IMG/VR virus record: IMGVR_UViG_3300036791_000464 | Coordinates: 1-60,600 of that record | DNA: 60,600 bases | Origin: a virus | Taxonomy: Duplodnaviria > Caudoviricetes | Direction: 5' to 3' (one strand) | In this document: piece after piece, positions 1 to 60,600 of the stretch | How the letters are laid out: every line of letters starts with the position of its first letter | Position numbering within the stretch: the stretch's first letter is position 1 | Notes under the pieces: model-generated | The model's input: only the letters and a program-made list of their open reading frames with translations | What the model was told of the DNA's origin: nothing | Databases searched by the model: none | Made by a program: the position numbers and the translations under genes

Positions 1-127
1 TCCGGGCTGCGGAGTCTCTTCGTCCATTTTGTCCCTCCTCTCATGAGTCGTACCTTCTATGACAAGGTCTACAAAGCTCGATGTAATCATCAGGGTCGTC
101 TAGGTAATCTCCTGAAATGTTCGCAAA
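1..127. repeat. Terminal direct repeat, copy 1 (circular assembly overlap)
   Basis: 1-127 is identical to 60474-60600; 127 is a typical assembler k-mer length. Confidence 0.95.
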
Positions 128-370
128 GTCTGTGCCTGAGAAACCTGAGTTTGTCAAGCGAGGTTTTTCTCCGCATTGTTCGCAAACTCCTGTTCTTTCT
201 TTGATCTTACGAATCCGTTTGTGGACTGCCTGGTAGCTTGGATCATCAGTCCAATGTCCATTTTTCTCGCAGCTATTACTATCACCGATTTTGCGGCGAG
301 TTTCTTCAGTGTGTTTGAATCCCGGTCGCCTAGACACCGAGCACCCACATGTCTGATACATACACTTCAC
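41..370 (-). CDS. NUMOD3-containing HNH-like endonuclease (true start probably near 337)
   Basis: HTEETRRKIG NUMOD3-like motif; CxxC...ELCRPCH zinc/HNH-type C-terminus. Confidence 0.75.
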   Translation of the reverse strand: MKCMYQTCGCSVSRRPGFKHTEETRRKIGDSNSCEKNGHWTDDPSYQAVHKRIRKIKERTGVCEQCGEKPRLTNSGFSGTDFANISGDYLDDPDDYIELCRPCHRRYDS

Positions 371-3300
371 GTGCCGCTCGCCAACCAGGTTTCACTCCGC
401 GAACGAGAACAATATCTTCATCAAGTGCGATCTTCCAGAGCAGCTTCTTGAATCGTTCGTATTTCCAGCGAGTGATCCGGATGCTGAGAAGATCGGTACC
501 GTCGTAGCCTGCCATCAACATCCACTCGTTTAGCTCCGGGTGCCTGACCTCAGATGGGTCTAGTTCCTCACCTGTTCGGGCGCGGTTCACTTCGAAGATG
601 TCTCGCAGGTTGCGGTGTACGACGACACCCAGCCAGACGATTTCGACATCGTCGCCGCGCTCCCAGGGAACCTCGACCGCAGTGTGTGTCGGCACCGGGA
701 GCTTCAATCTCGGCAGATCTGCCTTGACCGACGCGATCATGTTGTCCAGCTTCTCGATCCCGAACGGATCTTCGGCTGTCGCGAAGTCAACAAGCTTGGT
801 GATCGTCTTCGGCCCGATTCCCTTGACTGAGATCAAGGATGACCAGCTAACTCCATTCCAGTTCCTGACCCCATCGCGCCATGTGACGATCTTCTCAGCC
901 ATCTTCGGGCCGACACCTTCGATCTGATCGAAGCCAGGACGCAAACCCATCTCTCCCTCGCGCTTCCAAGTCAAGTCAGATTCGCGCAAATCGTATGGGA
1001 GGATTTCGAAGTCATGCTTGATCGCGTCACGCAGCATGATGACCTGACCGTCGAGCTTCGCTTTGGAAGTGACAGTCGCTTTCGCGTTCGATGATCCGCC
1101 GGCACCGCCACCGCCTGCCGACTTCTTATCGGCGCGATGGAGCATCGCTGCGTAAAACGCACCAGGGTGGTGTTGCTTGAACCACATCGTCCACCATGCT
1201 ATGTATCCGTAGGAGACTGAGTGGGCCGCGTTGAAGGCGTAGGATCCGCTGGTGGTGAGGTCTCCCCAGATGCTGCGCGCGAGGTCTTGGTCGATCTCGG
1301 GGTAGTCTGTTCGCTGGTGGATGGTGCGCGCTCCTTCCCAGAACCTTTCCCACTGGCGGTTGAACTCTTGGTCTCCGAGCTTGCGCGAGATGATCTTGCG
1401 GATGTAGGCTGCGTGCGTCCAATCGAAGTTTCCGATTTCACGAACGATTTGGAGGATTTGCTCTTGGTAGACGATTTGGAACTGAGTGAAGCCTGTGATA
1501 TGCTCAAGTGCAGGGTGACGGAGATGGGGCTGCTTTTCTCCCCGCTTGATGTCAACGTAGTCTGCAACTGCTCCATTGTGGAGCGGGCCTGGGCGGGCGA
1601 GAGCAGTGACATGACAAACTTCATTGAAGTCGTCTGGCCTGACCGATCCATTGACCATTCGCATAGCTCGCCCTTCAAACTGAAATATACCTGTGACATC
1701 GTTATCCTTGAACCCTTCTATTGTTGCTTCGTCTACAATCGGAATCTCGTAAAGGAACGAAGCCGGTTTGCCTTCCATGATACACATCTGGACGAGCGCG
1801 TCGAGCGCGGAGAGACCGAGCAGGTCAATCTTGAGTACGCCCAGATACTCAGCGTCATATTTATCGAGCGCGACTACCTGGATGGATCTCTTTTGAACTG
1901 TCCGTTCCAGGATCGCAGTGATGTCGGTGATCGGCTCGTTAGAGATCGCTACGCCAGCTGCGTGGACTCCGAAAGACTTGACATTGCCTTCAAGCAGAGT
2001 CGCATCCATGATCTTTGGGTAGCGCTCGACTACGCCAGCTGCTTGCTCAAACTGCTCGATGGTATCCTCGATAGTCGCGCTGGCACGGAGATCGCCGGAT
2101 GACCGTTCCAAGAGCACGTCTTTGATCTGCTCCACTTCGTACTTTGGGATACGGTGAACCCGAGCTACATCGTCTAGCGCGAGTCGAGATTTGAAGGTGC
2201 CGAAGGTACCGATCTGATTGACACATTCTCGACCGTACTTGATAACCAGATAGTCAACAACCTCTCCACGACGGGCAGAAACAAAGTCAAGGTCGATGTC
2301 TGGGAGGTCAAGACGGGTGATGTCAATGAACCTCTCGAAAACGAGGTGCGGGAAGAGCATAGGGTTGACTTCGGTGATACGGAGAAGCCAACAGACCAGG
2401 CTCGCCGCCGCTGATCCACGCGCCGGGCCAACTCCAATACCCTTGTCCTTGGCGAACCTGACAGCGTCAGAAACGATAAGGAAGTAGTCGGCAAAGTCTT
2501 TCTCCTCGATGATGGATGTCTCGTATTTGAGACGCTCCTGATATCGACGGCGCTCACGGTAACCAAGTTGGCCGCAGCCTCGGTACTCCCATCCTTCTTT
2601 GAGCCAGTCGCGGAATGTTTCTGTGCTTGTCTTTCCGTTTCGTGTCGGGTAGCGAACCATCTCCAGCTTAGGCAGCTCGACTGTACAATCCTGCGACAGT
2701 TCTTCTGTCATCAGGATCGCGTTGATGGCTTCCTGTCTAGTCAGGCCGGTCGCGACGAGACGGTTCAGGATCGAACGGTCTGTTGCTGGCGGACAAAGCT
2801 CTGCTGTATACCCCCAAGACTTCGACAGATCCTCCGGCGTAGACTTCCCTCCGCTCCGGAGCGAGTGTAGAACCTTTTGTAGCTCGTTATCCGTCGGCAA
2901 GGTGTAGTGACAATCTAGCGTCGCGACCAACGGCACACCCGTCTCCCTTGCCAACCGAGCCAGGAGTGGGTTGGCCCTGCGGGTAGTCTCAAGCTCCGGG
3001 AACGCTTGGACTTCGATACAATATGCGTTTCCAAAAGCGCGATGGAAGCGTTGAGCGACGGCCAAAGCTCGGCCATAACTAGCATCTTCAGGCGCGATAC
3101 CCTTACCTCCAACAAGCGAGCAGAAGAGTAGCGATCCCTGACATCCAGATAATACCACGATGCCCTTGCTGTGTTCGCGGAGCATTCTTCCTGAAACGGT
3201 GGGCTCATAATAGAATCCCTCCATATAGGAACGCGAGACGAGCTTCAAAATGTTCCGGTACCCTGCCTGATCTCTCGCGAGAATCGTGAGGTGATTCTTC

Positions 3301-3734
3301 AGCTGAGAGCGGCGCTCTTGGTCGATCTCTCCCGTGTACAACTCGATACCGAAGATCGGTTTGACCCCTGTTTCCTTCGCAGCCTGTTCGAACTTGACAT
3401 GCGACATTACGTTTCCGTGTTCGGTCAGAGCAAGCGCAGATCCATTGAGTTCAGAGATTCGACGGACGTGCGCCTCTGGAAGCTGAAACCCGTCGAGGAA
3501 CGAATACGTCGAATGATGATGGAGGCTGACAAACCTGAGCGGTCTCGTGAGACGAGGATTCCGATGAGTACGCTTGTCCTTCCGAACCATGGCAATGTTA
3601 TCGTCATGGTCGCACTCCTTTCCAAACGCTGGTAGTTTTGCATGATCGGGGGATTCGCCGCGCTCGATCTTCTTGCCGAACGCGGAGAGCTTTGCCTTGC
3701 CTGGACTTTCGCCTCTCTGGATAGGTTCAGCCAT
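330..3734 (-). CDS. dnaE: DNA polymerase III alpha subunit (family C)
   Basis: PHP motif SLHHHSTYSFLDG, GPARGSAAAS, PDIDLDF catalytic motif, YAFNAAHS. Confidence 0.97.
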   Translation of the reverse strand: MAEPIQRGESPGKAKLSAFGKKIERGESPDHAKLPAFGKECDHDDNIAMVRKDKRTHRNPRLTRPLRFVSLHHHSTYSFLDGFQLPEAHVRRISELNGSALALTEHGNVMSHVKFEQAAKETGVKPIFGIELYTGEIDQERRSQLKNHLTILARDQAGYRNILKLVSRSYMEGFYYEPTVSGRMLREHSKGIVVLSGCQGSLLFCSLVGGKGIAPEDASYGRALAVAQRFHRAFGNAYCIEVQAFPELETTRRANPLLARLARETGVPLVATLDCHYTLPTDNELQKVLHSLRSGGKSTPEDLSKSWGYTAELCPPATDRSILNRLVATGLTRQEAINAILMTEELSQDCTVELPKLEMVRYPTRNGKTSTETFRDWLKEGWEYRGCGQLGYRERRRYQERLKYETSIIEEKDFADYFLIVSDAVRFAKDKGIGVGPARGSAAASLVCWLLRITEVNPMLFPHLVFERFIDITRLDLPDIDLDFVSARRGEVVDYLVIKYGRECVNQIGTFGTFKSRLALDDVARVHRIPKYEVEQIKDVLLERSSGDLRASATIEDTIEQFEQAAGVVERYPKIMDATLLEGNVKSFGVHAAGVAISNEPITDITAILERTVQKRSIQVVALDKYDAEYLGVLKIDLLGLSALDALVQMCIMEGKPASFLYEIPIVDEATIEGFKDNDVTGIFQFEGRAMRMVNGSVRPDDFNEVCHVTALARPGPLHNGAVADYVDIKRGEKQPHLRHPALEHITGFTQFQIVYQEQILQIVREIGNFDWTHAAYIRKIISRKLGDQEFNRQWERFWEGARTIHQRTDYPEIDQDLARSIWGDLTTSGSYAFNAAHSVSYGYIAWWTMWFKQHHPGAFYAAMLHRADKKSAGGGGAGGSSNAKATVTSKAKLDGQVIMLRDAIKHDFEILPYDLRESDLTWKREGEMGLRPGFDQIEGVGPKMAEKIVTWRDGVRNWNGVSWSSLISVKGIGPKTITKLVDFATAEDPFGIEKLDNMIASVKADLPRLKLPVPTHTAVEVPWERGDDVEIVWLGVVVHRNLRDIFEVNRARTGEELDPSEVRHPELNEWMLMAGYDGTDLLSIRITRWKYERFKKLLWKIALDEDIVLVRGVKPGWRAAREVYVSDMWVLGV

Positions 3735-3875
3735 TTAGCACCTACACTTCCATATCGCTCGTAGACAACCTTTGCATCGAATAGTGTAACCATCTTCATC
3801 GTAGTTGCCGAGATACGTCGCCCATTTGCCGCATTTGCAGCGAGGCATTACGACAAGAGCAGGATGTTCAGCCAT
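3735..3875 (-). CDS. Small Cys-rich protein
   Basis: AGGAG RBS before the ATG at 3875; CKCGK...CKGC...CRC. Confidence 0.5.
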   Translation of the reverse strand: MAEHPALVVMPRCKCGKWATYLGNYDEDGYTIRCKGCLRAIWKCRC

Positions 3876-4032
3876 CCTTACTCCTAACGTCTCCGTGAAT
3901 GGCGAGCCAGATATCGAGCCACCCATCCACATCGTCTTCTGTTTTCGGTACCTTTGGAGGATCGCCATACTTCTCCACGAGGTACGCTTCAATCGCTTCG
4001 GATAGAAGCACTGTTTTACTAGGATCATCCAC
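3868..4032 (-). CDS. Small hypothetical protein (54 aa, not in the ORF track)
   Basis: GTG-start ORF MDDPSKTVLLSEAIEAYLVEKY... fills the gap and overlaps both neighbours. Confidence 0.45.
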   Translation of the reverse strand: MDDPSKTVLLSEAIEAYLVEKYGDPPKVPKTEDDVDGWLDIWLAIHGDVRSKDG

Positions 4033-4318
4033 GCATGCCTCTCTCGATCTGCTTGATCAGGAACGCCGCATAGTTGATGACGTCGAGCGCGTCTTCCACT
4101 ATCGCCATCATCCAGACACTATCGTCTTTCGCCCGTCCCTCTTCGTTGATTGTGTATGCGTTCTCGATACGGGTGACCCGCTCGCGTAGCTCGCGGATCT
4201 TGTCAGACGGCGGGAACTCCAACCACATCTGTCCGCGAACATGCGACTTGTCGATAAAGATCTGATTCGCTCTGTCGAGTATCTTCCGGTGCTCGGCTTC
4301 GAAGTTAGGCGATGGCAT
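4025..4318 (-). CDS. Nucleotide-modification-associated (DUF1599/Nmad1-like) alpha-helical pyrophosphatase-fold protein
   Basis: K..RG..W...IRELRERVTRI...EDALDVINYA pattern. Confidence 0.6.
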   Translation of the reverse strand: MPSPNFEAEHRKILDRANQIFIDKSHVRGQMWLEFPPSDKIRELRERVTRIENAYTINEEGRAKDDSVWMMAIVEDALDVINYAAFLIKQIERGMRG

Positions 4319-4955
4319 ACGACTCTTTCCATCCTTCAATCATGTCTCCGATCCTTGTGGTGATCGTCCACATCTCGCTACGCCTCCCGCGGACGGCCAC
4401 GTTCCAAGCCGTACCCATAAGGATGGAGACGTTCCGCCCGACGAGACGATCTGCCTCATCACACATCTCCGGGAGATCATCGATGATCGCGACGATCCTG
4501 TCCTCATCTACCCGGTCGAGCAACTTGGCGTACTTGTCTTCATCAAACAGCATGCCGTCGTACTCGGCCATTCCGTGACGGCGCAGCCATTCGACCGTAT
4601 CCGGGATGACGGTATCGAGCGACAGATACGGGCGCGTCGTCGTGAGCCAAAGCTCGGCGTCACAAGCGATGATCTCGTTGAGGAGATCAGCAGCGCCGTC
4701 GAATACCGGCATGCTGCGCTTCATCCCGCCCTGCCGGTACGCGAGCTTGATGGCGCGGTACTCGTCCGTCTCGATCCCGTTCGCCGTCTTGAACCAGAGC
4801 CGGAAGCTATGCCCTCCGGTGTAGTTGCGTTGTAGCTCGCGACCGACGTACTGCTCGGTAAAGTCAATGAAGTGACCGTGGTAGTCGCCAAGCGTCCCGT
4901 CGATATCTACGGCGACAACCGGACGAATGATCTCGCTACACTTGCTGCAAAGCAC
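4305..4955 (-). CDS. HAD-superfamily 5'-nucleotidase-like phosphatase
   Basis: VAVDIDGTL motif I, TTR motif II, K and IIDD motif IV; GAGGAGG RBS before a GTG start. Confidence 0.85.
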   Translation of the reverse strand: MLCSKCSEIIRPVVAVDIDGTLGDYHGHFIDFTEQYVGRELQRNYTGGHSFRLWFKTANGIETDEYRAIKLAYRQGGMKRSMPVFDGAADLLNEIIACDAELWLTTTRPYLSLDTVIPDTVEWLRRHGMAEYDGMLFDEDKYAKLLDRVDEDRIVAIIDDLPEMCDEADRLVGRNVSILMGTAWNVAVRGRRSEMWTITTRIGDMIEGWKESYAIA

Positions 4956-5715
4956 TTCTGACCTCCTCGTATCCGTGGTGGGTGAAAGCGTGTCTGTCCC
5001 ATTTCCCGAAGCGACCGATGCGGACGACATTCGGGTGACAGGTACAGGTTGTTCGTAGCGGCTTGATGCCCTTGCTGACTCTGACCCCTTCCGCTAAGAC
5101 GCTTGTGCTGATATTCGTGGGTGCGTGATCCTCGGAGAACTCCCATGATTGGTACCCTCGGATTCGTGAGTAGCGATACCAAGCTGGCATCCCGACCAGA
5201 TCGACTCCGTTGTAAACCATAATGTTTTCTTCCACGGTGGTCGGCCCGTGTAGGACGACGATGTTGACGGCGTCGAACCGATGTTGCCAATCGAGGCAGA
5301 TCGAGCGCGCCGGGATCGCGCTGAAGACCATATCTGCCTTGATACCCTCGACGCTCTCAGGTGTTACCTGTACATCGACTATGAGTTTATTGTACTGTCG
5401 CCATAGCTTGGAGTAGGCCGACTTGAGATCCCATCCCGGCGTCGGCCCGATGGTGAACTTGTCCCAGCTGACTTCTGCGTTCGGATCCCCGTATACGCTT
5501 TCAGCATATCCCCAGCGTGTCCCGACCTTGTTGACGTCTATCATCATCTCGGGATTATCCGGGCTGATGTCCGGAATCGGTGCATGTAGATACATCGCGC
5601 CAAACGTGATGCTACGGCGCTTCCGAGAGTAGATGACGACATCATGTCCGACCGTCGCAGCCGAGTGTGCCGCGATTAGACCTGCAGGCCCACAACCAAG
5701 GATGGCTACCTTCAT
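4936..5715 (-). CDS. FAD/NAD-dependent oxidoreductase
   Basis: MKVAILGCGPAGLIAA Rossmann motif; C-terminal GRFGKW. Confidence 0.8.
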   Translation of the reverse strand: MKVAILGCGPAGLIAAHSAATVGHDVVIYSRKRRSITFGAMYLHAPIPDISPDNPEMMIDVNKVGTRWGYAESVYGDPNAEVSWDKFTIGPTPGWDLKSAYSKLWRQYNKLIVDVQVTPESVEGIKADMVFSAIPARSICLDWQHRFDAVNIVVLHGPTTVEENIMVYNGVDLVGMPAWYRYSRIRGYQSWEFSEDHAPTNISTSVLAEGVRVSKGIKPLRTTCTCHPNVVRIGRFGKWDRHAFTHHGYEEVRSALQQV

Positions 5716-6029
5716 TCGAACATTACCTTCAGTCTGTTGAGGATGTACATAACAACTTTCCTCTTCGCCTCGTCGGGATGCGCCTCCACCCACTCATCGG
5801 TAAGGCCGTTCATGCGCATCTTTTGATTCTCGCGATTTTGCCGAATCAACTCCTCGAAACTTTTATGAGTCTCGGGATCGTTCAGCATCGTCTCGACATA
5901 AATCCAACCCTCATACGCCGAGATCAACCTGTGAGCGAGAGTTTCATCTTTGTGCGGAACCGTAGCTCTCGCTCGTGCGGTATCCTTGGCGTACAACTCC
6001 TCGATCTCTTCTGGTGTCCATTCATCCAT
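5712..6029 (-). CDS. Hypothetical protein
   Basis: GGAGGGAG RBS; tightly packed in the operon. Confidence 0.65.
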   Translation of the reverse strand: MDEWTPEEIEELYAKDTARARATVPHKDETLAHRLISAYEGWIYVETMLNDPETHKSFEELIRQNRENQKMRMNGLTDEWVEAHPDEAKRKVVMYILNRLKVMFE

Positions 6030-6040
6030 TTTGCTCCCTC

Positions 6041-8797
6041 CTACCAACGTACCTCACGGAGTAACCCGTGGAGTGTTGGTTCGACCATGATGTCTGCTCC
6101 ACCCTCTTTACGCACCATGCGTGCGTTGTAGAGCGTATTGATGATCGCGTTCGCTCGATCTCGATCAACATTGAGTACCTCTTCAAGATCCTGACGACGG
6201 AAGCGGCCGGTTTGGCGCAGTAGCTTCGCCAGATTACGCTGACTCAGCAGATATTCTCGGATCGACTCGCGTTGCTCTTCTGCCTCCTGCTTGTCTAGGA
6301 TCCGCTCGCGCGACCGTTCCGCGTAACCGAGCGTCGGCATATTGTAGATGACGTCGATGAACTTGACTGCGTCCTGTACGTGGATCGGCGTAACGACAAT
6401 CTTCTCATAGGTGTCGTCGGTCGAGAATGTACGCGCGGCGAGTGCTATGGCTATGCGCGCAATCTTGATGCGTGCGTTCGCAGCCTGGAGTAGTGGCGGA
6501 TCCTCTACATAACGGTCGCCTACCTTCATCGCGAGCTTGAAGACTGTCTCTTCCGCGTTGCGCGCCCATACGATCTGATCTAGGTGTCTCGTCCACACCC
6601 ACATCAGGAGCGTATGACACGCTTCGCTCGTGTACTTGAGTTCACCGGTATCTAGCAGCTTATTGTATTCCTCAGGTTTGACATCATACTTCGACAGGGC
6701 CATCGCGATATCGAAGCGCGCTATGTCTTCGGGATTCCCGATCAAAGGTTTGATTGCATCGACACCGTACGTGAACTGCTCCATTCCTCCGTCGCGCGGA
6801 TTCCCGAGCCAGAGTAGCCGTGTCCGGGCGAACGTGACCTCTTGTTGGATCTTCGTTATTCGGGCCAAGCCAGAAGCCCGCACGTCGGACATCTTAGCAA
6901 TCTCTTCCGGGTGGAGTCCTGATAGCTCATCAATAACAACCAACCTTCTGTCGTTGATTGGTATGACACCCCAAGTAACGGCCCAATCTCTTCCACCAAT
7001 CTGCTGCAGGCCTCCAACCAAGCCGGCAATAGTAGCTGCTTCTCCTCCGACGATTTCTCCTGCTCCATAATGTCGTACAAGTCGTTCAGCAGCCTCAGAC
7101 TTCCCTGTGCGAGTATCTCCAACGATGAGAGATTCGATCCATCCTCTGTGGACAACTTGACCCCCAAACTTGAACGAGAGCGGCGAGTGGAATGTTAGAT
7201 CCATGACTGCGTGCATTTCCGGGCGTCCGACGATCTTTGTAACGTGGCTCGCTAGCTCGCGCTCGATCTCGCCCAGCTTCTTGTATGGCCTTTGTCTACC
7301 GCGAACCTGGAACCGCTTCATGAGATTGCGAGCGTCATCGCTCATTTCGAAACGATCTACGCTCGTCTCCTGCTGCTTGACGTCCCAAGCGAGAAAGTCG
7401 TTGTGTTGGTCTCGCGGGTTCGGATAGAGAGCACCGGTGACTAGGACAGTCGTGTTCTGCATCGTATTGTAGCGACCGACCGACGTGATCTTGATGTTCT
7501 TGTAGTTACTCGCTTGTGTTCCGTCGGCGTGGTCGATACTCGGTCGAGCGTACAACTCTTCGACCGACTGGTGATCTTCGATCTCGATGTCGAGCTTACC
7601 ACATTTCTGCGCGCCGTACTCTAGCCGGATCATTTCGAAGATCTGAGCTTGCGATGAATCGATCATGCCGAGAATCTTCGGGCTAGTCGGCGGGATCTCT
7701 AGCGATGCCTCTCCGCCGCTGGTCGCGTTCATCGGACATATCTTACACTTCGGCCCGGCATCCTGCGTGCAGTGGAGCTTTGCCTTCCATGGGATCGTAT
7801 AGCCGGGATCGCGCTTACCCTTGATCGTTACCTGTAGCTTGACCGGATCTCCGACCTTGTGAGCGTCGAACGAGTCGAGCACCGTGACGATACTCGGGTC
7901 GTTGTTACGCTTCTTCAAAGGCTGGGCTTCGGCTAGCAGGCTTTCGAAGTCGGAGTTGTCGTGCTCGCGCCAGAAGTCGCTCAGATCCTTCCCATGTTTG
8001 TCCTCAATGGGATATGGAAGGGTAACGATCCGGACATCGGCTGTTCGACCGAGAGAGCGCGCGACCTTGTTCGCTCCGATCTGTCCGTCACGGTCGCAAT
8101 CCTGAGCGATAAATACAAGCTTATCCTTGAAGTGCGGGTTCCAGCGAGGGTACCATGTCTTGGCCCCGGAGGTACGGGTGATGGCGGCGTAGCCATGTTG
8201 GATGGTCGCGAGCGTATCCCACTCACCTTCGCAGATAATGATCCGGTCGGCCTCTAGCTGGTTCATCGGGTATAGCTCGGTCGTACGCATCCCCGTAACG
8301 CTGCGTATCTTCGTGTGCGCATCCTCTCTAGTCGTATAGCGCCGGACGTTCCAGATCTCTTGCTTGGGGCCGCGAATCGGGATCGTGTATACTTGTCTGA
8401 CTCGATCCCATCCGATTTCGAAGTCTACCATCGTCTTTGTATGGATACCCCGCTCCACCAGATAGTCGCAGACGGTTGGATCGTCGAGCAGAGCTTCGTG
8501 CCATCCTCGGATATGGCCCTCGGTGATGATCTCGTTCCCGACGGCCGTTTGCCGGGAAGCGCCGTTGTAGTTGACGCTTCCCGGCTCCAGCCAGTTGCTT
8601 TTCTGCGCAACCAGATCCGTGACTCTCCCTCCACCGCATCCGGCGAAGCAGTACCACTCGCCGGTCAGCGTGTTGAGCGACGCCGACCGATTCTCGTCCT
8701 CATGTAGCGGACAGAGCATGTCCCACTCGCCGTTCGAGCGGACACGTCCGAGTAGATACGGCTTGAGAAGCCGTAGGTGGCGAGCCGAGAGAGCCAT
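6041..8797 (-). CDS. DNA primase (CHC2 zinc finger + TOPRIM) fused to an MCM-like AAA+ helicase
   Basis: CPLHED...YCFAGC; ICEGEWD and DCD TOPRIM motifs; GDTRTGKS Walker A; VIDE Walker B; ARFD arginine finger. Confidence 0.85.
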   Translation of the reverse strand: MALSARHLRLLKPYLLGRVRSNGEWDMLCPLHEDENRSASLNTLTGEWYCFAGCGGGRVTDLVAQKSNWLEPGSVNYNGASRQTAVGNEIITEGHIRGWHEALLDDPTVCDYLVERGIHTKTMVDFEIGWDRVRQVYTIPIRGPKQEIWNVRRYTTREDAHTKIRSVTGMRTTELYPMNQLEADRIIICEGEWDTLATIQHGYAAITRTSGAKTWYPRWNPHFKDKLVFIAQDCDRDGQIGANKVARSLGRTADVRIVTLPYPIEDKHGKDLSDFWREHDNSDFESLLAEAQPLKKRNNDPSIVTVLDSFDAHKVGDPVKLQVTIKGKRDPGYTIPWKAKLHCTQDAGPKCKICPMNATSGGEASLEIPPTSPKILGMIDSSQAQIFEMIRLEYGAQKCGKLDIEIEDHQSVEELYARPSIDHADGTQASNYKNIKITSVGRYNTMQNTTVLVTGALYPNPRDQHNDFLAWDVKQQETSVDRFEMSDDARNLMKRFQVRGRQRPYKKLGEIERELASHVTKIVGRPEMHAVMDLTFHSPLSFKFGGQVVHRGWIESLIVGDTRTGKSEAAERLVRHYGAGEIVGGEAATIAGLVGGLQQIGGRDWAVTWGVIPINDRRLVVIDELSGLHPEEIAKMSDVRASGLARITKIQQEVTFARTRLLWLGNPRDGGMEQFTYGVDAIKPLIGNPEDIARFDIAMALSKYDVKPEEYNKLLDTGELKYTSEACHTLLMWVWTRHLDQIVWARNAEETVFKLAMKVGDRYVEDPPLLQAANARIKIARIAIALAARTFSTDDTYEKIVVTPIHVQDAVKFIDVIYNMPTLGYAERSRERILDKQEAEEQRESIREYLLSQRNLAKLLRQTGRFRRQDLEEVLNVDRDRANAIINTLYNARMVRKEGGADIMVEPTLHGLLREVRW

Positions 8798-8807
8798 GGC
8801 TAGTGGC

Positions 8808-9815
8808 TCAGAACGGCTCTGCTACTTTGTCGTCTTCTCGCAGGGCCGCGACCAGCTTGTCCTTCGTCTTGCGGCCGGTGATCTTGATGTCGGCGTCCTG
8901 CTCGTTGCGAGTGGCGATCTCGTCGGTCAACTCCTCCAACGTCCACTCTTCGTAGTCGTCGCCCTCGCCCTCATCGTCGCCGCTGGTCTCTCCCGCACCA
9001 TCCTGGACGGCTGCGACCGACTCCGCGAGCGAGACGATGGCCTCGATGTACTTGGCCTTGGTCTTGCGGCCGGTGACGTTGCCCGTGATGCCGAGATCCT
9101 CGACATATGATTTGATGTCGTCGTCCGCCCAGTCTGCGTAGAACTTCGCATCTGCGCGGAGATCGGCCACCAGCTCAGGATCGAGGTAGCCCGCGCCGTT
9201 GGACGCGGCTTCGTCTCCCTCGCCTGGCTCATCGGCCATGCCCTGGTCTTCCATGATCGCGGCGATAGCCTTGTCCTTGCTGAAGCGCCCTGACAACTCG
9301 ATCCCGCGATCTTTGATCTCTTCTTTGAGATCGTCGTTCGACCACTCGGCCAGTTCCTCGGCCGTGAACGGCTCATCATCGCCGCCGCCCTCGGGCAGAC
9401 CCTCGCCATCCTCCTCGACCTTGCCAGGAGCATACAGGCTCTTGACCCGACCGCGATACTCACCTTCCAGGTTGGTGTCAGCGACGACCTTGACGTTGAC
9501 GTTCTTACCGACCTGCTTGGCGGTATCGAACTGGCCCTTGGCCGGTAGCTTCAGAGCATCGGTAAGCTCGCGCAGCTTCCAACCGTGAGCGGTCTCGTTG
9601 TAGTTCGGATCGTTCGGCGTCTTGACGTACGTCCAAAGACGCGCGTACTCCGAGCCGACATCGATGATGATCTCCAGATCGCCCACGACTTCGCCGTTTG
9701 CCTTCTTATCGCGCGGCGTGATCGAGGCAATCTTGCCTTGATAGAGGCCAGGCTGCGGTTGTTCCCCGCCGCCGCCTGATTCGACGTTGCTGACGTCGTA
9801 CTTGACTACTGCCAT
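8808..9815 (-). CDS. Single-stranded DNA-binding protein (DUF669-like) with an acidic, helical-repeat C-terminus
   Basis: PQPGLYQGKI N-terminus; next to the Sak4-like ATPase; acidic tail ending EPF. Confidence 0.65.
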   Translation of the reverse strand: MAVVKYDVSNVESGGGGEQPQPGLYQGKIASITPRDKKANGEVVGDLEIIIDVGSEYARLWTYVKTPNDPNYNETAHGWKLRELTDALKLPAKGQFDTAKQVGKNVNVKVVADTNLEGEYRGRVKSLYAPGKVEEDGEGLPEGGGDDEPFTAEELAEWSNDDLKEEIKDRGIELSGRFSKDKAIAAIMEDQGMADEPGEGDEAASNGAGYLDPELVADLRADAKFYADWADDDIKSYVEDLGITGNVTGRKTKAKYIEAIVSLAESVAAVQDGAGETSGDDEGEGDDYEEWTLEELTDEIATRNEQDADIKITGRKTKDKLVAALREDDKVAEPF

Positions 9816-10642
9816 TAGTTACGCTCCCTCCTTCTTGTTCTTCTTCTCGTTGTTCGTCCATTTGAAGGCCGACCAGCTTGAATCGCCTCCATCATCTCGG
9901 GAATGCTCGGGTTGATTATGTCGCCCGTCCCGAAGACTGAGCCACCGTCTGGCGTTTTTATTTGGCACTTAGCATACCAACTTTCGTTCGCGTTGGTGTG
10001 TAAGACTCTGACCTGTCGCTTCCGGCCACCGCGACCCTCGCGCTCCTCTATGGATCCATAGGCAACGATGTTCATCATACCCGCGATCTTCGCCGGCATC
10101 ATTTTCCCCTGGATCCAAGGCCACAGACATGACGGAGTTACACCATTATCGTATGGCTCCCACCAAAAAGCGTGAGCGGTGACACCAAGGTTTACAGTTC
10201 CTGCCCCGACGATATGTCGAACGTATTGACCGAGTCGCCAAAAGTTGACGCGGTACTCGCCGCGATCCGGGCCAAACTGTTCTCTGTCCTTCCGCGCGAG
10301 CGATCCTACTGGCCCCTTGCGGTCAAGTACGTTCTCATATACGTCATCAAGACCGATGTCTTGGAGCAGAGAGATGCTGTCAATCCACACCCAGTCCCAT
10401 TCGCCCTCGGGAAGATGTTGAACGTATTCAAGCGTCTCGAAAATCTCCTCCCAGTCTGAGACAATGATTTCCTGACAACCGGAGCCGATGATGGGGTCGA
10501 CATGATCGATGGGCGGTCGAACAATGAGCGTCTTGAACTCCTTGCCACCCGTTCCGATCAGGCTTGTTTTACCCCAGCCTATGTCTGCGTAGATCAGCAT
10601 AGAGAGCTTACTGCTTGCGCCTACGGGCTTGATATTCGGCAT
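9815..10642 (-). CDS. AAA_24/Sak4-like recombination ATPase
   Basis: LIYADIGWGKTS Walker A, VWIDSIS Walker B, TAH motif. Confidence 0.8.
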   Translation of the reverse strand: MPNIKPVGASSKLSMLIYADIGWGKTSLIGTGGKEFKTLIVRPPIDHVDPIIGSGCQEIIVSDWEEIFETLEYVQHLPEGEWDWVWIDSISLLQDIGLDDVYENVLDRKGPVGSLARKDREQFGPDRGEYRVNFWRLGQYVRHIVGAGTVNLGVTAHAFWWEPYDNGVTPSCLWPWIQGKMMPAKIAGMMNIVAYGSIEEREGRGGRKRQVRVLHTNANESWYAKCQIKTPDGGSVFGTGDIINPSIPEMMEAIQAGRPSNGRTTRRRTRRRERN

Positions 10643-10649
10643 CACTCTC

Positions 10650-10976
10650 CTATTTATCGTACGCTCTGTGGCATAGTTTACAAAGTTCCATGTAATCATC
10701 CAGGTCTCTACGGTATAGATGATCTACATTTGCCCACTCAGTGTACCCTTCTTGGCCGCAATGTTCACAGATCTCAGTTTTGGTCTTCTCTCTTCTCACC
10801 CAGTTGTGTAATCGCGAGTAAGAAATCTCGTCGCCTTTCCAACGAGGATTGACAGGCCCAGACAACTTCTTATTGCGACTGGCGTTATCATCTCTGATCG
10901 TACCACGCATATTGTGACCATGCTTGAATAATGTCAAAGTCTCTTCACCACAGCCGCATTTACATAGCCAGTTCAT
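10650..10976 (-). CDS. HNH-like endonuclease
   Basis: LCKCGCGE..F.HGHN N-terminus; CEHCG...MELCKLCH. Confidence 0.75.
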   Translation of the reverse strand: MNWLCKCGCGEETLTLFKHGHNMRGTIRDDNASRNKKLSGPVNPRWKGDEISYSRLHNWVRREKTKTEICEHCGQEGYTEWANVDHLYRRDLDDYMELCKLCHRAYDK

Positions 10977-12091
10977 TTGGTCTCGCCGGTGTAGATTTCG
11001 TGAGCCTCGTACGGCTGCCATCCCGTACTCCCTAGCTCGCGCATGGTCTGCCACTCCGCACCGATTCCGTGAAGTTCGCACATGTCGAAACACCAACATC
11101 CAGGGCAAGTAAACTGACCATTATTCTTGTAGGCGCTCTCGGGTGGCGCTCCATCCTCCTGTCTTCCCTCGGCGCGAACGCGCTCCATATCCGCGAACTC
11201 GGACAAGACCTGACGACGCGCAGCTTCGCGCTCTGCGAAATCGCGGTAAATCGTGGTGCGGGTGAAGTACGGCGCTGGCTGCTTTTTGGATACCGATCCA
11301 TCCTTGTTGAGCCGGAATCCGCCTTCATCGACCGGCCGCTCGTCCTTGAACGCCTTACGCAGATGGTTGTACAGCATACCGGCGGGGCGCTCGTTCTTCT
11401 TCAGCAATCCCCGTTCGTAGATGAAGTCGAGTCCCCAAGTCCAGTACGCGCTCGCTTGCGAGTCCAAACTAAGGTACATCACCTGGATCGAGGCGGCAGT
11501 TTTGTGGTCTACGATATGGAGCTTCTTAGTGACGCGGTTCCGCCAGATCCCGTCCATGATCCCGGTATACCAGAACCATGGTTCGTTGAATGAGGATCCC
11601 GCCGGGAATCCGGCGCTGGGCTTATAGACGAGTTGCTTGAACGGTACCTCGGTGACGAGCACTTCCCACTCATCGTCTTTACCGTAGTGCTCGATGTAGT
11701 GGTTGAGCATGGCCTCGCCGAGATCGCCCGCCTCTGCCCACTTCTCATCCGCCTCTAGGTCGTCAACCCGGAAGCCGAACTCACCCTGTCGTTTAGCTTC
11801 GGCCTCGTAGTGTTTGGCGAAGCTCTTAGCGGGATGCGGCCCGCGCCGGATCCCCTTGATGTAGTAGTCCGCGAGCGCGAGATGGATCAGTGAGCCGAAC
11901 CGAAGTGGCGGGATATCGGTCTTCGGCTTGAGAGTTTCCTCAAACTCCATCCACCACTTCCATCGACAGCGTTTGAACGTACCTCGCTCCGAAGTACGCA
12001 ACATGGGGAGACCGTCGCGCAGTTGACGGGCAACGACGGTCTCCCGATGATGCGCAAGATTCGCGCGGTGTCTAGTTCGAACGACTGTCAT
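10973..12091 (-). CDS. PD-(D/E)XK (RecB/Cas4-like) exonuclease
   Basis: FKRCRWKW, FGSLIH, GIMDG...IVDHKT, Q...Y, terminal Cys cluster. Confidence 0.85.
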   Translation of the reverse strand: MTVVRTRHRANLAHHRETVVARQLRDGLPMLRTSERGTFKRCRWKWWMEFEETLKPKTDIPPLRFGSLIHLALADYYIKGIRRGPHPAKSFAKHYEAEAKRQGEFGFRVDDLEADEKWAEAGDLGEAMLNHYIEHYGKDDEWEVLVTEVPFKQLVYKPSAGFPAGSSFNEPWFWYTGIMDGIWRNRVTKKLHIVDHKTAASIQVMYLSLDSQASAYWTWGLDFIYERGLLKKNERPAGMLYNHLRKAFKDERPVDEGGFRLNKDGSVSKKQPAPYFTRTTIYRDFAEREAARRQVLSEFADMERVRAEGRQEDGAPPESAYKNNGQFTCPGCWCFDMCELHGIGAEWQTMRELGSTGWQPYEAHEIYTGETK

Positions 12092-12252
12092 GGTGTCACT
12101 TTGTACCAGAGAACCGTGTTCTCTCCGGCCAGATACTTGCGGTATGTACCCGCTTTTCCTTCAAACTTACTAATCTGACTCGGCTTCAACTTGCCGAAAT
12201 GAACCTTCCCGCTCGCATCACACCAACGATCCTCTCCATCCTTTGAGGACAT
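12088..12252 (-). CDS. Small hypothetical protein
   Basis: GAAGGAGAG RBS before ATG; 4-bp overlap with the exonuclease start. Confidence 0.55.
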   Translation of the reverse strand: MSSKDGEDRWCDASGKVHFGKLKPSQISKFEGKAGTYRKYLAGENTVLWYKVTP

Positions 12253-12349
12253 GTACTCTCCTTCCTGTTGGGTTCCGTCTAACCCCCGGCGCTGCCGGTG
12301 CCCCATGTTTCGGAAGGAGACGATGGGACACCGGCGCGCCTCGGAGAGA

Positions 12350-12378
12350 AGCCTACCGGAAACCAAAGCCGCCGTCTA
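12350..12378 (-). promoter_or_regulatory. Sigma70/SigA-type promoter for the replication operon
   Basis: TAGACG-17 nt-TAGGCT; same -35 hexamer as the promoter at 16576-16604. Confidence 0.6.
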
Positions 12379-12607
12379 GGGCGAAAAAACCCGGAAATAG
12401 CGGGTTGTTTCGCGCATGACTGCGCCTACAGACTGGTTTGAGTTGGAGTTCAAGCCCCTACGCGCGCGAGGTATATTCCCGGCCGCGCGCGTGGTGCCCT
12501 CTTGCGAACCCTCCGGGTACGCGCATGCACGCGCGGACTCGGGCGCGCGAGAGAGGGATGGCAGTCCGGGCGCGAAAGATATCTCGCGCGAGGATTTGAG
12601 CGGGTTT

Positions 12608-12829
12608 TCATACGCAATCACATTCATCTTTACAATCTCTATCATGTGCATAATGACACTGATTACACATTTCGAGATAGTCTTCTATGTTGTGCGTATA
12701 GACATGCATTCGAATGTTTGCCCAGACGGTTTTTCCCTGCTCTCCGCATATTTTACATGTTCCTGTTTTTGGATAGTTATCACGCAGAAACTTATGAATA
12801 GCCTTGACTTTAGGATCAGTGGTTGGCAT
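12608..12829 (-). CDS. Minimal HNH-like protein
   Basis: TGTCKICG...TVWANI...DYLEMCNQCH; AT-rich island. Confidence 0.65.
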   Translation of the reverse strand: MPTTDPKVKAIHKFLRDNYPKTGTCKICGEQGKTVWANIRMHVYTHNIEDYLEMCNQCHYAHDRDCKDECDCV

Positions 12830-12889
12830 ATAAACCTCCATCGAGAGAGAGCGGTTTTCACACCGCTCTCTCTCATTAGGTACCCCATT

Positions 12890-13117
12890 TTATTCGTTGA
12901 ACCACGTTCCCATCGCCTTGAGTTCGGCGGAGCTTAGCTCTTCAGGCGCGTCTTCAGATGCGTCAACACGCCTTTTCTTACCCTTGTTCTCCTTCTCTTC
13001 CAGTTTCTCACGTGCTTGTTTCGCGTCTACGACGATCTTGCCGACCGCAGCCATCAGGCCGATTCCGGCTCCGAACATAAACGCGAGCACTCCCATTACT
13101 TGGATCAGAGTGTTCAT
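12890..13117 (-). CDS. Small membrane protein
   Basis: N-terminal hydrophobic helix and charged tail. Confidence 0.6.
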   Translation of the reverse strand: MNTLIQVMGVLAFMFGAGIGLMAAVGKIVVDAKQAREKLEEKENKGKKRRVDASEDAPEELSSAELKAMGTWFNE

Positions 13118-14934
13118 TTCGCTACTTTCTTGAGGATCTGGCGTCGCAGATCGAGCACGTTCTTGTTGATGTCGATCTTCTCGTCGTTGACGTCCTTGAT
13201 GTACTGTTCTATCGTGCCTTTGCTCCGATAGACGAGGGCCGTCACTTGATGATTTCTCGTCGTATCGACCGCACGATCAGTTACCTGAGTCTGGTCATCG
13301 GGGTTCCAAGTCTCATCGAGTATGTGAACATCAGTCGCTCGATTCAACGTGATCCCGACACCGGCCGCAGCAGTCACCAAGACCGCTACACGAACCTTAC
13401 CGGCCTGGAAATCAGCCATGATTCGGTTGCGATCCTTCATGTGAACTGCACCGGAGATGATCTCGCACGGGATCCCGTAGTTGTTCAGATGCCGGTAGAT
13501 CATCTCTGCGGTCTCGCGGAACTGGCTGGCGATAATCGCTTGCTCATCGCCATCCGGATCCTCCGGATCAATCCCGCGCTCTTCAAGGTTCTCAAGCAAA
13601 TACGGGATCTTGCCAGACTCTTCGGTAGCCTTGACCTTCATCTCGACATGGCCAGTTTCCTCATCTACATTCAGAACCTCGACCGAGCACATGTGGTTCG
13701 CGAACTGCTTGAGCCGTGTGTACTCAGCTAAGATCGAGGTAGCAGAGAGATGGTATTCATCGATGCGAACCTCAGCCGCAGCAGCGAACGTATCATATTG
13801 CTTCCGCTGTTTCGTCGTCATGTCGCACCAGACATCGATCCACTGCGTCTCAGGTAGTTGCGGCAGGACTTCTGAACGAAGCCGCCGAACCGCATGAGGT
13901 GCTAGAGCCTGGTAGAACGCATCTTCGCGACCGGGGATGATATTGCCGATGCTCTTGTACTGTCCCCAGGTGTTCTCGATTACCAGCCACTGATAAGCCC
14001 AACGCCACTTCGACGTGAACTTCTCAGGTTCTAGCCAATTGAGAGCGCCCCAGAGCTTGATCGGCTTACCACCCATCGGTGTACCGCTCAGAGCGTACTT
14101 CCGTTGAGCCTTGATCGAGCGAGCTACCTTTGGAAACTCATTCTTCGGCTCGGGCAATCCCGTCTTGTGGAACTCGTCGATAGTGAAAGAGTTCCACAAC
14201 TTGATCTTCGGGAAGTTGCCCAGTCTGATCATATGCGCAGTAGTGACGAACCAGAACGGCTTGCCATCCTTGAGACAGCGTTCCACGGTACGTTCCGCTT
14301 CTGCTTTCTCACGTTGCGTCAAGTCGCCTGAGAACGTCACTACTGTGTGATCAGTCCATCGCTCGATCTCCATCCGCCAGACGCTGTCAAGCGTAGACTT
14401 CGGCGCGACGACCAGGTGAGGGCCAATCTCCAAGTCAGACTCGTAGAGTGACCCGATCACCTCAGTCGTCTTGCCTAGTCTCGGCTCCAACAGATTCAGA
14501 CAGCTGGTTGTCGCCATGAACTTCACGTCGGCCCGCTGGTAGGGACGGAACCACTTAGCAAGCTTGGGGAGCTTCTTGTAGAGCTTCATCTCCTTCAGTG
14601 GCGAGTCGTCTGCCACCGCCAGAGTCTTCAACTCTGTCTCCTTCTTCACTTGCCTCCGACCCCACGCCTTGATTGCGTCTCCGAGTTGGAGTCCGTCTCC
14701 GAACTCTTCACGAAGTCGCCTCATGACGATGAGGTCGAGTGGTAGCGTCCAGAGCGGCCCGCCGTTCTGTGCATTGACGAACCTGGCTCCGAGAGGCTTT
14801 AGCCTGTTCATCGCCAGTACATGCTCTTCACTGTACCGGAAATGGACTCCGCAGCGCTCACCGTCTTCTGTGAGTTCCACGAATGCATCCATGATGTTAC
14901 CTGCGACGGTTGGTTGATCGCCGGGCGGTCTCAT
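13114..14934 (-). CDS. SNF2-family helicase
   Basis: RPYQ Q-motif, EPRLGKT, IDEFH, LSGTP, GVGITL, WNP...Q; start uncertain. Confidence 0.9.
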   Translation of the reverse strand: MRPPGDQPTVAGNIMDAFVELTEDGERCGVHFRYSEEHVLAMNRLKPLGARFVNAQNGGPLWTLPLDLIVMRRLREEFGDGLQLGDAIKAWGRRQVKKETELKTLAVADDSPLKEMKLYKKLPKLAKWFRPYQRADVKFMATTSCLNLLEPRLGKTTEVIGSLYESDLEIGPHLVVAPKSTLDSVWRMEIERWTDHTVVTFSGDLTQREKAEAERTVERCLKDGKPFWFVTTAHMIRLGNFPKIKLWNSFTIDEFHKTGLPEPKNEFPKVARSIKAQRKYALSGTPMGGKPIKLWGALNWLEPEKFTSKWRWAYQWLVIENTWGQYKSIGNIIPGREDAFYQALAPHAVRRLRSEVLPQLPETQWIDVWCDMTTKQRKQYDTFAAAAEVRIDEYHLSATSILAEYTRLKQFANHMCSVEVLNVDEETGHVEMKVKATEESGKIPYLLENLEERGIDPEDPDGDEQAIIASQFRETAEMIYRHLNNYGIPCEIISGAVHMKDRNRIMADFQAGKVRVAVLVTAAAGVGITLNRATDVHILDETWNPDDQTQVTDRAVDTTRNHQVTALVYRSKGTIEQYIKDVNDEKIDINKNVLDLRRQILKKVAK

Positions 14935-15214
14935 TACTTTTGCTTCTCTTTCTGCCTCTGTAGATTGCGTAGACCTCACATCCTCGCGAGACGAACTCCC
15001 AGTCATGTTCTGGTTCTGGGATGAGCACCTGGCGACGATGCAAGTTGGACTGGAGCTTATACGCCTGTGCTGGATTCTCACAAGTGTAGATCAGCGCCCA
15101 GTTACCAGGATTGCCAACGAGTGGCATGAGCTGGTTGGCCCATCGCCCCACCAATCCTTGTTTCGGTCTCGGTGGCTCGTTGACGAACTCTACTTTTTGT
15201 TCTGTGTCGTTCAT
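14897..15214 (-). CDS. Hypothetical protein
   Basis: AAGGAGGGTACTA-ATG RBS. Confidence 0.65.
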   Translation of the reverse strand: MNDTEQKVEFVNEPPRPKQGLVGRWANQLMPLVGNPGNWALIYTCENPAQAYKLQSNLHRRQVLIPEPEHDWEFVSRGCEVYAIYRGRKRSKSNETARRSTNRRR

Positions 15215-15241
15215 TAGTACCCTCCTTATCTTGACGGCCAA

Positions 15242-15410
15242 AAGCACGCTCGGAGTTGAACCGAGAATACCCATCGTGCTTGGAAGATTCGGGGGATCCG
15301 GGGAGGGTACCAGTCCACCCGGATCCCCCACGCCGGCAGCGCGTTATCGACTAACGGCGCGCGCCAGCGAGCTTTGTAGGAGCTTGCGTAATGGGATGCA
15401 AGCCTCTATC
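15242..15410 (-). ncRNA. Structured intergenic RNA: hairpins, anti-RBS loop hairpin and tRNA-like minihelix
   Basis: 7-bp stem with a canonical T-arm (15242-15281); 12-bp stem at 15291-15329; further hairpins up to 15410. Confidence 0.55.
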
Positions 15411-15992
15411 CTAGCCGATCTCCTTCCGCGCCGGTACTCGACCAGTGCGGAAGCAATAGGGACAGCTTCGTCCGACAATCACAATCGGTTTGATCTGCTG
15501 CTGCTTTTGAACTCTGAATGGTCTCATCCATTCTCTCTCTGCGACCAAAAACGGACGGTCACCTGTCGTTCCTGGACAGTCTTTGTAGCCGCATCGGACG
15601 ATCAAGAAGCCGGGAAAGTCTTGGCTCCTGGTCGCCTGGTACCGAGGCAGCTTGCTTACGAAGTCGTTCAAGGTACCCTCCTTGGTTTGAAGCCCGGTAT
15701 GGACTCCGACCGCCCAGACGCTACTCTGGACGGCCGCAGTTCATCTGCCGGTACGTCTTGGATCGTTCAGACGGATGTCAGCGGCGGCCAACGTTCTGTA
15801 CCCGCCTGGGTCTGTGTACACCTGAACAAGAGACTTCTGACGACGCAGGATGTAACCGTTCTTGTCGAACGTACCTGCGGGTAGAAGTTGCTTGAAGGAG
15901 ACACATATGAATGGCCCGATCACAAATGGTTCGAGACCTTCCATCTTGACGACAACCCAGATCCGGCGACCAGGGCGCAGCATGTCTTCCAC
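15411..15992 (-). CDS. Two small hypothetical genes (15411-15671, Cys-containing; 15741-15992)
   Basis: ORF track; GGAGGGTACC RBS before the TTG at 15671. Confidence 0.55.
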
Positions 15993-16033
15993 TGGCCCAT
16001 GGTCGCCGGTCTTGGCTGCCTCTACGACCGCCG

Positions 16034-16534
16034 TCAGGAAGGGTTGTTGCCCCTACCTGCCTGGCGCTGAGCGCGCGTGCGTGAACGACGGGGCGTGGCC
16101 GCTGCGGTTGCCCGCTTGCCAGTGGTCGTCTTCGATCCTGCCGGACGACCACGACCGCGCCGGGGCGTCTCCTCCTCATCGCCGTTGTCCTTCTTGCTGC
16201 GGACTCCGGAGATGACCGAGTTGGCTGCCGCCTCCTCACCGCCGAAGAGATCCTTGACGGTGGCGACGGACTCGCCAACGCGAGCCGCGATCAGTTCCCA
16301 GCGGTTGCCATCGACGTTGCGGAGCTTCTTCACGCTCGCCGCCGTTGCCGGCTGCTCGCTGTAGATTCCCGCATCGACCTGGGCACGCGCCCAGGGCATC
16401 GCGCCGATGTTGCCGACGGTGACGCCCAACTCGCGCGCCGCCTCGGACTGACCCATCCCAGACTTGGCCAACCTCACGAGCTTCTCGTGGGTGACCGGCT
16501 GGGTGTTCTCGGTGTTACGCCTGTTGCGAGGCAT
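16034..16534 (-). CDS. Putative DNA-binding regulator (HTH plus AT-hook-like basic tail)
   Basis: GMGQSEAARELGVT HTH-like segment; RRGRGRP; own promoter. Confidence 0.65.
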   Translation of the reverse strand: MPRNRRNTENTQPVTHEKLVRLAKSGMGQSEAARELGVTVGNIGAMPWARAQVDAGIYSEQPATAASVKKLRNVDGNRWELIAARVGESVATVKDLFGGEEAAANSVISGVRSKKDNGDEEETPRRGRGRPAGSKTTTGKRATAAATPRRSRTRAQRQAGRGNNPS

Positions 16535-16575
16535 AATGCTCCCTCCTATTACGGTTGATGGTACCCAGTACGCCG

Positions 16576-16604
16576 ATTATAGCGCATGGGGTGGTACCCG
16601 TCTA
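16576..16604 (-). promoter_or_regulatory. SigA-type promoter
   Basis: TAGACG-17 nt-TATAAT, with GGTACC in the spacer and again downstream. Confidence 0.7.
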
Positions 16605-16685
16605 GTCATGATTACCAGGGACTTTTGACGGTGGAGTCGTAATGACCTCCGTGCCCCCAGCCTTTTACCGCTGGGGACGCGCGGG

Positions 16686-16976
16686 TCACCGCAACCTAAT
16701 GCACTTGAAGTTCGGCTTGATCTTCGCGTTCAAGTAGACGCCGCTCGATTCCGAATACGCGCATCTGACTGCGCGTTGCCGGCTGACACCGACGTAGACG
16801 TAACGAGCGCCGCCTTTGAACTCGATGAACATCAGCGGTTGGCCGCCCTTTTCTGGCCAGCCGATGAATCGAATATTCGAGCTATCAATCATCCGGATGA
16901 CGCAAGGAACTATTCCTTCAGGAGTGGGGATGTCCAGCAGCTGAGTTTTAGGCCATCCATCTTTATTGAGAGGCAT
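16686..16976 (-). CDS. KTSC-domain protein
   Basis: DSSNIRFIGW...IEFKGGARYVYVGV...SSGVYLNAKIK. Confidence 0.75.
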   Translation of the reverse strand: MPLNKDGWPKTQLLDIPTPEGIVPCVIRMIDSSNIRFIGWPEKGGQPLMFIEFKGGARYVYVGVSRQRAVRCAYSESSGVYLNAKIKPNFKCIRLR

Positions 16977-17388
16977 CTCTCTGCTCTCTGTCGAGTTTAT
17001 CGTGACAAGGTTTGCAGACTTCGATCCAGTCAGTCGGATCTTCCCACCTGTACTCAAGAGAGAGATTGTGAAACTCAGTTCCTCGTCTCACTCTAGTTCT
17101 GAGATTGGGCAGACGAACTACTCTCGATGGTGGTGTCTTACCACAGCGTTCACAAGTTCCCGTATATGGCTTCAAATCTCTGAGACGTTTATGTTTCAGA
17201 TCATATCCGGGATCAGGATTCCATCGTGGACTCTTTTCGCCTTTCTTGTTCCACATTCCGTTTCCATCACCCTTGTTCGCTTTGCTAATGGCAGCGCGAG
17301 TTTCTGGCGATTGTTCTTTGCCCTTATGAGCCTCGCTCATTTTGCGACGATGCTCATCAGAGAACTTCTTTCCTTTGGGCCATGGCAT
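16963..17388 (-). CDS. NUMOD3 HNH-like endonuclease
   Basis: Two NUMOD3-like repeats (SDEHRRKMSEAHKG; SPETRAAISKANKG); CERCG...EVCKPCH. Confidence 0.75.
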   Translation of the reverse strand: MPWPKGKKFSDEHRRKMSEAHKGKEQSPETRAAISKANKGDGNGMWNKKGEKSPRWNPDPGYDLKHKRLRDLKPYTGTCERCGKTPPSRVVRLPNLRTRVRRGTEFHNLSLEYRWEDPTDWIEVCKPCHDKLDREQRDASQ

Positions 17389-17930
17389 TACTGATCGCCT
17401 CTGCACACTGGCCCTATTCCTAGTTGGCGAGAAGTCTCGTCAGTCAAAGTCCTGCCGCAGACATAGCAGCGGCCGATCTCGCGCCCGAACCTGGGGCCAG
17501 CATCCGGATCCGCTTTGATCGCGTCCAGGACACGCTTGATCTCCGAGATGTTACCAATCGGGTAACGAGTATCGGATGCCCACACATCGACGAACACCTT
17601 GGAGTGTCCGTTCTTGACGCTGTAGAACATCAGCGTGCCGTCATCCTTCTCGACGGCATAGCGTCCGTCTTCAACGCCAGCGAGCGCGACATTCGTCTTC
17701 TTCTTCCACGGCAACGCCACCAGCGTCTCGATGACAGTGCTGGCGCGCATCTTCGGAATAGTTGCGAAGTCGGCGGTTTGGAGCCAGTTCTGCTGCTCCT
17801 CGGTGAGAGAGTCAAGATCCTTACCTTGAGCAAGAGCATCGAGGTAAGCGACCTGCTTCTCATTAGCCAACGGGCCGGTGGTGGGCCGGAACTGCTCCGG
17901 AACCTCCGACCTTTTGGTCGTTCTAGGCAT
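17388..17930 (-). CDS. DUF6011-like zinc-finger protein
   Basis: C-terminal RCYVCGRTLTDETSRQLGIGPVC. Confidence 0.7.
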   Translation of the reverse strand: MPRTTKRSEVPEQFRPTTGPLANEKQVAYLDALAQGKDLDSLTEEQQNWLQTADFATIPKMRASTVIETLVALPWKKKTNVALAGVEDGRYAVEKDDGTLMFYSVKNGHSKVFVDVWASDTRYPIGNISEIKRVLDAIKADPDAGPRFGREIGRCYVCGRTLTDETSRQLGIGPVCRGDQ

Positions 17931-17946
17931 GGTACCCTCCTTGACT

Positions 17947-20900
17947 GTGCTCGGTTATCCGAACACGAGGCCACCCGTCATTACACGGGTGACTTCCTGC
18001 TCAGTTGACCGGATCGACCTCAAGAATCTCGCGGTCGTCAGACCAATCGACATCCGTACCGTCGAAGTCTTCGAACTCCGCAGCATCTTTGGCGTCGTCT
18101 TCGTCTTCGGCATAGATGTAGATCGTGACTATGCCAGTGACCTGCATCTTGACTTTGTACTCTTGCTCGTCAGGCACGTTAGTCCCTTCCGAAGCCAAGA
18201 GGCAGATCCGCGCCCTCAGCTTCATCGATTGCTCTCTCAGTGTCGCCCCCAAGGAGCCGTTGCTGCTACGCCGACACTACTTGTTCAGCGACTTGCCACT
18301 GCTTCTTACACCCTTGCTCGGATTGACGCTGATGTTCGCTTTGGCGCCAGCCGAGCTTCCGGCCGTCCTGGCTCCCATGTCGATCTTCCGACTTGCGCGA
18401 ACAACCGTTCCGCCGCGAGTTGCTCCTGAGATCGGGAACTCTGCGTACATGAACTCGCGGTTGATCTTGACCTGATCACGCAGAGCGATCTCCAGACCGG
18501 AGCCAACCGACTTCACTGACTCGTTCCTCATAGCGTGCAACCGCTGTCCAACTTCGGCTGCGAATCCTGCCGAGAAGTTGCGCCTGAACGTCTTCCAGTG
18601 ATTGTAGTTCTGCGGGACACCGCGCACCTTGCACTCCTTGCGATAGTACCGCAGCATCGAGTCGCGAGCTTTCGTGCGCTCCATGTCTGTGTTGAACCCA
18701 GCGGCCTGCATCGCCTCGCCGGTCTCATCCCAGCCGATGCCAGCCTCGCGGAACAGCACGAGGTTATCGAACATCGACTTGAGTGGATCGGCTTTCGGAT
18801 GCGTAGACTCGACCAACTGAGTCATCAGCGACGAGAACAGCAGAGTCATGTAGCCGAGGTCAGCTTCGGTTCCAATAACCGGAACCTTACAGCTTTCCCA
18901 TGTTCTACGAGTATGACTGTAGTGCTGCTTGTGGATGACGATGACGCAGTTCGCGTGCCGAGCCACATCTAGGAACAGAGACCAAAGTGCGTCGCTGATC
19001 TCCGGGAATGGCCCGGACTCAAACGCGAAGCTGTAGTCGAAGTCGTGGATGATTGGCGTCCGCCCGTCAATACGACCGGCATCGTGCTGCGCCAACTCCC
19101 AAAGCTCGACATTGTACTTCATCATCAACTCGTCGGCCTTGGCCATGAAGACTGCGCGCTCACCTTCGAACTCGGTGCTCTCAGCCTTGGCCAAGAGTCC
19201 CTGGATCTTGGAGAGCAGGTCGTCTTTCTGGATCGTGCTCATCTGGTACCCTCCTTTTGGGGTAAGACACTATGTACCATACATAATGTCTGGGCCACCC
19301 GGTGGTGTTCCGGGTGACCGAGGCATTACACCTGGCCAAGCTCCCAGATCGTCACAGGATTGTGACAGGCAGGAGCATTGTGATACGACATCAGATCCAT
19401 GCCTTCCCAGATCAGTCCGTAGGCGATGCCGCCGTTGAACTGATTGTTATACTGGACGATCTTCACGCACCGCATCGAGTGCGGATTGCCCGGCTCATCC
19501 CAGCCGTCATCTGCAATAACTTGATCGACGACCTCGCGACTATTGACGGTAGTCATTACGTCCTCTCGTTCAGGATACCATTTTCGATCAGAAATGTCTT
19601 GTAGATCGGGAAGACGTTATTGTATGTCTTCTTCCCAATCTCGACATTGTGTTTCTTCAGGATCACGACAGCCTGCTTCAGCGGTGACAACCGCCAGCGT
19701 GGGCCATCCGGGTGCTCGACTATCATCTTCATCTTGAAGTAGACCTGAAGATAGACGAACGCTCTGATCTCATGAGGCTGGTCGAGGATGAACCCTTCGC
19801 CACTCATGACTCATACTCCTGTAGTTTGACGACGAGTGCATCGTGCTTCTCGGCTAGGTACAGCAGAGCCGAGCGTACATCTTGCAACGCTCCAAGGATG
19901 ATCTCAGCCTCGTCCCAGTTCAGACTTGAGCTAGGACTCTCGGCCATATCCGAGATCGAGCCGATCACGCCATCAAGGTTATTGATGTCGCTTACGACCG
20001 ACGCAGGAATGTTCCGGATGGTGAACTCTTCATCCTCTCCATTCATGTGCTCATCGCTCCGTGCTCGTCGATCCCACCGATGATAGGATTGCCAGTCGTG
20101 TACTTGATCTGTACGGACATATAACCTTCCGGCAGACCAAGACCGCCTCTCTGGACGATGATCTCCTCGACCGAATGACCCTCAGACAGATCGACAAGCT
20201 TACGCGCTTGCGCCATCGTAAGGTGGTCGAGTGCTTGTGGCGTCATTTTGATGACGACCATACGGTACCCTCCTTTTGGTTTAGAGCCTACACCACGCAG
20301 ACTCCGACCGTCTCTCCATGAGAGACGGCCGCAACCTAGTTGGTGTCCTTCTTCCATGCTCGGTCGCTTGCGCGCTTCTGGGAACGCCTGGCGGCTTTCT
20401 CAGCCTTGCGCATAGACGACTTGAGGTTGCCTGAGCCATGCAGGATGAACTTACCGCGCTTCATCGAAGCGGCTCGCATTCAGGGCAGAACTCACGATGG
20501 GCATCGTCGTGCAGCCCTTGCATGTGAGCATCCGCCATGTCTGCGATCTCGTCGTCCATGTTTCTTGCACTTGGGACGATCTCTGTTGAGCCGAAGTGGT
20601 GCTCATAGCTGCCGGCTTGGGCATGAATGAACACACCAGGCTTCCAGCCCATCCGCTCGCACTTTCGCTTCATTGCTGCGACACTGTCATCGAACTGCTC
20701 GACGGTGCCACCGACCATGACGAATCCGACGTACTTGTCGCCGTTTCCCCAAGTGTCTGTGATGCCGAACGTCGAGGCCATCGGCCTCTTGGCGATCCTC
20801 ATCTTCCAGGGTTTCCGAGCTTCGCTGCTGATGCAGGCGACAACCTCGGTATCCGGATTGGGATCGATTTGAACGCGGTTACTCATTGGGTACCCTCCTT

Positions 20901-23900
20901 TCGTACATGTTCGGATCACCCGAACACGAGGCCCCACCCAGTGGATGGGACTTCCTGCTCAGCTGATGACCTTGCTGTTGTTGGAGAGAGCGATATTGAA
21001 GAGCGGAACGAACTTGTACTTTTCCACCGGGCTGGCGACGATCCAGACCATCTTCTTCTTGGTGCTGGTGCCGTCCTTATGGTGGATTTGGCTCATCTTC
21101 TCTTGCTTCTCAAGCTTGAGCTGGACGCCATCGATCTCGATGGTCTTCTTGCCGGCCAACCAGGCTGAGCGGATCAACTCAACTGAAGACTTATCAGTCG
21201 CCATCAGTCAACCTTCTTCGACCAATTGCTGTTGTCGTCGTTCTCGGGCTCATACTTGTGGAGCATCGCTTCGATCTCTGCGACTACTCCCTCATGGAAC
21301 GCGGTCTCATAGACATCGAGCAGATGCGGCTCGCCATCGTCGCCGTAGCGGTCGAGTTCTTCCATGCAGACTTGTTCCCAAGTGGGATCGTCTGCCCATT
21401 CGCCGCTGACTCGCGGCATCGGAAGCATGTCCATGATCTCAGGATCGATGTTCTCCATACCTTCCATGATTCTCTTGAGGAACTCGTACGGATTGTCCGT
21501 ATTCCCATCGACCATCCAGGTTGCGGCGTTTTTGCCGTCCTGCTCACCGCGCTCGGCGATGATCGCGTCGTCTTTGTCCTCGGACGTGTCTGCGATCCTG
21601 CCTGACAACTCTTCGTGATGCTGATGGTACGCAAAGAGGAGATGCTGGTGAAGAATCGAGATGTCCGAGATGCTGGCGAAGTGCAAGAAGTTCTGTACAG
21701 CAACGCCAACTTCCTTCGATGAGACAATAAAGCTGCCGGCATCGTGGTCGATTGCGTGAACAACTCGGCCATCATCCATGACTTCTTCGCTGTAGATTGC
21801 GAAGACCTTCATTGGTACCCTCCTTTGTTCGGCCGTGCTTGGCTTATCCGAGCACGAGGCCCAGCGCGCGATGCTTTGCGTGCTGGACTTCCTACTCAGC
21901 TAGTCCGCGTCGAACTTAGTAATGTAGAGTTGCTTCTTGATTCCGAAGAACTCCATCATCTCTGCCGGAGCGCGCTTGGCGTACAGTTGGCGCTTCGTCC
22001 AGATTGTATAGCCGGTGCCGAAGCCGGACGGCATGAAGTTGTACGGCTGTCCGCTCAGCAACGTCTTGCTCACCTTTGTTCTTGTCTCTGGCGTTACCGA
22101 GAACGGAATGCCCGGAACAGAAGTTGAGACAGCGATGCGCTTCAGTGACTCTGGAATCCGCTCCGTGATGTAGCGGTGGATCGCTTCGTTGGCTTCGTCA
22201 CTTGGACTCACGTACGGCTTCGGTGTGAACTTCAACGGATTGCTGATGTAGAAGCTGTCATCGACGCCGTAGCGGTCGTATGAGCGACGGATCTTGTCCG
22301 GGGCCATGAAGCTAACATGACCATCGGCCAAGAAGTAGTCGTTGCGATCACCGGAGAAGTTGATCTCGATAATCGTCCAAGGAGCTTTCATCTGGGTGAG
22401 GTACAAGCTTTTGAACTTCTTCTTTGTCCAATCGTTGACCTCTTCCCTGACTTCACTTACAAAGCCCTTTGGAACCACGATTTCACGGATCAACGTATCC
22501 GGCTTCGGAACAACCGGCTTGATGTTCTTAGCCGTCATTCCGTCACCTGGTCGGCCGTGACCCAGAGTTGACCTTTGCCGACGCCGAGCGTTGTGTACTG
22601 CCGGTAGCCGCGCCAATGTCGCGCGCAGCCATTCGCCCACGGGCCCATACTCGTTTTGAAGTCGTACGGGCCAGGAACGAACTCGTCATCTTCCATCTGG
22701 CAGAAGTTGCAGTTGGGAATGCGATCGACAAGAATGACCTGATGGGGGATGAGCTTGAGCTTAGTCATGCTAGTCCACCACCCATCCGTCATCGAGAAGA
22801 GCATCGACGTTGTCGTACGTCTTCAGCTTGCCACCACCAGGCAGTTCGCCAAAGATCGTCGAGTTGCTCTGGATGGTCAACTCTGCGTTCTCATCGATCA
22901 TCTGCATCCCAGCCGCTAGCACTGCCGTCTCGATGCCTACGTCTTGCGACTTAGCGCGACGCTTGATCGGGAGCAGCAGATGCGGCCACCTGTATGGATC
23001 GAGGATCATCTCACGATGCTCCTCGCGTGTATGACCTGTCCAATCCTTTGGACTCGTCATTTTGGTACCCTCCTTTTGGTTTTGTACTAGGATCTCCTTT
23101 TGGACTGATGTCCGGCATGGGACAGTGATGTTCTGTCCCTGCCGCGCATCAGTGTGACAAGAAGAACAAGATTGCGTCGATGACCTCGCGCGCTTCACCG
23201 ATGTTGTCGCTGTTGATGATCGCCATCCTGGGATTGCTTTTGCCATCCAAGATCGGCTTGTCCCAGTTGAAGACGTTGTGGTTCCGCTGGAAGTGGAACT
23301 CCATCGTCAGTTGAGATGTGTATGGCGTTGACTCTTGCTCGATGAAGTGGATAACGCCGCAGTTGCTGGCGCTCCATTCCGCGACCAACTCGTAATCCAA
23401 GCTGTTGGCGGATGACTCCAGATCCTCTATGAACTTCTGCTGGAATGTTTTCATTGGGTACCCTCCTTGTTTTCATGCACCATGTACCCAAGCTTATCTC
23501 GGGCACAAGGCCGCTCGCCGTGTTGCTTGTTGGTGAGCGACCTTCTGCTCGCTACGCCTGCTTGGCGGCTTGGAGCATCGCAACACCGAGCGAACCAAGG
23601 TTGCTCGTTGTGCGGATCTTGACCACGATCTTCTTCTTGGTCATTGCGGTACCCTCCTTGGGGTTTGTTCTATGCGTACTCGGTTGAGCACGAGACCGCA
23701 TCCCGTGTTGCTGGTGGGATGCGATTTCCTACTCAGTTGCCTGTTTGTTCCTTTGATTCGCGCAGAATGACGATTCCCTTCTGCCTTGCTGCGTGGCGCT
23801 CGTTGGCGAACTCGTCGTTGATGAACGCCAACTTCTCCCAGACGTTGACGACACTACCCTCTAGTGCCTTGAGGGCATTGGCGACGACGCAAGCGAGGTA

Positions 23901-24396
23901 CAACTTGTTCTCCAACTCGATGGCGATGCCGGCTGCGTCCGCGATGGCGTCGTCCAAAGTCTTGTTCTCTGGCTTGGGGTCGAAGCGCAGCGTCTCCTTG
24001 TTGTAGCCAAGTTGAGCATTCCATTCCTTGGCCACTTCGGGGTAGTCGCCATCCTCTTCGTAGATCCCATCGGACTCGCCGCCCCAATCCATTCCGAGGT
24101 CAGCAGCGACCCACATAGCCGCGACGAGTGGGATGTTCTTGTAGCCGTAGGCCGTTGGGAACCATCCCATCTCTTCGTTGAACCGCTCGGTCTCTTCCTT
24201 GGTTTTGACCTCGCGGCCATCGCCAATGAACTCGACCTTGGACAATGTGTCCAAGCAGCGGTTGACGAAGGACATCGCTTCGCTATTGAAGTCGTATCTC
24301 ATTTCGGTACCCTCCTTTGGGTTTTGCTTTTGTTTCCGTACCGATTGGCACGAGGCCATCGAGCGTAATGCTTTTTGCTCGATGACTTCCTACCAT
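17947..24396 (-). repeat. Repeated intergenic tandem-hairpin element (6 copies)
   Basis: GYAGGAAGTC-hairpin-GGCCTC-GTGY..hairpin at about 17947, 20907, 21835, 23483, 23676 and 24338. Confidence 0.85.
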
Positions 24397-25707
24397 CAGC
24401 GGCGGATTGTGAATCCGATGATCGTCGCGAACACAATCGGGATTGTGGAAACAATCGCGATTGCTGACTGATTGACTGTTGCGCTCGCTGCTGCGTTGAG
24501 CATGATGAGCGCGAGTCCGATGAGCGCGAGTCCGATGAGGACGAGCCCGATGCTTCTCGTTTGGGCGGTCATCGCTTGGCCGTTCTTCTCGCCTTGAGAT
24601 CGGCGTAGAACTTCGCATCGGATTCTGTCTTGATGCGCTTGATCTCCTTGCGCGCTTCCTTGATCTTTCGCAGCGTTTGGCGGTAGTTCGTGATGACTTC
24701 GTTGGCCATGTTCTCATGGAGCCAGCCAAGGCCGTTGCCGTCGTTGGCCTCTTCCTTGGCCTTGATGAACTCCTCGATGCGGTTCTTGATGACCGTCTCG
24801 ATTTGGATCAGATCCAAAGCGTCGAGGACAAGTTCGGTTTCGATGTACTCTGATTGTGCCACGGGTTGGTACCCTCCTTGTGGTTTGGTCGGGGTATCCG
24901 ACCGGCGCGGGATGCGCTACTCGCTCACATCCCCGCCGCTCGAAAGCCGTCCATGTTCCGAACACTTCTTGCCGGTTATCGCCGTTCTCGGACATCTGTT
25001 GCCTCCCTTGATAATCGTTACAAGGTAGGACGTGTTGTCCTTCCGCTTCTTGCGGAATGTGATCTTCTTGCCGTTCGAGATGTGGTCGCATTGGCGAAGC
25101 GGGAAGGTGTTTGGTGATTTTGCCTTCCGCCCAAGTCCGCGCGTCTCAAACTCGGATAGTCCCGAGTTGCGGAAATGGTTTCTTGCCATTTCCTTGTTTC
25201 GACGACGTTGTTCTCTCGTCTTATGATCCATTGCTGTTTCCCTTCCCTTTGGGCGGGCGGGGTTATCCTCGCCTCATCTAGCGTCGTCGCGGTTGGAACG
25301 TTGGACGGCGCTCGATGAGGCGACGGGGTTTGTCTTCCCCGCCGCCCCGCCGTAAGGAGGGGGTACCATTATATAGTTATCAAGCTACGATGGGGATTTG
25401 CGATTGCCCCGTTCTCATTCCTACCGTTGCCCCGGAGAGCTTGCCGATTTCTCTACTCGGTACCGTCCGCCGACGCTAGTTCGGGGGATCGGTCTCTACG
25501 GGCGTGGACGCGACGGGCGAACCATTGAGGATACTCTCCCGGACTCTTGTCTATATCCTTGAGGATTTCTCTATTAGGATCGCCCAAATGCCGCCGTCCC
25601 TCAAGTTGTTGCCTCGCAGCCATACCGGTTACCATCTCCTCGATTCGCTCGTCCGTATCGCGCGCCCGCCGGATCGCTCTCGCGACCCGGCCTCCGCTTT
25701 GTCCCAT
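18001..25707 (-). other. Early-region array of small hypothetical genes (e.g. 19326-19556, 19556-19807, 19804-20046, 20043-20261, 20461-20886, 20959-21204, 21204-21812, 21900-22538, 22535-22768, 22770-23060, 23149-23454, 23733-24302, 24569-24862, 24917-25231, 25453-25707)
   Basis: Co-oriented, tightly packed ORFs, many preceded by AAGGAGGGTACC. Confidence 0.75.
18277..19242 (-). CDS. DUF2786-domain protein
   Basis: N-terminal LLSKIQGLLAKAEST...KADELMMKY. Confidence 0.75.
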   Translation of the reverse strand: MSTIQKDDLLSKIQGLLAKAESTEFEGERAVFMAKADELMMKYNVELWELAQHDAGRIDGRTPIIHDFDYSFAFESGPFPEISDALWSLFLDVARHANCVIVIHKQHYSHTRRTWESCKVPVIGTEADLGYMTLLFSSLMTQLVESTHPKADPLKSMFDNLVLFREAGIGWDETGEAMQAAGFNTDMERTKARDSMLRYYRKECKVRGVPQNYNHWKTFRRNFSAGFAAEVGQRLHAMRNESVKSVGSGLEIALRDQVKINREFMYAEFPISGATRGGTVVRASRKIDMGARTAGSSAGAKANISVNPSKGVRSSGKSLNK

Positions 25708-25899
25708 TGTCCGTTCTAGCTCCTTGAACGTTGGGCCGGACTCGGATGAGAAAACGAGCGCGACTCATCCTAGCTCGCGCTCGTTCAAATCCCGGATTTT
25801 CAAAGTTCGCCCGCTCCGTCGTCGGCCGCCGGAGCGGGGGACGGGAGCGGCTATCGAGGTACCCCTCTATTCTACCGGAGCGCGGTTGGTGCCGTAGGG

Positions 25900-26580
25900 T
25901 CGGTTAGGGTGGGAAATAGTTGGGTATTTAGTTGGGGATCTCCTTTTGTTAGTATTTGGTTAGAGTTTTATGTAGTATTTTGTTAGAGTTTTATGTAGGC
26001 TCTCTTGATTTTTGAAATGGTGTTTCGTTTTTGGTGCTTTTTTGTGTTGTTTTTATGTGCGTGGTTTGGATTTGTGTTTGGAGATGCGGCTCGGGCTTGA
26101 GTTGGAGAAAATGGGCGGAACCGGCAAAATTGAGATGGACTTTTGTTTTGAACCTCCTTAGGGACATTCATCGGGTTGTTTTTGCTCAAAAACGTGCTGA
26201 TTTGAGTTGTTAGAACACGTGAAAGTACGCTTGTCTTGAGTTGTGAAACGCTTACAAGATGTTTTGTGTTGAAAAGTAGTTTTTAGGAGATCCTCAACTC
26301 ATGACATCTACAACATGCACCATGTTTTCAGGCTTAGCTTTGAATTGACTTGGGCATGCACCAACACACATGCAACATGCACCAACTTTTTGAGCTTTGT
26401 ATTGAGTTGAGTTGGGTTGAGTTGAATTGTTTTGAGTTGGAACTGTCTTGAGTTGGAATGGTTTGAGCGCCGAACAATACAAGCGCGCAAGACAATTCCA
26501 AGACAAAACAAGTTCAAGACAAAACAATTTCAAGTTCAAACAATTCGACCTCAAATCAATCCTAAACTCCCTAACTAAAC
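25900..26580. repeat. AT-rich non-coding repeat block (candidate origin or genome-end region)
   Basis: 23-bp tandem repeat, many TTGAGTTG copies, CATGCACCA x3, CAAGACAA x3, T/G to A/C skew flip near 26470. Confidence 0.7.
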
Positions 26581-26673
26581 TCTAAGGCGGCCCTAAGGTT
26601 CGGCGCGCTACGATAGTCGTATCGACTAACGGAAAGGGCGCCCGGCGGATCCGGCGCGCCCGGAAAGGTACTA

Positions 26674-27171
26674 ATCGCTACCTACGACCTCCCTAAGCTA
26701 AAGGCTCTCGCCGCCGCCGAGTACGACCGCGACGCGGCCGACGCCGGTACGACGTTCCCGTACTCTCCTTCGCGCGCGGTCTCCGCTATCGCGAAGAAAA
26801 CGAACCTCCGGAAGCCGTACCTTCGAGGTATCGTCGATCCGATCTACTTCCGGGCGAACGGTCTCGCCGCTCCGCTCGATGTCTCCTCTCGCGCGGCGGA
26901 CGCTGCGCCTACCGTCGCGTCGATCCGCGCGGCCGTCGCGAAGCGTCGCGACGCGGGCGGAACCCTCGGACGGTGGGATACGCTCTCCGCGTCTCTCTCC
27001 GCCGCGCTCGGCCGTCGCGTCTCCGAAGCCGCGACGAAGGGGTACTACGACGCGGCGCGCGGCGAGGGAGCCGCGACGGAGGGAGCGTCGTATACCGGAC
27101 GCGGAACCCGGATCGGCGCGCCGCTCTCGCGCGAAAGCGCGACGGCCGAGGTCGATTCGACGCTCGGCTAG
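26674..27171 (+). CDS. Hypothetical protein with putative ATC start in a CA/TG-depleted block (missed by the ORF track)
   Basis: 165 sense codons ending at TAG 27169-71; GAAAGGTACTA RBS-like sequence before ATC; upstream in-frame stop at 26614; downstream hairpin. Confidence 0.7.
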   Translation: MATYDLPKLKALAAAEYDRDAADAGTTFPYSPSRAVSAIAKKTNLRKPYLRGIVDPIYFRANGLAAPLDVSSRAADAAPTVASIRAAVAKRRDAGGTLGRWDTLSASLSAALGRRVSEAATKGYYDAARGEGAATEGASYTGRGTRIGAPLSRESATAEVDSTLG

Positions 27172-27176
27172 CCGCC

Positions 27177-27217
27177 CGCCGGAGCGCCCGCCGGAATCCT
27201 CCGGCGGGACTCCGGCG
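27177..27217 (+). terminator. GC-rich hairpin after the ATC-start ORF
   Basis: cgccggag..cccgccgga-atcc-tccggcggg..ctccggcg. Confidence 0.45.
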
Positions 27218-27514
27218 TTGCGGTGCTGGGGTTTTGCACGGCAATCAACTTTCATCCATATCGCACAAACTGCGGCGCCCACAAAAAACCATCGTACCGG
27301 GTCGGGCGCGCCCCTACGCGCGCGAACCTATCGCCAACTACTATATCGCCGCCGCGACCCTCCCCAACCCCTCGCGCGTACGAGTCCGCGCATGCGCCTA
27401 CGGAAACCGTTTCACCGGGTCGGGCGCGCGCGTAAGGGTAGACGCATGCGCGAGCGCGACACCGGAGCAACTATCGGTTGTCGCGGGCGGGCGCGCTATA
27501 GTAGTTCGCGCCTA

Positions 27515-27543
27515 TAGACTTTCAAACCGAAATCGGCTATACT
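27515..27543 (+). promoter_or_regulatory. SigA-type promoter
   Basis: TAGACT-17 nt-TATACT upstream of the gene at 27606. Confidence 0.7.
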
Positions 27544-27605
27544 CGACCGACCATCCCCGTAAGGGGATGATTTCTCCGCAAACAAACAAGCTAAAGGAGA
27601 GCACA

Positions 27606-28010
27606 ATGCCAAGGACACGCAGAACAACCCCCACCCAGACCACCGCAGCCAAGCAGCCCAGCCAAGAGAACTTACATTACTTGGCAGGAGTCTTTGAGGC
27701 AACAAGGACTCTAGCGGGTGTAAATGTAAACTCTGCTGTCGCCATCTCGCGTTCATCAGACTGGGCCAAGTTCATGGAGCAGACTTTTGGGCAACAGGGT
27801 TCCGCTTCAAGCTTTGTCGGTGGGAAGAGTGGAAGGACTTGGTGGGGTTGGTTCCCAAGTCTTCAAAGACGGCTCGATCTCATCATCATGCTGCAGAAGG
27901 CAGATGTAGCTCGCGCAACAACATCAGATGAGTTCGAGAAGTTCAAGAACCAGATTCAAAAAGCCATCAACAACCAGCAGGTTGATGAGAATCTCCCGGA
28001 TAACGGATGA
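27606..28010 (+). CDS. Hypothetical protein (CG-poor gene)
   Basis: AAAGGAGAG RBS, ATG at 27606; short hairpin after the stop. Confidence 0.75.
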   Translation: MPRTRRTTPTQTTAAKQPSQENLHYLAGVFEATRTLAGVNVNSAVAISRSSDWAKFMEQTFGQQGSASSFVGGKSGRTWWGWFPSLQRRLDLIIMLQKADVARATTSDEFEKFKNQIQKAINNQQVDENLPDNG

Positions 28011-28187
28011 ACCCGCTAATAGCGGGATTTCATTACTAGCGCCCAGCGCCGGTCTCTAGTAGAATCGAGCTACGCTCCGGGCCTGGGGCCAGCGGATGTT
28101 TGTTAGCCGCACCCATCCGCTGGCGGCACGTGGGGTGCCGTCCAGGCCCGGAGCGCCAACAGCCAAACACCAAAAGGACAAACAACC

Positions 28188-28963
28188 ATGGGAGAGATTG
28201 CCAAGTCCCTCTTGATGAAGATGTGCGCAGAGGCCAGCGTGGAAGCTGTCAACGACCTTCTTCATACCAGCCAGCTGCTGGGTGGGCTTGCCAAGGCCAT
28301 CATGACCGAGCCAGACGCGGAAGGAATCGTCAACCCGGAGCAGCTGATTGAAGCCGCAGCCCGCTGCATAGATGCCATCGAGGTAATCGTGGAGGCGTGC
28401 CGGCCGCGAGATCATGACCTCAGCGAATGGGAGCAGACCGACCTGCACAACGACATGATGGATGTCAGAGGCAAACTGGACGACCTTCGCAGCCAACTGT
28501 TCAAGATTCCAAAGGAGGACAGCTAGCAAAATGGACGTAGACTTCTTCCACCGCACAAACACAGGCGCTGCCAGCGAGCAAGCAGAGACAGCCTTGAGTG
28601 TTGTCCGGGTCGAGACCACAACAATGTCCGACGACGGGCAACAGTTCCGCTTGATGATGCTTGACGCGGACGACAGCTTTGACTTCGTTGTCCAGTGGCC
28701 GGACGGCGAGCGCGAGATCGTCTGGAGCTTGGCCAGAGAGCGCGAGGGGCAGTCATGACGCAAGATTTAGTCATCGGCATCCTCTTGGCCGTTTTGGTCG
28801 TGGCAATCTGGCTGGGCCTGCGAAGGAATCCATGATACCTGTACTATGTTCACGGTGCTGGCGTCGAGCGAAGTTCAACGTGGCGATGCTCGTCTGGTAC
28901 TGCCCGATCTGCAACATGTCCATTACAGCTGAGGAAGTCTATGAAGGAATGAACAAGCGATGA
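28188..28963 (+). CDS. Small hypothetical genes (28188-28526, 28531-28758, a small TM peptide and a zinc-finger peptide ending at 28963)
   Basis: RBSs and coupled start/stop overlaps. Confidence 0.55.
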
Positions 28964-29493
28964 GGGGGATCTTCGCAGTTGACCCTGGCGAGAGTACCGG
29001 CGTCGCCTGGGGCATCTTGAACGAGAAGCACCGGGGTACCGCGCTGGAGGCCGTGGCCCAGCGCATGTACTCAAGCAGCCTCACCTTGACGGGAACCGAG
29101 CCAGAACAAATCAGAGATTTGTACGCATTCTGGACGGGCTTCAAGAAGTCCTGTGTTCAGGCGCACCAGATGCTCCCAGAGACCATCGACCTCGTGATCG
29201 AAGACTTTGTCTTGTTCCCCGGAGAGAAGCCGGGCAGGTCAACCACGACACCTGAGCGAATCGCCTGGGGCTTTGAGGGCTACAGGATGGCGATGTTTGA
29301 TCACTGGCGCGCTCGTTGGCCTAAGCACTACACGCCAATCTCATGGCAGAAGTCCGGCGGCGCAAAGAGGTTCTCCACGCAAGCAATCTTGAAGGCCGCA
29401 GACGCCTGGGTTGTAGGCAAGGAGCACGAGCGCAGCGCATTTGCACATATGGTCTTGCGCACGAACATCCTCATGAACAACCAGATCCCGTAA
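28960..29493 (+). CDS. RuvC-like Holliday junction resolvase
   Basis: IFAVDPGESTGVAW, LVIEDF, HERSA. Confidence 0.65.
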   Translation: MRGIFAVDPGESTGVAWGILNEKHRGTALEAVAQRMYSSSLTLTGTEPEQIRDLYAFWTGFKKSCVQAHQMLPETIDLVIEDFVLFPGEKPGRSTTTPERIAWGFEGYRMAMFDHWRARWPKHYTPISWQKSGGAKRFSTQAILKAADAWVVGKEHERSAFAHMVLRTNILMNNQIP

Positions 29494-29860
29494 CGCTGGT
29501 CAGCGTTACGCTGGGTAGCGTTCCGCCCGTAACGCGCCTAAGCGTTACGCGCGCGTATACGCGCGTCCGCGCGGAGGATGTGCCGGAAAGCTTGTCTACA
29601 ACCTCGAATCGATCTGCCCTTTACGCGAGCGGGAGAATGCGCTAGACTCCCGCCCGTGGATCCCAACGACCCGACGCTACGCATCTTGCCCGTGGAGGGG
29701 CTGCTGTACCGAGACCCTGAATGGGAGGTCTTGCAGCGAGGAGCGGCGGACATGGGTGAGGGCAGACAGTTCTGGTGGGATCCCATTCACGGATGGGTTG
29801 CACATCAGGGCCCAATCGTGACGGTCTCGATTCCTCCAGATCACACGCACCCATACTGAG

Positions 29861-30520
29861 ATGCCGCCCAAGTACCGCAGCATCAAGAAGCAGACGGTAC
29901 GAAACCAACAGAGGAAAGACCAACGCAAGATGTCGATCTGCGGCGCTCTCACTAACGCAGGCGGCGAGTGCAAGCAACCGGCCGGAGCGGGTACCAATCA
30001 TCTGGGTGTCGGCCGTTGTAGCCACCACACAGGCAACGCACCCAACACGCGCAAGAACGCGATCATGCAAGAGGCCGTTGTCTTCATGGGCGCGCCAAAG
30101 GACATCAATCCTCTGGACGCAATTCTCTGGTGCATTCGGATCACGGCTGGCGAGGTCGAATGGCTGAGCACCGAGATCGCGAAGGTGCCGATGGAGCTTT
30201 GGATCGAGCAGACGTACGTGGGCAAGCAGATGAACGTGTTACAGCGATCCCGAGCCGACGCGCAGGATCGCCTGGTGCGGTACAGTCGAGATGCGGTACA
30301 ACTTGGACTGGCGGAGCGCGCGGTACGGCTGGCCGAAAACTTTGGCGCTTTGATTGCGCGTCTGCTGGAGAACATCGCAGCAGAGTTGGAGCTAAGCCGC
30401 AAGCAGAAGGAGATGTGGCCAAACATTATTCGTCGGCAGCTGATCTTGCTGGAGGGCGGTACACCGCCGCACGAGATCATCGAGGGAGAGGCAGTCGATG
30501 CCGACGAAGCGGCAGCGTAA
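29861..30520 (+). CDS. Terminase small subunit (putative)
   Basis: CGA..C...RCSHHTG motif; directly upstream of the large subunit. Confidence 0.65.
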   Translation: MPPKYRSIKKQTVRNQQRKDQRKMSICGALTNAGGECKQPAGAGTNHLGVGRCSHHTGNAPNTRKNAIMQEAVVFMGAPKDINPLDAILWCIRITAGEVEWLSTEIAKVPMELWIEQTYVGKQMNVLQRSRADAQDRLVRYSRDAVQLGLAERAVRLAENFGALIARLLENIAAELELSRKQKEMWPNIIRRQLILLEGGTPPHEIIEGEAVDADEAAA

Positions 30521-32003
30521 CATTCACAAACCGCCCAACTTCGTCTATGACGCGAAGCTGCCGGCGGGCACGATTGACGCAGCGATGCGCTACCTCTTCC
30601 CTGAACCAGCGCCGTACCTGGACACGGCTGGCGCTTGGGTGCGCGAGGTTCTGAAGGAGGACATCTGGTCGAAGCAGGAGGAGATCTGCCAGTCCGTCGT
30701 GGACAATCGCTACACAGCGGTCAAAGCGTGCCACGGGCCAGGGAAATCTTTCATTGCTGCGAGGATCGGCTGCTGGTGGATCAATGTGCATGAACTCGGA
30801 GATGCATTCCTTGTCACGACAGCGCCGTCCTGGCCACAGGTACAGGCGATCTTGTGGCGGGAGATTCGGCGGGCCTGGCGCAAGGGACGGTTACCGGGCC
30901 GCATTACCCTCGAATGCCAATGGTATATGGGCGAGGGGAGGAGCGACGAAGAACTGATTGCCATGGGCCGGAAGCCCGCCGATTACAACGAGCAGGCATT
31001 CCAGGGTCTTCACGCGCGCTACATTCTGATCGTGATCGACGAGGCCTGCGGAGTTCCGGAGACTCTTTGGACAGCGGTGATGACGCTGATGACGAACGAG
31101 AACGCTCGCGTGCTCGCGATTGGGAACCCAGACGATCCAGGTTCGCACTTCGCGCAAGTTTGTAAGCCTGGCAGCGGCTGGAACGTGATCTCGATCAATG
31201 CGTTCGACACGCCCAACTTCACCGGCGAAGAGGTCAGCCCAGCGCTTCAAGAGAACCTGGTGACGCCGATGTGGGTTGAAGATCGACGGCGTGATTGGGG
31301 TGAAGGATCCCCACTCTGGCAGGCGAAGGTACTTGCTGAGTTCCCTGACATCAGCGACGAGTACCTGATCACGCCGTCGATGATCCAGCAGGCCATCGAC
31401 TGCGACCTGCCCGGAATCGAGAAGGGACGCTATGGCGCAGATGTGTCGAGGATGGGAGTGGATAAGACGGTTGTGTACCGTAACAGGGGCGGCGTGATTC
31501 GGTACGTGGATAGTTGGGGCATGACCGACACGATGAAGACGACCGGGAAGTTCAAGCTCATCCTCGACCAGCACCACCGCACGAATCGGCCCAACATGGT
31601 CATCGATATCATCGGGCTGGGATCTGGCGTCTTCGACCGGCTGCGCGAGATGGGCTACCCATGTACACCCTTTACGGGCGCGGAGAGAGCTTACAGACCG
31701 GACAAGTTCAAGAACCGGCGCGCCGAGGTCTACTGGACTTTTCGCAGCAACCTGGAGGATGGGAACATCGACCTGGATCCGCTCGACCTGGAGCTACAGG
31801 AGCAGCTTCAGAATATCAAGTGGTGGGTTGATTCCTCCGGCCGCATTCAGATCGAGTCCAAAGAAGACATGCGCGACCGTGGCGTCAAGTCACCAGACCG
31901 CGCAGACGCCTGCGTCTACTCAACCATTCATTCCGGGCCTCTGGTCGTTCAACCGATCAGCCAAGGGAGCATCGCTTCCGACCTACTCACAATGGAGATG
32001 TAA
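30498..32003 (+). CDS. terL: Terminase large subunit
   Basis: ACHGPGKS Walker A, VIDEA Walker B, GNP, GADVS and SPDRADA nuclease motifs. Confidence 0.95.
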   Translation: MPTKRQRNIHKPPNFVYDAKLPAGTIDAAMRYLFPEPAPYLDTAGAWVREVLKEDIWSKQEEICQSVVDNRYTAVKACHGPGKSFIAARIGCWWINVHELGDAFLVTTAPSWPQVQAILWREIRRAWRKGRLPGRITLECQWYMGEGRSDEELIAMGRKPADYNEQAFQGLHARYILIVIDEACGVPETLWTAVMTLMTNENARVLAIGNPDDPGSHFAQVCKPGSGWNVISINAFDTPNFTGEEVSPALQENLVTPMWVEDRRRDWGEGSPLWQAKVLAEFPDISDEYLITPSMIQQAIDCDLPGIEKGRYGADVSRMGVDKTVVYRNRGGVIRYVDSWGMTDTMKTTGKFKLILDQHHRTNRPNMVIDIIGLGSGVFDRLREMGYPCTPFTGAERAYRPDKFKNRRAEVYWTFRSNLEDGNIDLDPLDLELQEQLQNIKWWVDSSGRIQIESKEDMRDRGVKSPDRADACVYSTIHSGPLVVQPISQGSIASDLLTMEM

Positions 32004-32245
32004 TGACGACACAGGAACAGGTCGATCAGATCAAGTCGGATGTCCAAGCTCTCCAAGCCGCGAGCGCGGCGGCAGCTGACCAGATCGCGGTGCTAACCCA
32101 GAACATCCTCGATCTCCAAGCGGGCACGATCACAGACGATCAAATCTCGAATCTGCACAACGCGCTACAGGGCGTGACGTCCGAGTTGGTCACAGCTGTC
32201 GAGCAGTCGCAAGAGGCGCTCAATCCATCTGAGCGAGGCGAATGA
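32003..32245 (+). CDS. Coiled-coil hypothetical protein
   Basis: Heptad-rich and translationally coupled. Confidence 0.6.
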   Translation: MTTQEQVDQIKSDVQALQAASAAAADQIAVLTQNILDLQAGTITDDQISNLHNALQGVTSELVTAVEQSQEALNPSERGE

Positions 32246-33159
32246 CCAACTGGTGGGAAGCTCCGTACAAGGGCGGGCCGATGGTGGCCGTGAGGGGTTT
32301 CCCACGTCCACTCTACCCACCTGACTCGGCACCCGGACACAAAGCCTCAATTGACGGCCCAGATGTCGAGGCGTACAAGCGCACTGTATCGCGCGCTGGA
32401 CGTTGGAAATGGCAAGCGTTTGATCAGCAGTTCAGTAACGCTTTCAGCCACGGAAAGTCCGGCGATGTCATCGACACCGGCATCGCCGGTATCCAGCGGC
32501 AGCAGAACATGGAACCTGATACCGGCTGGGTAGGAGAGAAGACGTTCAACACGCTGCGGTCAATCAAGGTACCCATTGGACTGCCCCACGCGGGTGAGAT
32601 GGCGATGGATGCTCGCGCCGTCGAACTAGTGAACGCGGCATGGGATAAGTTCAAGGGGAAAGAGCCTGCGCCGTCGCCACCCCCAACCCCTGGTAGTGCG
32701 GCGCAGGCTCGACTTACCAAAGCCATCGCCGAGATCGGCACCAAGGAGTCTCCTCCCAACTCAAACCAGTGTAAGTACACCGAGTGGTACAACATGATCG
32801 GCCCTTGGTGTGCAATGTTCTGTACATGGTCTGATCAACTCAGCGGCGTTCCGACCAATAGCTTCAAGAAGGGATCCAAGTACGCCTACGTTCCGTACAT
32901 CGTCAGCGACGCGCGCATGGGGTACAACGGACTCTCGGTCACGAGCGATCCGAAGCCTGGCGATCTTGTCTGCTTCGACTGGGACTGGGATGGCGAGTAT
33001 GATCACATCGGTCTGTTCGAGAAGTGGACAAGCGGCGTATCTTTCCAGGCCATTGAAGGGAACACGTCTAGCTCTAACAACTCTAACGGCGGCGAGGTAA
33101 TGCGTCGTACGCGGAACAAGACTTACCAGGGAACAGTGTTCGTCCGAGTAAAGGAGTGA
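32242..33159 (+). CDS. Endolysin (peptidoglycan-binding domain + CHAP)
   Basis: PWCAMF, GDLVCFDW, DHIGL, IEGNT. Confidence 0.85.
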   Translation: MTNWWEAPYKGGPMVAVRGFPRPLYPPDSAPGHKASIDGPDVEAYKRTVSRAGRWKWQAFDQQFSNAFSHGKSGDVIDTGIAGIQRQQNMEPDTGWVGEKTFNTLRSIKVPIGLPHAGEMAMDARAVELVNAAWDKFKGKEPAPSPPPTPGSAAQARLTKAIAEIGTKESPPNSNQCKYTEWYNMIGPWCAMFCTWSDQLSGVPTNSFKKGSKYAYVPYIVSDARMGYNGLSVTSDPKPGDLVCFDWDWDGEYDHIGLFEKWTSGVSFQAIEGNTSSSNNSNGGEVMRRTRNKTYQGTVFVRVKE

Positions 33160-33161
33160 AC

Positions 33162-33245
33162 ATGCAAAGATCCTGGACAGCTACAGAACTCTTCGTGCTA
33201 GCAATAGCGGTCATCCTTCTGATCGAGTTGATCCATACCTGGTAA
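33162..33245 (+). CDS. 27-aa single-TM peptide (possible lysis component)
   Basis: AAGGAG RBS; MQRSWTATELFVLAIAVILLIELIHTW; stop overlaps the portal ATG. Confidence 0.45.
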   Translation: MQRSWTATELFVLAIAVILLIELIHTW

Positions 33246-34711
33246 TGGCGCGCCCGAAGACAAAGACGAGTACCGGTTCTGCGCCGCCAATCTCTGAGCT
33301 TGGTTCAGTTCTCAACGGCAACTTTTCTCCGGCCGGGATGGCTCCGTGGATCACCTGGGTCGATGTCGAAGAAATGGTACCGCAGTTGCGCTGGCCAATG
33401 TCCGTTCGGACGTACAACACGATGAGGACAGACTCGCAGATCGCTGCTCTCTACGACGCGACCCTGCTGGCGATTCAGAAGATGGAATGGTTGATCGATC
33501 CGAACGGCGCTGACCAGGCAATTGTCACGAAACTTTCGACCGACTACAACATCCCGATCCTCGGACAGAAGACGGATAACATCAAGCGCGGACGGCTCAA
33601 GAATCGGTTCAGCTTTCGCAACCATCTGCGGCTCGCGTTCAAGGCCGGGATCTACGGTCACTACTACTTCGAGCAAGTTGGCTACATAGGTGACGGCCGT
33701 AACGGACGGCCTGATGACGGTTTGTGGCATTTGCGCAAGCTCGCGGAGCGTCCACCCACCACTATTCAGGAGTTCCGCGTAGCCGACGATGGCGGGCTGG
33801 TCTCGATTGTACAAAACGTTGTTCAACCGAACGCAGCTTCTTTCCAGACTCCCATTCCGGAGATCCCTGTTGATCGTCTTGTCGCGTACGTTTGGGACAA
33901 GGAAGGTGCGAACTGGGCCGGTCGTTCTTGGTTCCGCGAGTGCTACAAGAACTGGTTGATCAAAGATCGTCTCCTCCGCATCGACGCGATCAACCACGAG
34001 CGCGCCGGTGGTGTCCCCTATATCGTCGCGCACCCAGGCGCAACAAACGATGAAATCGACGAGCTAAACAAGATGGCGCAAGCGTTTCGTGTGGGAGACA
34101 CCGCTGGTGGCGCAGTTCCTGCTGGGGCCAAGTTCGATGTCGCGCGAGGTCTACAGAGTTCTGTCATTCAATCCGTTCAATACCACGACGAAGCGATGGC
34201 CCGTAAGTTCATGCTGATGGTCATGCAGTTGGGTCAGACTCGCACCGGCTCGCGCGCGCTCGGGACGACATTTGTAGACTTCTGGGCTGCGGGAATGGAA
34301 TCAATTGCCTGGTGGTTTGCTGACATCTTCAACGAGCACGTTGTCGAGGATGACATCGACTGGAACTATGGAGAGAATGTAGATCAGGTACCGCTGCTTG
34401 TGTTCGACTTCGATCCAGAGTTGGTAATCGCGGATCTCGTTCAGATGATTCAAACGGGAGGGATCATCGTAGACGACGAACTGGAAGCGGCGATTCGCAA
34501 AGAAATGCATCTGCCACCTGCGCAGCATCCTCGGCCGACTCCCGCGCCTCTGCCTCCTTCAGCTGGAGTGCAGGAGATGCCGCCGCCACCCCTTGATCCA
34601 AATCCACCAGCACCAGTACCGGCCGCTCTGCCTCCGGGCAAGCCTGCGCCGTCAAAACCACCGCCCAAGCCTGCGTCCAAAAGCAGTTCAAAAGGGACAG
34701 GGACGCAGTGA
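33245..34711 (+). CDS. Portal protein (DUF935/Mu gp29-like)
   Basis: Size, position, GSRALG motif, Pro-rich tail. Confidence 0.85.
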   Translation: MARPKTKTSTGSAPPISELGSVLNGNFSPAGMAPWITWVDVEEMVPQLRWPMSVRTYNTMRTDSQIAALYDATLLAIQKMEWLIDPNGADQAIVTKLSTDYNIPILGQKTDNIKRGRLKNRFSFRNHLRLAFKAGIYGHYYFEQVGYIGDGRNGRPDDGLWHLRKLAERPPTTIQEFRVADDGGLVSIVQNVVQPNAASFQTPIPEIPVDRLVAYVWDKEGANWAGRSWFRECYKNWLIKDRLLRIDAINHERAGGVPYIVAHPGATNDEIDELNKMAQAFRVGDTAGGAVPAGAKFDVARGLQSSVIQSVQYHDEAMARKFMLMVMQLGQTRTGSRALGTTFVDFWAAGMESIAWWFADIFNEHVVEDDIDWNYGENVDQVPLLVFDFDPELVIADLVQMIQTGGIIVDDELEAAIRKEMHLPPAQHPRPTPAPLPPSAGVQEMPPPPLDPNPPAPVPAALPPGKPAPSKPPPKPASKSSSKGTGTQ

Positions 34712-34786
34712 CGGCGGCGGCCACCCGCCAGAGGTTGCTCCCTCCCGGTAATGGCCGCCGCCGCCGTCCAACAAAGGAGGTAATGT

Positions 34787-35370
34787 ATGGCTAGGAAGGG
34801 AGCAGGCCCAAAGCCCAAGGCCGCGAAGTCGCGGGCCAAGGGCAAGACGAACAACCCGAAGTTCGGTAAGTCGCCACCTGCTGGTCAGGTCGGCAATCCC
34901 ATAGGGCCGTTCGGATCAGGGATGAACGTCGGCGGTCTCACCGACCGCCAGGTACGGACGAATCAGTTTGCCCAGGGGTCGATGCTTCACAAGCAGCTGC
35001 TGGCGGACAAGAGCACCGGTATCAAGACGCCGGGAATGAAGGCGGCACCCAGCGTCAACAAGAAGTCGCAGGGCAAGCTGGCGAAGCCGGTCTCGATGAC
35101 GGCGACACCTGCCGGCAGCAAGAAGACGGTCATCAGTCCGTCCACGGCTGCGTCGGTGAGAAACAGAGTATCGAGGTAGTCATGGCTGCCAAGTCAAAAA
35201 AGGGGATGGGATTCAAGGCTGCGCAGTCGCAGATCGCCAAGAAGCAGGGGATCTCCAAAGATCGCGCTGGAGCGATTCTCGCAGCCAGCACCCGCAAGGC
35301 GAGTCCGGCTGCGAAGAAAGCGAATCCCAACCTCAAGAACGTCAAGATGCCCAAGAAGGGCAAGAAGTGA
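34787..35370 (+). CDS. Two Lys-rich basic proteins (34787-35179, 35182-35370)
   Basis: RBSs; very K/A/G-rich. Confidence 0.65.
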
Positions 35371-36812
35371 AGTTCCGGCGCGCGATCCGCGCATCTTCGG
35401 GAATCGGTACCCCTATCAAGGGTGACGATGGTCTCTGGCGTCTGAATGACGTACCGATTTGCACAACAGGGATCGAGTACAAGCTCAGCACCGGCCCTCA
35501 TACGTTCACGGAGTCCGAGCTAGCGGCTGCTGTTCTTGCCGCCGATGGTCAGGACATTGCGATCAACGCGCCTCGGATCAAGCTCGGACACCACTCTCAA
35601 GCGAACGATTTGTTCCTGGGAGAAGATGAGCCTGCGTTCGGTCGCGTCGAGGGCATGAAGCTCAGCGACAACAAGCAGACCGTGATTGGCAACTACGTCG
35701 GAACACCGGAATGGTTGGCCAAGGTTCTGCCGGTCGCTTACCCGGCTCGCTCTGTAGACGCGCAGTTGGGCGTCGAGACGGCGACCGGCAAGAGATACGA
35801 AATGGTCATCACCGATGTGTCTCTGCTCGGGATCGTTTGGCCAGGTTGTTCGACCCTGGAAGATCTGCCGCTCTGGTATGGGTCTGAGCAGCCGGAGGGC
35901 GTTGTGATCAACGCGGCGCTCGATGTCAAGAAGATCCGTCAGAAGTTTTACAACGAAGGGCCAGGCAAGGAAAAAACATCCTGGTGGATCCGTGGCGAGA
36001 AGTTCGACACGGCATCCGGGTTCACCCTCATCGTTGACGAGGGAACCGGTGACATCTGCCGGATCCCCGTCATAGTCGAAAATGATGAGGTATCGTTCGG
36101 TGATCCTGTTCAGGTGATCGAACAGTTCACGGACAAGGCGGTTGCGGCGCAGGCCGCGCTCGCTGGGATGAAGGTGGCGGATCCCGCTATCAACATCTAT
36201 GCTTCACGTTCAGACACTACAGAAGGAGAGGCAATGGACGAGGATCTTCGCCTGAGTCTCGCCAAGCGCCTCGGACTGGCGGACGATGCCACCGAGGAAC
36301 AGATCAAAGTCGAACTGGCCAAGCCGGTCGGTGAGACACCGCCGCCTCCACCCGATGGCGGCGACGGCGACGATGACGGAGACGAAGGTGACGAGGGCGG
36401 CGAGGGTGGCGAGACTCCACCCCCGACCGGCACCGTCACGCTCGACCAGGCGGCATATGAGGAGTTGAAGGCCGGTGCCGCTCTGGCCCGCAAGCACGAG
36501 AGCGAGCAGACAACCGCTCGTGTCAGAGAGACGGTCGAAGCAGCAGTCATGGACGGTCGAATCCCGCCCGCGCGCCGCGAGCACTGGACAAAGGCGCTCA
36601 CGGCTGACTTCGACGGATCCAAGACCGTGATCGACGGTCTGGAGCGCGGTCTTGTGCCGCTGGCTGCTCGTGGTTCGGGCGGGCCTGGTGGCGAAGACGG
36701 CGAGACAACGGGATCGGGCGAGGGTCTGCCCGAGGATTGGTTCCCCGAGATCAAGACCATTCGCGCGCAGGCCGAGACGAATCCGCGCGTATTCAACAGC
36801 AAGGAGGGGTAG
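35367..36812 (+). CDS. Prohead protease/scaffold (Mu I/Z-like)
   Basis: IKLGH, YPARS; C-terminal VEAAVMDGRIPPARREHW scaffold segment. Confidence 0.8.
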   Translation: MKFRRAIRASSGIGTPIKGDDGLWRLNDVPICTTGIEYKLSTGPHTFTESELAAAVLAADGQDIAINAPRIKLGHHSQANDLFLGEDEPAFGRVEGMKLSDNKQTVIGNYVGTPEWLAKVLPVAYPARSVDAQLGVETATGKRYEMVITDVSLLGIVWPGCSTLEDLPLWYGSEQPEGVVINAALDVKKIRQKFYNEGPGKEKTSWWIRGEKFDTASGFTLIVDEGTGDICRIPVIVENDEVSFGDPVQVIEQFTDKAVAAQAALAGMKVADPAINIYASRSDTTEGEAMDEDLRLSLAKRLGLADDATEEQIKVELAKPVGETPPPPPDGGDGDDDGDEGDEGGEGGETPPPTGTVTLDQAAYEELKAGAALARKHESEQTTARVRETVEAAVMDGRIPPARREHWTKALTADFDGSKTVIDGLERGLVPLAARGSGGPGGEDGETTGSGEGLPEDWFPEIKTIRAQAETNPRVFNSKEG

Positions 36813-36815
36813 ACC

Positions 36816-37274
36816 GTGGCCAACGATCTCGTCCCCTACAAGGAAGATGGCGACGACATCACCGGATACGCCGTGGCAGCGATCACGGGGAAGCGTGGCG
36901 TGCAGATTGCCGCTGCGAAGCCGGTTGGTGAAAAGGCCGAGGGCAACCCCGGCTTGATCGCCTCTGGAACGCCGACAGGTGGCGGCGGTACATACCGAGT
37001 AGCCCTTCCCTCAGGAGCGGGCGCAAACGGTGGTGCCGGCAAGATGATCTTCGGCGTCTCCAAGTACGACCAGACAGTGATCGGGAAGCTCGTGGGCATC
37101 ATTCGCGGGGGAATCGTCCCGATCACAGCTTCAGCCGCTATCACGGCGGGGCAAGGTGTCCAAATCGCAGCGGATGGCACGGTGGTTCCGTTTACCACCG
37201 GCGTCATGATCGGGATCGCGTGCGATGACTGTGCGAACGGGGCTGACTGCGAAGTCGCCCTGATCATTGCGTAG
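36816..37274 (+). CDS. Head decoration/cement protein (DUF2190-like)
   Basis: ITASAAITAGQGV; located between scaffold and capsid genes. Confidence 0.7.
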   Translation: MANDLVPYKEDGDDITGYAVAAITGKRGVQIAAAKPVGEKAEGNPGLIASGTPTGGGGTYRVALPSGAGANGGAGKMIFGVSKYDQTVIGKLVGIIRGGIVPITASAAITAGQGVQIAADGTVVPFTTGVMIGIACDDCANGADCEVALIIA

Positions 37275-37286
37275 AGGGGAGGGGAG

Positions 37287-38276
37287 ATGAAGAACAGAGT
37301 CACGTTGGCCGAGGAGATCGTCTGGGTTCCGGGGCAGCCTGGAATCACTCGCGCTCGTGAGGCCATCGAGGCATCAACGTTCCCCAACCCCGTCCAGCAC
37401 CCGCTGGGCCCGCCGACGGTGGTGGGAACGACAATCACGATGGACATTGCCCTCAACGCTCCGACGCGCATTACTCGGACGTTGATGGATCTGACACTTC
37501 AGCGGTTCTTCGCTGACAAGGTGTTCACATCCTCGGGCGGCGTCACCGGCGGCGCGGTCGTTTACGACCAGCTGTTGGCGAACGATCTGTACTCAGACCG
37601 CGACATTCAGCGTGTTGCTCCGGGCGACGAGTTCCCGCTCGTTACAAGCTCGCGGCGTGTGCCGTATGTCGCAGAGGTCGAGAAGTGGGGCGGTAAGTTC
37701 TTCGTGACGGTCGAAGCTCGTGACCGCAACGATGTCGCAGTCTTCACTCGTAACGTCCGGATGCTGGCGAACACAATCGTCCGGAAGATCAACCAGAGGG
37801 CCGTCGAGGTCTTGGAGGCAGCTGTTCAGGCGTCTCCGAACCGGCTCGTTACCGGCGTCAACTGGGCAACGGTCGTCACGGCCGGTGCCTCGGCTTCGAA
37901 CTCCAACCTGTGGCCTGGCTACGACTTCAGCAGGGCGCAGGCGCAGGCCGAGACCGAGGAACTGGGCATCGTGTACGACCTGTGGATTCTGAATCCGCAG
38001 GAGTATCTCCAGCTGGCCCGGATCTACGGGCCGGATCTCAACAACCTGCTTGGCTCGCTCAGCCTGGCGATCTTCGTTACCAACCGGGTGCCGGCTGGTA
38101 ACGCATACGTCGTCCAGACGGGGCAGGTCGGTCAGATGCGCACCGAGCAGCCGCTCAACACAACACAGTGGTACGAGCAAGAGACGGAGCGTTTCTGGAC
38201 GCAGAGCAGCGTTCGGCCGCTGATGTTTGCGGACAACCGCTTCGCCGTCCTCAAGTTCACGAACCTGGCCGGGTAA
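37287..38276 (+). CDS. Major capsid protein
   Basis: 329 aa; position; APGDEFP and KWGGKF motifs. Confidence 0.85.
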   Translation: MKNRVTLAEEIVWVPGQPGITRAREAIEASTFPNPVQHPLGPPTVVGTTITMDIALNAPTRITRTLMDLTLQRFFADKVFTSSGGVTGGAVVYDQLLANDLYSDRDIQRVAPGDEFPLVTSSRRVPYVAEVEKWGGKFFVTVEARDRNDVAVFTRNVRMLANTIVRKINQRAVEVLEAAVQASPNRLVTGVNWATVVTAGASASNSNLWPGYDFSRAQAQAETEELGIVYDLWILNPQEYLQLARIYGPDLNNLLGSLSLAIFVTNRVPAGNAYVVQTGQVGQMRTEQPLNTTQWYEQETERFWTQSSVRPLMFADNRFAVLKFTNLAG

Positions 38277-38282
38277 GGAGGG

Positions 38283-38816
38283 GTGATGACAGAACTTCAT
38301 GGAATCGACCCCACCGCCACCGAGTCGGCGGGGTACAACGTGCCGGACGAATACTCCGGTCAGGGCGATGATCGTGTCGTCCGAAACTTGCGGTTTCTTT
38401 ACACAGTTCAGACGGAGGATCCAACCGGCATGAACGTGATCGAGCCGCGTGAAGCACTCGCGGGTGAGACAGTCACCCTCGATCAGATCGGTCTCATCGC
38501 CCAGATGAAGGGCGAATCCTCGCACGCGTTCTACACGGACGACGAGCGTGAGAGATTGGAGGCCGGAGGAAACCCTGATAAGCCGCTCTCGCCAAGTTCA
38601 GGCGGCGATGTCAACTCGATGGGCGAGTACGAGTTGGCCGAGTACATCAAGGGATCAAACCCCGACGGCAAGGAGTTGACGGTGAGCGAGACCGTCGCGC
38701 TCGCCGGGACGGACAAGGATCTCGCCCATCGGATCCTTCAGGCCGAGAACATCGCAACAGACGGCGAGCCACGCAAGGGCGTCGAAGCAGGTCTAACCTC
38801 AATCATCGAGGGGTAG
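38283..38816 (+). CDS. Hypothetical head-associated protein
   Basis: AAGGAGG RBS; C-terminal E..GEPRKGV motif. Confidence 0.6.
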   Translation: MMTELHGIDPTATESAGYNVPDEYSGQGDDRVVRNLRFLYTVQTEDPTGMNVIEPREALAGETVTLDQIGLIAQMKGESSHAFYTDDERERLEAGGNPDKPLSPSSGGDVNSMGEYELAEYIKGSNPDGKELTVSETVALAGTDKDLAHRILQAENIATDGEPRKGVEAGLTSIIEG

Positions 38817-38829
38817 ATCATGACAAGGG

Positions 38830-38878
38830 ATGGGGGACTGCTCTATGCCGCAGAGCGATCCCCCATACTTTTCTCTCT
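38830..38878 (+). terminator. Intrinsic terminator after the capsid genes
   Basis: atggggga...tcccccat stem followed by a T-rich tract. Confidence 0.55.
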
Positions 38879-39021
38879 AGGTCTTGATTTCAACGATCAA
38901 ATCGGTCGTTCTTGTAGGTGTGAAAAGACGCCAATCGAACAAGTATCGTTGTCTTGACAGGGTCTAAAACTCATACGTTTCGACCCTTTACTTCAAAGAC
39001 GGAGGGGGATAGAATAGCGAT

Positions 39022-39777
39022 ATGACCGTCGTTACGTTCACAGACTACACCCCAGTGCCTCGGTTCGACGGCATCCCTTGGACGACGGTAATGATCGAGG
39101 AGTCCGACTCCGAGGGTGGCCCCTGGACTCTGATCGATACCCAGAACCTGACTCCTGTAGACTCGGATCCAACCAACCCGATGTCTCGCAATATCACCAC
39201 GGATAATGCGACTCTTGCTGTGGGGGTCGGTTGGTACATTGTCTCGTTCGGTGATGTCAACAACAATGTTCAGGATACGCCGCCGACGTTCAACGGGATC
39301 CCAATCGAGTGGACTCCGACGCTTCAAGATGTCGGGCACGTCGTGCTCTCGCGCACTCGCGATTCAAATGGTACAGTACTGGGAACATTCACCAGTGACA
39401 CGCAGCCGACTGACGAAGAAGTGCGCGTCTTGATTCAGAAGGCAATCGACGACGTGATGCCGCTGATCGGAACTGACATCCCCGAGGAGTTGATCAGTGA
39501 GGCGCAGAACGTCGCTTCGATTCGAACTGCGATGTACATCGAGTTGACGTTCTACGCGAACGAGGTCGCGATGAACCGCTCGGTGTATCCGGAACTAAAG
39601 GCTCTGTTTGACGAGAAGGTCGCTACACTCGCCAAGGCTGTCGCGGCTATCGAGTCGGGTGAAAGCCCAACTGACGCTCTCGCGGGCGCGGGCGGGGATC
39701 CGTTCTATGCCTATCCTCCCCAACAAGGATTCATGTACGGTTGGGGATATTTCGATCCCTGGTTGAGGCCGTTCTGA
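39022..39777 (+). CDS. Head-tail adaptor (putative)
   Basis: Position; FTSDTQPT..EV motif. Confidence 0.55.
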   Translation: MTVVTFTDYTPVPRFDGIPWTTVMIEESDSEGGPWTLIDTQNLTPVDSDPTNPMSRNITTDNATLAVGVGWYIVSFGDVNNNVQDTPPTFNGIPIEWTPTLQDVGHVVLSRTRDSNGTVLGTFTSDTQPTDEEVRVLIQKAIDDVMPLIGTDIPEELISEAQNVASIRTAMYIELTFYANEVAMNRSVYPELKALFDEKVATLAKAVAAIESGESPTDALAGAGGDPFYAYPPQQGFMYGWGYFDPWLRPF

Positions 39778-40262
39778 TGCCATCACCTGGCAACTTCATT
39801 CATATCGAAGCGATGGGTATTCAGGCTACCAAGGATATGCTCATCAGAGGAATGACCGCGACGAGTCGAATGAAACCAGCCCTGGAGCTTGTGTCGATGG
39901 ATATGATGAAAGATGTCGAGATCAACTTCACTAGCCAAGGTCGGCGCGGCGGCGGTAGTTGGAAGCCGCTAGCAGACAGCACCTTGGAACGCAGAGCGAG
40001 AGCAGGCGTGACCTCTGACTTGATTCTGATCGTGACCAGCGCCTTGAAAGATTCGATGACAGTGCGTGGAGATCCGGAACAGGATTTGAGGATATCTCAA
40101 AGTGAGATCAGGCTCAAGTCGAATCTTCCATACGCTCGTGTTCAAAACGAAGGTGGCGGTCATATTCCAGCTAGGCCATTCGCTACATTTGTTGAAGGTG
40201 ACGTACGTCGTTGGGTAAAGATCTGCGAGAGATATCTTAGTGACGCGATGAAGAAACGATGA
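39777..40262 (+). CDS. Virion morphogenesis protein (Mu gpG-like)
   Basis: WKPLA.ST, NLPYARVQNEG, IPARPF. Confidence 0.8.
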   Translation: MPSPGNFIHIEAMGIQATKDMLIRGMTATSRMKPALELVSMDMMKDVEINFTSQGRRGGGSWKPLADSTLERRARAGVTSDLILIVTSALKDSMTVRGDPEQDLRISQSEIRLKSNLPYARVQNEGGGHIPARPFATFVEGDVRRWVKICERYLSDAMKKR

Positions 40263-41106
40263 GCAGCATGGTGACAGACGATGTCTTTGGCCCGATCTTT
40301 GATGGCAGCGTTCTAACTCGCGCCGTCTTAGCAACTTTGAAGATGTGGTTCCCGACCTACATCAGAGAGATCGAGTTTCAAAGAGGGTACACCGTCGGAG
40401 ACATTCAAGCTCCGAAGACATACGCAGAGCGATGGCGCTTCGATTCTTATCCGGACGATAAGATGCCGGCAGTGATTGTCGTCTCTCCGGGGATGGCTTC
40501 TCCTCCGGTCAAGGATGGAGATGGAACCGTCAATGGCTGGTGGGCTCTTGGGATCGGGATCATCGCCGCCGCCAGTACCGAGGAGAACTCGGAGCGATTG
40601 GCTAAGGTGTACGGAGCAGCCGCCAGACTCATCATGTCGCAAAAGGGGTGGCTGGACGAGACTTGGGAGTTCAATGGAACTCAGATCATCGACGAGACGT
40701 ACATCGACGTACCGGATATGGAACAGTCCAGAACTATGCGGTCGGCGCAGATCATCGCTGAGGTTCAAGTTCTCAACATGTGGAACCTTTTGGACGGCCC
40801 ATCTGCTCCGACCGATCCGCCAGGTTCACAATGGCTTGAGGTCGAAGAAGTGTTCATCGATGACATCAAGAGAATCGAGGAGGAGTAATGTCGTCAAAGT
40901 CAAAGTCATCCTCCGCACGGTATCGCTTCATCGGCTCTCATGCCGAGGTACTGGAGGGTGGCGCTCCGCTAGCGCCTGGAGACTACATCACGTTGGATCC
41001 GGGACAGGCAACAGGAACAACTCAGACTCTGCTCGACGATGGCCTCTTGATCGATGCCAGCGGAGTGGAGTCAACCGAGGCGAAGACAGAGGAGAGTGAA
41101 GCATGA
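40259..41106 (+). CDS. Tail completion protein (40259-40888) and small protein (40888-41106)
   Basis: Position immediately before the sheath gene. Confidence 0.55.
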
Positions 41107-42554
41107 GTACCGTTCTGATTCGTCCTGGCGTCAACGTCACTCTGCGAACCACTCCGCCGTCGGTTGGTGCTCCAACCGATACCGGTGTTTGGTTCGTAAC
41201 CGGGTTGACCGACGCAGGGCCAACGGTTCCGACACAGATCGCAAGCATGGCCGATTACATGAACATCTTCGGTCAGCGCGTCTCGTACAGCGTATTGTAC
41301 GATGCGCTCGATGTCTTCTTCCGCGAGGGCGGCGCGCACGCTGTTATTTCTCGCGTTTGCGGGCCAGCCGCTGTTACTTCTACCCTCAACCTGAACGACG
41401 CCGCTGCCGCCGTCTCGCTGGTAGCGTCGGCGCTCGGGCCTGGAGCGAGTGGGAATACCATCAAGGTCGGTGTTCGTGCCGGTCAAGGATCGGGGACATT
41501 CGTGATCTTCGTGCAGGACGTGACCAACACGGAGGTCGAGACGAGCCCAGACTTGGCCGATCCTCCGACCGCGATCCTCTGGGCTCAGTACTCAAGTCAC
41601 ATTCGTCTCACTGCCGGCCCGTCGGCAAACGATCCTGTCGTCATCGCGGCTACCGCGCTCGGTGGCGGTAACGACGACAGGACGAACATCACCGATGCTC
41701 AGTGGCAGACGGCGCTCGACGCGATCACGTCCGACTTCGGGCCTGGTCAAGTTTCGGCACCTGGTCGAACGAGCGACATCGGTCACCAGCAGCTAGTCAA
41801 CCATGTCGGAGCGCATTCCAGGGTTGCGATCCTCGATGCTCCCGACACGGGAACGGTCGCGACACTCACGTCGAGCGCAATCAACGCTCGGGTCGGGACA
41901 TATTCGAAGTTCGGCGCGATGTTCTGGCCGTGGTTGACGGTTCCAGGTGTCGTCAGCGGATCGAACCGCAACGTGCCTCCATCCGGTCTGATCGCTGGTT
42001 TGCTCGGTCGTAACGACTCGCAAGGGATGGGCCCTGATCAGGCGGCTGCCGGCGACAACGGGATCTCGCTCTTCACCATCGGTCTGTCGCAGAAGGCAGT
42101 CACCGATTCCGTTCGTCAGAGTCTCAACGGATCTGGAGTCGATGTGATCCGCGCTCTGTACGGGTCTTTCCGCAACTACGGTTGGCGTTCGCTGTCCGAT
42201 CCGGTGGCTGAGATCGACTGGGTCAACTTCGGTTGCGGTCGTCTCTACATGGCCATCGCCGCCGACGCGCATTCGATTGCCGATGGGTTCATCTTCGACA
42301 AGCTCGATGGCGCAGGTCACACCATTGCTAGCTTCAACGGCGTTCTGACGGGGATGCTCCAGGGCTACTACAACAGCGGCGATCTCTACGGAGCTTCGCC
42401 GGCAGATGCATTCTTCGTGGACACAGGCCCGAGCGTCAATACTCCAACGACCATCGCCAACCACGAACTGCACGCGGTCTTGAACGTCCGGATGAGCGAG
42501 TTCGCCGAGATGGTACAGATCGAGGTTTATAAAAAACCCATTACGGCTCCGTAG
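41103..42554 (+). CDS. Tail sheath protein
   Basis: RPGVNV, FFREGG, VPPSG, YGWRSL, EFAEMV. Confidence 0.9.
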   Translation: MSTVLIRPGVNVTLRTTPPSVGAPTDTGVWFVTGLTDAGPTVPTQIASMADYMNIFGQRVSYSVLYDALDVFFREGGAHAVISRVCGPAAVTSTLNLNDAAAAVSLVASALGPGASGNTIKVGVRAGQGSGTFVIFVQDVTNTEVETSPDLADPPTAILWAQYSSHIRLTAGPSANDPVVIAATALGGGNDDRTNITDAQWQTALDAITSDFGPGQVSAPGRTSDIGHQQLVNHVGAHSRVAILDAPDTGTVATLTSSAINARVGTYSKFGAMFWPWLTVPGVVSGSNRNVPPSGLIAGLLGRNDSQGMGPDQAAAGDNGISLFTIGLSQKAVTDSVRQSLNGSGVDVIRALYGSFRNYGWRSLSDPVAEIDWVNFGCGRLYMAIAADAHSIADGFIFDKLDGAGHTIASFNGVLTGMLQGYYNSGDLYGASPADAFFVDTGPSVNTPTTIANHELHAVLNVRMSEFAEMVQIEVYKKPITAP

Positions 42555-42562
42555 GAGGATAG

Positions 42563-43033
42563 ATGAGCACTCAGATGAGAGGAACGCGCCAGGACACATT
42601 CCTGGTGAACTTGCAAGTAGAAGACCCCCACAAGCCGGGAACGTGGTGGGACTTCGGGATCTGGGACACCAAGACCGGAGGCGATCTCGACTCGGAGGAG
42701 CGGTTGTACTATCCGGGCGGTATGCTGCCTCCGTATTCACTCGGCGGTCGTATCCTGCCGCAACAGGTAACGTTGACCAGAAACTACCGGATCGCGCGAG
42801 ATCACTATCACCTTCAGAACCTCTTGGATTCGGTCGGGATCTCAAACATCCAGATCCAGCAGTTCCCGATGGACAAGTACAAGGTGCAGCACGGGCCTGC
42901 GATCTCCTACAAGGGAACTCTGAAGACAGTGACGCCTCCGGAGCACAACTCGGAGTCGTCCAGCGATCCGGCGATGATCACTGTCGTCTGCACCATCGAC
43001 TCGGCTCCAGCAGCAGTTGGTGCCAACACGTAA
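42563..43033 (+). CDS. Tail tube protein
   Basis: Follows the sheath gene; size; VTLTR motif. Confidence 0.8.
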   Translation: MSTQMRGTRQDTFLVNLQVEDPHKPGTWWDFGIWDTKTGGDLDSEERLYYPGGMLPPYSLGGRILPQQVTLTRNYRIARDHYHLQNLLDSVGISNIQIQQFPMDKYKVQHGPAISYKGTLKTVTPPEHNSESSSDPAMITVVCTIDSAPAAVGANT

Positions 43034-43224
43034 TGGCCGCTCGCAAGCCAACGACTAAGGCCGGCAAACAGGCCAAGGTCAAGAAGGTGATGCACGAGTG
43101 GAAGGGCGGCAAGCTCCACTCGGGATCGAAGAAAGGCCCAATCGTGACTAGTCAGAAACAGGCGGTCGCGATTGCTCTCAGTCAATCCGGACAAGGAAGG
43201 AAATCAAAGAGAGGCAGAAAATGA
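43033..43224 (+). CDS. DUF6496-like small basic protein
   Basis: KVMHEWKGGKLHSG...KQAVAIALS. Confidence 0.65.
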   Translation: MAARKPTTKAGKQAKVKKVMHEWKGGKLHSGSKKGPIVTSQKQAVAIALSQSGQGRKSKRGRK

Positions 43225-43981
43225 CAGAGATCGAAGACGAAACACCTACCCTCATCACCGATATTACGAGTGACGAAGCAAAAGGGCCGCAAAGCCTAGC
43301 CGAGCAGCTTCGTCTGCGTCGAACCGAGATCGCCGATACTCATGATGTCTATCTGCCATTGACTGGGTATGAGGAGTTCGGCGTTCAAGTGAAGCATCGG
43401 CTCATGGATCGTCACGAGGTCGAGAGGATCGGTCGCAGGATCATGGCTGAGACGAAGGATCGCGGAGAGCGGAATATGCGTATCCTGATGGACATGATTC
43501 TTAGCTCAACCCAAGGCTTCTACCTGAAGGATGACGAGTCCGATAAACTACAAGAGGTTCTTGACGACACAAATGGCGGAAGCCACGTCATGAACTGGAG
43601 CATGTTTGCGACCTACCTCGGCTGGAAGCCGGCAGACGGTGTGGGCGATTCACGGACAGCGCTGTACTGGTGCTTCGGAGCGAACGAGTTCATGATCGGC
43701 CAATACGGGATTCTCCTCAATCGCTGGATGAACAATACCGGCGTCAAAGTCGATGAGGAGTTCTTGGGGGAAGTGCTTTAGAAATACCAGATGAGATCAA
43801 AGCCGCAGCCCAGGTCGCTCTTTCCGGACAGGATCCTTGGACGTTCCTGGAGACAACCGATCCCGATAAACGGGCGCAGATGTCAGCCATCGCGACCGAA
43901 GTTCAGAAGCTGTTGCTTCTTCTCAACGACGACCTGTCAAGCAAGATCATCAATAAGCTCTCGGAGTCAATGAAGAAATAA
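43221..43981 (+). CDS. Tail assembly chaperone with programmed -1 frameshift (short form ends 43781, long form ends 43981)
   Basis: GGGGGAA at 43766-43772; the -1 frame stays open to a TAA overlapping the tape measure ATG. Confidence 0.8.
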
Positions 43982-46185
43982 TGGCACTCGGTGGATCACT
44001 CGCAGAGATTCGTCTCATCCTGACCGGACAGCGTAGCGTCATCGCCGGTCTGGCTGCGACGAGCGCCGCGATGACGAGGATGGAAGAGCGTGTTGTCGCG
44101 CTCGGTATTGCCGAGAAGGAAACGACTGACCGTAGCTGGTTGATGAATCAGGCGTTGTTCACGATGCGCCGATACGCCTACATGGGGACTCTCGCAGTCA
44201 CAGGTCTCGTCGCGGTTGGACTCAAGATGGGGTATACGTTCAACCAGACCATGCAGAGTTCTGCTACCGCTCTGCTGCCAGTCATGCATAACATGAATGC
44301 GGTACGGAACGAGCTAGACGATCTCTTCCAAATCGCCAAGTACAGTCCGTTCAGATTCAAGGATCTGACGACGGGATTCCGGACAATGTTCTTAGCAATG
44401 CAACCGCTCGGGATTTCGGCTCATACGGTTACTCAGACGATCCAATCTCTGGTCGATGCCCTGGCTGCCTCCGGCCGTACGAGCGAGGGGCAATTGAACC
44501 GTGTCTCGACCGCGCTCCAGCATATGGCGTACATGGGTAGGCTGACCGGGTTCACAGTCAACCAGCTGGCCCGCGACGGCATCCCGATCTTCGGAGCGTT
44601 GAACAAAGAGTTGGGGATCTCAGGAGCGCAACTTCATACGATCTCGCAACTTGGGATCCCGACCCAGACGGTTCTGGCGGCGATCAACAAGTTCATCGAG
44701 ACCTCGCCTGCTTACATGAATGCAGCGAAGCGACAGGCCCAGACTCTCGGCGGAGAGATTACCACTCTCAAGGATAACATTCAGCAGACGATGGGCGCGC
44801 TGACGCTTGGGAGCTTCAACCGCGTTCAGGGCGGACTGCTTCCGTCTATCAACGACATGTTCGATAAGGTCTCAGCGCTGATCAAGAAACAGAAGAACAA
44901 AATCAGCTTGGGGCAGGTCTTGGGGATCGTCGGGACGACATACCCATTCCTACAGCCATTGATCTCGGCGATTGAGGACTTTGCCAAAGTTCTAAACATC
45001 CTCGTTGCTTTCCTCAAGAATGCTGTAATCCCGACTCTGGTGATCTTGGGATTTGTCTTCGAGACGTTTGTTCAACCATACATCGTTCTGGCGTTGAATG
45101 CGGTCAAGTTCTTCACTCGCTTCTCGTGGCTCTTGGTGCCAGTGCTGCTGTTCATCATCGGTCTCTTCGTCGCCTACAAAACTGCGGTGATCCTTTGGGC
45201 AATCGTGATGGGGACAGCCAGAGCGATCCTCGCTCTCTTCACCATGGCGACGAAGCTCCTGGAGTGGACGGTTGAAGGTCTGACGCTCCTCATGAACCTG
45301 AACAGGGTAGCGATCTATCTCTGGACGATTGCGAAGACTGGAGACATCGCAGCCACCGAGGGGGAGACGGCAGCGCAGATCGGTCTTGGTATCGCGATAA
45401 TGGAGACGCGCGCAGCGATCATCAAACAAATAGCTGCGGTTAGAGCATTGGGTGTGGCTTTCTTAGGTTTGCTCGCGGACATTCCGATAATCGGCTGGAT
45501 TGCTCTAGCTGTGATTGCGTTGACTGTTCTATACTTCAAATGGAAGTGGTTCCACAACCTTGTCAATGATGTGTTCAAATGGATGTGGAAGAACTGGATG
45601 CTCATCGTCGGGATCATACTCTACCTCAATCCTCTCTTCGGATTGCTCGTTTTGGTCGCCATCCTCCTCGCAAAGCACTGGAAGGCAGTTTGGAAGGAGA
45701 TCAAGCCTGTCTATGACATAGTTGTAGCGTTCTTCAAGTTCGTCGTGCAAAACTGGAGATTGCTCGGCCCGCTGTTCCTGCTTCCGTTCGGCCCGTTCGC
45801 GGTCATTCTGGGCGAGATTGCCACTCACTGGCAAACAATCATCGGCTGGATCAAATCAGCTATCGATTGGGTCAAGAAGTTCGCCAACGCTTGGAAGGAT
45901 ATCCCTGCGCTACCGTGGGTGGTGAAGCAACTGGGAGCGTTGGGCAAGACCGCTGGGCTCTCAGATGTCAATCTGCCGTTGGCTATGGCGACAGGTGGCG
46001 GACAAATCGCTAGTATCAACTCGCAAGTCAGCCAGATCGAGAAGTCTAACTGGTTGTCTTCGAAGGAGAAAGCGAAGCTTGTTACCGAGATCCACAATTA
46101 CATCCACATCGATGGGAAGCAAGTAGCCAGCAGCGTCGCTAAGCACCGTCAGAAGCAGATAGCTCGCGGAGCGAAACAGCCATGA
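43981..46185 (+). CDS. Tape measure protein
   Basis: SPF motif, hydrophobic/Trp-periodic region, position. Confidence 0.88.
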   Translation: MALGGSLAEIRLILTGQRSVIAGLAATSAAMTRMEERVVALGIAEKETTDRSWLMNQALFTMRRYAYMGTLAVTGLVAVGLKMGYTFNQTMQSSATALLPVMHNMNAVRNELDDLFQIAKYSPFRFKDLTTGFRTMFLAMQPLGISAHTVTQTIQSLVDALAASGRTSEGQLNRVSTALQHMAYMGRLTGFTVNQLARDGIPIFGALNKELGISGAQLHTISQLGIPTQTVLAAINKFIETSPAYMNAAKRQAQTLGGEITTLKDNIQQTMGALTLGSFNRVQGGLLPSINDMFDKVSALIKKQKNKISLGQVLGIVGTTYPFLQPLISAIEDFAKVLNILVAFLKNAVIPTLVILGFVFETFVQPYIVLALNAVKFFTRFSWLLVPVLLFIIGLFVAYKTAVILWAIVMGTARAILALFTMATKLLEWTVEGLTLLMNLNRVAIYLWTIAKTGDIAATEGETAAQIGLGIAIMETRAAIIKQIAAVRALGVAFLGLLADIPIIGWIALAVIALTVLYFKWKWFHNLVNDVFKWMWKNWMLIVGIILYLNPLFGLLVLVAILLAKHWKAVWKEIKPVYDIVVAFFKFVVQNWRLLGPLFLLPFGPFAVILGEIATHWQTIIGWIKSAIDWVKKFANAWKDIPALPWVVKQLGALGKTAGLSDVNLPLAMATGGGQIASINSQVSQIEKSNWLSSKEKAKLVTEIHNYIHIDGKQVASSVAKHRQKQIARGAKQP

Positions 46186-46817
46186 GGCCGCCAGACAAAT
46201 ATTTCTACTACTTCCGGTCGAGCGCTGGTCCAGTTGTGAAGGTTCTGAGAGGAGACAACCCTGCGCAGATCGTTGGCGGTGAGGGCGGTTGGAACATGAT
46301 CTCGCGTCCGCGCCGGACGAGTTTGACGCAATGGGGAGGTCGCGAGCCGTATCAGATGGATGTTCCCGTTCTCTTCGATGGTTGGAGACTTCAAGAGAGC
46401 GTCGAGATACAGATACGCAGACTTCAGAGTATGTCGGTCGGATCCGACTTCAATCCTCCGCCCACAATCAAGATCGATGGGGCGTTACCTATTGGCGGAG
46501 CGACCTGGGTCATCTCTAGCATCGATTGGGGGACAGAAGTCTTTTGGGCTCAGAATCCGCGCGGTCAGTTTTACAGGATGCGTCAGGACGCGGTTGTTCA
46601 TCTTCTCCAGTACGAAGCCGAGCAGAGATTGAAGATCACCATTACCAACTCGCTTCCGAACCAGTACATTGTTCAGAAAGGACAGACGATCTCTCTCAAG
46701 ACCATAGCTCAGGCGATGTATGGAAACCCGAGCCGCTGGAAGGATATCCAGGCAGCCAATCCTTCTATCCGTGATCCGAACAAGGTCATCGGTCTGAAGA
46801 CAATAAGGATCCCCTGA
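46182..46817 (+). CDS. LysM-containing tail tube initiator/baseplate protein
   Basis: IAQAMYGNPSRWKDIQAANP. Confidence 0.8.
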   Translation: MRPPDKYFYYFRSSAGPVVKVLRGDNPAQIVGGEGGWNMISRPRRTSLTQWGGREPYQMDVPVLFDGWRLQESVEIQIRRLQSMSVGSDFNPPPTIKIDGALPIGGATWVISSIDWGTEVFWAQNPRGQFYRMRQDAVVHLLQYEAEQRLKITITNSLPNQYIVQKGQTISLKTIAQAMYGNPSRWKDIQAANPSIRDPNKVIGLKTIRIP

Positions 46818-49048
46818 TGCCTAAGAAGACAGCACTCACCGCAGTCAAGAAGCTGGAGCTTTCGAAGATCGACTCATCTCAGATCCAGCGCGAGCTGATG
46901 GGGGACGATCTCGATCTTGAGAAACTCGTTGTCTATTTGAAGAGTCAGATTCTCTTCGACACTACGGACAGGGTGATCGACGTTCAAGTAAATCGTACCA
47001 TCGACGGCGCGAGTACGATTGATGTATCTTTGAACGACTACGACCGTGCGATTCTTCGCTCCTGGGCTCTCAATGCGAAGCTCGATGTCGAGATCGACGG
47101 TATGTGGTTTCGTCTCGTCTCTTGTTCAAAGAGCGCAACCGACGATATCCTTCAGCTGACGTTCGAGCAGCGCGAGATTGCTCTGCTGCGCTCGTACCCG
47201 AAGCCGGATACAACAGCATACACGATTGAGAACGCGAAGAAATGGGTCAAGTGGGCGAACCGAGACAAAACGACGCGCGCTCAGTTTGTTCTCAACCTTG
47301 TCCGTGAGGTCAAAGAAATAGACATCCCCGTTGTGATCCCTTATCTTCAACAGGTTCAGCTAGTTGCTAAGAGTACCGACCTAACAGGGCCAGTCACAGG
47401 AGAATCCGTCGCGTCTTCGAATGGGATCCCCGCCGACTACAATCAGTATAAATCAACTCAGGCTCCGGTCGGCCCTGGCAAGGGAGCGAAGGCAAACACA
47501 GTTACAGTCACCAGACCTCAGGCACTTACTTCTAAACATGTCAGAGCGACGAGGGATCAAATCCAGAATGCCAACACCATTCTGACTATGGGGCAGCAGA
47601 TGGGAGCGCGGCGCAAGGTACTCGTCTGCGGGATCATGACAGCGATCCAGGAGAGTAACCTCACCAACCTTTCTGGCGGCGACGGTACCAGCGTCGGTCT
47701 CTTCCAGCAGATCGACACCGGCTGGGGAAGCTACGCCGAACGTCACGATCCTGCTACTGCGTCCAGAATGTTCTTTGAACATTGTATCAGAGATGATGCG
47801 AGTCAGTCTGGTCTTAGCTTCAACGATCTCTGTCAAACTGTACAAGGATCCGGGCACCCTGATCTCTACGGACAGTGGCGCTGGGAAGCAGAACGGTTCG
47901 CGAACGCATTCGGTGTTCCACCTGGCGGCGAAGGAAACGCAGTCACGGGTGGTGCTTCTGGTACGGACTCAACAGCAGAAGGGAACTCAGCTACTGCGAA
48001 CTTGATGGGTCAGGCTTGGACAAATAGCGGAGCAGACAACGCTTACTTCTACTATCGCGGCATACCGCCAACACGCAATCGTGGCTGGTGGAAGCGCGAG
48101 GACAACTGGACTTGCATTCAGAGGTTGGCGAGCGAGGTCGGCTGGCGAGCGTTCTTCATTGGTGGCGTCTTCTACTTCTTGGATGACAATGACTTGTTCA
48201 AGACGCAGCCAATCGCGACCGTCGCAGAGGATACTCCGGGTGTGATGGGGATTGGGTTTGACTACGATGTCGGGCGCAAAGGGGCCACAGTCGATCTCCC
48301 CTGTGAGGTTGGTCTCTGGCTCGCACCGCCCGGATCTGTGATTGTTCTTGAGTCATTGGGCCCGCTGGATGGTCGTTGGCTCGTCAACTCTTTCTCACGT
48401 AGCCTCTTCGACTCCAATGCTGACATCGCTTTGACGAAGCCGCAGCCGAAGCTACCAGAGCCTGCAAAGTCAACCGTCAAGATGCCGACCTGGGGAGCGG
48501 TCGGAGCTATGTCAGGTAGCTCGCTTGGCGTAATCACTCCGGCCGAAGGAGCGCCTGGAACTGCTGCGGCCTTTGGTGGCACTCCTGGGATGAATGACGG
48601 ATCTCGAAAGGCAGTTGTCGCTGTAGCAGAAAAGGCTGTTCAAGTAAACAAAACGTGGCACTACCACTATCCTCATGAAGAGGGCGGTGCAGGCCCAGGA
48701 GCAGCGAGGCCGATCCCGAACACTCTTTGGAGCGCGCAGGCACATTCCGCGCTCGACTGTTCAGCATTTGCTACTCTTTGCTACAAGGAGGCTGGTTGCG
48801 CCGATCCGAATAACGCCAACTATGACGGGAGCGGGAACACAGGTACACTTGTAGCGAATGGTGTTCCTGTCAACGTGCCGAAGCCAGGTGATCTGATCTT
48901 CTATCATGGCACTCTCGGGTTCCCAGGACACGTAACTGTCTACATCGGCGGAGGAATGGTCGCATCTTGCGGTAGCGAGCAAGGTGTCATCACATATCCG
49001 ATCAACGGCGACGGCCCGTTGGTGGCGATGAGGAGCTACTTGCCGTGA
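46817..49048 (+). CDS. Baseplate hub with lysozyme-like insert and C-terminal NlpC/P60 peptidase
   Basis: QES...SVGLFQQ; LDCSAF, PGDLIFY, GHV. Confidence 0.8.
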
Positions 49049-49995
49049 GTGATATCTATCAGGATACACTGCCACCGGAAGTTTCGCTCGGGCAACTGTA
49101 CAAGGCTATTGTTCACAAGTATCCGGCGAATCCGGACGACTCAATGGATGTGATTATTCCCGACATCAATCCGGATATCGTCTTCCATAACGTCCGCTGG
49201 AACGCAGTAGACAACAGTGTCGTTCCGTCTGAGACCGACGCCGTGTTGGTTGTCTTCGATAATCAGAACGAGCCGTGGGTGATTACCGAAGGTCAGAGTA
49301 GCGGCGGTGGTAGTGGTGTCCTGATGACCGGCACATGGGTCTGGACGACTGCTGTCAATGCCGCGACCGAAGGTGATGTCAAGGTCAACGCCGCTACCTG
49401 GGCAGCAGCGACGCAGGTGATGATAAACAAGACTGACATCAATAGTCACGATATCACCAATGTCTTGAAAACGATTCAACCTGATGATCAGTTCTATCTT
49501 CAAGATTCGGCTGATTCGACTAAGTGGGGTCACTTCAAGGTAACGAACGCTTTCAACGATCAGGGGACTTGGGGATCTTTTACGGTCGCTTATGTCGATT
49601 CGTCAGGAACTCCTCCAGCCAATAACGAGGATACGCTGGTCACCGTACGGGCATCTGGTACTCCTGGCCCTCCGGGGCCAACAGGTCCACCCGGCCCGAC
49701 AGGGCCAGCGGGCCCAACCGGCCCGACTGGTGCAACCGGGCCGCAAGGCCCGATAGGGAACACAGGGCCGGCAGGCCCGATTGGGCCTCAAGGCTCACAA
49801 GGGCCGCAAGGTAATACTGGCGCGACCGGCCCGCAAGGGCCAATTGGCAATACCGGCCCGACTGGCGCAACTGGCCCTCAAGGGACACGTGGCTCGCTTT
49901 GGACGTCAGCCAGTGGAGCGCCAGTCTCGACCGGCAACAATCCTGGAGACCAGTATATGGATACAGCAACTGGCGACGTATATCAATGGAGCTAA
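49045..49995 (+). CDS. Baseplate spike-like protein with collagen repeats
   Basis: N-terminal [13 protein letters not shown]; long Gly-X-Y run. Confidence 0.65.
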
Positions 49996-52191
49996 ATGTC
50001 ACCCTGGACTAAGACAGGTAACATTCGTGGCCCTCAAGGGCCAGTAGGTGCAACTGGGCCCGGAACGTATCCGCCCACAACCGGATTCCTGGGTGATGTA
50101 CTAACGGTCACGACCGACGGAGCCGCGCCGACTTGGGCACCAACCGCTCCCATCAGCGACTCCAAAAAGGTAGACAAAGACTCGGTTGTCGTCGCAGCGA
50201 CGAGGATCGTCCAGAATATGCTCGCAGTCGGAGATGCGCAGCCTGCTTTTTGGATCGGAGGTGATGGGAAGCATCAGTGGGGCGCTGGTGGTGCGAGCGC
50301 ACCTGACGTAACTCTTTATCGATCAGCGGCGGCGACACTTACAACTCCTGGTGCGCTCACGACAGGCGCAGCGACGGGTTCTAGTGGTTCTACATCCACC
50401 GGAGCCGGAACATACCAGGGCCCAGGCGGTAGCTTCGCTTCAGTTAGGTCATCGTATGGATACGCGCTTCTAGCTTCACTTCTGGGTGATGCTGGAACGT
50501 GGCGCTTTGCCATCGACTCGAATGGCAAGCAAACCTGGGCCGACGGCGTCGTGTCTACGTCTGACACGAACCTCTACCGCGCTGCGGCGAACATGCTCAA
50601 GACGGACGGGTCGATGCTCGCCACAGCCGGGTTCAACGCCGCAGGGATGGCGGCGGCGGGTACTCCGGCGCTCCAAGCGTCCGTGTCGGGCGACTCGCAG
50701 GTGCGGTTCGTCCTCGCAGCGAACGGTCAGATGCAGTGGGGGCCAGGCGGCACAACCGCTGTCGACACCTACCTCGTCCGAGCCGGAGCGAACGTGTTGC
50801 AGACGAGCGGCACGCTGATCGCCGGAAGTGGATTCAACGCCAACGGGATGACCGGCGTCGGTAGCTGGGCATACCAGGCGAGCGTCAGCGGCGACACTCA
50901 GCCGCGGTTCTACATACGGGCGGACGGCGTCCACGCGTGGGGGCCGGGGAACGCCGCGACCGACACGAGCCTGCAACGGTGGTACGCGGGCGCGATCTAC
51001 ACGCCGAACGTCCTCGGGATCGGGCTGAACATTCGCGTCTACCACGGATCGGTCACGACGGCGCTCACGACAGAGGTCGGCGGCGACACGCAGTCCCGGT
51101 TCCTCTTCGACACGAACGGGCATCTACAGTGGGGGCCGGGAGGCTCGACCGCGCCCGACACGAACCTCTACCGCTCGGGGGCGGGCATCCTCAAGACGGA
51201 CGGGCATCTGCTTGTCGGTCAGTCGATCCAGATGGACAGGAGCGGAGCCGGGAACGCGATCTATTTCGGCAGCGCGAATGACACCTACCTGGTTCGCGCC
51301 GGGGCCAACGTCTTGCAGGCATCCGGTTCGCTCAACGTCTCGCAGTACGTCTTCGCCGGAGCCAACACCGGCAGCGGCAACTGGTCATTCCTCGCTCGTG
51401 TCAGCGGCGACACGAACAACCGCTGGGACGTGATGAACCAGGGGCTCATGCACTGGGGCGACGGAGTGAACTCGCCCGACACGAACCTGTATCGTTCGGC
51501 GGCGGGGGTGCTCAAGACAGATGGAAAAATTGAAGCTGCTGGTGGTTTTACCGTTGGTGGTGCCGCTGTTGGTGGAGTACCATCAGGTTCGATAATCCCT
51601 TACGCTGGAAGTGCTGCACCTTCGGGATGGGTACTCGCGGATGGGACAGCTTATCCTCGTACAGGCGGCACATACGATGCTCTCTTCGCTGCAATTGGAA
51701 CAACCTTTGGCGCGGGAGATGGATCAACAACTTTCAATGTTCCCGATATGCGCGGTCGTATGCCTGTCAGCGTCGGCACTCATGCTGATGTTTCAACTAG
51801 AGGTAATAATGAAGGATCGGCTGTTGCAAGTCGTAGACCAAAACATCCACACTCAAGCGCACTCACATTTGCTGGATCAGGTGGAGCAACGGCTATTGAG
51901 AACGCAGTTCACTCCCACAACGTTAGCGATCCCGGCCACAACCATAACGCATATGCGGGAACGACTGGAGGTTCAAACTATACGATCCAATCTTTCTCAA
52001 ACAATGATGCTGGGGCTGTGTCGTCAACAACCATTGCGGTCGCTGGAACAGGAATCAGTCTCAGCACCGAAACAGCCAATCATCAACACGCTTTCACCCC
52101 AGCCGGATCAATAGGTGGTACGATTGGAGCAGCCGGAGTAGCCAATGATGCACCTGCGTATTTGACCCTCAACTTTATCGTGAAACTCTAA
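49996..52191 (+). CDS. Tail fibre with repeats and a tail-collar domain
   Basis: Repeated DTNLYRSAA..LKTDG; FGAGDGSTTFNVPDMRGR. Confidence 0.85.
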   Translation: MSPWTKTGNIRGPQGPVGATGPGTYPPTTGFLGDVLTVTTDGAAPTWAPTAPISDSKKVDKDSVVVAATRIVQNMLAVGDAQPAFWIGGDGKHQWGAGGASAPDVTLYRSAAATLTTPGALTTGAATGSSGSTSTGAGTYQGPGGSFASVRSSYGYALLASLLGDAGTWRFAIDSNGKQTWADGVVSTSDTNLYRAAANMLKTDGSMLATAGFNAAGMAAAGTPALQASVSGDSQVRFVLAANGQMQWGPGGTTAVDTYLVRAGANVLQTSGTLIAGSGFNANGMTGVGSWAYQASVSGDTQPRFYIRADGVHAWGPGNAATDTSLQRWYAGAIYTPNVLGIGLNIRVYHGSVTTALTTEVGGDTQSRFLFDTNGHLQWGPGGSTAPDTNLYRSGAGILKTDGHLLVGQSIQMDRSGAGNAIYFGSANDTYLVRAGANVLQASGSLNVSQYVFAGANTGSGNWSFLARVSGDTNNRWDVMNQGLMHWGDGVNSPDTNLYRSAAGVLKTDGKIEAAGGFTVGGAAVGGVPSGSIIPYAGSAAPSGWVLADGTAYPRTGGTYDALFAAIGTTFGAGDGSTTFNVPDMRGRMPVSVGTHADVSTRGNNEGSAVASRRPKHPHSSALTFAGSGGATAIENAVHSHNVSDPGHNHNAYAGTTGGSNYTIQSFSNNDAGAVSSTTIAVAGTGISLSTETANHQHAFTPAGSIGGTIGAAGVANDAPAYLTLNFIVKL

Positions 52192-52199
52192 GGAGAGAG

Positions 52200-52672
52200 A
52201 TGCCTGTTGATGAAGTATCAGTACTCAAGATAAGCTGCGACAACCCGAAGTGTCCGGGGCACCCCGATCTTGATCCTAAGGATCGGAAGGGATGGTTGTT
52301 CGTCAGCGGTGAAGTCTACGGTGAGCCGACCTCATCGCATGTGTTTGGAAATGCGGACTGTCTCAGCCAGGCGAGCGGAGACGCAGATATCGCAGTGCAG
52401 TTTGGCCTTGCCAGGAAAACTTCCGAGATGACGCCAGAGGAGACAACATGATCGAGCCATTCAAGTATCTGATTCAGCCGGTCGCGGTCGAGCGGGGCGA
52501 AGACGGCCGCATCGTCAGAGAGATCATCGGCGAGACCGTCTCCGTCTATAACATCGACAAAGCGGTCGAACTGATCCGGGAGTTCGAAGAGCAGATCAAC
52601 AATCTCGAACAGGAGCCGAGTAACGGAAGCGGAAGGTTGACCGATGGGCAGCATAGACACGCCGCACTTTGA
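52200..52672 (+). CDS. Two small proteins (52200-52451, 52448-52672), possible fibre chaperones
   Basis: RBS and translational coupling; follow the fibre gene. Confidence 0.5.
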
Positions 52673-52976
52673 TCTTCCGTTCCAGCTAGGGCCGAACGGG
52701 GCCAACGTGGTTGAACAAGACACAATCGAAGATGTAGCCAACTGCGTGATAGCGATCTCGATTACGCACGTTGGCTGGCGGGCCGAAGCTCCGACCTTCG
52801 GTGTTCCCGATCTCGCGATGCGGAGGATACCGATTGGCGCTAATGATATCAACGATTGGATCTCCAACCAAGAGCCTCGCGCTATTCTTACCGTCGAAGA
52901 GCATCCGGATCAGGCTGATGCCTTGGTTGATCATATCAACATCGGAGTCTCGATTGTATCGAAGGGAGGTAGCTAA
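52644..52976 (+). CDS. Baseplate wedge protein (gp25/W-like)
   Basis: GWRAEAPTFG, NQEPRA. Confidence 0.75.
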   Translation: MGSIDTPHFDLPFQLGPNGANVVEQDTIEDVANCVIAISITHVGWRAEAPTFGVPDLAMRRIPIGANDINDWISNQEPRAILTVEEHPDQADALVDHINIGVSIVSKGGS

Positions 52977-54169
52977 TGAGTAGCGGATACATTGAGTATC
53001 CAATCAGCTCAGACCCGAACGACTTGCTGACGGAGGCATATTCGACAATCAAGGACAGGGTTCCGAACTGGGTCGAGAACGACGGCAACCTTGACACCTG
53101 GATCCTTCAGATCACTGCGTCGGAGGCTTCTGGCCTCTACAACTTGGCGCAGGACGTACCAGATACGATCTTCCAGTGGTACGGAGCGACCTTGATCGGA
53201 TTGCCTCCGTTGGGTGCGACTTCGGCTATCGTCGGATCGACCTGGACAATGCAAGACAACGTAGGCTATCTGATCCCCGCTGGTACCCAGGTCTCGATCC
53301 GAGACAGCGTCGGAGTTGATCACGCATTTGAAACGACGAATGATGTAGTCATCCCCGCAGGTCAAACTGCGACAGTGGCTGGTGGGATTACGCTCTCGTC
53401 CATCGAAACCGGCGCATCGTTGTCCGGGATCGGTAGCAATGGCTATGGCGCATCTCTAATCGACACTCTTTCCTACGTCACTTCGGTCGTCCTCACCGGA
53501 GCTACGGCTGGCGGACAGGATGCCGAGCTATCGAGCGACTACAACTATCGTCTCGCACTCAAGCTTCAACGTCTCTCGCAGCGCCCAGTCATACCGACAG
53601 ATTTCTCGCTCGCGGCGCTCGACGTTGCTGGCGTCTTTCGTTCTGTTTCCATCGATGGGTACAATCCTTCGGATAGTTCGATGAACAACCAGCGGATGAT
53701 CGCAATCGCAGCCGTTGATCAGAATGGTACTCCGATCTCAGCTACAATCAAGACAAATCTCGGTACATACCTTCAATCTCTGCGCGAGGTAAACTTCATA
53801 GTCAACGTATTTGATCCGACAGTTACCGTGATTGACGTCACCTATAACGTCAAGTGTCTTGTCGGATACTCATCAGCAGTTGTTCAAGCGAACGCTACTG
53901 CTGCCCTACAAAGCTACCTCAGTCCTACCAACTGGGGCAAAGATCCCTCGATCACGGACGCATCCGCAGCTACACAAACATGGGTAGAGACACCCATTGT
54001 TTATTACAACAAGATCCTGAATGTTCTTGATCAGGCGCAGGGAGTGGATCGCGTTATGAGCATGTCTATGGCTATTCATAGTAGCGCGCTCGGAACTGTG
54101 GACATCAATCTTCCTGGTCACGCTTGTCTAACAAACGTAGGAACAATCAATGCGACGGCGACGCCATGA
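52976..54169 (+). CDS. Baseplate J-like protein
   Basis: IPAGT, GGQDAE..DY..RL. Confidence 0.85.
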   Translation: MSSGYIEYPISSDPNDLLTEAYSTIKDRVPNWVENDGNLDTWILQITASEASGLYNLAQDVPDTIFQWYGATLIGLPPLGATSAIVGSTWTMQDNVGYLIPAGTQVSIRDSVGVDHAFETTNDVVIPAGQTATVAGGITLSSIETGASLSGIGSNGYGASLIDTLSYVTSVVLTGATAGGQDAELSSDYNYRLALKLQRLSQRPVIPTDFSLAALDVAGVFRSVSIDGYNPSDSSMNNQRMIAIAAVDQNGTPISATIKTNLGTYLQSLREVNFIVNVFDPTVTVIDVTYNVKCLVGYSSAVVQANATAALQSYLSPTNWGKDPSITDASAATQTWVETPIVYYNKILNVLDQAQGVDRVMSMSMAIHSSALGTVDINLPGHACLTNVGTINATATP

Positions 54170-54801
54170 GTAGCTACGGCTGGTCTGTTGAAGACGTCAC
54201 GCAGCGTCTCTACGACAATCTCTATCCGTTGACCGGGGCTGAGGCGCGGATGGGTTGGCCGCTGCTTGCCTTTGTCGACGCAATTGGTCAAATGTTCCAG
54301 GATGGCGCGGATCTCGTTGAGGATGGGCCGAACGGCGAGCCTGGCTGGTCAATCGTTCTCGATATCAACCGGGCGAAGGATGAGGGACTTCCCTGGCTTG
54401 CTCAGTTGATCGGACTTCACTTCTACAGCGGACTGACAGCCGATCAGCAAAGACAGCTAATCAGAGCGCATGCTGGTTGGCAGAGAGGGACGGCCGCTGC
54501 TATTATTGCCGCAATCCGTCTCTTTCTTACGGGTACGCAAACAGTCCAGATCAACGAGCGCGACACGAGCGCGTATCATTTCGCAGTTATCATTTGGGCG
54601 GCAGAAGCTCCGGCCGATACTAGCGCGACCTCGCCGCTCGTGAGATATGTGAACCAGTACGCGAAGCCAGCTGGTCTTCAATGGTCTTTGACTGTCAACC
54701 CTGGATCTCCTCCCGCTCTGACGTACCAGCAGATCTACAACAATACTTGGACATACCAAGACATTTACACGAAGTTCCAGACGTACGCTGACATTCACTA
54801 A
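54166..54801 (+). CDS. Baseplate wedge protein (P2 gpI-like)
   Basis: LPWLAQ, RGTAAAI, AKPAG. Confidence 0.8.
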   Translation: MSSYGWSVEDVTQRLYDNLYPLTGAEARMGWPLLAFVDAIGQMFQDGADLVEDGPNGEPGWSIVLDINRAKDEGLPWLAQLIGLHFYSGLTADQQRQLIRAHAGWQRGTAAAIIAAIRLFLTGTQTVQINERDTSAYHFAVIIWAAEAPADTSATSPLVRYVNQYAKPAGLQWSLTVNPGSPPALTYQQIYNNTWTYQDIYTKFQTYADIH

Positions 54802-54809
54802 GGAGGGCT

Positions 54810-55961
54810 ATGCAAACTACACCGAGACGCGGGATTTCGTATCCTGATGCGGCTCGCGACGACCGCGCCGACATTGCCCTTCATCTTGGCAACTTGGCGG
54901 TTCCGCTCGACGCTGACGCACTCTACAACAACGGTACCGATGCGGCTAGACAAGTAGCCGCGCACCAGACTGGCGGTGGTAGGTTCTGGTGGACAACCGA
55001 TACTCATATCCTCTGGTATGACGACGGTACGAACTGGACAAACGTCGGCCCGTACCCAGGCATTCCGGCCGGCAGCACCGTCCCGACCGGAGCGGTTATG
55101 GACTTCGCAGGAGCAGCCGCTCCAACTGGATACTTGATCTGTGACGGTTCGGCTGTCTCGCGCTCGACGTTCTCCGGGTTGTTCGGAGTAATCGGCTCGA
55201 CATACGGCGCAGGAGATGGCTCGACTACGTTCAACGTTCCTGACTTCCGAGGTCGGATGGCGGTCGGTCTAGCATCTGGTGGTCACCCAGATGTGAATGC
55301 GCTCGGAAACAACGACGGGACGACTCTCGTCAACCGCAGGCCGAAGCATAGTCACGCGAACGGATTGACGATCTCTGGGGCTCCTTCGGTTGGTAGCTTG
55401 ATAGTAACAGGGAATCCTGCAATTGGTTCCTTGTCTGTGGTTGGAACCCCAGCGCTGGGAACTCTGACCGTCTCCGGTTCTCCAGGATTGGGGACGCTTG
55501 GAGTCACAGGTTCGCCTGGTGTCGGTTCACTATCTCTGCCAAACCACGGACACGGAATTGGCGACCCTGGGCACCAACATGGTATCCCGGCAGTCAATGG
55601 CGCCAATACCTTCGGTGGTGGTGGAAATGCGGGTTGGCAAGACGGTGGCATCGGTTACTACGATACTGTGTCAGGGACGGGAATCACCGTCGGCAATCCG
55701 ACGAGTCTGCCTGGAATCTCTGGTGTTCCCTCGGCCGGTTCTCTCGCGGTCAACGGAGCGCCATCAAATGGATCGCTCGGAGTTGCTGGCGCTCCTGCGC
55801 TCGGTAGTCTCGCGGTCAACGGTGCTCCTGCGGTCGGATCGCTCGGTGTTGGCGGAGCGCCCGCCGCCGGATCTCTCGGGGTCGCCGGTACGATTGGACA
55901 GGCTGGAGGATCGGCTGACTCGCCGAGTTATATCGTGACGAACAAGATCATCAAGACATGA
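54810..55961 (+). CDS. Second tail fibre with collar domain
   Basis: Collar motif; 11-aa repeats; HxH motifs. Confidence 0.85.
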   Translation: MQTTPRRGISYPDAARDDRADIALHLGNLAVPLDADALYNNGTDAARQVAAHQTGGGRFWWTTDTHILWYDDGTNWTNVGPYPGIPAGSTVPTGAVMDFAGAAAPTGYLICDGSAVSRSTFSGLFGVIGSTYGAGDGSTTFNVPDFRGRMAVGLASGGHPDVNALGNNDGTTLVNRRPKHSHANGLTISGAPSVGSLIVTGNPAIGSLSVVGTPALGTLTVSGSPGLGTLGVTGSPGVGSLSLPNHGHGIGDPGHQHGIPAVNGANTFGGGGNAGWQDGGIGYYDTVSGTGITVGNPTSLPGISGVPSAGSLAVNGAPSNGSLGVAGAPALGSLAVNGAPAVGSLGVGGAPAAGSLGVAGTIGQAGGSADSPSYIVTNKIIKT

Positions 55962-56057
55962 ACGATTTCATCGCCAAGTTCTTCGCGAAGATCGATGAGC
56001 TAATATCCGTCCTGGTACGCATCGCTGAGGCAATTGAGAAGGGGGTCGAACAGGAGA

Positions 56058-56399
56058 GTGAAGAAGCATAAGCTTGGGGCGGGTGATTGGGTGGCCGTAG
56101 TTCTGGCCTTGGGTGTAGCGATCTCTATGGTCATCCTGATCACGGGAGTCGTCTGGGGAGCAATCAAGCACGGCTCGACCGCTGCGACGCTGACTGAGAA
56201 CGAGACGCAGGTTTTGATCTCAGCATTTGGAGGCATCTTCGGAATCCTCGGCGCATACCTCGGGTTCCGCGCAGGCAACGGCAATCATTCTCCAGCGCCG
56301 AAGTTCTACTTGTCGAAGGAGGATGACACTGCGATCATTCCTGTTCCAGAAGGTTGGCCAGATCCGGAGAAGCCAGGAGATCAGTCACGCAAAGCGTAG
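56058..56399 (+). CDS. Two-TM membrane protein (holin candidate)
   Basis: Two hydrophobic helices; end of the late operon. Confidence 0.5.
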   Translation: MKKHKLGAGDWVAVVLALGVAISMVILITGVVWGAIKHGSTAATLTENETQVLISAFGGIFGILGAYLGFRAGNGNHSPAPKFYLSKEDDTAIIPVPEGWPDPEKPGDQSRKA

Positions 56400-56920
56400 C
56401 GGAGCCAGCGCATCTCGTTCTCCAGGTTGACGACCGCAGAGCGGCCCCAGCGAGCTTCGTCGTTTTGGATGGACCAGGTCGAGACGATGCGTAGCTCTGA
56501 GTTGAGTTGGGTCATGTGCTCTGGGTAGAACTGCTCCCACTCTAGTTGAGCACCGTCTCGCTCGGTCTCGGGAGTCAGCTTGATCTTCGGCTGCTTCTTG
56601 CTCCAGCCGCTCAGAGATTGGTTCAGAGCGTGAATCACCCGTCTCGATCTCTTCTTGTCCAAAGCCAGTTCTTCGTCTGTTGCGTTACCTCCAAGGCGGC
56701 GGGGGATCGACTCGACAACGATGATCACTGCGAGAGCGCTCGTCAAACGCTCGATCTCGCCGGAGACGAGAGAAGCTTTTGAAACGCTGTTCGAGAGCCG
56801 TAAACCTGGGTCAAAATACCTTTCAACGAATCCGGATGTGCCTAAGACGTTTGTATACACGTCTCTAAGCTCCTTCAAGTCTCTAACCTGGTCTCCGGTC
56901 GATTCGAAGGATTCGTCCAT
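56381..56920 (-). CDS. Hypothetical protein
   Basis: RBS; last gene of the minus-strand arm. Confidence 0.6.
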   Translation of the reverse strand: MDESFESTGDQVRDLKELRDVYTNVLGTSGFVERYFDPGLRLSNSVSKASLVSGEIERLTSALAVIIVVESIPRRLGGNATDEELALDKKRSRRVIHALNQSLSGWSKKQPKIKLTPETERDGAQLEWEQFYPEHMTQLNSELRIVSTWSIQNDEARWGRSAVVNLENEMRWLRYALRD

Positions 56921-56932
56921 GTATACACGCTC

Positions 56933-57313
56933 CTAGCTTTGTACCGAGGATTTCCGTTCGAGGGTTTTACTACGCTGGCTCCGGATTCTTCGTTGATTGT
57001 GCTCTTTTCTGTGACAACTGCCGTGCATCGGGCAAAGGTTGATTAGACGATTGTCTTCTCGATCTTCATTGACATGATGAATGTGAAGACTATTTCTTCC
57101 GACTCCGGTATCCCAAATCTGTTGCCCACACTTCTCACAATGCCATGGAGGATCGGGGAAGAATGACATGAATAAAGCTCGTCCGAGATTATCTCCAGTT
57201 GAAGGCCAGAGTCGAGGTTTTCCAACCAACTGACGCATTTCTTCGGTCGGGAATGGATACCCATCCAAAACATCATTTGGTATGTCACCAGGAGCGTAAC
57301 CTCTCTTTCCCAT
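56933..57313 (-). CDS. HNH endonuclease
   Basis: CEKCG...HIHHVNEDREDNRLINL..HGSCH. Confidence 0.85.
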   Translation of the reverse strand: MGKRGYAPGDIPNDVLDGYPFPTEEMRQLVGKPRLWPSTGDNLGRALFMSFFPDPPWHCEKCGQQIWDTGVGRNSLHIHHVNEDREDNRLINLCPMHGSCHRKEHNQRRIRSQRSKTLERKSSVQS

Positions 57314-57848
57314 TATTCCCCTTCCGGGGCTATTTCTACTCTCGCCGGATCCGGCGGTTGTCCAAACATCTGCGTGTCAGCGCGACGGAGGAGAATACCC
57401 GGTTGGTGACAAACCGGGCATTCCTCCGTTTGGATAAAAGTCATGACTCCACAAACGGAAGTCTCGCAAGCGAAGAGATCATACGGCTTCGCTTTCTGAT
57501 GCAATTGTTGAGGTTCGTCCATCAGTATCCCGCCATCCTCTCTATGCTTTCGTAGATCCTTTGCTGATCACGAGCAGCTTTCTTACGAGCCTTGAGATGA
57601 CGCTCGTGGATTACGTGCGCCTTTCGATCCTCGTCGCGCTTGTGTTCCAGAGCGATCAGGATCTTGCGAGCGGTCGCCTGCTGCACTGTACAGTTCACAT
57701 TGTTGATGACCCGGTAGAGAGTGTTTGGAGAGACGAGCGCATACGCGCCCGCCTCTCCAGCACTACCACAGCGGTCGATTAGCTCCACGACATGAGGGAG
57801 AATCTTGGAGCAGTCAATCGTCGATCTGTGGTACTTTTGGAATGTCAG
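57313..57848 (-). CDS. Small zinc-binding protein (57313-57522) and HTH-like protein (57522 to about 57848)
   Basis: CETSVC..CPVC; AGAYALVSPNTLYRV HTH-like segment. Confidence 0.5.
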
Positions 57849-57849
57849 C

Positions 57850-58782
57850 TTATCCTCCGATCCGGTGATGTTCTGAACGGAATGTTCGGTTGCTCTCGCG
57901 AGCCCAGGGGAACGGGCATTGCCCCTCGACCGACTCCCATCCTTGGAACGTACAAGTATGAGCGGTAGACTCATGCTGGTGAATGGAATGATCCATATCT
58001 AGAGCACCGTGCGTTTTCTCGCAGCTGATCTTGATGTACGGCTCCAGGAATGGGTAGCGATCCACCAGAAGCTCGCGAGCCATTCTCATGACCGTAACGA
58101 TCTCCCACTGGAACATCGAGCAGCCCCGGTAGGCGTACACATTGATGAACTCCCGGAGCGGGTACTCCATCATGATGTAGTTCGTCGTGCCTTCCGGGAG
58201 AATGTAGCGAGCGTCTTGGTACGACACATCCGCATTGCAAGCTGCGACGTACGCTCTGCGGCAAGCCTCGATAGCCTGCGTCCAGAGACCACGTACATCG
58301 TCGCCCTGAGCCCAGACCGACTCCGGCATCCGCTGCTCAGGCCCGGAGCCGTAGTAGCTCGCCCGCATCGACTGCTGGTGGAACGCAGCTTTGCGGGTTC
58401 GGACGATCTGATGAGTACATGCTCTTGAAACTCCCGACACCTCAAAAACTACAACCTGACTTTCAAGAGCAGTTTGCAATCCTCCTCTCAACATCTCTTC
58501 CCAATCGCGGCTATCATCATCGGGGCCAATAAGCTCGATGCCGATAGTCGCTCGCGTTGCCTTCGACAACACCTTTTCGAACTCAGGGTTCAGGCCTTGG
58601 ACGAGTTTGACGGTGATTCCGTCGTCGCCTATCTGGACGATGTCGTTGTCGTAAGGCGATACGTGATGGCCGTCATTTATGCTGTGACGGTTGAACGCCA
58701 CATCACGGAGCAGCTCAGTTTCGCGCTGATCCACCCAGTCACGTGATCCGACATACTGCTTGGGTACGCGAGGCTTATACAC
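57850..58782 (-). CDS. thyX: Flavin-dependent thymidylate synthase (divergent)
   Basis: ALE..FEVSGVSRACTHQIVRTR...QQSMR, DARYILP, QWEI. Confidence 0.85.
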   Translation of the reverse strand: MYKPRVPKQYVGSRDWVDQRETELLRDVAFNRHSINDGHHVSPYDNDIVQIGDDGITVKLVQGLNPEFEKVLSKATRATIGIELIGPDDDSRDWEEMLRGGLQTALESQVVVFEVSGVSRACTHQIVRTRKAAFHQQSMRASYYGSGPEQRMPESVWAQGDDVRGLWTQAIEACRRAYVAACNADVSYQDARYILPEGTTNYIMMEYPLREFINVYAYRGCSMFQWEIVTVMRMARELLVDRYPFLEPYIKISCEKTHGALDMDHSIHQHESTAHTCTFQGWESVEGQCPFPWARESNRTFRSEHHRIGG

Positions 58783-59116
58783 TAGGCTCCCTCCTGTACA
58801 ACTCTTGCATCCTGATCTTCATGTGATGACTAGCATGACACCCTCTGTGCGCAGATCGCAGGTTTTTCGGATCGTCATTCATCTTATCCTCGTCCAGATG
58901 ATGGACTACAACTAGTCTACGAGGGACGAACCGCCCGCAAAACGTACACACAAAGGGTGCCTCATTATGTTCGAAGAAAGCTGTCCTGCTTACACGACCT
59001 TTGTGGCCGGAATCGACACTCTTGATTCCAGTACGCGCATTGTGTCCGTGTATGTACAGAGACAGCGCTGGCTGACCGCATCCACATCTGCATAGATATG
59101 TCCGCCTCTTCAGCAT
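58775..59116 (-). CDS. HNH endonuclease
   Basis: CRCGCG..HGHN; VHHLDEDKMNDDPKNL..HRGCH. Confidence 0.85.
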   Translation of the reverse strand: MLKRRTYLCRCGCGQPALSLYIHGHNARTGIKSVDSGHKGRVSRTAFFEHNEAPFVCTFCGRFVPRRLVVVHHLDEDKMNDDPKNLRSAHRGCHASHHMKIRMQELYRREPSV

Positions 59117-59117
59117 G

Positions 59118-59498
59118 TTACGCTCTCGCCATCCGAGCTTTCTTGGCAGCGACTTTCTCTCCAAGAAGTTCCTTGCCGACCTTCGACGTGACTCCAGGCA
59201 CGCTGTTCTTCAGGCCCGAGAGAGTGGATGCCTTGACGCTGATACTCGCTGGGCGACCTTCTGATGGCACCTTCTCTCCGAGACCCGGATTCATTACCAT
59301 CGTGCCCTTCTTCACTGGCTCTCTGACCAGGAAGTAGAACTTGAGGTATGGACTCACCTTGACTGTGTTGCCCTCCGCTAGTTCTTCAGCGATGATGTCA
59401 AAGAAGAGTGTGATGACGTCTTTGACATCTCTCTGCGTCACCTTCAACTCCTCAGAGACTTCACGCACCAGGTAGGGCAGTCTCACTTCCTCAGGCAT
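59118..59498 (-). CDS. HU/IHF-like DNA-binding protein
   Basis: ELAEGNTVKV...MNPGLGE; size. Confidence 0.75.
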   Translation of the reverse strand: MPEEVRLPYLVREVSEELKVTQRDVKDVITLFFDIIAEELAEGNTVKVSPYLKFYFLVREPVKKGTMVMNPGLGEKVPSEGRPASISVKASTLSGLKNSVPGVTSKVGKELLGEKVAAKKARMARA

Positions 59499-59510
59499 TT
59501 CTGCTCCCTC

Positions 59511-59603
59511 CTATCCGAGTAATCCGCAAATGCGGGCTGTGGTAGGCCAAGCCCCCCAACCTTGCACTCTCTGACCATTCCTTCCGGCTTGTATCTGTGC
59601 CCA
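59511..59603 (-). pseudogene. Displaced duplicate 3' end of the Rpf-like gene
   Basis: WAQIQAGRNGQRVQGWGAWPTTARICGLLG* matches the Rpf C-terminus at 22/29 residues. Confidence 0.85.
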
Positions 59604-59939
59604 TCATTTCACTCGCTTGCTATATTGATTGCCCAACCAGTTTGTTCCCGATCTCTTCTGGTTTGATTCTGCTACGGCTTTGCCAACATTCTTCTTCCAC
59701 TTATCAGACCTAATCGGTATCACCCCTGTCTGATGATAGCGGCGATGACAAATACCGTGCATGGGCAGGAGGTTCTCACGAGCATTGTTTCTTACATTCT
59801 TATCGACATGGTGGACGTGAAGCGCATCTCCGGAGCATCCTCCTCTTACGAGGATAGGTTGCTCACAATATGCGCATTCCCACGGAGGGTCATCGCCGTG
59901 ATATCGGTGGAATGCTGCTCGCGCCTGTTGCCAGGGCAT
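59604..59939 (-). CDS. HNH endonuclease
   Basis: CAYCE...HVHHVDKNVRNNARENL..HGICH. Confidence 0.85.
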   Translation of the reverse strand: MPWQQARAAFHRYHGDDPPWECAYCEQPILVRGGCSGDALHVHHVDKNVRNNARENLLPMHGICHRRYHQTGVIPIRSDKWKKNVGKAVAESNQKRSGTNWLGNQYSKRVK

Positions 59940-59949
59940 TACTTACCTC

Positions 59950-60285
59950 CTATAGCAATCCGCACATACGAGCCGTCGTAGGCCAGGCATTCCAACCTTG
60001 TACCTGGTATCCTCTTCGACCCGCCTGTAGTTGAGCGTAGATAGGCCAGTGATCTGCTGTACCCCATCGTCTCAGGAAAGCTGCTCCGTAGGCCTGCATG
60101 AAGTTCCAGTCCATTTGGAGCCCTCCGTAGTACGGCGCGCCAGGATCGTTCCAAGCGCCCTCGTACTGATGTATGCACAGCAACCCGCTCGTGACGTAGT
60201 CTGTATGACCGACCGACGCTTTCGAGCTTGCTGCCATGGTGAATGCCACGCAGAGCGCGGCTAGGATGACAAGTACCTTCTGCAC
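59950..60285 (-). CDS. Secreted Rpf-like lytic transglycosylase
   Basis: Signal-peptide-like N-terminus; CIHQYEG...YYGGLQM...QGWNAWP. Confidence 0.75.
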   Translation of the reverse strand: MQKVLVILAALCVAFTMAASSKASVGHTDYVTSGLLCIHQYEGAWNDPGAPYYGGLQMDWNFMQAYGAAFLRRWGTADHWPIYAQLQAGRRGYQVQGWNAWPTTARMCGLL

Positions 60286-60350
60286 AACCCTCCTGTGATA
60301 GATGACAGAACAGGATGAGCGCCCTTCCCTTCTCATCCAACGCGCGCCTC

Positions 60351-60500
60351 TCAGTTACGGTGTTTGCCGCGCACCCAACTTGTCTCGGACTCGTCGCTGT
60401 CCTCGTCGCCGTCTTCCTTGTCCTCTTCCGGCAATGTGTCGCCAGGAGCAGGTGCCTCCGGACTGCCGACCTCTCCGGGCTGCGGAGTCTCTTCGTCCAT
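60351..60500 (-). CDS. Small acidic protein
   Basis: GAGGAGG RBS; MDEETPQPGE... Confidence 0.5.
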   Translation of the reverse strand: MDEETPQPGEVGSPEAPAPGDTLPEEDKEDGDEDSDESETSWVRGKHRN

Positions 60501-60600
60501 TTTGTCCCTCCTCTCATGAGTCGTACCTTCTATGACAAGGTCTACAAAGCTCGATGTAATCATCAGGGTCGTCTAGGTAATCTCCTGAAATGTTCGCAAA
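60474..60600. repeat. Terminal direct repeat, copy 2
   Basis: Identical to 1-127. Confidence 0.95.

What the first reader, a model, noticed from the sequence alone, without database searches (positions are those of the whole stretch)
15242..15281. Anticodon-less tRNA-like minihelix
Seen (minus strand): AAGCACG-AUGGGUAUU-CUCGG-UUCAACU-CCGAG-CGUGCUU. This is a 7-bp acceptor-like stem and a 5-bp T stem with a canonical UUCRANY loop. A 9-nt GG-containing linker replaces the D and anticodon arms, and no CCA is encoded. Established: acceptor-stem/T-arm minihelices can be RNase P substrates. Inference: it is a processing signal that releases the upstream anti-RBS RNA (mascRNA-like logic), or a tRNA decoy.
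Basis: partly seen in the sequence, partly recalled or inferred. Interest (0 to 1): 0.72.

Follow-up and report, generated by a model that had tools for sequence, protein, structure and literature searches.

The report
Conserved tRNA-like minihelix in phage leader
A 40-base RNA hairpin that copies only the acceptor stem and T-arm of a tRNA sits between two gene blocks of a soil phage and keeps its shape in about two dozen related phages, so it is a real structured RNA, most likely a cutting mark for the host's tRNA-processing enzymes.

Summary
On the minus strand at 15281-15242 lies a 7-bp acceptor-like stem, a 9-nt GG linker and a 5-bp T-stem with a 7-nt T-loop, with no CCA. ARAGORN and Rfam call nothing. 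It is not chance: 0 of 1000 shuffles contain such a descriptor. A covariance model built only from relatives finds it at 56.1 bits, against 16.4 for the next hit.

Across 24 distinct sequences from related phage contigs, 96.9% of pair cells are paired and 10 of 12 pairs show compensatory changes. The other two pairs are the invariant G-C pairs that close the T-loop. UUCRA of the loop is invariant. U follows the discriminator in 24 of 24, and CCA in 0 of 24.

The element is single-copy. It lies between an invariant anti-Shine-Dalgarno hairpin and the next gene's ribosome site, at the early/replication boundary.

Best reading (about 0.5): a phage "t-element", cut by host RNase P and RNase Z to separate the anti-SD RNA from the downstream mRNA. 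Cleavage is untested because no RNA data were available. The terminator, attP, coding and dead-tRNA readings are rejected or weak. Some relatives lack the element, so it is an accessory.

The parts
15242..15281 (-). tRNA-like minihelix (whole element, 40 nt)
   Evidence: Sequence and fold. The leave-one-out covariance model scores it at 56.1 bits. Covariation is shown, and RNAalifold predicts the structure independently.
15275..15281 (-). Acceptor-like stem, 5' strand (pairs with 15242-15248)
   Evidence: All 7 pairs show changes on both sides among 24 distinct sequences, and 94.6% of cells are paired.
15266..15274 (-). Linker that replaces the D and anticodon arms. It carries a conserved GG at helix positions 10-11.
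   Evidence: GG is invariant in the 18 sequences of standard length. The linker is 0-1 nt in L071 and L098, and an extra arm or arms replace it in L007, L080 and L087.
15249..15265 (-). T-arm: a 5-bp stem (15261-15265 with 15249-15253) and a 7-nt loop (15254-15260)
   Evidence: The stem is 100% paired. Three pairs covary, and the two G-C pairs that close the loop are invariant in 24 of 24. Loop positions 1-3 and 5 are invariant, and position 4 is always a purine.
15242..15248 (-). Acceptor-like stem, 3' strand, directly continuous with the T-stem as in a tRNA
   Evidence: A one-base bulge between the two stems occurs only in L087 and L098.
15234..15241 (-). Discriminator-like base (15241), U at the next position (15240), and a conserved GGCCGU box (15239-15234)
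   Evidence: The base after the helix varies (U 9, C 7, A 5, G 3). The one after it is U in 24 of 24, and CCA follows in 0 of 24. GCCGT is invariant in all nine close relatives, including the two without a minihelix.
15212..15227 (-). Ribosome site AAGGAGGGTAC (15227-15217) and ATG (15214-15212) of the downstream 105-aa gene
   Evidence: The distance from the helix end to the start codon is 23-32 nt in 24 of 24 sequences.
15291..15329 (-). Anti-Shine-Dalgarno hairpin: a 12-bp perfect stem with a 15-nt loop that holds the complement of the early-gene ribosome-site motif
   Evidence: Arms 15291-15302 and 15318-15329 are 100% complementary (pair I6). This is the only antisense copy of GGAGGGTACC in the window. 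The loop core is invariant in 9 of 9 relatives and in 17 of 17. The duplex with the motif is -20.7 kcal/mol.
15331..15404 (-). Two further hairpins of the 196-nt intercistronic leader (approximate limits)
   Evidence: Minimum-free-energy fold of 15200-15420: -95.2 kcal/mol, z -4.37, 0 of 200 shuffles as stable. These are not resolved in the consensus fold.
14897..15214 (-). Downstream gene P0001 (105 aa, no family), followed by the SNF2 helicase (13114-14937)
   Evidence: Homologues lie in the same place in L002-L010.
15411..15671 (-). Upstream 86-aa gene, the last gene that carries the exact extended ribosome-site motif

Best explanation
The element is a structured RNA made as part of the leftward early/middle transcript. 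It is a minimal tRNA mimic: a 12-bp acceptor/T-arm stack capped by a true T-loop, usually with a GG linker that could form an elbow. It works as a "t-element", an internal punctuation mark read by the host's tRNA-maturation enzymes.

In this model RNase P cuts at its 5' edge, between 15282 and 15281. RNase Z, or 3' trimming, cuts after the discriminator-like base, at 15241/15240. The cuts separate the upstream structured leader from the downstream mRNA for P0001, the SNF2 helicase and the replication genes. The upstream leader ends in a stable hairpin whose loop is the complement of the ribosome-site motif of 11 early genes. Cutting gives the upstream RNA a protected 3' end, stops the anti-SD loop from acting in cis on the adjacent ribosome site, and may free it to act in trans on early mRNAs.

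Shown here: the structure, its selective maintenance, its tRNA-specific sequence features, its single copy and its fixed position. Inferred: transcription through it, recognition and cleavage by RNase P and RNase Z, and every consequence of cleavage.
For: (1) The structure is maintained by selection. Seven sequences give 95.2% paired cells, 9 of 12 pairs with compensatory change, and 0 of 500 shuffles reaching the covariation score. Twenty-four distinct sequences give 96.9% paired, 10 of 12 pairs compensatory, 67 doubly changed cells against 16.0 in shuffles, and at most 56.8% paired when partners are slid by 1-3 columns. RNAalifold predicts 6 acceptor and 5 T-stem pairs on an unguided MAFFT alignment of 17 leaders.

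(2) What stays constant is what tRNA enzymes read. The stack is 11-13 bp. The two G-C pairs closing the loop and UUCRA of the loop are invariant while the stems vary. The T-stem and acceptor 3' strands are contiguous. RNase P measures the T-stem-loop/acceptor stack from the elbow (PMC4919913, passages read).

(3) The flanks suit the two enzymes. The base before the helix is U in 11 of 24 (A 6, C 5, G 2). The first helix base is G in 16 of 24. CCA follows the discriminator in 0 of 24, and U follows it in 24 of 24. RNase Z cleaves after the discriminator when CCA is not encoded (PMC10424219, passage read).

(4) The position is right for punctuation. There is one copy per genome: the window and 4 of 5 related records with R2. 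The fifth record holds the long variant, which R1 found at 37.3 bits. The element always lies between the anti-SD hairpin and the next ribosome site, on the coding strand, 23-32 nt before the start codon.

(5) There is a precedent. Plant mitochondrial t-elements were found with the same GGTTCRANYCC motif, and their ends coincide with mRNA 5' and 3' ends made by RNase Z and RNase P (PMC1920247, abstract and passages read). MALAT1/mascRNA is another case (PMC4919922, passage read).

(6) G-U pairs occur in about 10 of 286 cells. They and the orientation of the T-loop fit an RNA read in the sense of the genes.
Against: There is no RNA evidence of any kind, so neither transcription through the site nor any cleavage is shown.

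L008, L009 and L033 keep the anti-SD hairpin and the ribosome site with no minihelix. L031 and L032 carry an unrelated hairpin in the slot. The module therefore works without the minihelix.

In L005 and L115 the anti-SD hairpin ends 153 and 163 nt upstream of the minihelix. The tight link is to the downstream leader, not to the hairpin.

The invariant U after the discriminator is part of a GGCCGU box that is also present in relatives without the minihelix. It may have nothing to do with RNase Z.

The 3' RCCA that helps some bacterial RNase P RNAs is absent. Two variants (L071, L098) have no GG linker, so an elbow is not obligatory.

The host is unknown, so its RNase P and RNase Z repertoire is unknown (one search was ambiguous).

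The metagenome sample was collected with a pattern that required the downstream box and ribosome site. It therefore cannot show whether the element occurs in other contexts.
Confidence: 0.5

Rival explanations
1. It is an uncleaved structural element of the 5' leader: a rigid insulator or spacer, an mRNA 5' stabiliser, or a ribosome standby structure. It would keep the anti-SD loop away from the adjacent ribosome site or protect the downstream mRNA, without any tRNA enzyme.
For: The distance to the start codon is fixed at 23-32 nt in 24 of 24. The element is tied to the downstream leader even where the anti-SD hairpin ends 153-163 nt upstream. L031 and L032 have an unrelated hairpin in the same slot. 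L098 is a plain 13-bp hairpin.
Against: A generic hairpin would not need an invariant UUCRA loop, two invariant closing G-C pairs, a stack close to 12 bp, or a GG linker, all kept while the stems change freely.
Confidence: 0.2
2. It is a tRNA-end decoy or sponge. After release, and perhaps after CCA addition, the minihelix would bind a protein that recognises the acceptor/T-arm half of tRNAs. That protein could be a host defence toxin acting on tRNA 3' ends, or a tRNA-binding enzyme.
For: The element has tRNA-specific features. The phage encodes no tRNA of its own and no recognisable RNA-repair or nucleotidyl-transfer enzyme. This is only compatibility, not support.
Against: There is one copy inside an mRNA leader and no sign of high expression. 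Close relatives lack it. The acceptor sequence and discriminator vary, so no single tRNA identity is copied. No partner was identified.
Confidence: 0.1
3. It is the 3'-terminal cap of the upstream non-coding RNA. Only the 3' side would be cut, and the minihelix would stay attached to the anti-SD RNA as a tRNA-like end that blocks 3' exonucleases.
For: The conserved U and box follow the discriminator. The spacer between the anti-SD hairpin and the helix is a short pyrimidine-rich stretch in most members.
Against: In L005 and L115 the hairpin ends 153-163 nt upstream of the helix. The anti-SD hairpin is itself a 12-bp G+C-rich end structure. RNase P would be expected to cut a minihelix with a free 5' leader.
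Confidence: 0.08
4. It is the decaying remnant of a tRNA gene, or a tRNA fragment left by recombination or an attP site, with no present function.
For: tRNA gene fragments are common in prokaryotic genomes (PMC9897764, seen only in the search listing and abstract start). Another phage contig (L065) has a tRNA-like gene that lacks the anticodon loop, next to a true tRNA. The L008/L009 junction looks like a clean deletion of the element.
Against: Ten of 12 pairs carry compensatory changes, and the loop is invariant while the linker and flanks diverge. The 5' acceptor strand is present, whereas an attP core carries only a 3' part. No integrase was found among the 59 ORFs scanned against PHROGs or the 44 scanned against Pfam. 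The record has direct terminal repeats. No tRNA gene lies at the equivalent position: 0 tRNA genes in L002-L010, and in 40 more distant loci only two tRNAs, both elsewhere.
Confidence: 0.05
5. It is an intrinsic transcription terminator, or a DNA-level hairpin such as an origin or a protein-binding site.
For: The consensus scan lists the inner stem-loop with its tail as terminator-like. The window copy is followed by four U.
Against: The U-run is not conserved. The tails in relatives read for example CCUGG, AUGCC and CUCGCC. The scan found 5 such sites against 2.5 expected in 3 kb. G-U pairs and the strand-specific T-loop argue for RNA on the sense strand.
Confidence: 0.03

Closest known systems
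Plant mitochondrial t-elements (tRNA-like processing signals in mRNA precursors)
   Same: They are non-tRNA elements with an acceptor-like stem and a T-arm carrying GGTTCRANYCC. They are embedded in longer transcripts next to coding regions. Their borders coincide with mRNA 3' ends (RNase P) and 5' ends (RNase Z) (PMC1920247, passages read).
   Different: The plant elements are about 70-nt non-canonical cloverleaves in an organelle, and their ends have been mapped by experiment. This one is a 32-43 nt two-stem minihelix (65-77 nt in three variants) in a bacteriophage, with no RNA data. There is no sequence homology.
MALAT1 / MEN-beta tRNA-like 3' elements (mascRNA)
   Same: A tRNA-like structure placed directly after a functional upstream RNA. 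RNase P makes that RNA's 3' end and RNase Z releases the small tRNA-like RNA (PMC4919922, passage read).
   Different: Those are eukaryotic nuclear elements with a full cloverleaf-like fold. No Rfam family matched here. Here the downstream part is a translated mRNA.
Acceptor-stem/T-arm minihelix model substrates of RNase P, RNase Z and CCA-adding enzyme
   Same: The same architecture, a roughly 12-bp coaxial stack capped by the T-loop, which is the part of tRNA those enzymes measure (PMC4919913, passages read). That such minihelices are cleaved is recalled knowledge; I read no primary paper on it.
   Different: The model substrates are laboratory constructs and usually carry 3' RCCA. This is a natural, evolutionarily maintained element without CCA (0 of 24), usually with a GG linker.
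C4 antisense RNA of phages P1 and P7
   Same: A phage RNA that is a substrate for RNase P (title of Hartmann et al. 1995, seen only in the reference list of PMC4919922). From recall, it masks a ribosome site downstream in its own operon. That matches the logic of the anti-SD hairpin plus processing signal.
   Different: From recall, RNase P makes the 5' end of C4 and the antisense RNA itself is the substrate. Here the tRNA-like part is a separate module 3' of the antisense hairpin. No Rfam match.
Start-associated sequences (SAS/ESAS) of Cluster K mycobacteriophages (relevant to the neighbouring motif, not to the minihelix itself)
   Same: A 13-bp motif containing the ribosome site lies 3-7 bp before the start codons of many non-structural genes. 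It extends beyond 16S pairing, has a single copy in the opposite orientation, and its role is unknown (PMC3203893, passages read; PMC11373665, passages read). The window has the same layout: 11 sense copies and 1 antisense copy.
   Different: The motif sequence and the phage group are different. No tRNA-like element lies beside the reverse copy in Adephagia.
Canonical tRNA, tmRNA tRNA-like domain and bacterial Y-RNA tRNA-like domain
   Same: The T-arm consensus and the acceptor-like stem.
   Different: There is no D-arm, anticodon arm, tag reading frame or Ro-binding helix. ARAGORN and Rfam give nothing.

Membership tests
Canonical tRNA gene | Cloverleaf with a D-arm and an anticodon arm that carries an anticodon | tested here: not met
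   ARAGORN finds 0 genes in the window and 0 in L002-L010. There is no tRNA match at E up to 10 in 14900-15700. Only 9 nt lie between the acceptor and T stems.
Canonical tRNA gene | T-arm consensus (G-C closing pairs, UUCRA loop) contiguous with a 7-bp acceptor stem | tested here: met
tmRNA | tRNA-like domain joined to a tag reading frame and pseudoknots | tested here: not met
   ARAGORN also searches for tmRNA and found none. Rfam found none.
t-element / tRNA-like RNA processing signal | Acceptor-like stem plus a T-arm with GGTTCRANYCC, and not a functional tRNA | tested here: met
   The motif definition is from PMC1920247.
t-element / tRNA-like RNA processing signal | Lies inside a longer transcript, between functional RNA units | tested here: inconclusive
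   The element is intercistronic and on the coding strand. No promoter-like site was found in 15200-15420, and the only terminator-like hit is the element itself. No RNA data were available.
t-element / tRNA-like RNA processing signal | RNA termini at the element's borders, or cleavage by RNase P or RNase Z | not testable with these tools
   No RNA holder was listed. Testing needs end mapping or in vitro cleavage.
RNase P minihelix substrate | About 12 bp of acceptor/T-stem stack capped by a T-loop | tested here: met
   The stack is 11-13 bp in 24 of 24.
RNase P minihelix substrate | 3' RCCA after the stem | tested here: not met
   CCA follows the discriminator in 0 of 24. This is not obligatory for the holoenzyme (recalled).
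Intrinsic terminator | G+C-rich hairpin directly followed by a conserved U-tract | tested here: not met
   The U-run is present only in the window copy. Relatives have mixed tails.
attP / tRNA 3' fragment of an integrating phage | An integrase gene, and a copy of only the 3' part of a host tRNA | tested here: not met
   No integrase was found among the ORFs scanned. The 5' acceptor strand is present and covaries. The genome has direct terminal repeats.
Protein-coding sequence (N-terminal extension of P0001 from the GTG at 15331) | Reading frame kept open in relatives, with indels in multiples of three | tested here: not met
   An in-frame stop lies inside or after the helix in 10 of 24. Element lengths are 32, 33, 39-43, 65, 69 and 77 nt.

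The most novel reading that the evidence does not exclude
The minihelix is the processing handle of a phage-wide translational timer. The early operon ends in a hairpin whose loop is the exact complement of a private, extended ribosome-site motif carried by about a dozen early genes. Host RNase P, by cutting at the tRNA-like minihelix, would release this anti-SD RNA. The released RNA would then shut off early-gene translation in trans, and the downstream replication mRNA would be freed from it in cis. The same one-antisense-copy layout exists in Cluster K mycobacteriophages, whose start-associated sequences have had no known mechanism since 2011. In Adephagia the reverse copy sits in the loop of a 19-bp hairpin. 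If the model is right, it would explain that class of motif as well.
Probability: 0.22. Interest if true: 0.85.

Novelty: new variant of a known kind. Interest (0 to 1): 0.62.

Why it matters
tRNA-like punctuation of mRNAs is established in mitochondria and in a few eukaryotic long non-coding RNAs. In bacteria and phages the known RNase P targets outside tRNA are scattered individual cases. Four searches of the held paper library turned up no conserved, covarying acceptor/T-arm minihelix in a phage mRNA leader.

If the element is cut as proposed, it is the smallest natural tRNA mimic used as a processing signal. It would show a phage borrowing host tRNA maturation to structure its own gene expression. 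It would also give a compact, portable RNA-cleavage tag.

Its neighbour makes a long-standing puzzle testable. That neighbour is a single antisense copy of a ribosome-site motif shared by many early genes. The puzzle is the function of start-associated sequences in actinophages.

Tried and rejected
ARAGORN on the window and on 51 related loci found no tRNA at this position.

Rfam at gathering score over the window and at E up to 10 around the site gave only chance-level miRNA and lncRNA hits. Rfam at E up to 1 on the three long variants gave no tRNA-type hit.

blastn of 14700-16100 against 50,697 phage records found no match.

Relatives sought through the 105-aa downstream protein: none confirmed. 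An exact 24-nt stretch searched in IMG/VR gave 0 hits.

Sequencing runs: no RNA holder was listed.

Host inference through the major capsid protein gave three hits: an unnamed MAG (84%), a Micromonospora contig (55%) and a Myxococcaceae MAG (53%). This is too ambiguous to name a host.

Of the 7 IMG/VR pattern hits, L062 and L065 are unrelated phages. None of 53 window proteins matches them by tblastn. A tblastx attempt printed nothing.

Of the 64 metagenome pattern hits, 27 matched model R1 at E up to 0.1. Three of those (two in L091, one in L099) look like ordinary tRNAs, and I dropped them before the covariation count. L010 was also left out because it is identical to L006.

The terminator, attP, coding-extension and DNA-hairpin readings were rejected, as set out under the rival explanations and the membership test.

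A possible pairing of the linker with the GGCCGU box, and of that box with the segment before the anti-SD hairpin, was considered. It cannot be tested because the box never varies.

Supplementary files of the papers were not consulted. Figures S3 and S4 of PMC3203893 may show the reverse SAS sites I located myself.

Full report
WHAT THE WINDOW IS

The 60,600-base window is a complete virus record with direct terminal repeats. PHROGs and Pfam scans show a contractile-tailed phage. The structural and lysis genes lie on the plus strand between about 27 and 56 kb. Small early genes lie on the minus strand from about 26.5 kb down to 15.4 kb. A replication block follows on the minus strand from 15.2 kb down to 0.3 kb. 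It holds the SNF2 helicase at 13114-14937, an exonuclease, a Sak4-like protein, a primase/helicase and a DNA polymerase. None of the ORFs scanned matched an integrase, an RNA polymerase, an RNA ligase or a nucleotidyltransferase. ARAGORN finds no tRNA.

THE OBSERVATION

There is a 7-bp stem and a 9-nt linker with GG. A 5-bp stem then closes a 7-nt loop with the T-loop consensus, and its 3' strand runs without a break into the 3' strand of the outer stem, as in a tRNA. No CCA follows.

The lowest-energy fold is that structure, at -13.6 kcal/mol and z -2.21. Neither the energy nor the 11-nt T-arm motif (0.66 expected per window) is significant alone. The combined descriptor is significant: it occurs once in the window and in 0 of 1000 shuffles. 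In about 1.03 Mb of fetched loci it hits only members of this family, plus one place inside what looks like an ordinary tRNA.

The tRNA finders and Rfam report nothing here, as expected for an element without D and anticodon arms.

CONSERVATION

The SNF2 protein retrieved 60 related IMG/VR loci. The nine closest, at 67-84% identity, also encode the 105-aa protein that follows the element. In seven of the nine loci the same spot holds a minihelix with different stem sequences. Two of these, L006 and L010, are identical there. In L008 and L009 the minihelix is absent.

Seven aligned sequences give 95.2% paired cells and compensatory change at 9 of 12 pairs.

I then scanned the metagenome collection with a pattern made of the T-arm motif, the downstream GCCGT box and the ribosome site. 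That gave 64 loci. Model R1 matched 27 places at E up to 0.1. I dropped three that look like ordinary tRNAs (two in L091, one in L099).

Together with the window and the IMG/VR loci, this gave 31 matches and 24 distinct sequences. On these:
- 96.9% of 286 cells are paired.
- 10 of 12 pairs show changes on both sides.
- The remaining two pairs are the invariant G-C pairs next to the loop.
- No shuffle of 500 reaches the covariation score, and sliding the partners drops pairing to 31-57%.

That alignment was fitted to the model, which favours the structure. However, RNAalifold predicts the same acceptor pairs (6) and T-stem pairs (5) on an unguided MAFFT alignment of 17 whole leaders. A model built from 18 relatives without the window finds the window copy at 56.1 bits, against 16.4 bits for the next hit.

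The element is single-copy in the window and in four of five related records searched whole with R2. The fifth record holds the long variant, found by R1.

WHAT VARIES AND WHAT DOES NOT

Constant features:
- The coaxial stack of 11-13 bp.
- The two closing G-C pairs.
- Loop positions UUCRA.
- Direct continuity of the two 3' strands, with a one-base bulge only in L087 and L098.

The linker begins with a purine, a pyrimidine and GG in the 18 sequences of standard length. The same YGG follows the acceptor stem in the three long variants. In L007 (69 nt), L080 (65 nt) and L087 (77 nt) an extra arm or arms take the place of the rest of the linker. None of these scores as a tRNA. Two short variants, L071 (32 nt) and L098 (33 nt), have no linker, and L098 is a plain 13-bp hairpin with a T-loop.

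The base before the helix is U in 11 of 24. The first helix base is G in 16 of 24. The discriminator-like base is free. The next base is U in 24 of 24, and CCA never follows.

The free acceptor sequence and free discriminator argue against mimicry of one tRNA identity.

READINGS EXCLUDED

It is not coding. The window's open frame from the GTG at 15331 is an accident. In 10 of 24 relatives an in-frame stop lies in or after the helix, and the lengths differ by single bases.

It is not a terminator. The U-run is peculiar to the window copy.

It is not an attP fragment. There is no integrase, the genome has direct terminal repeats, and the 5' strand is present and covaries.

It is not a neutral tRNA remnant, because the pairs are maintained by compensatory change.

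It is probably not a DNA-level hairpin. About 10 cells are G-U pairs, which would be A-C on the other strand, and the T-loop is strand-specific.

CONTEXT

The element lies in a 196-nt structured leader (z -4.37) between an 86-aa gene and the 105-aa gene P0001. About 10 nt upstream of the element, a perfect 12-bp hairpin at 15291-15329 ends.

The loop of that hairpin carries the only antisense copy in the genome of the 10-mer GGAGGGTACC. The sense form occurs 11 times on the minus strand between 15672 and 24877, each time as the ribosome site plus spacer of an early gene. It occurs once more, with one mismatch, before P0001.

The predicted loop-motif duplex is -20.7 kcal/mol. A generic ribosome-site control gives -11.0.

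The loop core is invariant in all nine close relatives and in 17 of 17 aligned leaders. In five related records searched whole, the 10-mer occurs exactly once in the antisense sense and 2 to 15 times in the sense orientation. The antisense copy lies downstream, in the direction of transcription, of the block of sense copies.

This layout also holds in L008 and L009, which have no minihelix. It holds in the more distant L031-L033 as well, where the slot is empty or holds an unrelated hairpin. The minihelix is therefore an accessory of a wider module. It is always placed between the anti-SD hairpin and the next ribosome site, 23-32 nt before the start codon. In L005 and L115, where the anti-SD hairpin ends 153 and 163 nt upstream, the minihelix still sits in that position before the start codon.

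The L008/L009 junction keeps the outermost bases of the helix, which suggests loss by deletion.

MECHANISM

The conserved features are those that tRNA-maturation enzymes use. RNase P clamps the elbow and measures along the T-stem-loop/acceptor stack (PMC4919913). RNase Z cuts after the discriminator where CCA is not encoded (PMC10424219).

The nearest precedent is the plant mitochondrial t-element. It was identified with the very same 11-nt motif, and its borders coincide with mRNA ends attributed to RNase P and RNase Z (PMC1920247). MALAT1/mascRNA follows the same logic (PMC4919922).

My preferred reading is therefore that the minihelix is a phage t-element. It would divide the leftward transcript at the early/replication boundary. 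The early RNA would end in the anti-SD hairpin, and the downstream mRNA would begin either with the helix or, after a second cut, with the short GGCCGU leader.

I put this at about 0.5, because nothing about transcription or cleavage is shown. Uncleaved structural roles (0.2), a decoy (0.1) and a 3' cap of the upstream RNA (0.08) remain open.

COMPARISON AND NOVELTY

The element fails membership of tRNA, tmRNA and every Rfam family. It meets the structural definition of a t-element or minihelix substrate. The functional criterion could not be tested.

Four literature searches found no description of such an element in a phage or bacterial mRNA leader. Absence from that library is not proof of absence from print. 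I rate it a new variant of a known kind.

RELATED LEAD

The early-gene motif resembles the start-associated sequences of Cluster K mycobacteriophages. Their role was still described as unknown in 2024 and as needing experimental verification in 2025. [quoted passage not shown]

In Adephagia I located that site in the non-coding gap after gene 92. It folds into the 10-nt loop of a 19-bp hairpin. This is the same presentation as in the window. No tRNA-like element lies beside it there.

Noticed in passing
window 15672-24877, minus strand (12-mer AAGGAGGGTACC before start codons); also 15217-15227: Eleven early genes share an identical ribosome site plus spacer. Sixteen copies match the 11-mer with at most one mismatch, against 0.58 expected. 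From recall, the GTACC extension does not pair with a canonical 16S tail. The layout of many sense copies and one antisense copy matches the start-associated sequences of Cluster K mycobacteriophages.
   Followed up: partly
window 15291-15329, minus strand: A perfect 12-bp hairpin whose 15-nt loop holds the only antisense copy of the early-gene ribosome-site motif. The loop is invariant in all relatives examined. In five related genomes it lies downstream of the block of sense copies.
   Followed up: partly
window, minus strand, upstream of the ribosome sites at 24315, 23657, 23466, 21823, 20898 and 17940: At least six copies of a ~65-nt intergenic element: a conserved CTGAGYAGGAAGTC box, a variable hairpin, then GGCCTCGTGYTCGG and a small tetraloop hairpin. 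Two mutually exclusive folds are possible. It may be an ESAS-like promoter or regulatory cassette. There is no Rfam match.
   Followed up: partly
L065 265-327 (unrelated phage contig): A tRNA-like gene scores 51.7 bits to the Rfam tRNA model with acceptor, D and T arms intact but the anticodon loop missing. It lies 70 nt upstream of a true tRNA-Met and just after a hairpin made of the same 10-mer and its complement. None of 53 window proteins matches this contig.
   Followed up: partly
L136 36662-36716 (Mycobacterium phage Adephagia, record about 58661-58715): The single reverse-oriented start-associated sequence of Adephagia lies in the 10-nt loop of a 19-bp hairpin, in the non-coding gap between genes 92 and 93. 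The papers read do not mention this hairpin.
   Followed up: partly
L005 about 3495-3646 and L115 (the equivalent place): About 150-160 nt lie between the end of the anti-SD motif and the minihelix, against 18-35 nt in the other members, so roughly 130-140 nt of extra sequence is present. It is partly conserved between the two contigs, and its content was not analysed.
   Followed up: no
L031/L032 about 2880-2910 and 3860-3890; L033: In more distant relatives the slot between the anti-SD hairpin and the ribosome site holds an unrelated 7-bp hairpin (L031, L032) or nothing (L033).
   Followed up: no
window 15234-15239, minus strand, and the same place in relatives: A GGCCGU or GCCGU box between the minihelix and the ribosome site is invariant. 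It is also present in relatives without the minihelix. Its role is unknown.
   Followed up: no
window 41-370, 16963-17406, 56933-57313, 58775-59164, 59604-59939 (all minus strand): Five small ORFs with NUMOD3 or HNH homing-endonuclease signatures are scattered through the genome.
   Followed up: no
window 14897-15331, minus strand: The 144-aa ORF that starts at GTG 15331 and runs through the hairpin and the minihelix is an artefact. The real start is the ATG at 15214, behind the ribosome site. The frame is closed in 10 of 24 relatives.
   Followed up: yes

What the first reader, a model, noticed from the sequence alone, without database searches (positions are those of the whole stretch)
15291..15329. 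Hairpin whose loop is antisense to the shared early-gene RBS
Seen: a perfect 12-bp stem (GGGGGATCCGGG/CCCGGATCCCCC) encloses GAGGGTACCAGTCCA, the start-associated motif in the opposite orientation to all 11 RBS copies. In the minus-strand transcript the loop reads UGGACUGGUACCCUC, complementary to GAGGGUACCA. Inference: one phage small RNA could shut off translation of a whole regulon of early genes, or act in cis on the RBS at about 15216. That would explain why the RBS spacer is invariant.
Basis: partly seen in the sequence, partly recalled or inferred. Interest (0 to 1): 0.8.

Follow-up and report, generated by a model that had tools for sequence, protein, structure and literature searches.

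The report
Phage hairpin complementary to its private RBS
A conserved hairpin in this phage displays the exact complement of the unusual ribosome-binding motif shared by its early genes, and hairpin and motif change together in other phages, which suggests an RNA switch for a whole set of genes.

Summary
The hairpin is real: a perfect 12-bp stem with a 15-nt loop at 15291-15329. GGAGGGTACC occurs 11 times on the minus (gene) strand, always just before a start codon. It occurs once on the plus strand, in this loop.

In 13 of 13 related loci with this motif the hairpin sits at the same place. Its stem changes by compensatory substitutions and the loop core does not vary.

Five further uncultivated lineages use other private motifs: GGAGGGTACA, CCAGGGAGG, AAGGAGCCA, GGAGGGTCA and AGGAGCTACC. 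Each carries a hairpin holding the exact complement of its own motif. Twelve of 13 whole records have such an antisense copy.

The same holds in Cluster K1 mycobacteriophages. Their single inverted "start-associated sequence", noted without explanation in 2011, lies in the loop of a long hairpin.

Best reading (about 0.5): a sense-strand RNA hairpin pairs with the private RBSs and damps translation of that gene set.

No RNA data exist for this phage. Some phages with such motifs lack the hairpin: Pixie, AnnaSerena and record G012. So the hairpin cannot by itself explain why the motif is invariant.

The parts
15291..15329 (-). Anti-RBS hairpin: 12-bp perfect stem (15291-15302 with 15318-15329) and 15-nt loop (15303-15317). 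On the minus strand the loop reads UGGACUGGUACCCUC.
   Evidence: The stem covaries in relatives: 108 of 108 cells paired and 8 of 12 pairs changed on both sides.
15302..15311 (-). Loop core GGUACCCUCC, the exact complement of the RBS motif GGAGGGUACC. It is the only plus-strand copy of that 10-mer in the window.
   Evidence: Invariant in 11 of 11 aligned relatives, as GTACCCTCC.
15331..15369 (-). Upstream hairpin directly 5' of the anti-RBS hairpin. Its sequence varies in relatives, but a hairpin is present there.
   Evidence: MFE fold; alignment; folds of relatives.
15242..15281 (-). tRNA-like minihelix 10 nt 3' of the hairpin: an acceptor-like stem plus a T-arm with loop GGTTCAACTCC.
   Evidence: 6 sequences, 11 pairs, 7 with both-side changes. 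ARAGORN calls no tRNA.
15216..15225 (-). RBS motif copy (GGAGGGTACT) of the 105-aa gene 15214-14897. It is the nearest sense copy, 85 nt downstream of the loop core.
15672..15681 (-). RBS motif copy, gene 15671-15411 (86 aa, TTG start)
17931..17940 (-). RBS motif copy, gene 17930-17388 (180 aa, DUF6011)
19245..19254 (-). RBS motif copy, gene 19242-18277 (321 aa, DUF2786). It gives the longest match to the loop (12 nt).
20264..20273 (-). RBS motif copy, gene 20261-20043 (72 aa)
20889..20898 (-). RBS motif copy, gene 20886-20461 (141 aa)
21814..21823 (-). RBS motif copy, gene 21812-21204 (202 aa)
23064..23073 (-). RBS motif copy, gene 23060-22770 (96 aa)
23457..23466 (-). RBS motif copy, gene 23454-23149 (101 aa)
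23648..23657 (-). RBS motif copy, short ORF 23644-23552 (30 aa)
24306..24315 (-). RBS motif copy, gene 24302-23733 (189 aa)
24868..24877 (-). RBS motif copy, gene 24862-24569 (97 aa, GTG start)
5151..5160 (-). Outlying RBS motif copy with one mismatch (CGAGGGTACC), gene 5146-4907 (79 aa)

Best explanation
The hairpin is a structured element of the gene-sense (minus-strand) RNA. Its loop carries a private anti-RBS of 10-12 nt, complementary to the extended Shine-Dalgarno motif AAGGAGGGUACC that heads about a dozen early genes.

The hairpin lies downstream of 11 of the 12 sense copies, at the border between the early orphan genes and the replication genes, so it is made after most of them. I infer that the loop then pairs with their RBSs, in trans or within the long early transcript. 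That pairing would compete with the 30S subunit and turn down translation of the whole set. The phage would thus use its own RBS extension as an address.

The strong stem and the tRNA-like minihelix just 3' of it may make the hairpin a stable processed fragment that outlasts the mRNAs.

Shown here: the structure, its conservation, and co-variation of loop and RBS motif. Inferred: that the RNA accumulates, that pairing happens in the cell, and that its effect is repression.
For: 1. Synteny and structure.
- All 13 of 13 loci that carry the GGAGGGTAC motif (the window, L002-L010, L031-L033, out of 61 sequences scanned) have GTACCCTCC in antisense orientation just upstream of the helicase module.
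- In nine distinct class-A hairpins, 108 of 108 stem cells pair and 8 of 12 pairs show both-side changes. The 5' half of the loop varies and GGTACCCTC does not. That alignment was fitted to the model.

2. Loop and RBS co-vary in seven classes.
- A: GGAGGGTACC with GGTACCCTCC.
- A': GGAGGGTACA with TGTACCCTCC.
- B: CCAGGGAGG with CCTCCCTGG.
- C: AAGGAGCCA with TGGCTCCTT.
- D: GGAGGGTCA with TGACCCTCC.
- E: AGGAGCTACC with GGTAGCTCCT.
- K1 (Adephagia): GGGATAGGAG with CCTCCTATCC.

3. Whole-record counts, sense copies + antisense copies.
- 11+1, 15+1, 11+1, 13+1, 8+1, 12+1, 4+1, 10+1, 10+1, 11+1, 6+1 and 7+2.
- About 0.09 antisense copies per strand are expected by chance.
- The motif is each record's top 10-mer and was picked without reference to the hairpin.

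4. Strand. In classes A', B, C, D and E (6 of 6 hairpins) the sense strand folds 6-15 kcal/mol better than the antisense strand. It has 2-4 G.U pairs against 0.

5. Energetics. Loop-RBS duplexes come to -17 to -22 kcal/mol. A class's own loop is the best partner in 6 of 7 columns.

6. Arguments against a purely cis role.
- The adjacent RBS has drifted in L004, L008 and L009 while the loop is unchanged.
- The next sense copy is 1 kb or more away, or absent, in 7 of 12 records.

7. Position. The hairpin lies after most sense copies in classes A, A' (G009), B and K1: 11/12, 14/15, 10/11, 13/14, 12/13, 9/10, 8/10 and 15/15.

8. Published context. [quoted passage not shown] That gap holds the hairpin.
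Against: - There is no expression evidence. No RNA run holds this sequence.
- The motif persists without the complement. In Pixie and ShedlockHolmes the hairpin is kept but the loop has no anti-SAS. In Ekdilam and Shandong1 the loop is degenerate while the SAS is unchanged.
- AnnaSerena has 9 sense and 0 antisense copies in the 46.7 of 56.7 kb examined. G012 has 20 sense copies and no antisense 9-mer. The hairpin is therefore dispensable for such motifs.
- One hairpin faces about 12 targets, so it would need to accumulate.
- In the class B and E folds part of the anti-motif is paired inside the loop. The class C hairpin is weak, with z = -1.6.
- In class A and K1 the strand cannot be told from energy. 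Overall the sense strand is more stable in only 12 of 20 hairpins.
- The position rule fails in classes D (4 copies upstream, 3 downstream) and E (2 upstream, 5 downstream).
- An inverted copy of a double-stranded DNA site would co-vary in the same way.
Confidence: 0.5

Rival explanations
1. Local cis element. The loop pairs only with the RBS of the gene just downstream (15216-15225), forming a pseudoknot. It tunes translation of the helicase module or couples it to upstream events. It has no regulon-wide role.
For: A sense RBS copy lies 51-89 nt downstream of the loop in 5 of 12 records: G000, G003, G009, G005 and G011. A single hairpin matches a single target in number.
Against: In L004, L008 and L009 the adjacent RBS has lost the motif (GGAGGGGTAG, GGAGTGGGGT, GGAGGAGGT) while the loop is unchanged. 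In 7 of 12 records the next sense copy is 1 kb or more away or absent. The MFE fold of the intergenic RNA does not pair the loop with the cis RBS.
Confidence: 0.15
2. The hairpin is mainly a structural RNA signal. It could be a terminator without a U-tract, a 3'-end or 5'-end stabiliser, or a processing site at a boundary between transcription units. Alternatively the loop sequence is an inverted DNA copy of a site for a phage protein that reads the motif. In either case the complementarity is not used for RNA-RNA pairing.
For: The hairpin sits at a module border. In Adephagia it lies in the gap where late transcription is reported to start. Pixie and ShedlockHolmes keep the hairpin without the anti-motif, so the stem has a role of its own. 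A DNA site read in either orientation would co-vary with the sense copies just as well. Pope et al. 2011 left open a protein or an RNA as the factor that reads SAS.
Against: A structural role alone does not explain an invariant 10-nt loop core that tracks the RBS motif through seven classes, including a single-base change between A and A'. There is no U-tract, and the loop is 15 nt. A DNA-binding site does not need flanking arms that covary, some through G.U pairs on the sense strand only.
Confidence: 0.2
3. Chance or hitch-hiking. GGTACC is a palindrome, so a reverse match needs only four more bases, and the rest is coincidence.
For: The window has 35 GGTACC sites per strand. A second plus-strand GAGGGTACC lies inside a coding region at 8146. 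Taken alone the hairpin has z = -2.4.
Against: Classes B, C, D, E and K1 have non-palindromic motifs and show the same pattern. Twelve of 13 whole records have an antisense copy against about 0.09 expected per strand.
Confidence: 0.03

Closest known systems
Start-associated sequences (SAS) of Cluster K mycobacteriophages (Pope et al. 2011, PMC3203893, passages read). Also Cluster EF Microbacterium phages (PMC7302621, passages read).
   Same: Ten to nineteen copies of an invariant asymmetric 10-13-nt motif that contains the SD core. The copies lie a few bases before start codons of non-structural genes, all in one orientation. [quoted passage not shown] I find that this site lies in a hairpin loop in Adephagia and four other K1-type phages.
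   Different: The motif sequence is unrelated (GGAGGGTACC against GGGATAGGAGCCC) and the phages are not related. The papers give SAS no known function and do not link the inverted copy to a hairpin or an RNA. The 2025 survey paper has no occurrence of 'hairpin', 'antisense' or 'opposite orientation'.
C4 antisense RNA of phages P1 and P7 (Citron and Schuster 1990). It is cited in PMC8198154, passages read. The mechanistic details below are recalled.
   Same: An antisense RNA encoded by the phage on the same strand and in the same operon as its target. Its loops pair with a site that overlaps an RBS. Specificity between relatives is set by matched changes in RNA and target (recalled). It is matured by RNase P (recalled; the listings link C4 and RNase P). 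That recalls the tRNA-like minihelix next to this hairpin.
   Different: C4 controls one operon (icd and ant), not a dozen dispersed genes. There is no sequence or model match: no Rfam family reached its gathering score, and C4 does not appear among the matches with E up to 10.
T4 RegB and RegA shut-off of early mRNAs (review PMC3014915, search listing only; content recalled).
   Same: A phage-wide, post-transcriptional switch that acts at the Shine-Dalgarno regions of early messages.
   Different: RegB and RegA are proteins (a nuclease and a repressor). Here the proposed effector is an RNA loop, and the address is a private extension of the SD.
Intrinsic terminators and 3'-end stabilising hairpins
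   Same: A GC-rich perfect stem between two gene blocks.
   Different: The loop is 15 nt and conserved, and no U-tract follows.

Membership tests
SAS-type private RBS system (as defined for Cluster K) | Many copies (10 or more) of one invariant asymmetric motif that contains the SD core | tested here: met
   11 exact and 2 one-mismatch minus-strand copies of GGAGGGTACC that head ORFs. Counting both strands and up to one mismatch there are 18 matches against 2.3 expected.
SAS-type private RBS system (as defined for Cluster K) | Motif lies a few bases upstream of start codons | tested here: met
   13 of 13 copies are followed by ATG, GTG or TTG within a few bases and by an ORF of 30-321 aa.
SAS-type private RBS system (as defined for Cluster K) | One orientation only, confined to non-structural genes | tested here: met
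   All copies lie on the minus strand between 4.9 and 24.9 kb. None lies in the plus-strand structural block with portal, capsid and baseplate genes.
SAS-type private RBS system (as defined for Cluster K) | Sequence related to GGGATAGGAGCCC | tested here: not met
   The motif differs. This is an analogue, not a member.
Base-pairing antisense RNA that targets RBSs (C4-like) | Complementarity of a displayed loop to an RBS-overlapping target | tested here: met
   9-12 contiguous Watson-Crick pairs with each of 12 RBS regions; mean duplex -22.2 kcal/mol.
Base-pairing antisense RNA that targets RBSs (C4-like) | Matched changes of RNA and target between relatives | tested here: met
   Seven motif classes.
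Base-pairing antisense RNA that targets RBSs (C4-like) | A discrete, accumulating transcript | not testable with these tools
   No RNA holder is listed for the window. Loci of named GenBank records cannot be given to the read tools.
Base-pairing antisense RNA that targets RBSs (C4-like) | Repression of the targets | not testable with these tools
   This needs reporters or mutants.
Base-pairing antisense RNA that targets RBSs (C4-like) | Match to the Rfam C4 model or any other Rfam family | tested here: not met
   cmscan of 14800-16000 at E up to 10 gave only chance-level matches.
Intrinsic (Rho-independent) terminator | GC-rich stem, short loop, 3' U-tract | tested here: not met
   The stem is present, but the loop is 15 nt and the tail reads GAAUCUUCC. 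The terminator scan does not list it.
tRNA or tmRNA gene | Cloverleaf recognised by ARAGORN | tested here: not met
   0 genes in the window and in 15 loci. Only an acceptor and T-arm minihelix is present.

The most novel reading that the evidence does not exclude
The hairpin is the missing trans-factor for start-associated sequences. Each phage lineage would own a private SD extension and a matching anti-RBS RNA, a programmable pair that switches a whole regulon. Loop and motif diverge together even by single bases (A against A'), as P1 and P7 C4 do. The pair could therefore also act between phages. A resident or earlier-arriving phage would silence the early genes of a relative that uses the same motif, and escape from that would drive the diversity of motifs.
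Probability: 0.15. Interest if true: 0.9.

Novelty: new variant of a known kind. Interest (0 to 1): 0.8.

Why it matters
Start-associated sequences have been catalogued in actinophages since 2011. Papers from 2024 and 2025 still say their role is unknown.

This finding links the one unexplained inverted copy to a conserved hairpin loop, and shows the same pairing logic in six unrelated private motifs. That turns the open question into a concrete experiment in a tractable laboratory system, Adephagia on M. smegmatis, for which RNA-seq already exists.

If the RNA acts as proposed, it would be a regulon-wide translational switch addressed by a phage-private RBS extension. It would also be a natural example of orthogonal SD/anti-SD pairs, of use in synthetic biology.

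Tried and rejected
- Megablast of 14000-17000 against GenBank phages: no match.
- Rfam at E up to 10: chance-level matches only. ARAGORN: nothing.
- The look-up of sequencing runs: no RNA holder listed; one DNA run, which may be the source of the window.
- RNAalifold on a plain MAFFT alignment of 11 hairpins mis-paired the arms, because loop and stem lengths differ. I replaced it with a covariance model built from four sequences. Its alignment A5 also held reverse-strand and weak rows. I dropped those 10 of 19 rows before counting pairs.
- An unbiased scan for any hairpin loop with many antisense partners was too noisy. With 9-mers and stems of 9 bp or more, 3217 hairpins gave the same distribution for antisense partners as for the same-sense control (112 against 113 with five or more). 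GC-rich coding repeats of the mycobacteriophages dominate the list. The anti-RBS hairpins do top the list for the uncultivated records.
- Reading the hairpin as the 5' end of the 144-aa maximal ORF 14897-15331: rejected. Loop lengths differ by non-multiples of three and the stem covaries.
- A plus-strand gene started by the loop motif: rejected. No start codon follows within 12 nt here or in L002 and L008 (read by eye).
- A YUNR U-turn in the loop: not conserved (read by eye).
- G013 and G014 have no clearly repeated RBS motif and were left out of the counts.
- G010, the record that holds L005, was searched only with the class-B motif. Its hairpin is known from locus L005.
- Supplementary figures of Pope 2011 and of the 2025 survey, which list every SAS site, could not be seen. 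They may show the inverted sites of other Cluster K phages.

Full report
**Observation.** The sequence at 15291-15329 is as described. GGGGGATCCGGG and CCCGGATCCCCC form a perfect 12-bp stem around the 15-nt loop GAGGGTACCAGTCCA. The window is a complete 60.6-kb virus record with direct terminal repeats.
- Genes from 1 to about 25.5 kb run on the minus strand. They include DnaE-type polymerase, primase-helicase, a PD-(D/E)XK nuclease, an SNF2 helicase and many small orphans.
- Structural genes run on the plus strand from about 26 kb.
- I found no integrase among the 14 ORFs scanned.

**The shared RBS.** The exact 10-mer GGAGGGTACC occurs 11 times on the minus strand, between 15672 and 24877, and once on the plus strand, in the hairpin. 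The 9-mer occurs 14 times against 0.18 expected. With the one-mismatch copies at 15216 and 5151, 13 copies are each followed within a few bases by ATG, GTG or TTG and by an ORF of 30-321 aa. The full consensus is AAGGAGGGTACC. Of the 12 motif-bearing proteins scanned against PHROGs, 10 match no family and 2 match families of unknown function. On the minus strand the loop reads UGGACUGGUACCCUC, so its 3' part is the exact complement of the motif.

**Relatives.** A search with the SNF2 helicase gave 60 loci from uncultivated viruses.
- Every locus that has the GGAGGGTAC motif also has GTACCCTCC on the gene-sense strand, just upstream of the helicase module. That is 13 of 13: the window, L002-L010 at 67-84% helicase identity, and L031-L033 at 43-45%.
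- L036 has the 9-mer elsewhere and no sense copies. I take that as chance.
- In the alignment of 11 sequences GTACCCTCC is invariant and the flanking arms differ.
- A covariance model built from four hairpins aligned nine distinct class-A hairpins. All 108 of 108 stem cells pair, and 8 of 12 pairs changed on both sides. That alignment is fitted to the model, and I removed 10 of its 19 rows (reverse-strand and weak matches) before counting.
- The 5' half of the loop varies freely in sequence and length (15-22 nt). The 3' half does not.

**Loop and motif change together.** Other lineages in the same helicase family use other private motifs, and each has a hairpin that holds the complement of its own motif.
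- A': GGAGGGTACA with loop ..UUGUACCCUCC. This differs from class A by one base on each side.
- B: AACCAGGGAGG with ..UCCUCCCUGG...
- C: AAGGAGCCA with ..UGGCUCCUU...
- D: GGAGGGTCA with ..UGACCCUCC.
- E: AGGAGCTACC with ..GGUAGCUCCU.

In each whole record the motif is the most frequent 10-mer, found without reference to the hairpin.

Sense plus antisense counts in whole records:

| Record | Sense + antisense |
|---|---|
| G000 | 11+1 |
| G001 | 15+1 |
| G002 | 11+1 |
| G003 | 13+1 |
| G004 | 8+1 |
| G009 | 12+1 |
| G005 | 4+1 |
| G006 | 10+1 |
| G007 | 10+1 |
| G008 | 11+1 |
| G015 | 6+1 |
| G011 | 7+2 (one in a hairpin, one not) |
| G012 | 20+0 |

So 12 of 13 records with a repeated private motif carry an antisense copy, against roughly 0.09 expected per strand.

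**A published parallel.** Pope et al. 2011 described 13-bp start-associated sequences (GGGATAGGAGCCC) in Cluster K mycobacteriophages. [quoted passage not shown] They left open whether a protein or an RNA reads the motif (PMC3203893, passages).
- In the right arm of Adephagia I find 16 plus-strand copies and one minus-strand copy at up to two mismatches.
- The inverted copy is the 10-nt loop CCUCCUAUCC of a long hairpin, with z = -5.7 to -6.7. It lies in the 430-nt non-coding gap between genes 92 and 93.
- The region is conserved in 144 Mycobacterium phage records.
- Anaya, Validus, Amelie and Peanam keep the loop, with wobble and compensatory changes in the stem (read by eye).
- A 2025 survey of 188 Cluster K genomes still calls the function unverified. 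It contains no occurrence of 'hairpin', 'antisense' or 'opposite orientation' (PMC12699233, passages).
- Searches found no paper that links the inverted copy to a hairpin or an RNA. Supplements were closed.

**Results against the idea.**
- Pixie and ShedlockHolmes keep the hairpin, but its loop has no anti-SAS.
- Ekdilam has a one-base deletion in the loop and Shandong1 has a degenerate loop, while both keep the standard SAS.
- Microbacterium phage AnnaSerena (SAS GGGAAAGGACCCC, PMC7302621) has 9 sense copies and no antisense copy in 46.7 of 56.7 kb.
- G012 has no antisense 9-mer. It has only a tandem ACCCTCCACCCTCC next to a small hairpin.
- Invariant private motifs therefore exist without the hairpin, so the hairpin cannot be the sole reason for their invariance.
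- In the folds of classes B and E part of the anti-motif pairs inside the loop. The class C hairpin is weak.

**Strand and strength.** For A', B, C, D and E the sense strand folds 6-15 kcal/mol better than the antisense strand, with 2-4 G.U pairs against none. For class A and K1 the two strands are about equal. Overall the sense strand is more stable in 12 of 20 hairpins. A class's own loop is the best partner in 6 of 7 columns. In the window the loop matches each of the 12 RBS regions over 9-12 contiguous bases.

**Cis or trans.** A sense copy lies 51-89 nt downstream of the loop in 5 of 12 records. In the other 7 it lies 1 kb or more away or is absent. In L004, L008 and L009 the adjacent RBS has drifted while the loop has not. 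The hairpin lies after most sense copies in classes A, A' (G009), B and K1, but not in D or E.

**Neighbours.** A second, variable hairpin precedes the hairpin. In six class-A sequences an acceptor plus T-arm minihelix follows it, with 11 pairs of which 7 show both-side changes. By recalled knowledge, such a minihelix is the minimal substrate of RNase P, the enzyme that matures P1 C4 RNA. This suggests, but does not show, that the hairpin is cut out as a stable fragment.

**Verdict.** The most likely mechanism is a sense-strand RNA loop that pairs with the private RBSs and damps their translation (0.5). Rivals are a local cis role (0.15), a structural or DNA-level role (0.2) and chance (0.03). 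The rest is unassigned. The element works like a C4-type antisense RNA but is not a member of that family, and it belongs with SAS-type systems by analogy only. The link between the inverted SAS copy and a hairpin loop, and its recurrence with six other motifs, appears to be undescribed.

Noticed in passing
window 15242-15281 (-); also L002:3657-3704, L003:3664-3712, L004:3646-3692, L005:3643-3692, L006:462-510: A tRNA-like minihelix (acceptor-like stem plus T-arm with GGTTCRAYTCC) lies directly 3' of the anti-RBS hairpin. It has 11 pairs, 7 with both-side changes. It is absent in L008, L009 and L031-L033, and ARAGORN does not call it a tRNA.
   Followed up: partly
window 17964-17997, 20925-20955, 21853-21892, 24349-24390 (all -): A second repeated intergenic element, GGAAGTC-hairpin-GGCCTCGTG, lies 25-45 nt upstream of four RBS-motif copies (4 found, 0.11 expected). 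Looser variants lie upstream of the copies at 23657 and 23466. It resembles the 'extended SAS' of Cluster K.
   Followed up: partly
L080 (G012:46000-65999), about G012 position 65474, gene-sense strand: This record has 20 sense copies of GGAGGGTCA and no antisense 9-mer. It does have a tandem ACCCTCCACCCTCC (twice the complement of GGAGGGT) followed by a small hairpin, upstream of one block of motif-bearing genes. This may be a different layout of the same idea.
   Followed up: no
window 8146-8154 (+): A second plus-strand GAGGGTACC, followed directly by ATG, lies inside the minus-strand primase-helicase ORF 6041-8797. I did not examine it for a hairpin or a short plus-strand ORF.
   Followed up: no
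L099:33615-33651 (Adephagia, record about 58614-58650): A 17-bp hairpin (GGCCCCGGCGCUCC..GGAGUGUUGGGGCC) sits just 5' of the anti-SAS hairpin. The block GCACAnCTGTnCCCAAAAC precedes it and is conserved in nine Cluster K phages. It lies in the gap where late transcription is reported to start.
   Followed up: no
window 25314-25351 (-): A GC-rich hairpin near the divergent early/late junction gave a weak match to the hairpin model (19.4 bits, E = 0.4). It has no anti-RBS loop.
   Followed up: no
window 16963-17406 (-): An ORF with NUMOD3 motifs (a homing-endonuclease type DNA-binding module) sits among the early genes.
   Followed up: no

Follow-up and report, generated by a model that had tools for sequence, protein, structure and literature searches.

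Between the early genes of the phage studied here, the same pair of hairpins recurs in front of one unrelated gene after another, which raises the question of what such an element does, and whether it acts as DNA or as RNA. The window, by which we mean the whole stretch of DNA analyzed, is the complete 60.6-kb genome of an uncultured soil phage, which is lytic and related to actinobacteriophages. Megablast returned no near-identical cultured phage for this genome; Cluster EF phages are among the closest cultured relatives, with ~43% amino acid identity in DnaE, which is split in the Cluster EF matches of ~56 kb. ARAGORN called no tRNA or tmRNA genes in the window or in four relatives. Each copy of the element fills the gap between two units, beginning at the first unit's stop codon, reaching to the start codon of the second and closing with a short A/C-rich linker and an invariant ribosome-binding site (RBS), the start-associated sequence (SAS) AAGGAGGGUACC. 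The element is very probably a sense-strand RNA that acts after transcription at unit boundaries.

Copies and covariation of the element

Six minus-strand copies had originally been listed, and all were recovered by a covariance model, SAS included; five more divergent copies, before other SAS sites, had gone unlisted. The six belong to family 1. In the copy at 24306..24396 (34.6 bits, E 1.6e-7; z -4.99), the order is flank, hairpin 1, hairpin 2, A/C-rich linker and SAS, with the ATG 3 nt past the SAS. Basal-stem variants occur at 23648..23735 (GAAAUC/GGUCUC; 47.3 bits; z -5.17), where the A·C mismatch claimed for position 23676 is indeed kept, and at 23457..23551 (AAGGUC/GGCCUU, with a fully paired base; 38.9 bits; z -3.99). 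The first three bases of the copies at 20889..20961 (78.4 bits) and 17931..18003 (81.2 bits) are the upstream stop codon UGA; at 21814..21898 (73.9 bits) the stop codon UAG lies just upstream of the element, and UGAGUAGG is nevertheless kept. Family 2, built as UGCGGCCGUC-hairpin-GACGGUCGGAGUC-hairpin 2, is represented at 20264..20338 (33.5 bits; z -3.92), with architecture and SAS as in family 1, and at 15672..15743 (23.6 bits, E 2.6e-4; z -4.53). Divergent copies lie at 19245..19325 (a tandem pair of hairpins differing in sequence, then linker and SAS; 26.7 bits; z -4.03), 24868..24927 (two hairpins, linker, SAS and a GTG start; 26.9 bits; z -3.66) and 23064..23150 (hairpins and a long linker before the SAS, which supplies most of the 15.9 bits, E 0.05; z -5.94). 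All of these are on the minus strand, as is the SAS variant AAGGAGGGUACU at 15216..15227, before the gene leading into the SNF2-helicase/replication block.

The SAS is a striking feature in its own right. With up to one mismatch, AAGGAGGGTACC occurs 12 times in the window against 0.15 expected, every one of them a minus-strand site within 15216-24879; relatives carry 8-15 SAS per genome, on a single strand. Forward SAS are confined to the early strand and to non-structural genes. The composite AGGAAGTC-N8-38-GGCCTCGTG occurs four times against none expected, a count reached in 0/100 shuffles; the enrichment holds for the composite only, because the 9-mer GGCCTCGTG by itself stands at its expected frequency (21 matches with up to one mismatch versus 21.6). 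Across 141 kb, comprising the window and 11 related loci, the covariance model found 52 copies at E<=1e-6, in 50 of which a start codon follows 0-3 nt past the SAS. Further copies in the relatives G005 and G006 lie outside this set, and the window and its relatives carry 11-16 intergenic copies per genome. Searches of viral and metagenomic sequence placed the element in at least six other viral records and at least seven distinct metagenome contigs. Among the matches listed, raw pattern hits in both scans were mostly chance: the 12-mer AAGGAGGGTACC followed within 80 nt of the element in 5 of 120 viral matches, two more viral matches were true copies with an RBS variant, and 12 of 122 metagenome matches were true copies. 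Bacterial and archaeal genomes, scanned for prophage copies, gave 64 pattern matches, none with the flank and several SAS.

The segments of 75 nt upstream of the SAS fold better than all 200 dinucleotide shuffles in 11/11 window copies (z -3.7 to -5.9), with predicted energies of -25 to -39 kcal/mol. Strong, GC-rich hairpins that start at the stop codon, with little RNA left bare, might be U-tract-less terminators or attenuators, or anti-Rho insulators, that modulate read-through of the 10-kb early operon. We consider this very unlikely. As first proposed, the element is not an intrinsic terminator: no T-tract or U-tract follows any copy, and a terminator scan was empty at the elements and between genes on the early strand. 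An insulator, moreover, needs no conserved sequence, conserved mismatches or second competing helix. A promoter reading, proposed for the ESAS of Adephagia, was likewise rejected for the element, there being no hexamers at its copies; promoter-like hexamers in 14500-28500 numbered 5 against 5.8 expected, none within an element.

Fold A, in which URYUCR forms hairpin 2 directly adjoining hairpin 1, covaries strongly. Some 96.5% of 927 cells are paired, compared with 66.2% in shuffles (0/500 reach the observed value) and 34-45% in slid controls, and 18/19 pairs show double changes, these counts being drawn from related copies in an alignment fitted to the model. The inner stems had been described as unrelated in sequence and still paired, and an alignment-free count bears this out: 29/37 distinct inner segments have at least five consecutive end pairs (0.5% of shuffles do), 34/37 of the six-nucleotide arms are distinct, and the stem is exactly 6 bp in 20/37. 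G·U pairs outnumber A·C pairs 85 to 12 in fold A, and 53 to 7 in the flank helix described below, identifying the sense-strand RNA as the molecule that folds.

This strand assignment bears on a DNA-level alternative, a cassette boundary at which recombination shuffles early genes in the manner of T4 PeSL elements or integron attC sites. Genes between elements are highly variable, most having no homologue among the five genomes compared, while the elements are near-identical at their flanks despite unrelated neighbors; a conserved mismatched base carrying a variable terminal hairpin also resembles attC. Nevertheless, a cassette boundary is most improbable given the G·U excess, the lack of an integrase or recombinase family in a Pfam scan of 59 ORFs and the lack of a PeSL-type promoter. 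Mosaic breakpoints, furthermore, are not confined to elements, synteny being broken also between overlapping genes at 21204, where there is no element, and repeated conserved sequence may itself give rise to gene shuffling as a side effect.

A sense-strand RNA could act by shape, or by offering a sequence to a partner. Conservation of GYAGGAAGUC...GGCCUCGUR exceeds structural need, the A·C mismatch is retained in 35/52 copies, the variable stem keeps a constant 6 bp, and the element is conserved across seven viral records despite unrelated neighboring genes. Each of these features would suit a platform on which a phage or host factor, bound at the mismatched base of hairpin 1, controls translation or, in N/put-like fashion, the processivity of RNA polymerase. 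Such a platform seems quite unlikely to us, however. Nearly all early genes were matchless (30 ORFs against PHROGs, 37 against Pfam), with no nuclease or RNA-binding protein recognized and hence no candidate factor, and the multiplicity of copies without intergenic terminators argues against antitermination in particular. Moreover, subfamilies swap the whole basal sequence and keep its pairs (GGCGCU/AGCGC, GGGGUUG/CUUCCC and family 2), which favors shape over sequence.

Comparison with Rfam 15, including C4 antisense RNA, ribozymes and tRNA, gave no window match at the gathering threshold. Permissive searches returned only sub-threshold hits: Rhino_CRE for the window (27 bits against a threshold of 45) and whalefall-1 for a relative (22 bits against 37). 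A hammerhead-like reading of CUGAG...GAAGUC was rejected, since no stem lies between the motifs and Rfam gives no match. The prediction of an undescribed cis-acting RNA thus stands as regards structure, by virtue of covariation, sense strand and absence from Rfam, but not as regards the arrangement, SAS/ESAS, which the earlier description did not mention, being already known at the level of DNA motifs.

Two mutually exclusive folds at the stop codon

The 5' flank of the element, UGAGYA, can pair with URYUCR, the 5' arm of hairpin 2, and in doing so excludes hairpin 2. In this alternative, fold B, the flank helix, to which the covariance model was not fitted, is paired in 95.1% of 284 cells compared with 84.4% in shuffles (0/500 reach the observed value) and 27-51% in slid controls. 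Double changes occur in 5/6 pairs, amounting to 29 cells where 7.7 were expected; these counts, too, come from related copies. Among family 1 copies, flank Y and arm R combine as C-G in 24 copies, U-G in 11, U-A in 9 and C-A in 2 (Fisher p 0.005). Fold B extends hairpin 1 to a duplex of ~19 positions, comprising 6+2+3+6 pairs and two conserved mismatches, G·G and A·C, and shorter than two turns. By prediction the folds differ by a median ΔΔG(B-A) of -1.4 kcal/mol, with B favored in 25/41 copies. The element therefore comprises two mutually exclusive, covarying, near-isoenergetic folds.

How might two such folds be used? On an early polycistronic transcript, the element would mark the border between translational units. 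Fold B would be the ground state, open to endonuclease cleavage in the manner of T7 RNase III sites; a cut in the lower helix, or melting by a terminating ribosome, would free URYUCR to refold as hairpin 2. The upstream unit would then end in hairpin 1 as a protective 3' hairpin, and the downstream unit would start with hairpin 2 as a protective 5' hairpin, followed by an unstructured leader and then a very strong RBS. This RBS carries an extra GGUACC, which may be an address common to all early units, probably read by the anti-SAS complement at 15291-15329. Drawn from sequence and predicted structure, this route from fold B through an RNase III-type cut or ribosome melting to hairpin 2 is the leading, though tentative, candidate. 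With 17 pairs and two mismatches, fold B sits at the low end of what bacterial RNase III requires, and the conserved GYAGGAAGUC and GGCCUCGUR exceed that requirement, which points to another specific factor.

A stop codon occupies flank positions 1-3 in 38/50 copies and lies at -7 to +4 in the remaining 12, a fixed position that suits a ribosome-driven switch no less than it suits processing. Translational coupling could then proceed without cleavage: the terminating ribosome would melt fold B and hairpin 2 would form, and this refolding would either supply the SAS, 20-35 nt downstream, with that ribosome or with a new 30S subunit, or report upstream translation. Besides the stop codon, the exclusive, covarying and nearly equal folds are what such a switch would call for, and the RBS window is predicted to be slightly more open in fold A (0.54 versus 0.51; Wilcoxon p 0.004). 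Predicted accessibility of the SD itself, however, hardly changes between the folds (0.53 versus 0.49, p 0.07; 0.50 versus 0.43 with the first 14 nt masked), which leaves the switch without an obvious read-out; the notion that switching hides the SD was rejected on the same grounds. UGAGYA is, in addition, kept where the true stop lies a few bases upstream, as at 21898, so the flank is constrained by pairing, not termination, and genome compactness alone could place the stop codon there. We regard a switch without cleavage as rather unlikely, and as less likely than processing or melting of fold B followed by refolding.

The anti-SAS hairpin and the early leader

The earlier description of the locus included neither the competing stop-codon helix nor a further hairpin, at 15291..15329 on the minus strand, in which a 12-bp stem presents the loop GGUACCCU(CC), which complements the SAS core GGAGGGUACC exactly. 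This anti-SAS hairpin is the sole reverse-oriented copy of the SAS in the window genome, and each of six genomes (the window and G001-G005) has one reverse copy, displayed as an exact complement of the site in a hairpin loop. The predicted anti-SAS:SAS duplex is worth -20.3 kcal/mol. Directly after the hairpin, at 15242..15281 on the same strand, comes a tRNA-like minihelix with a 7-bp acceptor-like stem and a T-arm-like CUCGG-UUCAACU-CCGAG; neither ARAGORN nor Rfam called it a tRNA. A tRNA-like structure follows the anti-SAS hairpin in 4/6 genomes and, by analogy, could recruit RNase P. At 25350..25373, also on the minus strand, the -10 (TATAAT) of a presumed early promoter runs straight into the leader GGUACCCCCUCCUUACGG. 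This leader looks like an anti-SD/anti-SAS sequence and is invariant in the window, G001, G003 and G004, with one extra T in G002.

The same design exists in mycobacteriophage Adephagia, whose only reverse SAS lies in the 10-nt loop of a 19-bp hairpin, at about 58,640-58,725 of its record. The gap between genes 92 and 93, where that hairpin is seated, is reported as the late transcription start in a recent paper with RNA-seq at 30 and 210 min and from the lysogen (PMC11373665). The site lists of the SAS papers may already show the context of the reverse site. Co-variation of SAS and anti-SAS within Cluster K was sought and failed, the Ekdilam loop being CCUCCUUCCCC with an unchanged SAS; in Keshu, also of Cluster K, the loop differs altogether. 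Microbacterium phage AnnaSerena, considered as a third lineage for the anti-SAS idea, did not bear it out: nine SAS run forward in 18000-56707, another 10-mer match falls in 1-18100, and no reverse SAS is credible, the single 1-mismatch 10-mer lying inside the DnaE gene.

Taken as a model, these features could make up a regulon run by RNA only. The SAS would be the common extended RBS address placed behind a bistable stop-codon hairpin in every early unit; the anti-SAS hairpin RNA would stand at the head of the next temporal block, with the tRNA-like part as its processing handle, and the related anti-SD leader would sit at the 5' end of the early transcript. As anti-SAS RNA accumulated, it would pair with all 11-16 SAS sites and jointly shut off early translation. 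Such a regulon is possible, if on balance doubtful; were it true, it would by the same reasoning account for the SAS of Cluster K mycobacteriophages, a puzzle since 2011.

Comparison with known systems

Three candidates had been named at the outset—a T7-like processing site, a put-like antiterminator and a PeSL-like cassette boundary—and they fare differently. The T7 site remains viable. In T7, RNase III sites are imperfect, mismatch-containing hairpins between the cistrons of a long early transcript made by the host polymerase, each an imperfect duplex of about two helical turns. The element likewise provides intercistronic imperfect hairpins with internal mismatches on one early transcript, and a stabilizing 3' hairpin would likewise remain on the upstream message. 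It departs from T7 sites in having a shorter duplex (~19 positions) whose 3' strand is also claimed by a second hairpin, a helix that incorporates the stop codon, and a conserved RBS joined to the whole. The put comparison fits poorly: in HK022, two stem-loops occur once downstream of each early promoter and suppress downstream terminators, whereas the two stem-loops here recur as 11-16 intergenic copies per genome with no terminator-like sites following on the early strand to be overridden. PeSL elements of T4 join an early promoter to a stem-loop, and integron attC sites depend on a partner integrase and on folding of the non-coding strand. Both, like the element, are repeated structured intergenic sequences flanking highly variable small genes; PeSL differs in that no copy here has promoter-like hexamers, and attC in that the Pfam scan of 59 ORFs gave no integrase and the fold forms on the sense strand as RNA.

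For the anti-SAS hairpin alone, the antisense immunity RNAs C4 of P1/P7 and CI of P4, which RNase P cuts out of the operon under their control, provide a parallel in that the loop of a phage RNA is complementary to RBS regions of the phage's own transcripts. Unlike C4 and CI, with which there is no sequence or Rfam match, it would target 11-16 RBS copies as opposed to one or two sites, its pairing and processing both being putative.

The conserved RBS identifies the element as a variant of the SAS/ESAS systems of actinobacteriophages, motifs catalogued in hundreds of genomes since 2011. At the DNA-motif level, what is described there is a hyper-conserved RBS motif that stands before non-structural genes and has an extension, likewise conserved, on its upstream side (PMC3203893, PMC7302621), and its role is still called ill-defined or unknown in papers from 2024 and 2025 (PMC11373665, PMC12699233). 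Both systems share an asymmetric 12-13-nt motif with an SD core and conservation beyond 16S complementarity. In each, the motif keeps one orientation, stands a few nucleotides ahead of start codons, exclusively those of non-structural genes, occurs in intergenic gaps of unusual length in front of unrelated genes, and is accompanied by a conserved extension upstream that contains inverted repeats. SAS/ESAS motifs number 10-19 per genome, a range that includes the window phage, with 12 at up to one mismatch. K1 phages have a single opposite-orientation copy that is not at a gene start, matching the one reverse copy per genome here. The motif itself, AAGGAGGGTACC, differs from the K and EF consensus sequences, GGGATAGGAGCCC and GGGAAAGGACCCC, so the likeness is one of design and not of homologous sequence.

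The extension differs further. The K ESAS consists of 17-bp imperfect inverted repeats with SigA-like hexamers (PMC3203893, PMC11373665), and its authors, who found no support for RNA pairing, interpreted it as a site in DNA or a SigA-like promoter. The extension described here is a covarying RNA fold with its start at the stop codon; it can adopt either of two competing conformations and lacks promoter-like hexamers; AnnaSerena, unlike the window, has a U-tailed hairpin and promoter-like hexamers in the one gap examined. This lineage is thus the first case found in which the "extended" part of SAS is demonstrably RNA structure, with a competing stop-codon helix, and the hairpin-displayed complement is a concrete candidate partner for the SAS, present too in Adephagia, which can be cultivated on M. 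smegmatis. An open descriptive puzzle of SAS/ESAS becomes in this way a set of direct experiments. Beyond these, the element, which packs a 3' hairpin, a 5' hairpin, an unstructured leader and a strong RBS into one small natural module between cistrons, could serve operon design in Actinobacteria.

Copies of the element and their genomic setting

The original prediction placed six copies of the element, which make up its main subfamily (family 1), on the minus strand of the window, and all six are found where it located them. The composite AGGAAGTC-N8-38-GGCCTCGTG occurs four times in the window against 0 expected, while the 9-mer GGCCTCGTG by itself is not enriched (21 versus 21.6 expected). 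With up to one mismatch allowed, the RBS motif AAGGAGGGTACC, the counterpart here of the start-associated sequence (SAS) of actinobacteriophages, occurs 12 times against 0.15 expected, always on the early strand and between 15216 and 24879. The remaining five exact RBS motifs also have two upstream hairpins, of other sequence; the copies at 20264-20338 and 15672-15743 constitute a second subfamily. On folding, all 11 of the 75-nt segments upstream of the motif beat every one of 200 dinucleotide shuffles (z -3.7 to -5.9). No T-tract follows any copy, and simple scans place no terminator or promoter within the elements, in line with the prediction that, lacking a U-tail, it is not an intrinsic terminator; termination or insulation without a U-tract we consider very unlikely. 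Nor does the element match a known Rfam family at gathering scores, permissive mode returning two sub-threshold chance matches.

Pattern scans identified the element in at least four other IMG/VR viral records (G001-G004), each with 8-10 RBS motifs on a single strand within ~10 kb, and two further records, G005 and G006, were added via a conserved early leader. At least nine metagenome loci carry it, two of the nine duplicating G001. Among the matches listed, most raw matches in the viral and metagenome scans are chance or unrelated, and in prokaryote genomes, one per species, 64 pattern matches include no true element. Dozens of metagenome matches (uncounted) were rejected as chance matches of an AT-rich GGCCTTGTATTTAGGGCTCCATAGTGTAGGGAGGGTACC repeat unrelated to the phage element; loci L134, L142, L143, L152 and many others from one data set carry this repeat (…GGCCTTGTATTTAGGGCTCCATAGTGTAGGGAGGGTACC…). 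A covariance model of 12 seed copies, run over the window and 11 related loci (141 kb), gave 86 matches at E<=1, of which 52 reach E<=1e-6, the RBS motif supplying much of the score in the low-scoring ones.

At 60,600 bp, the window is a complete viral record in IMG/VR and has direct terminal repeats. Its early arm runs on the minus strand from ~25,370 down to 330, where numerous small orphan genes come first and replication genes after them (among these DUF2786, DUF6011, SNF2 helicase, PD-(D/E)XK nuclease, MCM/primase-like protein and DnaE-type polymerase); structural genes (Mu-like portal, capsid, tape measure and baseplate J) occupy the plus strand from ~28,000. Between these divergent arms lie an AT-rich stretch (26290-26600) with iteron-like short repeats of the CAACTCAA / TTGTCTTG series in opposite orientations and, adjoining it, a stretch unusually rich in GC and in CGCG (26600-27500), with long ORFs on both strands for which Pfam and PHROG give no match; the whole, 26290-27500, may be an origin or control region. 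No near-identical cultured phage was found for the window. Because none of its 59 scanned ORFs belongs to an integrase or repressor family, its nearest cultured relatives by DnaE are Microbacterium and Mycobacterium phages (~43% amino-acid identity), and the read runs listed for it are soil metagenome DNA only, we regard it as a lytic phage that infects a soil actinobacterium.

Between elements lie units of one to four overlapping or abutting genes. Across five genomes compared, most of the small genes near the promoter lack a homologue at E<=1e-5, and the conserved element therefore flanks unrelated genes, as is also reported for SAS, while synteny holds for the distal genes (DUF2786, DUF6011 and those next to them). 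Synteny breaks at element-free places too, and a DNA recombination site is a highly improbable reading of the element. A NUMOD3/homing-endonuclease-like ORF at 16963-17406 (minus), with no counterpart in four related genomes, is probably a mobile insertion within the conserved part of the early arm.

Two exclusive folds of the sense-strand RNA

The sense-strand RNA of the element has two mutually exclusive, covarying folds of similar energy, one of which contains a stop codon. In the first, fold A, hairpins 1 and 2 stand in tandem. Standard pairs occupy 96.5% of its 927 cells in a 52-copy alignment versus 66.2% with shuffled partners, a level reached by 0 of 500 shuffles, although such controls overstate significance because the copies are related to each other. 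Covariation, the check proposed with the original prediction, is strong: two-sided changes affect 18 of 19 pairs, the covariation score is 0.75 versus 0.20, and pairing falls to 34-45% of cells when partners are slid by 1-3 columns. Since this alignment was fitted to fold A, we added an alignment-free test with inner segments delimited by conserved anchors alone. At least five consecutive end pairs form in 29 of 37 segments versus 0.5% of shuffles, and 34 of the 37 six-nt arms are distinct, so the inner stems do differ and yet pair; this variable stem keeps a constant length of 6 bp (exactly six pairs in 20 of 37). The basal stem covaries as predicted, with subfamily changes such as GUC/GGC to GUG/CGC and GGAAGUC/GGCCUC to GGCGCU/AGCGC, and takes a GC(A)/(U)GC form in G005; its A·C mismatch, likewise expected to be kept, is present in 35 of 52 copies. 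Because G·U and U·G cells far exceed A·C and C·A cells (85 versus 12, or 44 versus 12 without the invariant U·G), the fold belongs to the transcribed sense strand, not its complement.

Minimum-energy folds repeatedly pair the conserved 5' flank, UGAGYA, with URYUCR, which is the 5' arm of hairpin 2. As the model left the flank unpaired, counting this helix is an unfitted test: 95.1% of 284 cells pair in the 52 copies versus 84.4% in shuffles (0 of 500 reach this), five of six pairs show double changes (29 cells versus 7.7 expected), and slid controls pair at 27-51%. Within family 1, flank pyrimidine and arm purine combine as C-G 24, U-G 11, U-A 9 and C-A 2 (Fisher p 0.005). The resulting fold B is incompatible with hairpin 2; it lengthens hairpin 1 to ~19 stacked positions that include G·G and A·C mismatches. 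With each fold enforced, the median difference in ensemble energy (B-A) is -1.4 kcal/mol, with 25 of 41 copies favouring B. Recognition of this conserved, mismatched structure by a specific binding factor is, in our estimation, unlikely.

Fold B would form first, and be the ground state, since the 3' arm of hairpin 2 is transcribed only after the flank, hairpin 1 and the 5' arm; opening of the lower helix of fold B would then release the 5' arm and allow hairpin 2 to form. Tentatively, we favour endonucleolytic processing like that at T7 RNase III sites as the event that opens this helix, because it would explain all three helices together, as well as the conserved mismatches: the RNA would be a substrate before the cut, and the products would afterwards bear a 3' hairpin and a 5' hairpin, respectively. 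The stop codon of the upstream ORF lies at flank positions 1-3 in 38 of 50 assignable copies, 35 of them UGA (TGA ends 53 of 103 genes in the window by rough gene calls), and between -7 and +4 in the other 12. While this register is better explained by a purely ribosome-driven switch than by processing, such a switch is without a read-out, and we hold it to be possible but rather doubtful. Predicted SD accessibility is nearly equal in folds A and B, which, on these predictions, rules out a switch that simply hides the RBS. Processing and the other readings are partly compatible with each other.

The RBS motif and its hairpin-displayed complement

The extended RBS is invariant, with a start codon 0-3 nt after AAGGAGGGUACC in 50 of 52 copies. 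Four papers still call SAS function in actinobacteriophages unknown (PMC3203893, PMC7302621, PMC11373665, PMC12699233), and in a full-text search the term turns up in just eight papers. Each of the window and G001-G005 has exactly one reverse-oriented copy of the 10-mer, which reads GGUACCCUCC on the early strand and is displayed in the loop of the anti-SAS hairpin, whose stem measures 12-14 bp. Its loop is a perfect complement of the common RBS motif and invariant across genomes; its stem varies in sequence with pairs kept, seven of them showing double changes among five genomes. In the window it lies at 15291-15329 (minus), between the last small-gene unit and the replication block. Single reverse copies likewise mark the distal end of the early cluster in loci L128 (~13200-13260, plus), L129 (~2340-2400, minus), L130 (~13290-13350, plus), L131 (~1150-1210, minus) and L330 (G005 22150-22480).

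Directly after this hairpin, at 15242-15281 (minus), comes a tRNA-like minihelix with an acceptor-like stem and a T-arm-like hairpin, lacking D and anticodon arms and called by neither ARAGORN nor Rfam; it might serve as a handle for RNase P. The T-arm-like structure is present in the window, G002, G003 and G004 and absent from G001 and G005. The G003 version of the minihelix is longer and amounts to an almost full cloverleaf-like form; neither ARAGORN nor Rfam calls it.

At the presumed early promoter (25350-25373, minus), TATAAT is followed directly by the leader GGTACCCCCTCCTTACGG; its counterparts, with TATAAT or a near match, lie at L128 1553-1576, L129 ~10990-11014, L130 ~1871-1894 and L131 ~10792-10815. 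The leader is invariant in the window, G001, G003 and G004, with one extra T in G002. It could base-pair with the RBS motif if a 2-nt bulge is allowed, and is an anti-SD-like sequence located where the early transcript presumably begins. The region's best promoter-like site is at 16560-16604 (minus; TAGACG-17-TATAAT, 10 of 12), flanked on both sides by GGGTACC in the window and G004, the downstream GGTACC being kept in G002 and G001. GGTACC occurs 35 times in the window versus ~18 expected, 18 of the 35 between 15306 and 25858, and may have a DNA-level role.

Other SAS lineages and known systems

In Adephagia (Cluster K1), the SAS consensus with at most two mismatches is found at 16 forward sites and one reverse site, in agreement with its authors' report. 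The reverse copy lies within a 430-bp gap between genes 92 and 93, where, according to the Adephagia expression paper, late transcription appears to start (PMC11373665). On the transcribed strand it forms a hairpin of ~19 bp with a 10-nt loop, CCUCCUAUCC (locus L251 38640-38725; JF704105, record ~58,640-58,725), the 141-nt fold having an energy of -70 kcal/mol (z -4.1). Immediately upstream there is another conserved hairpin. The region, a non-coding gap in Adephagia, recurs in 137 phage records and is mostly left unannotated. Six of eight aligned genomes keep the loop CCUCCUAUCC; the exceptions, Ekdilam, with CCUCCUUCCCC and an unchanged SAS, and Keshu, whose loop differs, weigh against strict SAS/anti-SAS pairing. 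The searched passages of PMC12699233 and PMC11373665 make no mention of this anti-SAS hairpin. AnnaSerena (Cluster EF) has no credible reverse SAS copy, and its intergenic gap has a U-tailed hairpin and promoter-like hexamers, both absent from the element here.

T7 RNase III sites, put, PeSL, attC and C4/CI served as background comparisons. By design the element is a member of SAS and its extended form, ESAS, although its sequence does not place it there; published ESAS comprises non-pairing repeats with promoter hexamers, a description that does not fit it. Its RNA structure is undescribed in Rfam and in the literature searched. In operation, the element would appear to be most like an intercistronic processing and initiation module.

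What the first reader, a model, noticed from the sequence alone, without database searches (positions are those of the whole stretch)
59511..60030. HNH insertion carrying a replacement 3' end for its target gene
Seen: right after the HNH stop (59604) lies a start-less 30-codon copy of the Rpf C-terminus (WAQIQAGRNGQRVQGWGAWPTTARICGLLG vs YAQLQAGRRGYQVQGWNAWPTTARMCGLL). The two are 22/29 identical with many synonymous changes. Inference: a cassette of foreign Rpf 3' end plus HNH inserted in frame, repaired the gene and displaced the original tail. Similar 3'-duplicating endonuclease insertions are known in fungal mitochondrial genes; I am not aware of this being commonly described in phages.
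Basis: partly seen in the sequence, partly recalled or inferred. Interest (0 to 1): 0.7.

Follow-up and report, generated by a model that had tools for sequence, protein, structure and literature searches.

The report
Homing endonuclease carrying replacement gene end
A selfish DNA-cutting (HNH) gene has landed inside the last 29 codons of a soil phage's cell-wall enzyme gene and keeps that gene whole by bringing a foreign copy of those codons, leaving the original ending unused just downstream; this layout is known from fungal mitochondria and yeast but I found no published phage description.

Summary
On the minus strand, an Rpf-like gene (59950..60285) is followed by an HNH gene (59604..59939). 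Directly after the HNH stop lies a start-less 30-codon copy of the Rpf tail (59514..59603), 22/29 residues identical.

- **The remnant is native.** It matches the tail of the closest HNH-free relative (L086) at 76/87 nt, and its synonymous divergence (0.44) is like that of the gene body (0.53).
- **The working tail is foreign.** It matches at only 54/87 nt, is saturated at synonymous sites, and has no close relative among 80 unique genes.
- **It is a simple insertion.** The divergence jump and the start of the remnant both fall at codon 82/83, which marks a 436-nt cassette: tail, stop/ribosome-binding site, HNH.

A second phage (L015) has a 48%-identical HNH 16 codons further on, with a 12-codon remnant. 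Its empty-site relative (L014) is 96-97% identical in the flanks.

The layout matches fungal mitochondrial mORF gene hybrids and yeast WHO elements. Eight literature searches found no phage description. This scan has, however, noted the same layout in at least eight other phage genomes. Cleavage specificity and the repair route are inferred, not shown.

The parts
60040..60285 (-). Resident part of the Rpf-like gene: codons 1-82, GTG start, signal-peptide-like N-terminus
   Evidence: ORF and translation. 191/246 nt identical to L086, pS 0.53. 398 homologues at E<=0.001. The family profile hits RpfB structures at E 5.4e-4.
59950..60039 (-). Imported replacement 3' end: codons 83-111 (tail T1) plus TAG stop, in frame with the resident body
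   Evidence: Only 54/87 nt identical to the L086 tail, with pS about 1.0. The best nt match among 80 unique relatives is 63/87. The best aa match among 96 proteins is 22/29. It keeps the family's invariant residues A84 Q85 W98 W101 P102 C108 L110.
59940..59949 (-). 10-nt spacer. A GGAGG ribosome-binding site overlaps the TAG stop of the hybrid gene and lies ahead of the HNH ATG.
   Evidence: Sequence read directly.
59604..59939 (-). Free-standing HNH endonuclease gene (111 aa, TGA stop at 59604-59606)
   Evidence: PF01844 23.8 bits against a cut-off of 21.4. PHROG HNH families at E 5e-6. GC 0.50 against 0.56 for the genome. Absent from the syntenic relatives L003, L086 and L087. Distant family members carry NUMOD3 motifs.
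59511..59603 (-). Displaced native 3' end (tail T2): 30 start-less codons plus TAG
   Evidence: 76/87 nt and 27/29 aa identical to the L086/L087 tail, pS 0.44, pN 0.03. The blastn match to L086 begins exactly at 59603, which aligns to L086 codon 83.
59499..59510 (-). Native 12-nt spacer with ribosome-binding site ahead of the HU-like gene
   Evidence: L003 and L086 have the same 12-nt spacing between the rpf stop and the HU start.
59118..59498 (-). HU-like DNA-binding protein gene. In HNH-free relatives it is the immediate neighbour of rpf.
   Evidence: PF00216 E 2.3e-8. Synteny in L003, L086 and others.

Best explanation
A 436-nt mobile cassette (59604..60039, minus strand) sits between codons 82 and 83 of the phage's Rpf-like gene.

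The cassette has three parts:
1. The last 29 codons and stop of an rpf gene from a distant, unsampled phage lineage.
2. A short spacer with a ribosome-binding site.
3. A free-standing HNH homing-endonuclease gene.

The imported codons are in frame with the resident body. The phage therefore makes a complete hybrid Rpf-like protein, which still includes the conserved GW.(A/P)WP...C motif of the fold. The original 3' end has no start codon and lies unused between the HNH stop and the next gene.

Inferred mechanism: the endonuclease nicks or cuts HNH-free rpf alleles in the invariant block at or near the insertion point. The break is repaired from a co-infecting donor. The left end primes on the conserved rpf sequence and copies the donor tail and the HNH. 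The right end rejoins at the break. That rejoining is illegitimate at the first invasion. Later invasions can use the displaced tail as the right homology arm.

The imported tail differs from the native site at 13 of the first 30 nt after the junction. That difference probably makes the carrier allele resistant to cutting.

Shown: the anatomy, the foreign origin of the working tail, the native origin of the remnant, the single-point insertion, and presence/absence among relatives. Inferred: cleavage, its site, carrier immunity and the repair route.
For: **Anatomy.**

**The HNH domain is intact.** It scores above the Pfam cut-off.

**HNH-free syntenic relatives exist.** In L003, L086 and L087, rpf is followed after 12 nt by HU.

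**Remnant against working tail, both compared with L086**:
- Identity: 76/87 nt against 54/87 nt.
- Synonymous divergence: 0.44 against about 1.0. The gene body is 0.53.
- Fisher tests: p 2e-4 for remnant against working tail, and p 0.007 for working tail against body.

**The two tails compared with each other.** 57/87 nt are identical. Differences fall 5/4/21 by codon position, and pN/pS is about 0.2. So they diverged while both were functional coding sequence.

**Single insertion point.** The divergence step and the remnant start coincide at codon 83. The junction lies inside the family's invariant block, W74 G75 T76 A77 .. W80 P81 | A84 Q85.

**An independent second case.**
- L015 has a 48-49% identical HNH right after rpf, with a 12-codon remnant.
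- Its relative L014 is an empty site: flanks are 95.7% and 96.7% identical, and the net insert is 364 nt.
- The remnant matches the L014 tail at 41/42 nt, while the working tail matches at 31/42.

**How often the layout occurs.**
- Only 1 of 115 unique relatives' loci with at least 300 nt downstream (L015) has such a self-duplication.
- Only 2 of 16 unique HNH contexts have it (scores 130 and 68, against 35 or less for the rest).

**Assembly.** An independent assembly of a soil run, which may be the same source, gives a 60,502-nt contig. It spans 58900-60600 with 0 differences at depth 51.
Against: - No cleavage, nicking or inheritance data exist.
- The donor of the working tail was not found. 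Best matches are 63/87 nt and 22/29 aa, so 'foreign' rests on divergence and not on an identified source.
- The tail is only 29 codons long, so divergence estimates are noisy.
- GC3 does not separate the two tails (0.45 against 0.47).
- The HNH clade is tiny. The profile search of 1.84 billion representatives found 1 protein at E<=1e-30 and 27 at E<=1e-10. Word-based and viral scans found only L015. So there are two cases, not a population.
- No empty-site contig was seen in the two runs laid, which were contigs only.
- The two junctions differ by 16 codons, so a single shared cut site is not established.
Confidence: 0.85

Rival explanations
1. In-situ tandem duplication. The phage duplicated its own rpf 3' end, an HNH gene later landed between the copies, and the copies then drifted apart.
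For: Two homologous tails flank the HNH. Both tails are followed by TAG-GAGG.
Against: The remnant is much closer to the tail of another phage (L086, 76/87 nt) than to its supposed sister copy (57/87 nt). The differences between the copies are mostly synonymous (21 of 30 at third positions). An unused copy drifting freely would not show that pattern. L015 and L014 show a clean filled site and empty site, with no duplication in the empty allele.
Confidence: 0.04
2. The working tail is native and the downstream block is the import. A recombination joint inside the rpf tail brought in the remnant plus the HU gene from an L086-like phage.
For: The remnant and the HU region both resemble L086.
Against: The gene body upstream has the same synonymous distance to L086 (0.53) as the remnant (0.44). 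Only the 29-codon working tail is saturated. The body is therefore L086-like as well, and the outlier is the short piece next to the HNH. In L015/L014 both flanks are 96-97% identical, and only the 12 codons next to the HNH differ.
Confidence: 0.05
3. Assembly artefact. A metagenome assembler joined two strain variants and so created a false duplication.
For: The record is a metagenome-assembled virus.
Against: A second assembler's contig of 60,502 nt reproduces the stretch with 0 differences at even depth 51. It may come from the same sample, so it is not fully independent. The two copies are only 65% identical, and a complete ORF lies between them. L015 shows the same layout on other DNA.
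Confidence: 0.02
4. Intron, intein or transposon. The HNH lies in a self-splicing intron or an intein, or it is part of an insertion sequence.
For: HNH genes often live in group I introns and inteins (recalled general knowledge; PMC2988022 passages).
Against: There is no Rfam match at E<=1 in 59000-60600. Only about 100 nt of the cassette is not HNH ORF. The host ORF ends at its own stop codon and the HNH has its own start, so no splicing is needed. The repeat scan of 59400-60300 found no terminal inverted repeats or target-site duplication at the cassette ends (59604 and 60039), only short scattered repeats.
Confidence: 0.01

Closest known systems
Mobile endonuclease ORFs (mORFs) of fungal mitochondria that make 'gene hybrids'. 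Examples: Glomus atp6, atp9, cox2 and nad3 (Beaudet et al. 2013, PMC3630166, passages read). That paper cites Allomyces macrogynus atp6 as the first case; I did not read the original. Partial C-terminal duplications of cob and atp6 next to endonuclease ORFs occur in Endoconidiophora (PMC6279837, passages).
   Same: An endonuclease ORF lies between an inserted, in-frame C-terminus and the displaced native C-terminus. The native copy is close to relatives and the two copies are far apart. In Glomus atp6 the figures are 91.2% against 63.5% nt. Here they are 87% against 66%. The changes are mostly synonymous, and a foreign origin is inferred.
   Different: The host is a phage genome, not an organelle. 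The nuclease is HNH, not LAGLIDADG or GIY-YIG. The endonuclease is a separate cistron with its own ribosome-binding site. In some of the mitochondrial cases it is fused in phase with the host gene.
WHO elements at yeast FBA1 (Coughlan et al. 2020, PMC7282813, passages read)
   Same: A homing-type endonuclease gene sits between its target gene and duplicated fragments of that gene's 3' end. The target gene stays whole and evolves as a chimera.
   Different: WHO elements have a nuclear eukaryotic host and an intein-derived LAGLIDADG nuclease fused to a zinc finger. Their fragments are about 400 bp and occur in clusters of many elements. The paper does not mention phages (0 occurrences).
Free-standing homing endonucleases of T4-like phages, known as 'intronless homing' (Seg and Mob families; review PMC2988022, passages read)
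   Same: These are free-standing HNH or GIY-YIG genes that are present or absent between conserved genes of related phages. They spread by break repair, with co-conversion of the flanks. MobE and MobA are HNH nickases.
   Different: The cases described there are either intergenic or split the host gene into two polypeptides (Aeh1 nrdA, T4 gene 60, phage 25 gene 43). The review has no occurrence of 'duplicat'. Here the host gene stays a single polypeptide because the element supplies a replacement end.
ShiLan-type hidden HNH insertion in an actinophage methylase (PMC11855218, abstract and outline read)
   Same: An HNH gene lives inside a phage protein-coding gene without an intron or an intein.
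   Different: In ShiLan the insert is read through in frame as an extra loop of the host protein, and the HNH is out of frame. No part of the host gene is duplicated or replaced.

Membership tests
Free-standing HNH homing endonuclease gene (phage 'intronless homing' type) | HNH (beta-beta-alpha-metal) nuclease domain in an intact ORF | tested here: met
   PF01844 23.8 bits against a cut-off of 21.4, covering profile positions 1-46 of 47. PHROG HNH families at E 5e-6.
Free-standing HNH homing endonuclease gene (phage 'intronless homing' type) | Sporadic presence and absence at one locus among otherwise syntenic relatives | tested here: met
   L003, L086 and L087 lack it, and there rpf is followed by HU after 12 nt. 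L015 is filled and L014 is empty, at 96-97% flank identity.
Free-standing HNH homing endonuclease gene (phage 'intronless homing' type) | Own translation signals; no intron or intein context | tested here: met
   GGAGG lies ahead of the ATG. There is no Rfam match at E<=1.
Free-standing HNH homing endonuclease gene (phage 'intronless homing' type) | Site-specific cutting of the endonuclease-free allele, resistance of the carrier allele, and over-representation in mixed infection | not testable with these tools
   This needs enzyme assays and a homing assay. The only sequence hint is that the insertion point lies in an invariant block and the carrier differs at 13 of the 30 nt after the junction.
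mORF-type gene hybrid (endonuclease ORF carrying a replacement C-terminus) | Endonuclease ORF flanked by two homologous copies of the host gene's 3' end, with the upstream copy in frame with the gene core | tested here: met
mORF-type gene hybrid (endonuclease ORF carrying a replacement C-terminus) | The downstream (native) copy is closer to relatives' genes than to the inserted copy | tested here: met
   76/87 nt against 57/87 nt. In L015 the figures are 41/42 against 31/42.
mORF-type gene hybrid (endonuclease ORF carrying a replacement C-terminus) | Organellar genome with a LAGLIDADG or GIY-YIG endonuclease, as in the described cases | tested here: not met
   This is a virus record with direct terminal repeats and an HNH nuclease. 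It works like a mORF hybrid but is not a member of those endonuclease lineages.
mORF-type gene hybrid (endonuclease ORF carrying a replacement C-terminus) | The hybrid transcript is expressed and the native tail is not used | not tested
   No RNA run holds the stretch; both runs found are DNA. There are no promoter-like or terminator-like sites on the minus strand in 58700-60600.
Rpf (resuscitation-promoting factor) transglycosylase-like domain, PF06737 | Match to the Pfam model above its gathering score | tested here: not met
   E 0.042, 14.9 bits against a cut-off of 27. 9 of the 120 listed homologues carry a precomputed PF06737 hit, and one is named RpfA by its source.
Rpf (resuscitation-promoting factor) transglycosylase-like domain, PF06737 | Rpf fold, including the C-terminal GWGAWP..C segment | tested here: inconclusive
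   A profile of 30 homologues hits RpfB chains at E 5.4e-4 over profile positions 42-106, tail included. The AlphaFold model has mean pLDDT 71. Its three best Foldseek hits are RpfB, but at E 0.42-1.8.
Transposable insertion sequence | Terminal inverted repeats, target-site duplication, transposase | tested here: not met
   No such repeats lie at the cassette ends. The only ORF is the HNH.

The most novel reading that the evidence does not exclude
Carrying a replacement gene end may be a general third way, beside introns and inteins, for phage homing endonucleases to live inside the most conserved coding sequence of their hosts.

On this reading the mobile unit is 'gene end plus nuclease'. Each invasion swaps the 3' end of a phage gene for a foreign, re-spelled and probably cut-resistant one. 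The displaced end then serves as the right homology arm for further homing.

If so, these elements would be a regular source of chimeric phage genes and of short orphan gene ends in phage genomes.

Three observations fit this but do not prove it:
- Two independent junctions lie in rpf.
- Three different endonuclease families sit at the rpf 3' flank in relatives.
- This scan has at least eight earlier, unchecked notes of the same layout in other phage genes.
Probability: 0.45. Interest if true: 0.65.

Novelty: new member of a known kind. Interest (0 to 1): 0.5.

Why it matters
**Why the layout matters.** Homing endonucleases need long, conserved target sites, and these lie inside essential coding sequence. 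Inserting there normally requires a self-splicing intron or intein. This locus shows a phage HNH gene solving the problem a different way: it brings a spare gene end with it.

**Why this example is useful.** It is unusually clean. Both junctions fall at one codon boundary. The displaced tail is still intact. A second case has an empty-site allele at 96-97% identity.

**Practical consequences:**
- Short start-less gene ends next to HNH genes are footprints of recent invasion. They should not be annotated as genes or as frameshifts.
- The 3' ends of phage genes next to such nucleases can have a different ancestry from the rest of the gene, which distorts single-gene phylogenies.
- The pair (native site, re-spelled carrier site) gives a ready-made prediction of the nuclease's target, and of an immune variant, for bench testing.

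Tried and rejected
**Searches for relatives that found nothing or nothing new**
- Cultured phages: blastn with 59100-60600, and tblastn with the Rpf-like and HNH proteins, gave no match.
- HNH protein alone in viral contigs: no relative.
- Two-HNH alignment in viral contigs: only the L015 contig again.
- Two-HNH alignment in GTDB genomes: only a 19-residue match, which I did not use.
- Word-based protein search with the HNH: only the protein itself.
- Profile search of 1.84 billion representatives: 1 protein at E<=1e-30 (the L015 HNH, P0122), one 52-aa piece identical to the window HNH's C-terminal half, and otherwise distant HNH/NUMOD3 proteins. That library gives no genomic context, so it yielded no further loci.

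**Donor of the working tail.** I found none. The peptide patterns used included two specific to the working tail, and they brought no extra locus. The best nt match is 63/87 and the best aa match is 22/29.

**Other checks**
- PDB sequence search with the HNH profile: nothing meaningful.
- A tblastx self-comparison of all loci was too noisy to use. I replaced it with a targeted upstream/downstream comparison.
- GC3 does not distinguish the two tails.
- Laying two soil runs (assembled contigs only) showed no empty-site form. The second run held only a short conserved part from other organisms. This says nothing about absence.
- Earlier notes on this genome: none.

The T4 review passages I read describe split genes, not duplicated ends. 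The WHO paper that note cites has no mention of phages.

**Literature searches.** No phage description of an endonuclease with a replacement 3' end turned up. These searches do not cover subscription journals. I did not see the supplementary figures of PMC3630166.

Full report
**What is there**

The window is a complete 60.6-kb virus record with direct terminal repeats. The repeat is 127 bp. All genes discussed here lie on the minus strand. In order, searches show:
- An Rpf-like gene, with its stop at 59950-59952. The likely start is the GTG at 60285, giving 111 aa as in relatives.
- A 10-nt spacer with GGAGG.
- An HNH gene, 59604..59939 (111 aa; PF01844 23.8 bits against a cut-off of 21.4).
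- Directly after the HNH's TGA stop, 30 start-less codons and a TAG (59511..59603).
- A 12-nt spacer and an HU-like gene, 59118..59498 (PF00216).

The 30 codons match the last 29 residues of the Rpf-like gene at 22/29. A search of the whole record with the protein finds only the gene and this fragment (E 1.7e-11).

**Is the host gene an Rpf?**

The Pfam match is weak (PF06737 E 0.042, below the cut-off). The protein does have 398 homologues at E<=0.001. Nine of the 120 listed carry PF06737, and one is named RpfA by its source. A profile of 30 homologues hits RpfB structures at E 5.4e-4 over positions 42-106, which includes the tail segment with the GW.(A/P)WP..C motif. A model (pLDDT 71) has RpfB as its three best Foldseek hits, though at E 0.42-1.8. 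I call the gene Rpf-like. The duplicated tail is part of the conserved domain: the invariant residues include A84, Q85, W98, W101, P102, C108 and L110.

**Which tail is native?**

Relatives answer this.
- L003 is syntenic (PolIII-alpha, small acidic ORF, rpf, HU, ThyX and so on) and has none of the HNH genes. Its rpf stop is followed after 12 nt by HU.
- The closest relatives, L086 and L087 (79% aa identity), have the same empty arrangement.

Against L086:

| Segment | nt identical | pS | pN |
|---|---|---|---|
| Displaced tail (T2) | 76/87 | 0.44 | 0.03 |
| Gene body | 191/246 | 0.53 | - |
| Working tail (T1) | 54/87 | about 1.0 | - |

T1 against T2 is 57/87 nt, with differences at codon positions 5/4/21. 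Fisher tests give p = 2e-4 (T1 against T2, relative to L086) and p = 0.007 (T1 against body).

Body and T2 therefore share one history. T1 is an rpf tail that diverged under purifying selection in some other lineage. It has no close relative among 80 unique genes (best 63/87 nt) or among 96 proteins (best 22/29 aa).

**Where the foreign piece begins**

Codon by codon, the extra divergence starts at codon 83. If T1 is replaced by T2 in the comparison, identity stays at 24-27 per 30 nt to the end. The blastn match between the window and L086 restarts exactly at 59603, which aligns to L086 codon 83.

The junction picture is:
- 26/30 nt identical to L086 before the junction in the gene, and 17/30 after it in T1.
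- No similarity before the junction at the HNH end, and 27/30 after it in T2.

This is a simple insertion of 436 nt (59604..60039) at one point. That point lies inside the invariant WGTADHWP/.AQ block.

**A second case with an empty site**

Among 115 unique relatives' loci with at least 300 nt downstream of rpf, only L015 has a copy of its own rpf tail downstream (E 2.3e-7). Details of L015:
- An HNH that is 48-49% identical to the window's starts right at the rpf stop.
- It is followed by 12 displaced codons, in another frame than the HNH and overlapping its stop.
- L014 is the empty allele. Its flanks are 95.7% and 96.7% identical, and the net insert is 364 nt.
- The remnant matches L014's tail at 41/42 nt, while the working tail matches at 31/42 nt.
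- The junction corresponds to W98|N99 in the window's numbering. That is 16 codons downstream of the window's junction, and again beside invariant residues.

The two cassettes carry tails of different rpf subtypes. This HNH lineage therefore appears to live at rpf 3' ends and to have invaded at least twice.

In other relatives the same flank holds a LAGLIDADG ORF (L022) and an HNH_3-AP2 ORF (L141), neither with a detectable remnant. Of 16 unique HNH contexts in the window and the loci, only these two show the upstream/downstream duplication (scores 130 and 68, against 35 or less for the rest).

**Rivals**
- **In-situ duplication** fails because T2 is closer to another phage's tail than to T1, and because the differences between T1 and T2 are mostly synonymous.
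- **Import of the downstream block** fails because the body is as L086-like as T2.
- **Intron, intein or transposon** is not supported. There is no Rfam hit, no terminal repeats, and each cistron has its own stop and start.
- **Assembly artefact** is unlikely. A second assembler's 60,502-nt contig reproduces the stretch with 0 differences at depth 51. It may be from the same sample, so it is not fully independent. L015 repeats the layout on other DNA.

**How it most likely works (inferred)**

The HNH nicks or cuts HNH-free rpf alleles in the conserved block near the insertion point during mixed infection. The left end invades the donor's rpf and copies the donor tail, stop, ribosome-binding site and HNH. 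The right end is rejoined at the break. This predicts exactly what is seen: donor sequence starts, and the recipient's own tail resumes, at the same codon. Once formed, the displaced tail gives the element homology on its right side for ordinary homing into related phages. T1 differs from the native site at 13 of the first 30 nt after the junction, which would protect the carrier.

No promoter-like or terminator-like site lies on the minus strand in 58700-60600, so the HNH is probably co-transcribed with its neighbours. That T2 is in frame with the HNH stop is probably accidental, because in L015 it is not.

T2 shows almost no decay: 2 amino-acid differences from L086, plus GGA where L086 has its TGA stop. 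The invasion is therefore recent.

**Comparison with what is known**

- **Fungal mitochondrial mORFs.** The layout is the same. Glomus atp6, atp9, cox2 and nad3 have an inserted in-frame C-terminus, an endonuclease ORF and a displaced native C-terminus, at 63.5% against 91.2% nt identity (PMC3630166, passages). That paper cites Allomyces atp6 as the first case. Endoconidiophora cob and atp6 are further examples (PMC6279837, passages).
- **Yeast WHO elements at FBA1.** The layout is again the same (PMC7282813, passages).
- **Phages.** The T4 review describes intergenic free-standing endonucleases and genes split by them, and has no occurrence of 'duplicat' (PMC2988022). An actinophage case hides an out-of-frame HNH in a read-through insert (PMC11855218, abstract). 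Eight full-text searches found no phage description of a replacement gene end. Subscription journals are not covered.
- **This scan.** At least eight other phage genomes have notes of the same layout. I did not check those notes. One of them says the layout is known in T4-like phages, and I could not confirm that.

**Verdict**

This is a clear, well-controlled phage example of a principle known from mitochondria and yeast, so I class it as a new member of a known kind. The biochemistry (target, nick site, immunity of the carrier) and the repair route remain to be shown.

Noticed in passing
window 58775..59116, 56933..57313 and 41..370 (all minus strand): Three more small endonuclease-like ORFs lie in the same 4-kb replication module and are absent from the syntenic relative L003. 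Two are HNH (PHROG E 2e-5 and 2e-7; Pfam just below its cut-off). One has a NUMOD3 motif (21.1 bits against a cut-off of 20.4) and no HNH call. Their GC is 0.46-0.50, against 0.56 for the genome. None has a duplicated flank (scores 35 or less).
   Followed up: partly
window 16963..17406, 10650..11108, 12608..12841 (minus strand): These are further endonuclease-like ORFs elsewhere in the genome. The first has two NUMOD3 motifs (E 2e-10). The other two were hit only by tblastn with the HNH queries and have no Pfam match.
   Followed up: partly
L022:3378-3821 and L141:1239-1562: In other relatives the position right after rpf holds a LAGLIDADG_3 ORF (L022) or an HNH_3-AP2 ORF (L141). The rpf 3' flank is thus a landing place for three endonuclease families. 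No displaced tail was detected in these two loci.
   Followed up: partly
L015:3001-3342 against L014:58-396: Apart from the replaced last 12 codons, the two rpf genes differ mainly in a cluster at codons 59-72 (10 nt). There are only 2 differences in codons 1-58. This may be a separate recombination patch.
   Followed up: no
window 59514-59516: The displaced tail has an extra GGA codon where L086 has its TGA stop, and both then have TAG. This is either natural variation or the first sign of decay of the unused tail.
   Followed up: no
window about 50200-51600 and 55370-55900 (plus strand): A tblastx self-comparison shows internal protein-level repeats in two large plus-strand ORFs of the structural region.
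   Followed up: no
window 1-127 and 60474-60600: The direct terminal repeat of the record is 127 bp. The NUMOD3 ORF 41..370 runs across it.
   Followed up: yes
protein P0123 (52 aa): The representative library holds a 52-aa protein identical to the C-terminal half of the window's HNH, starting at an internal Met. It is probably a gene call on a fragment of the same or a near-identical phage.
   Followed up: no
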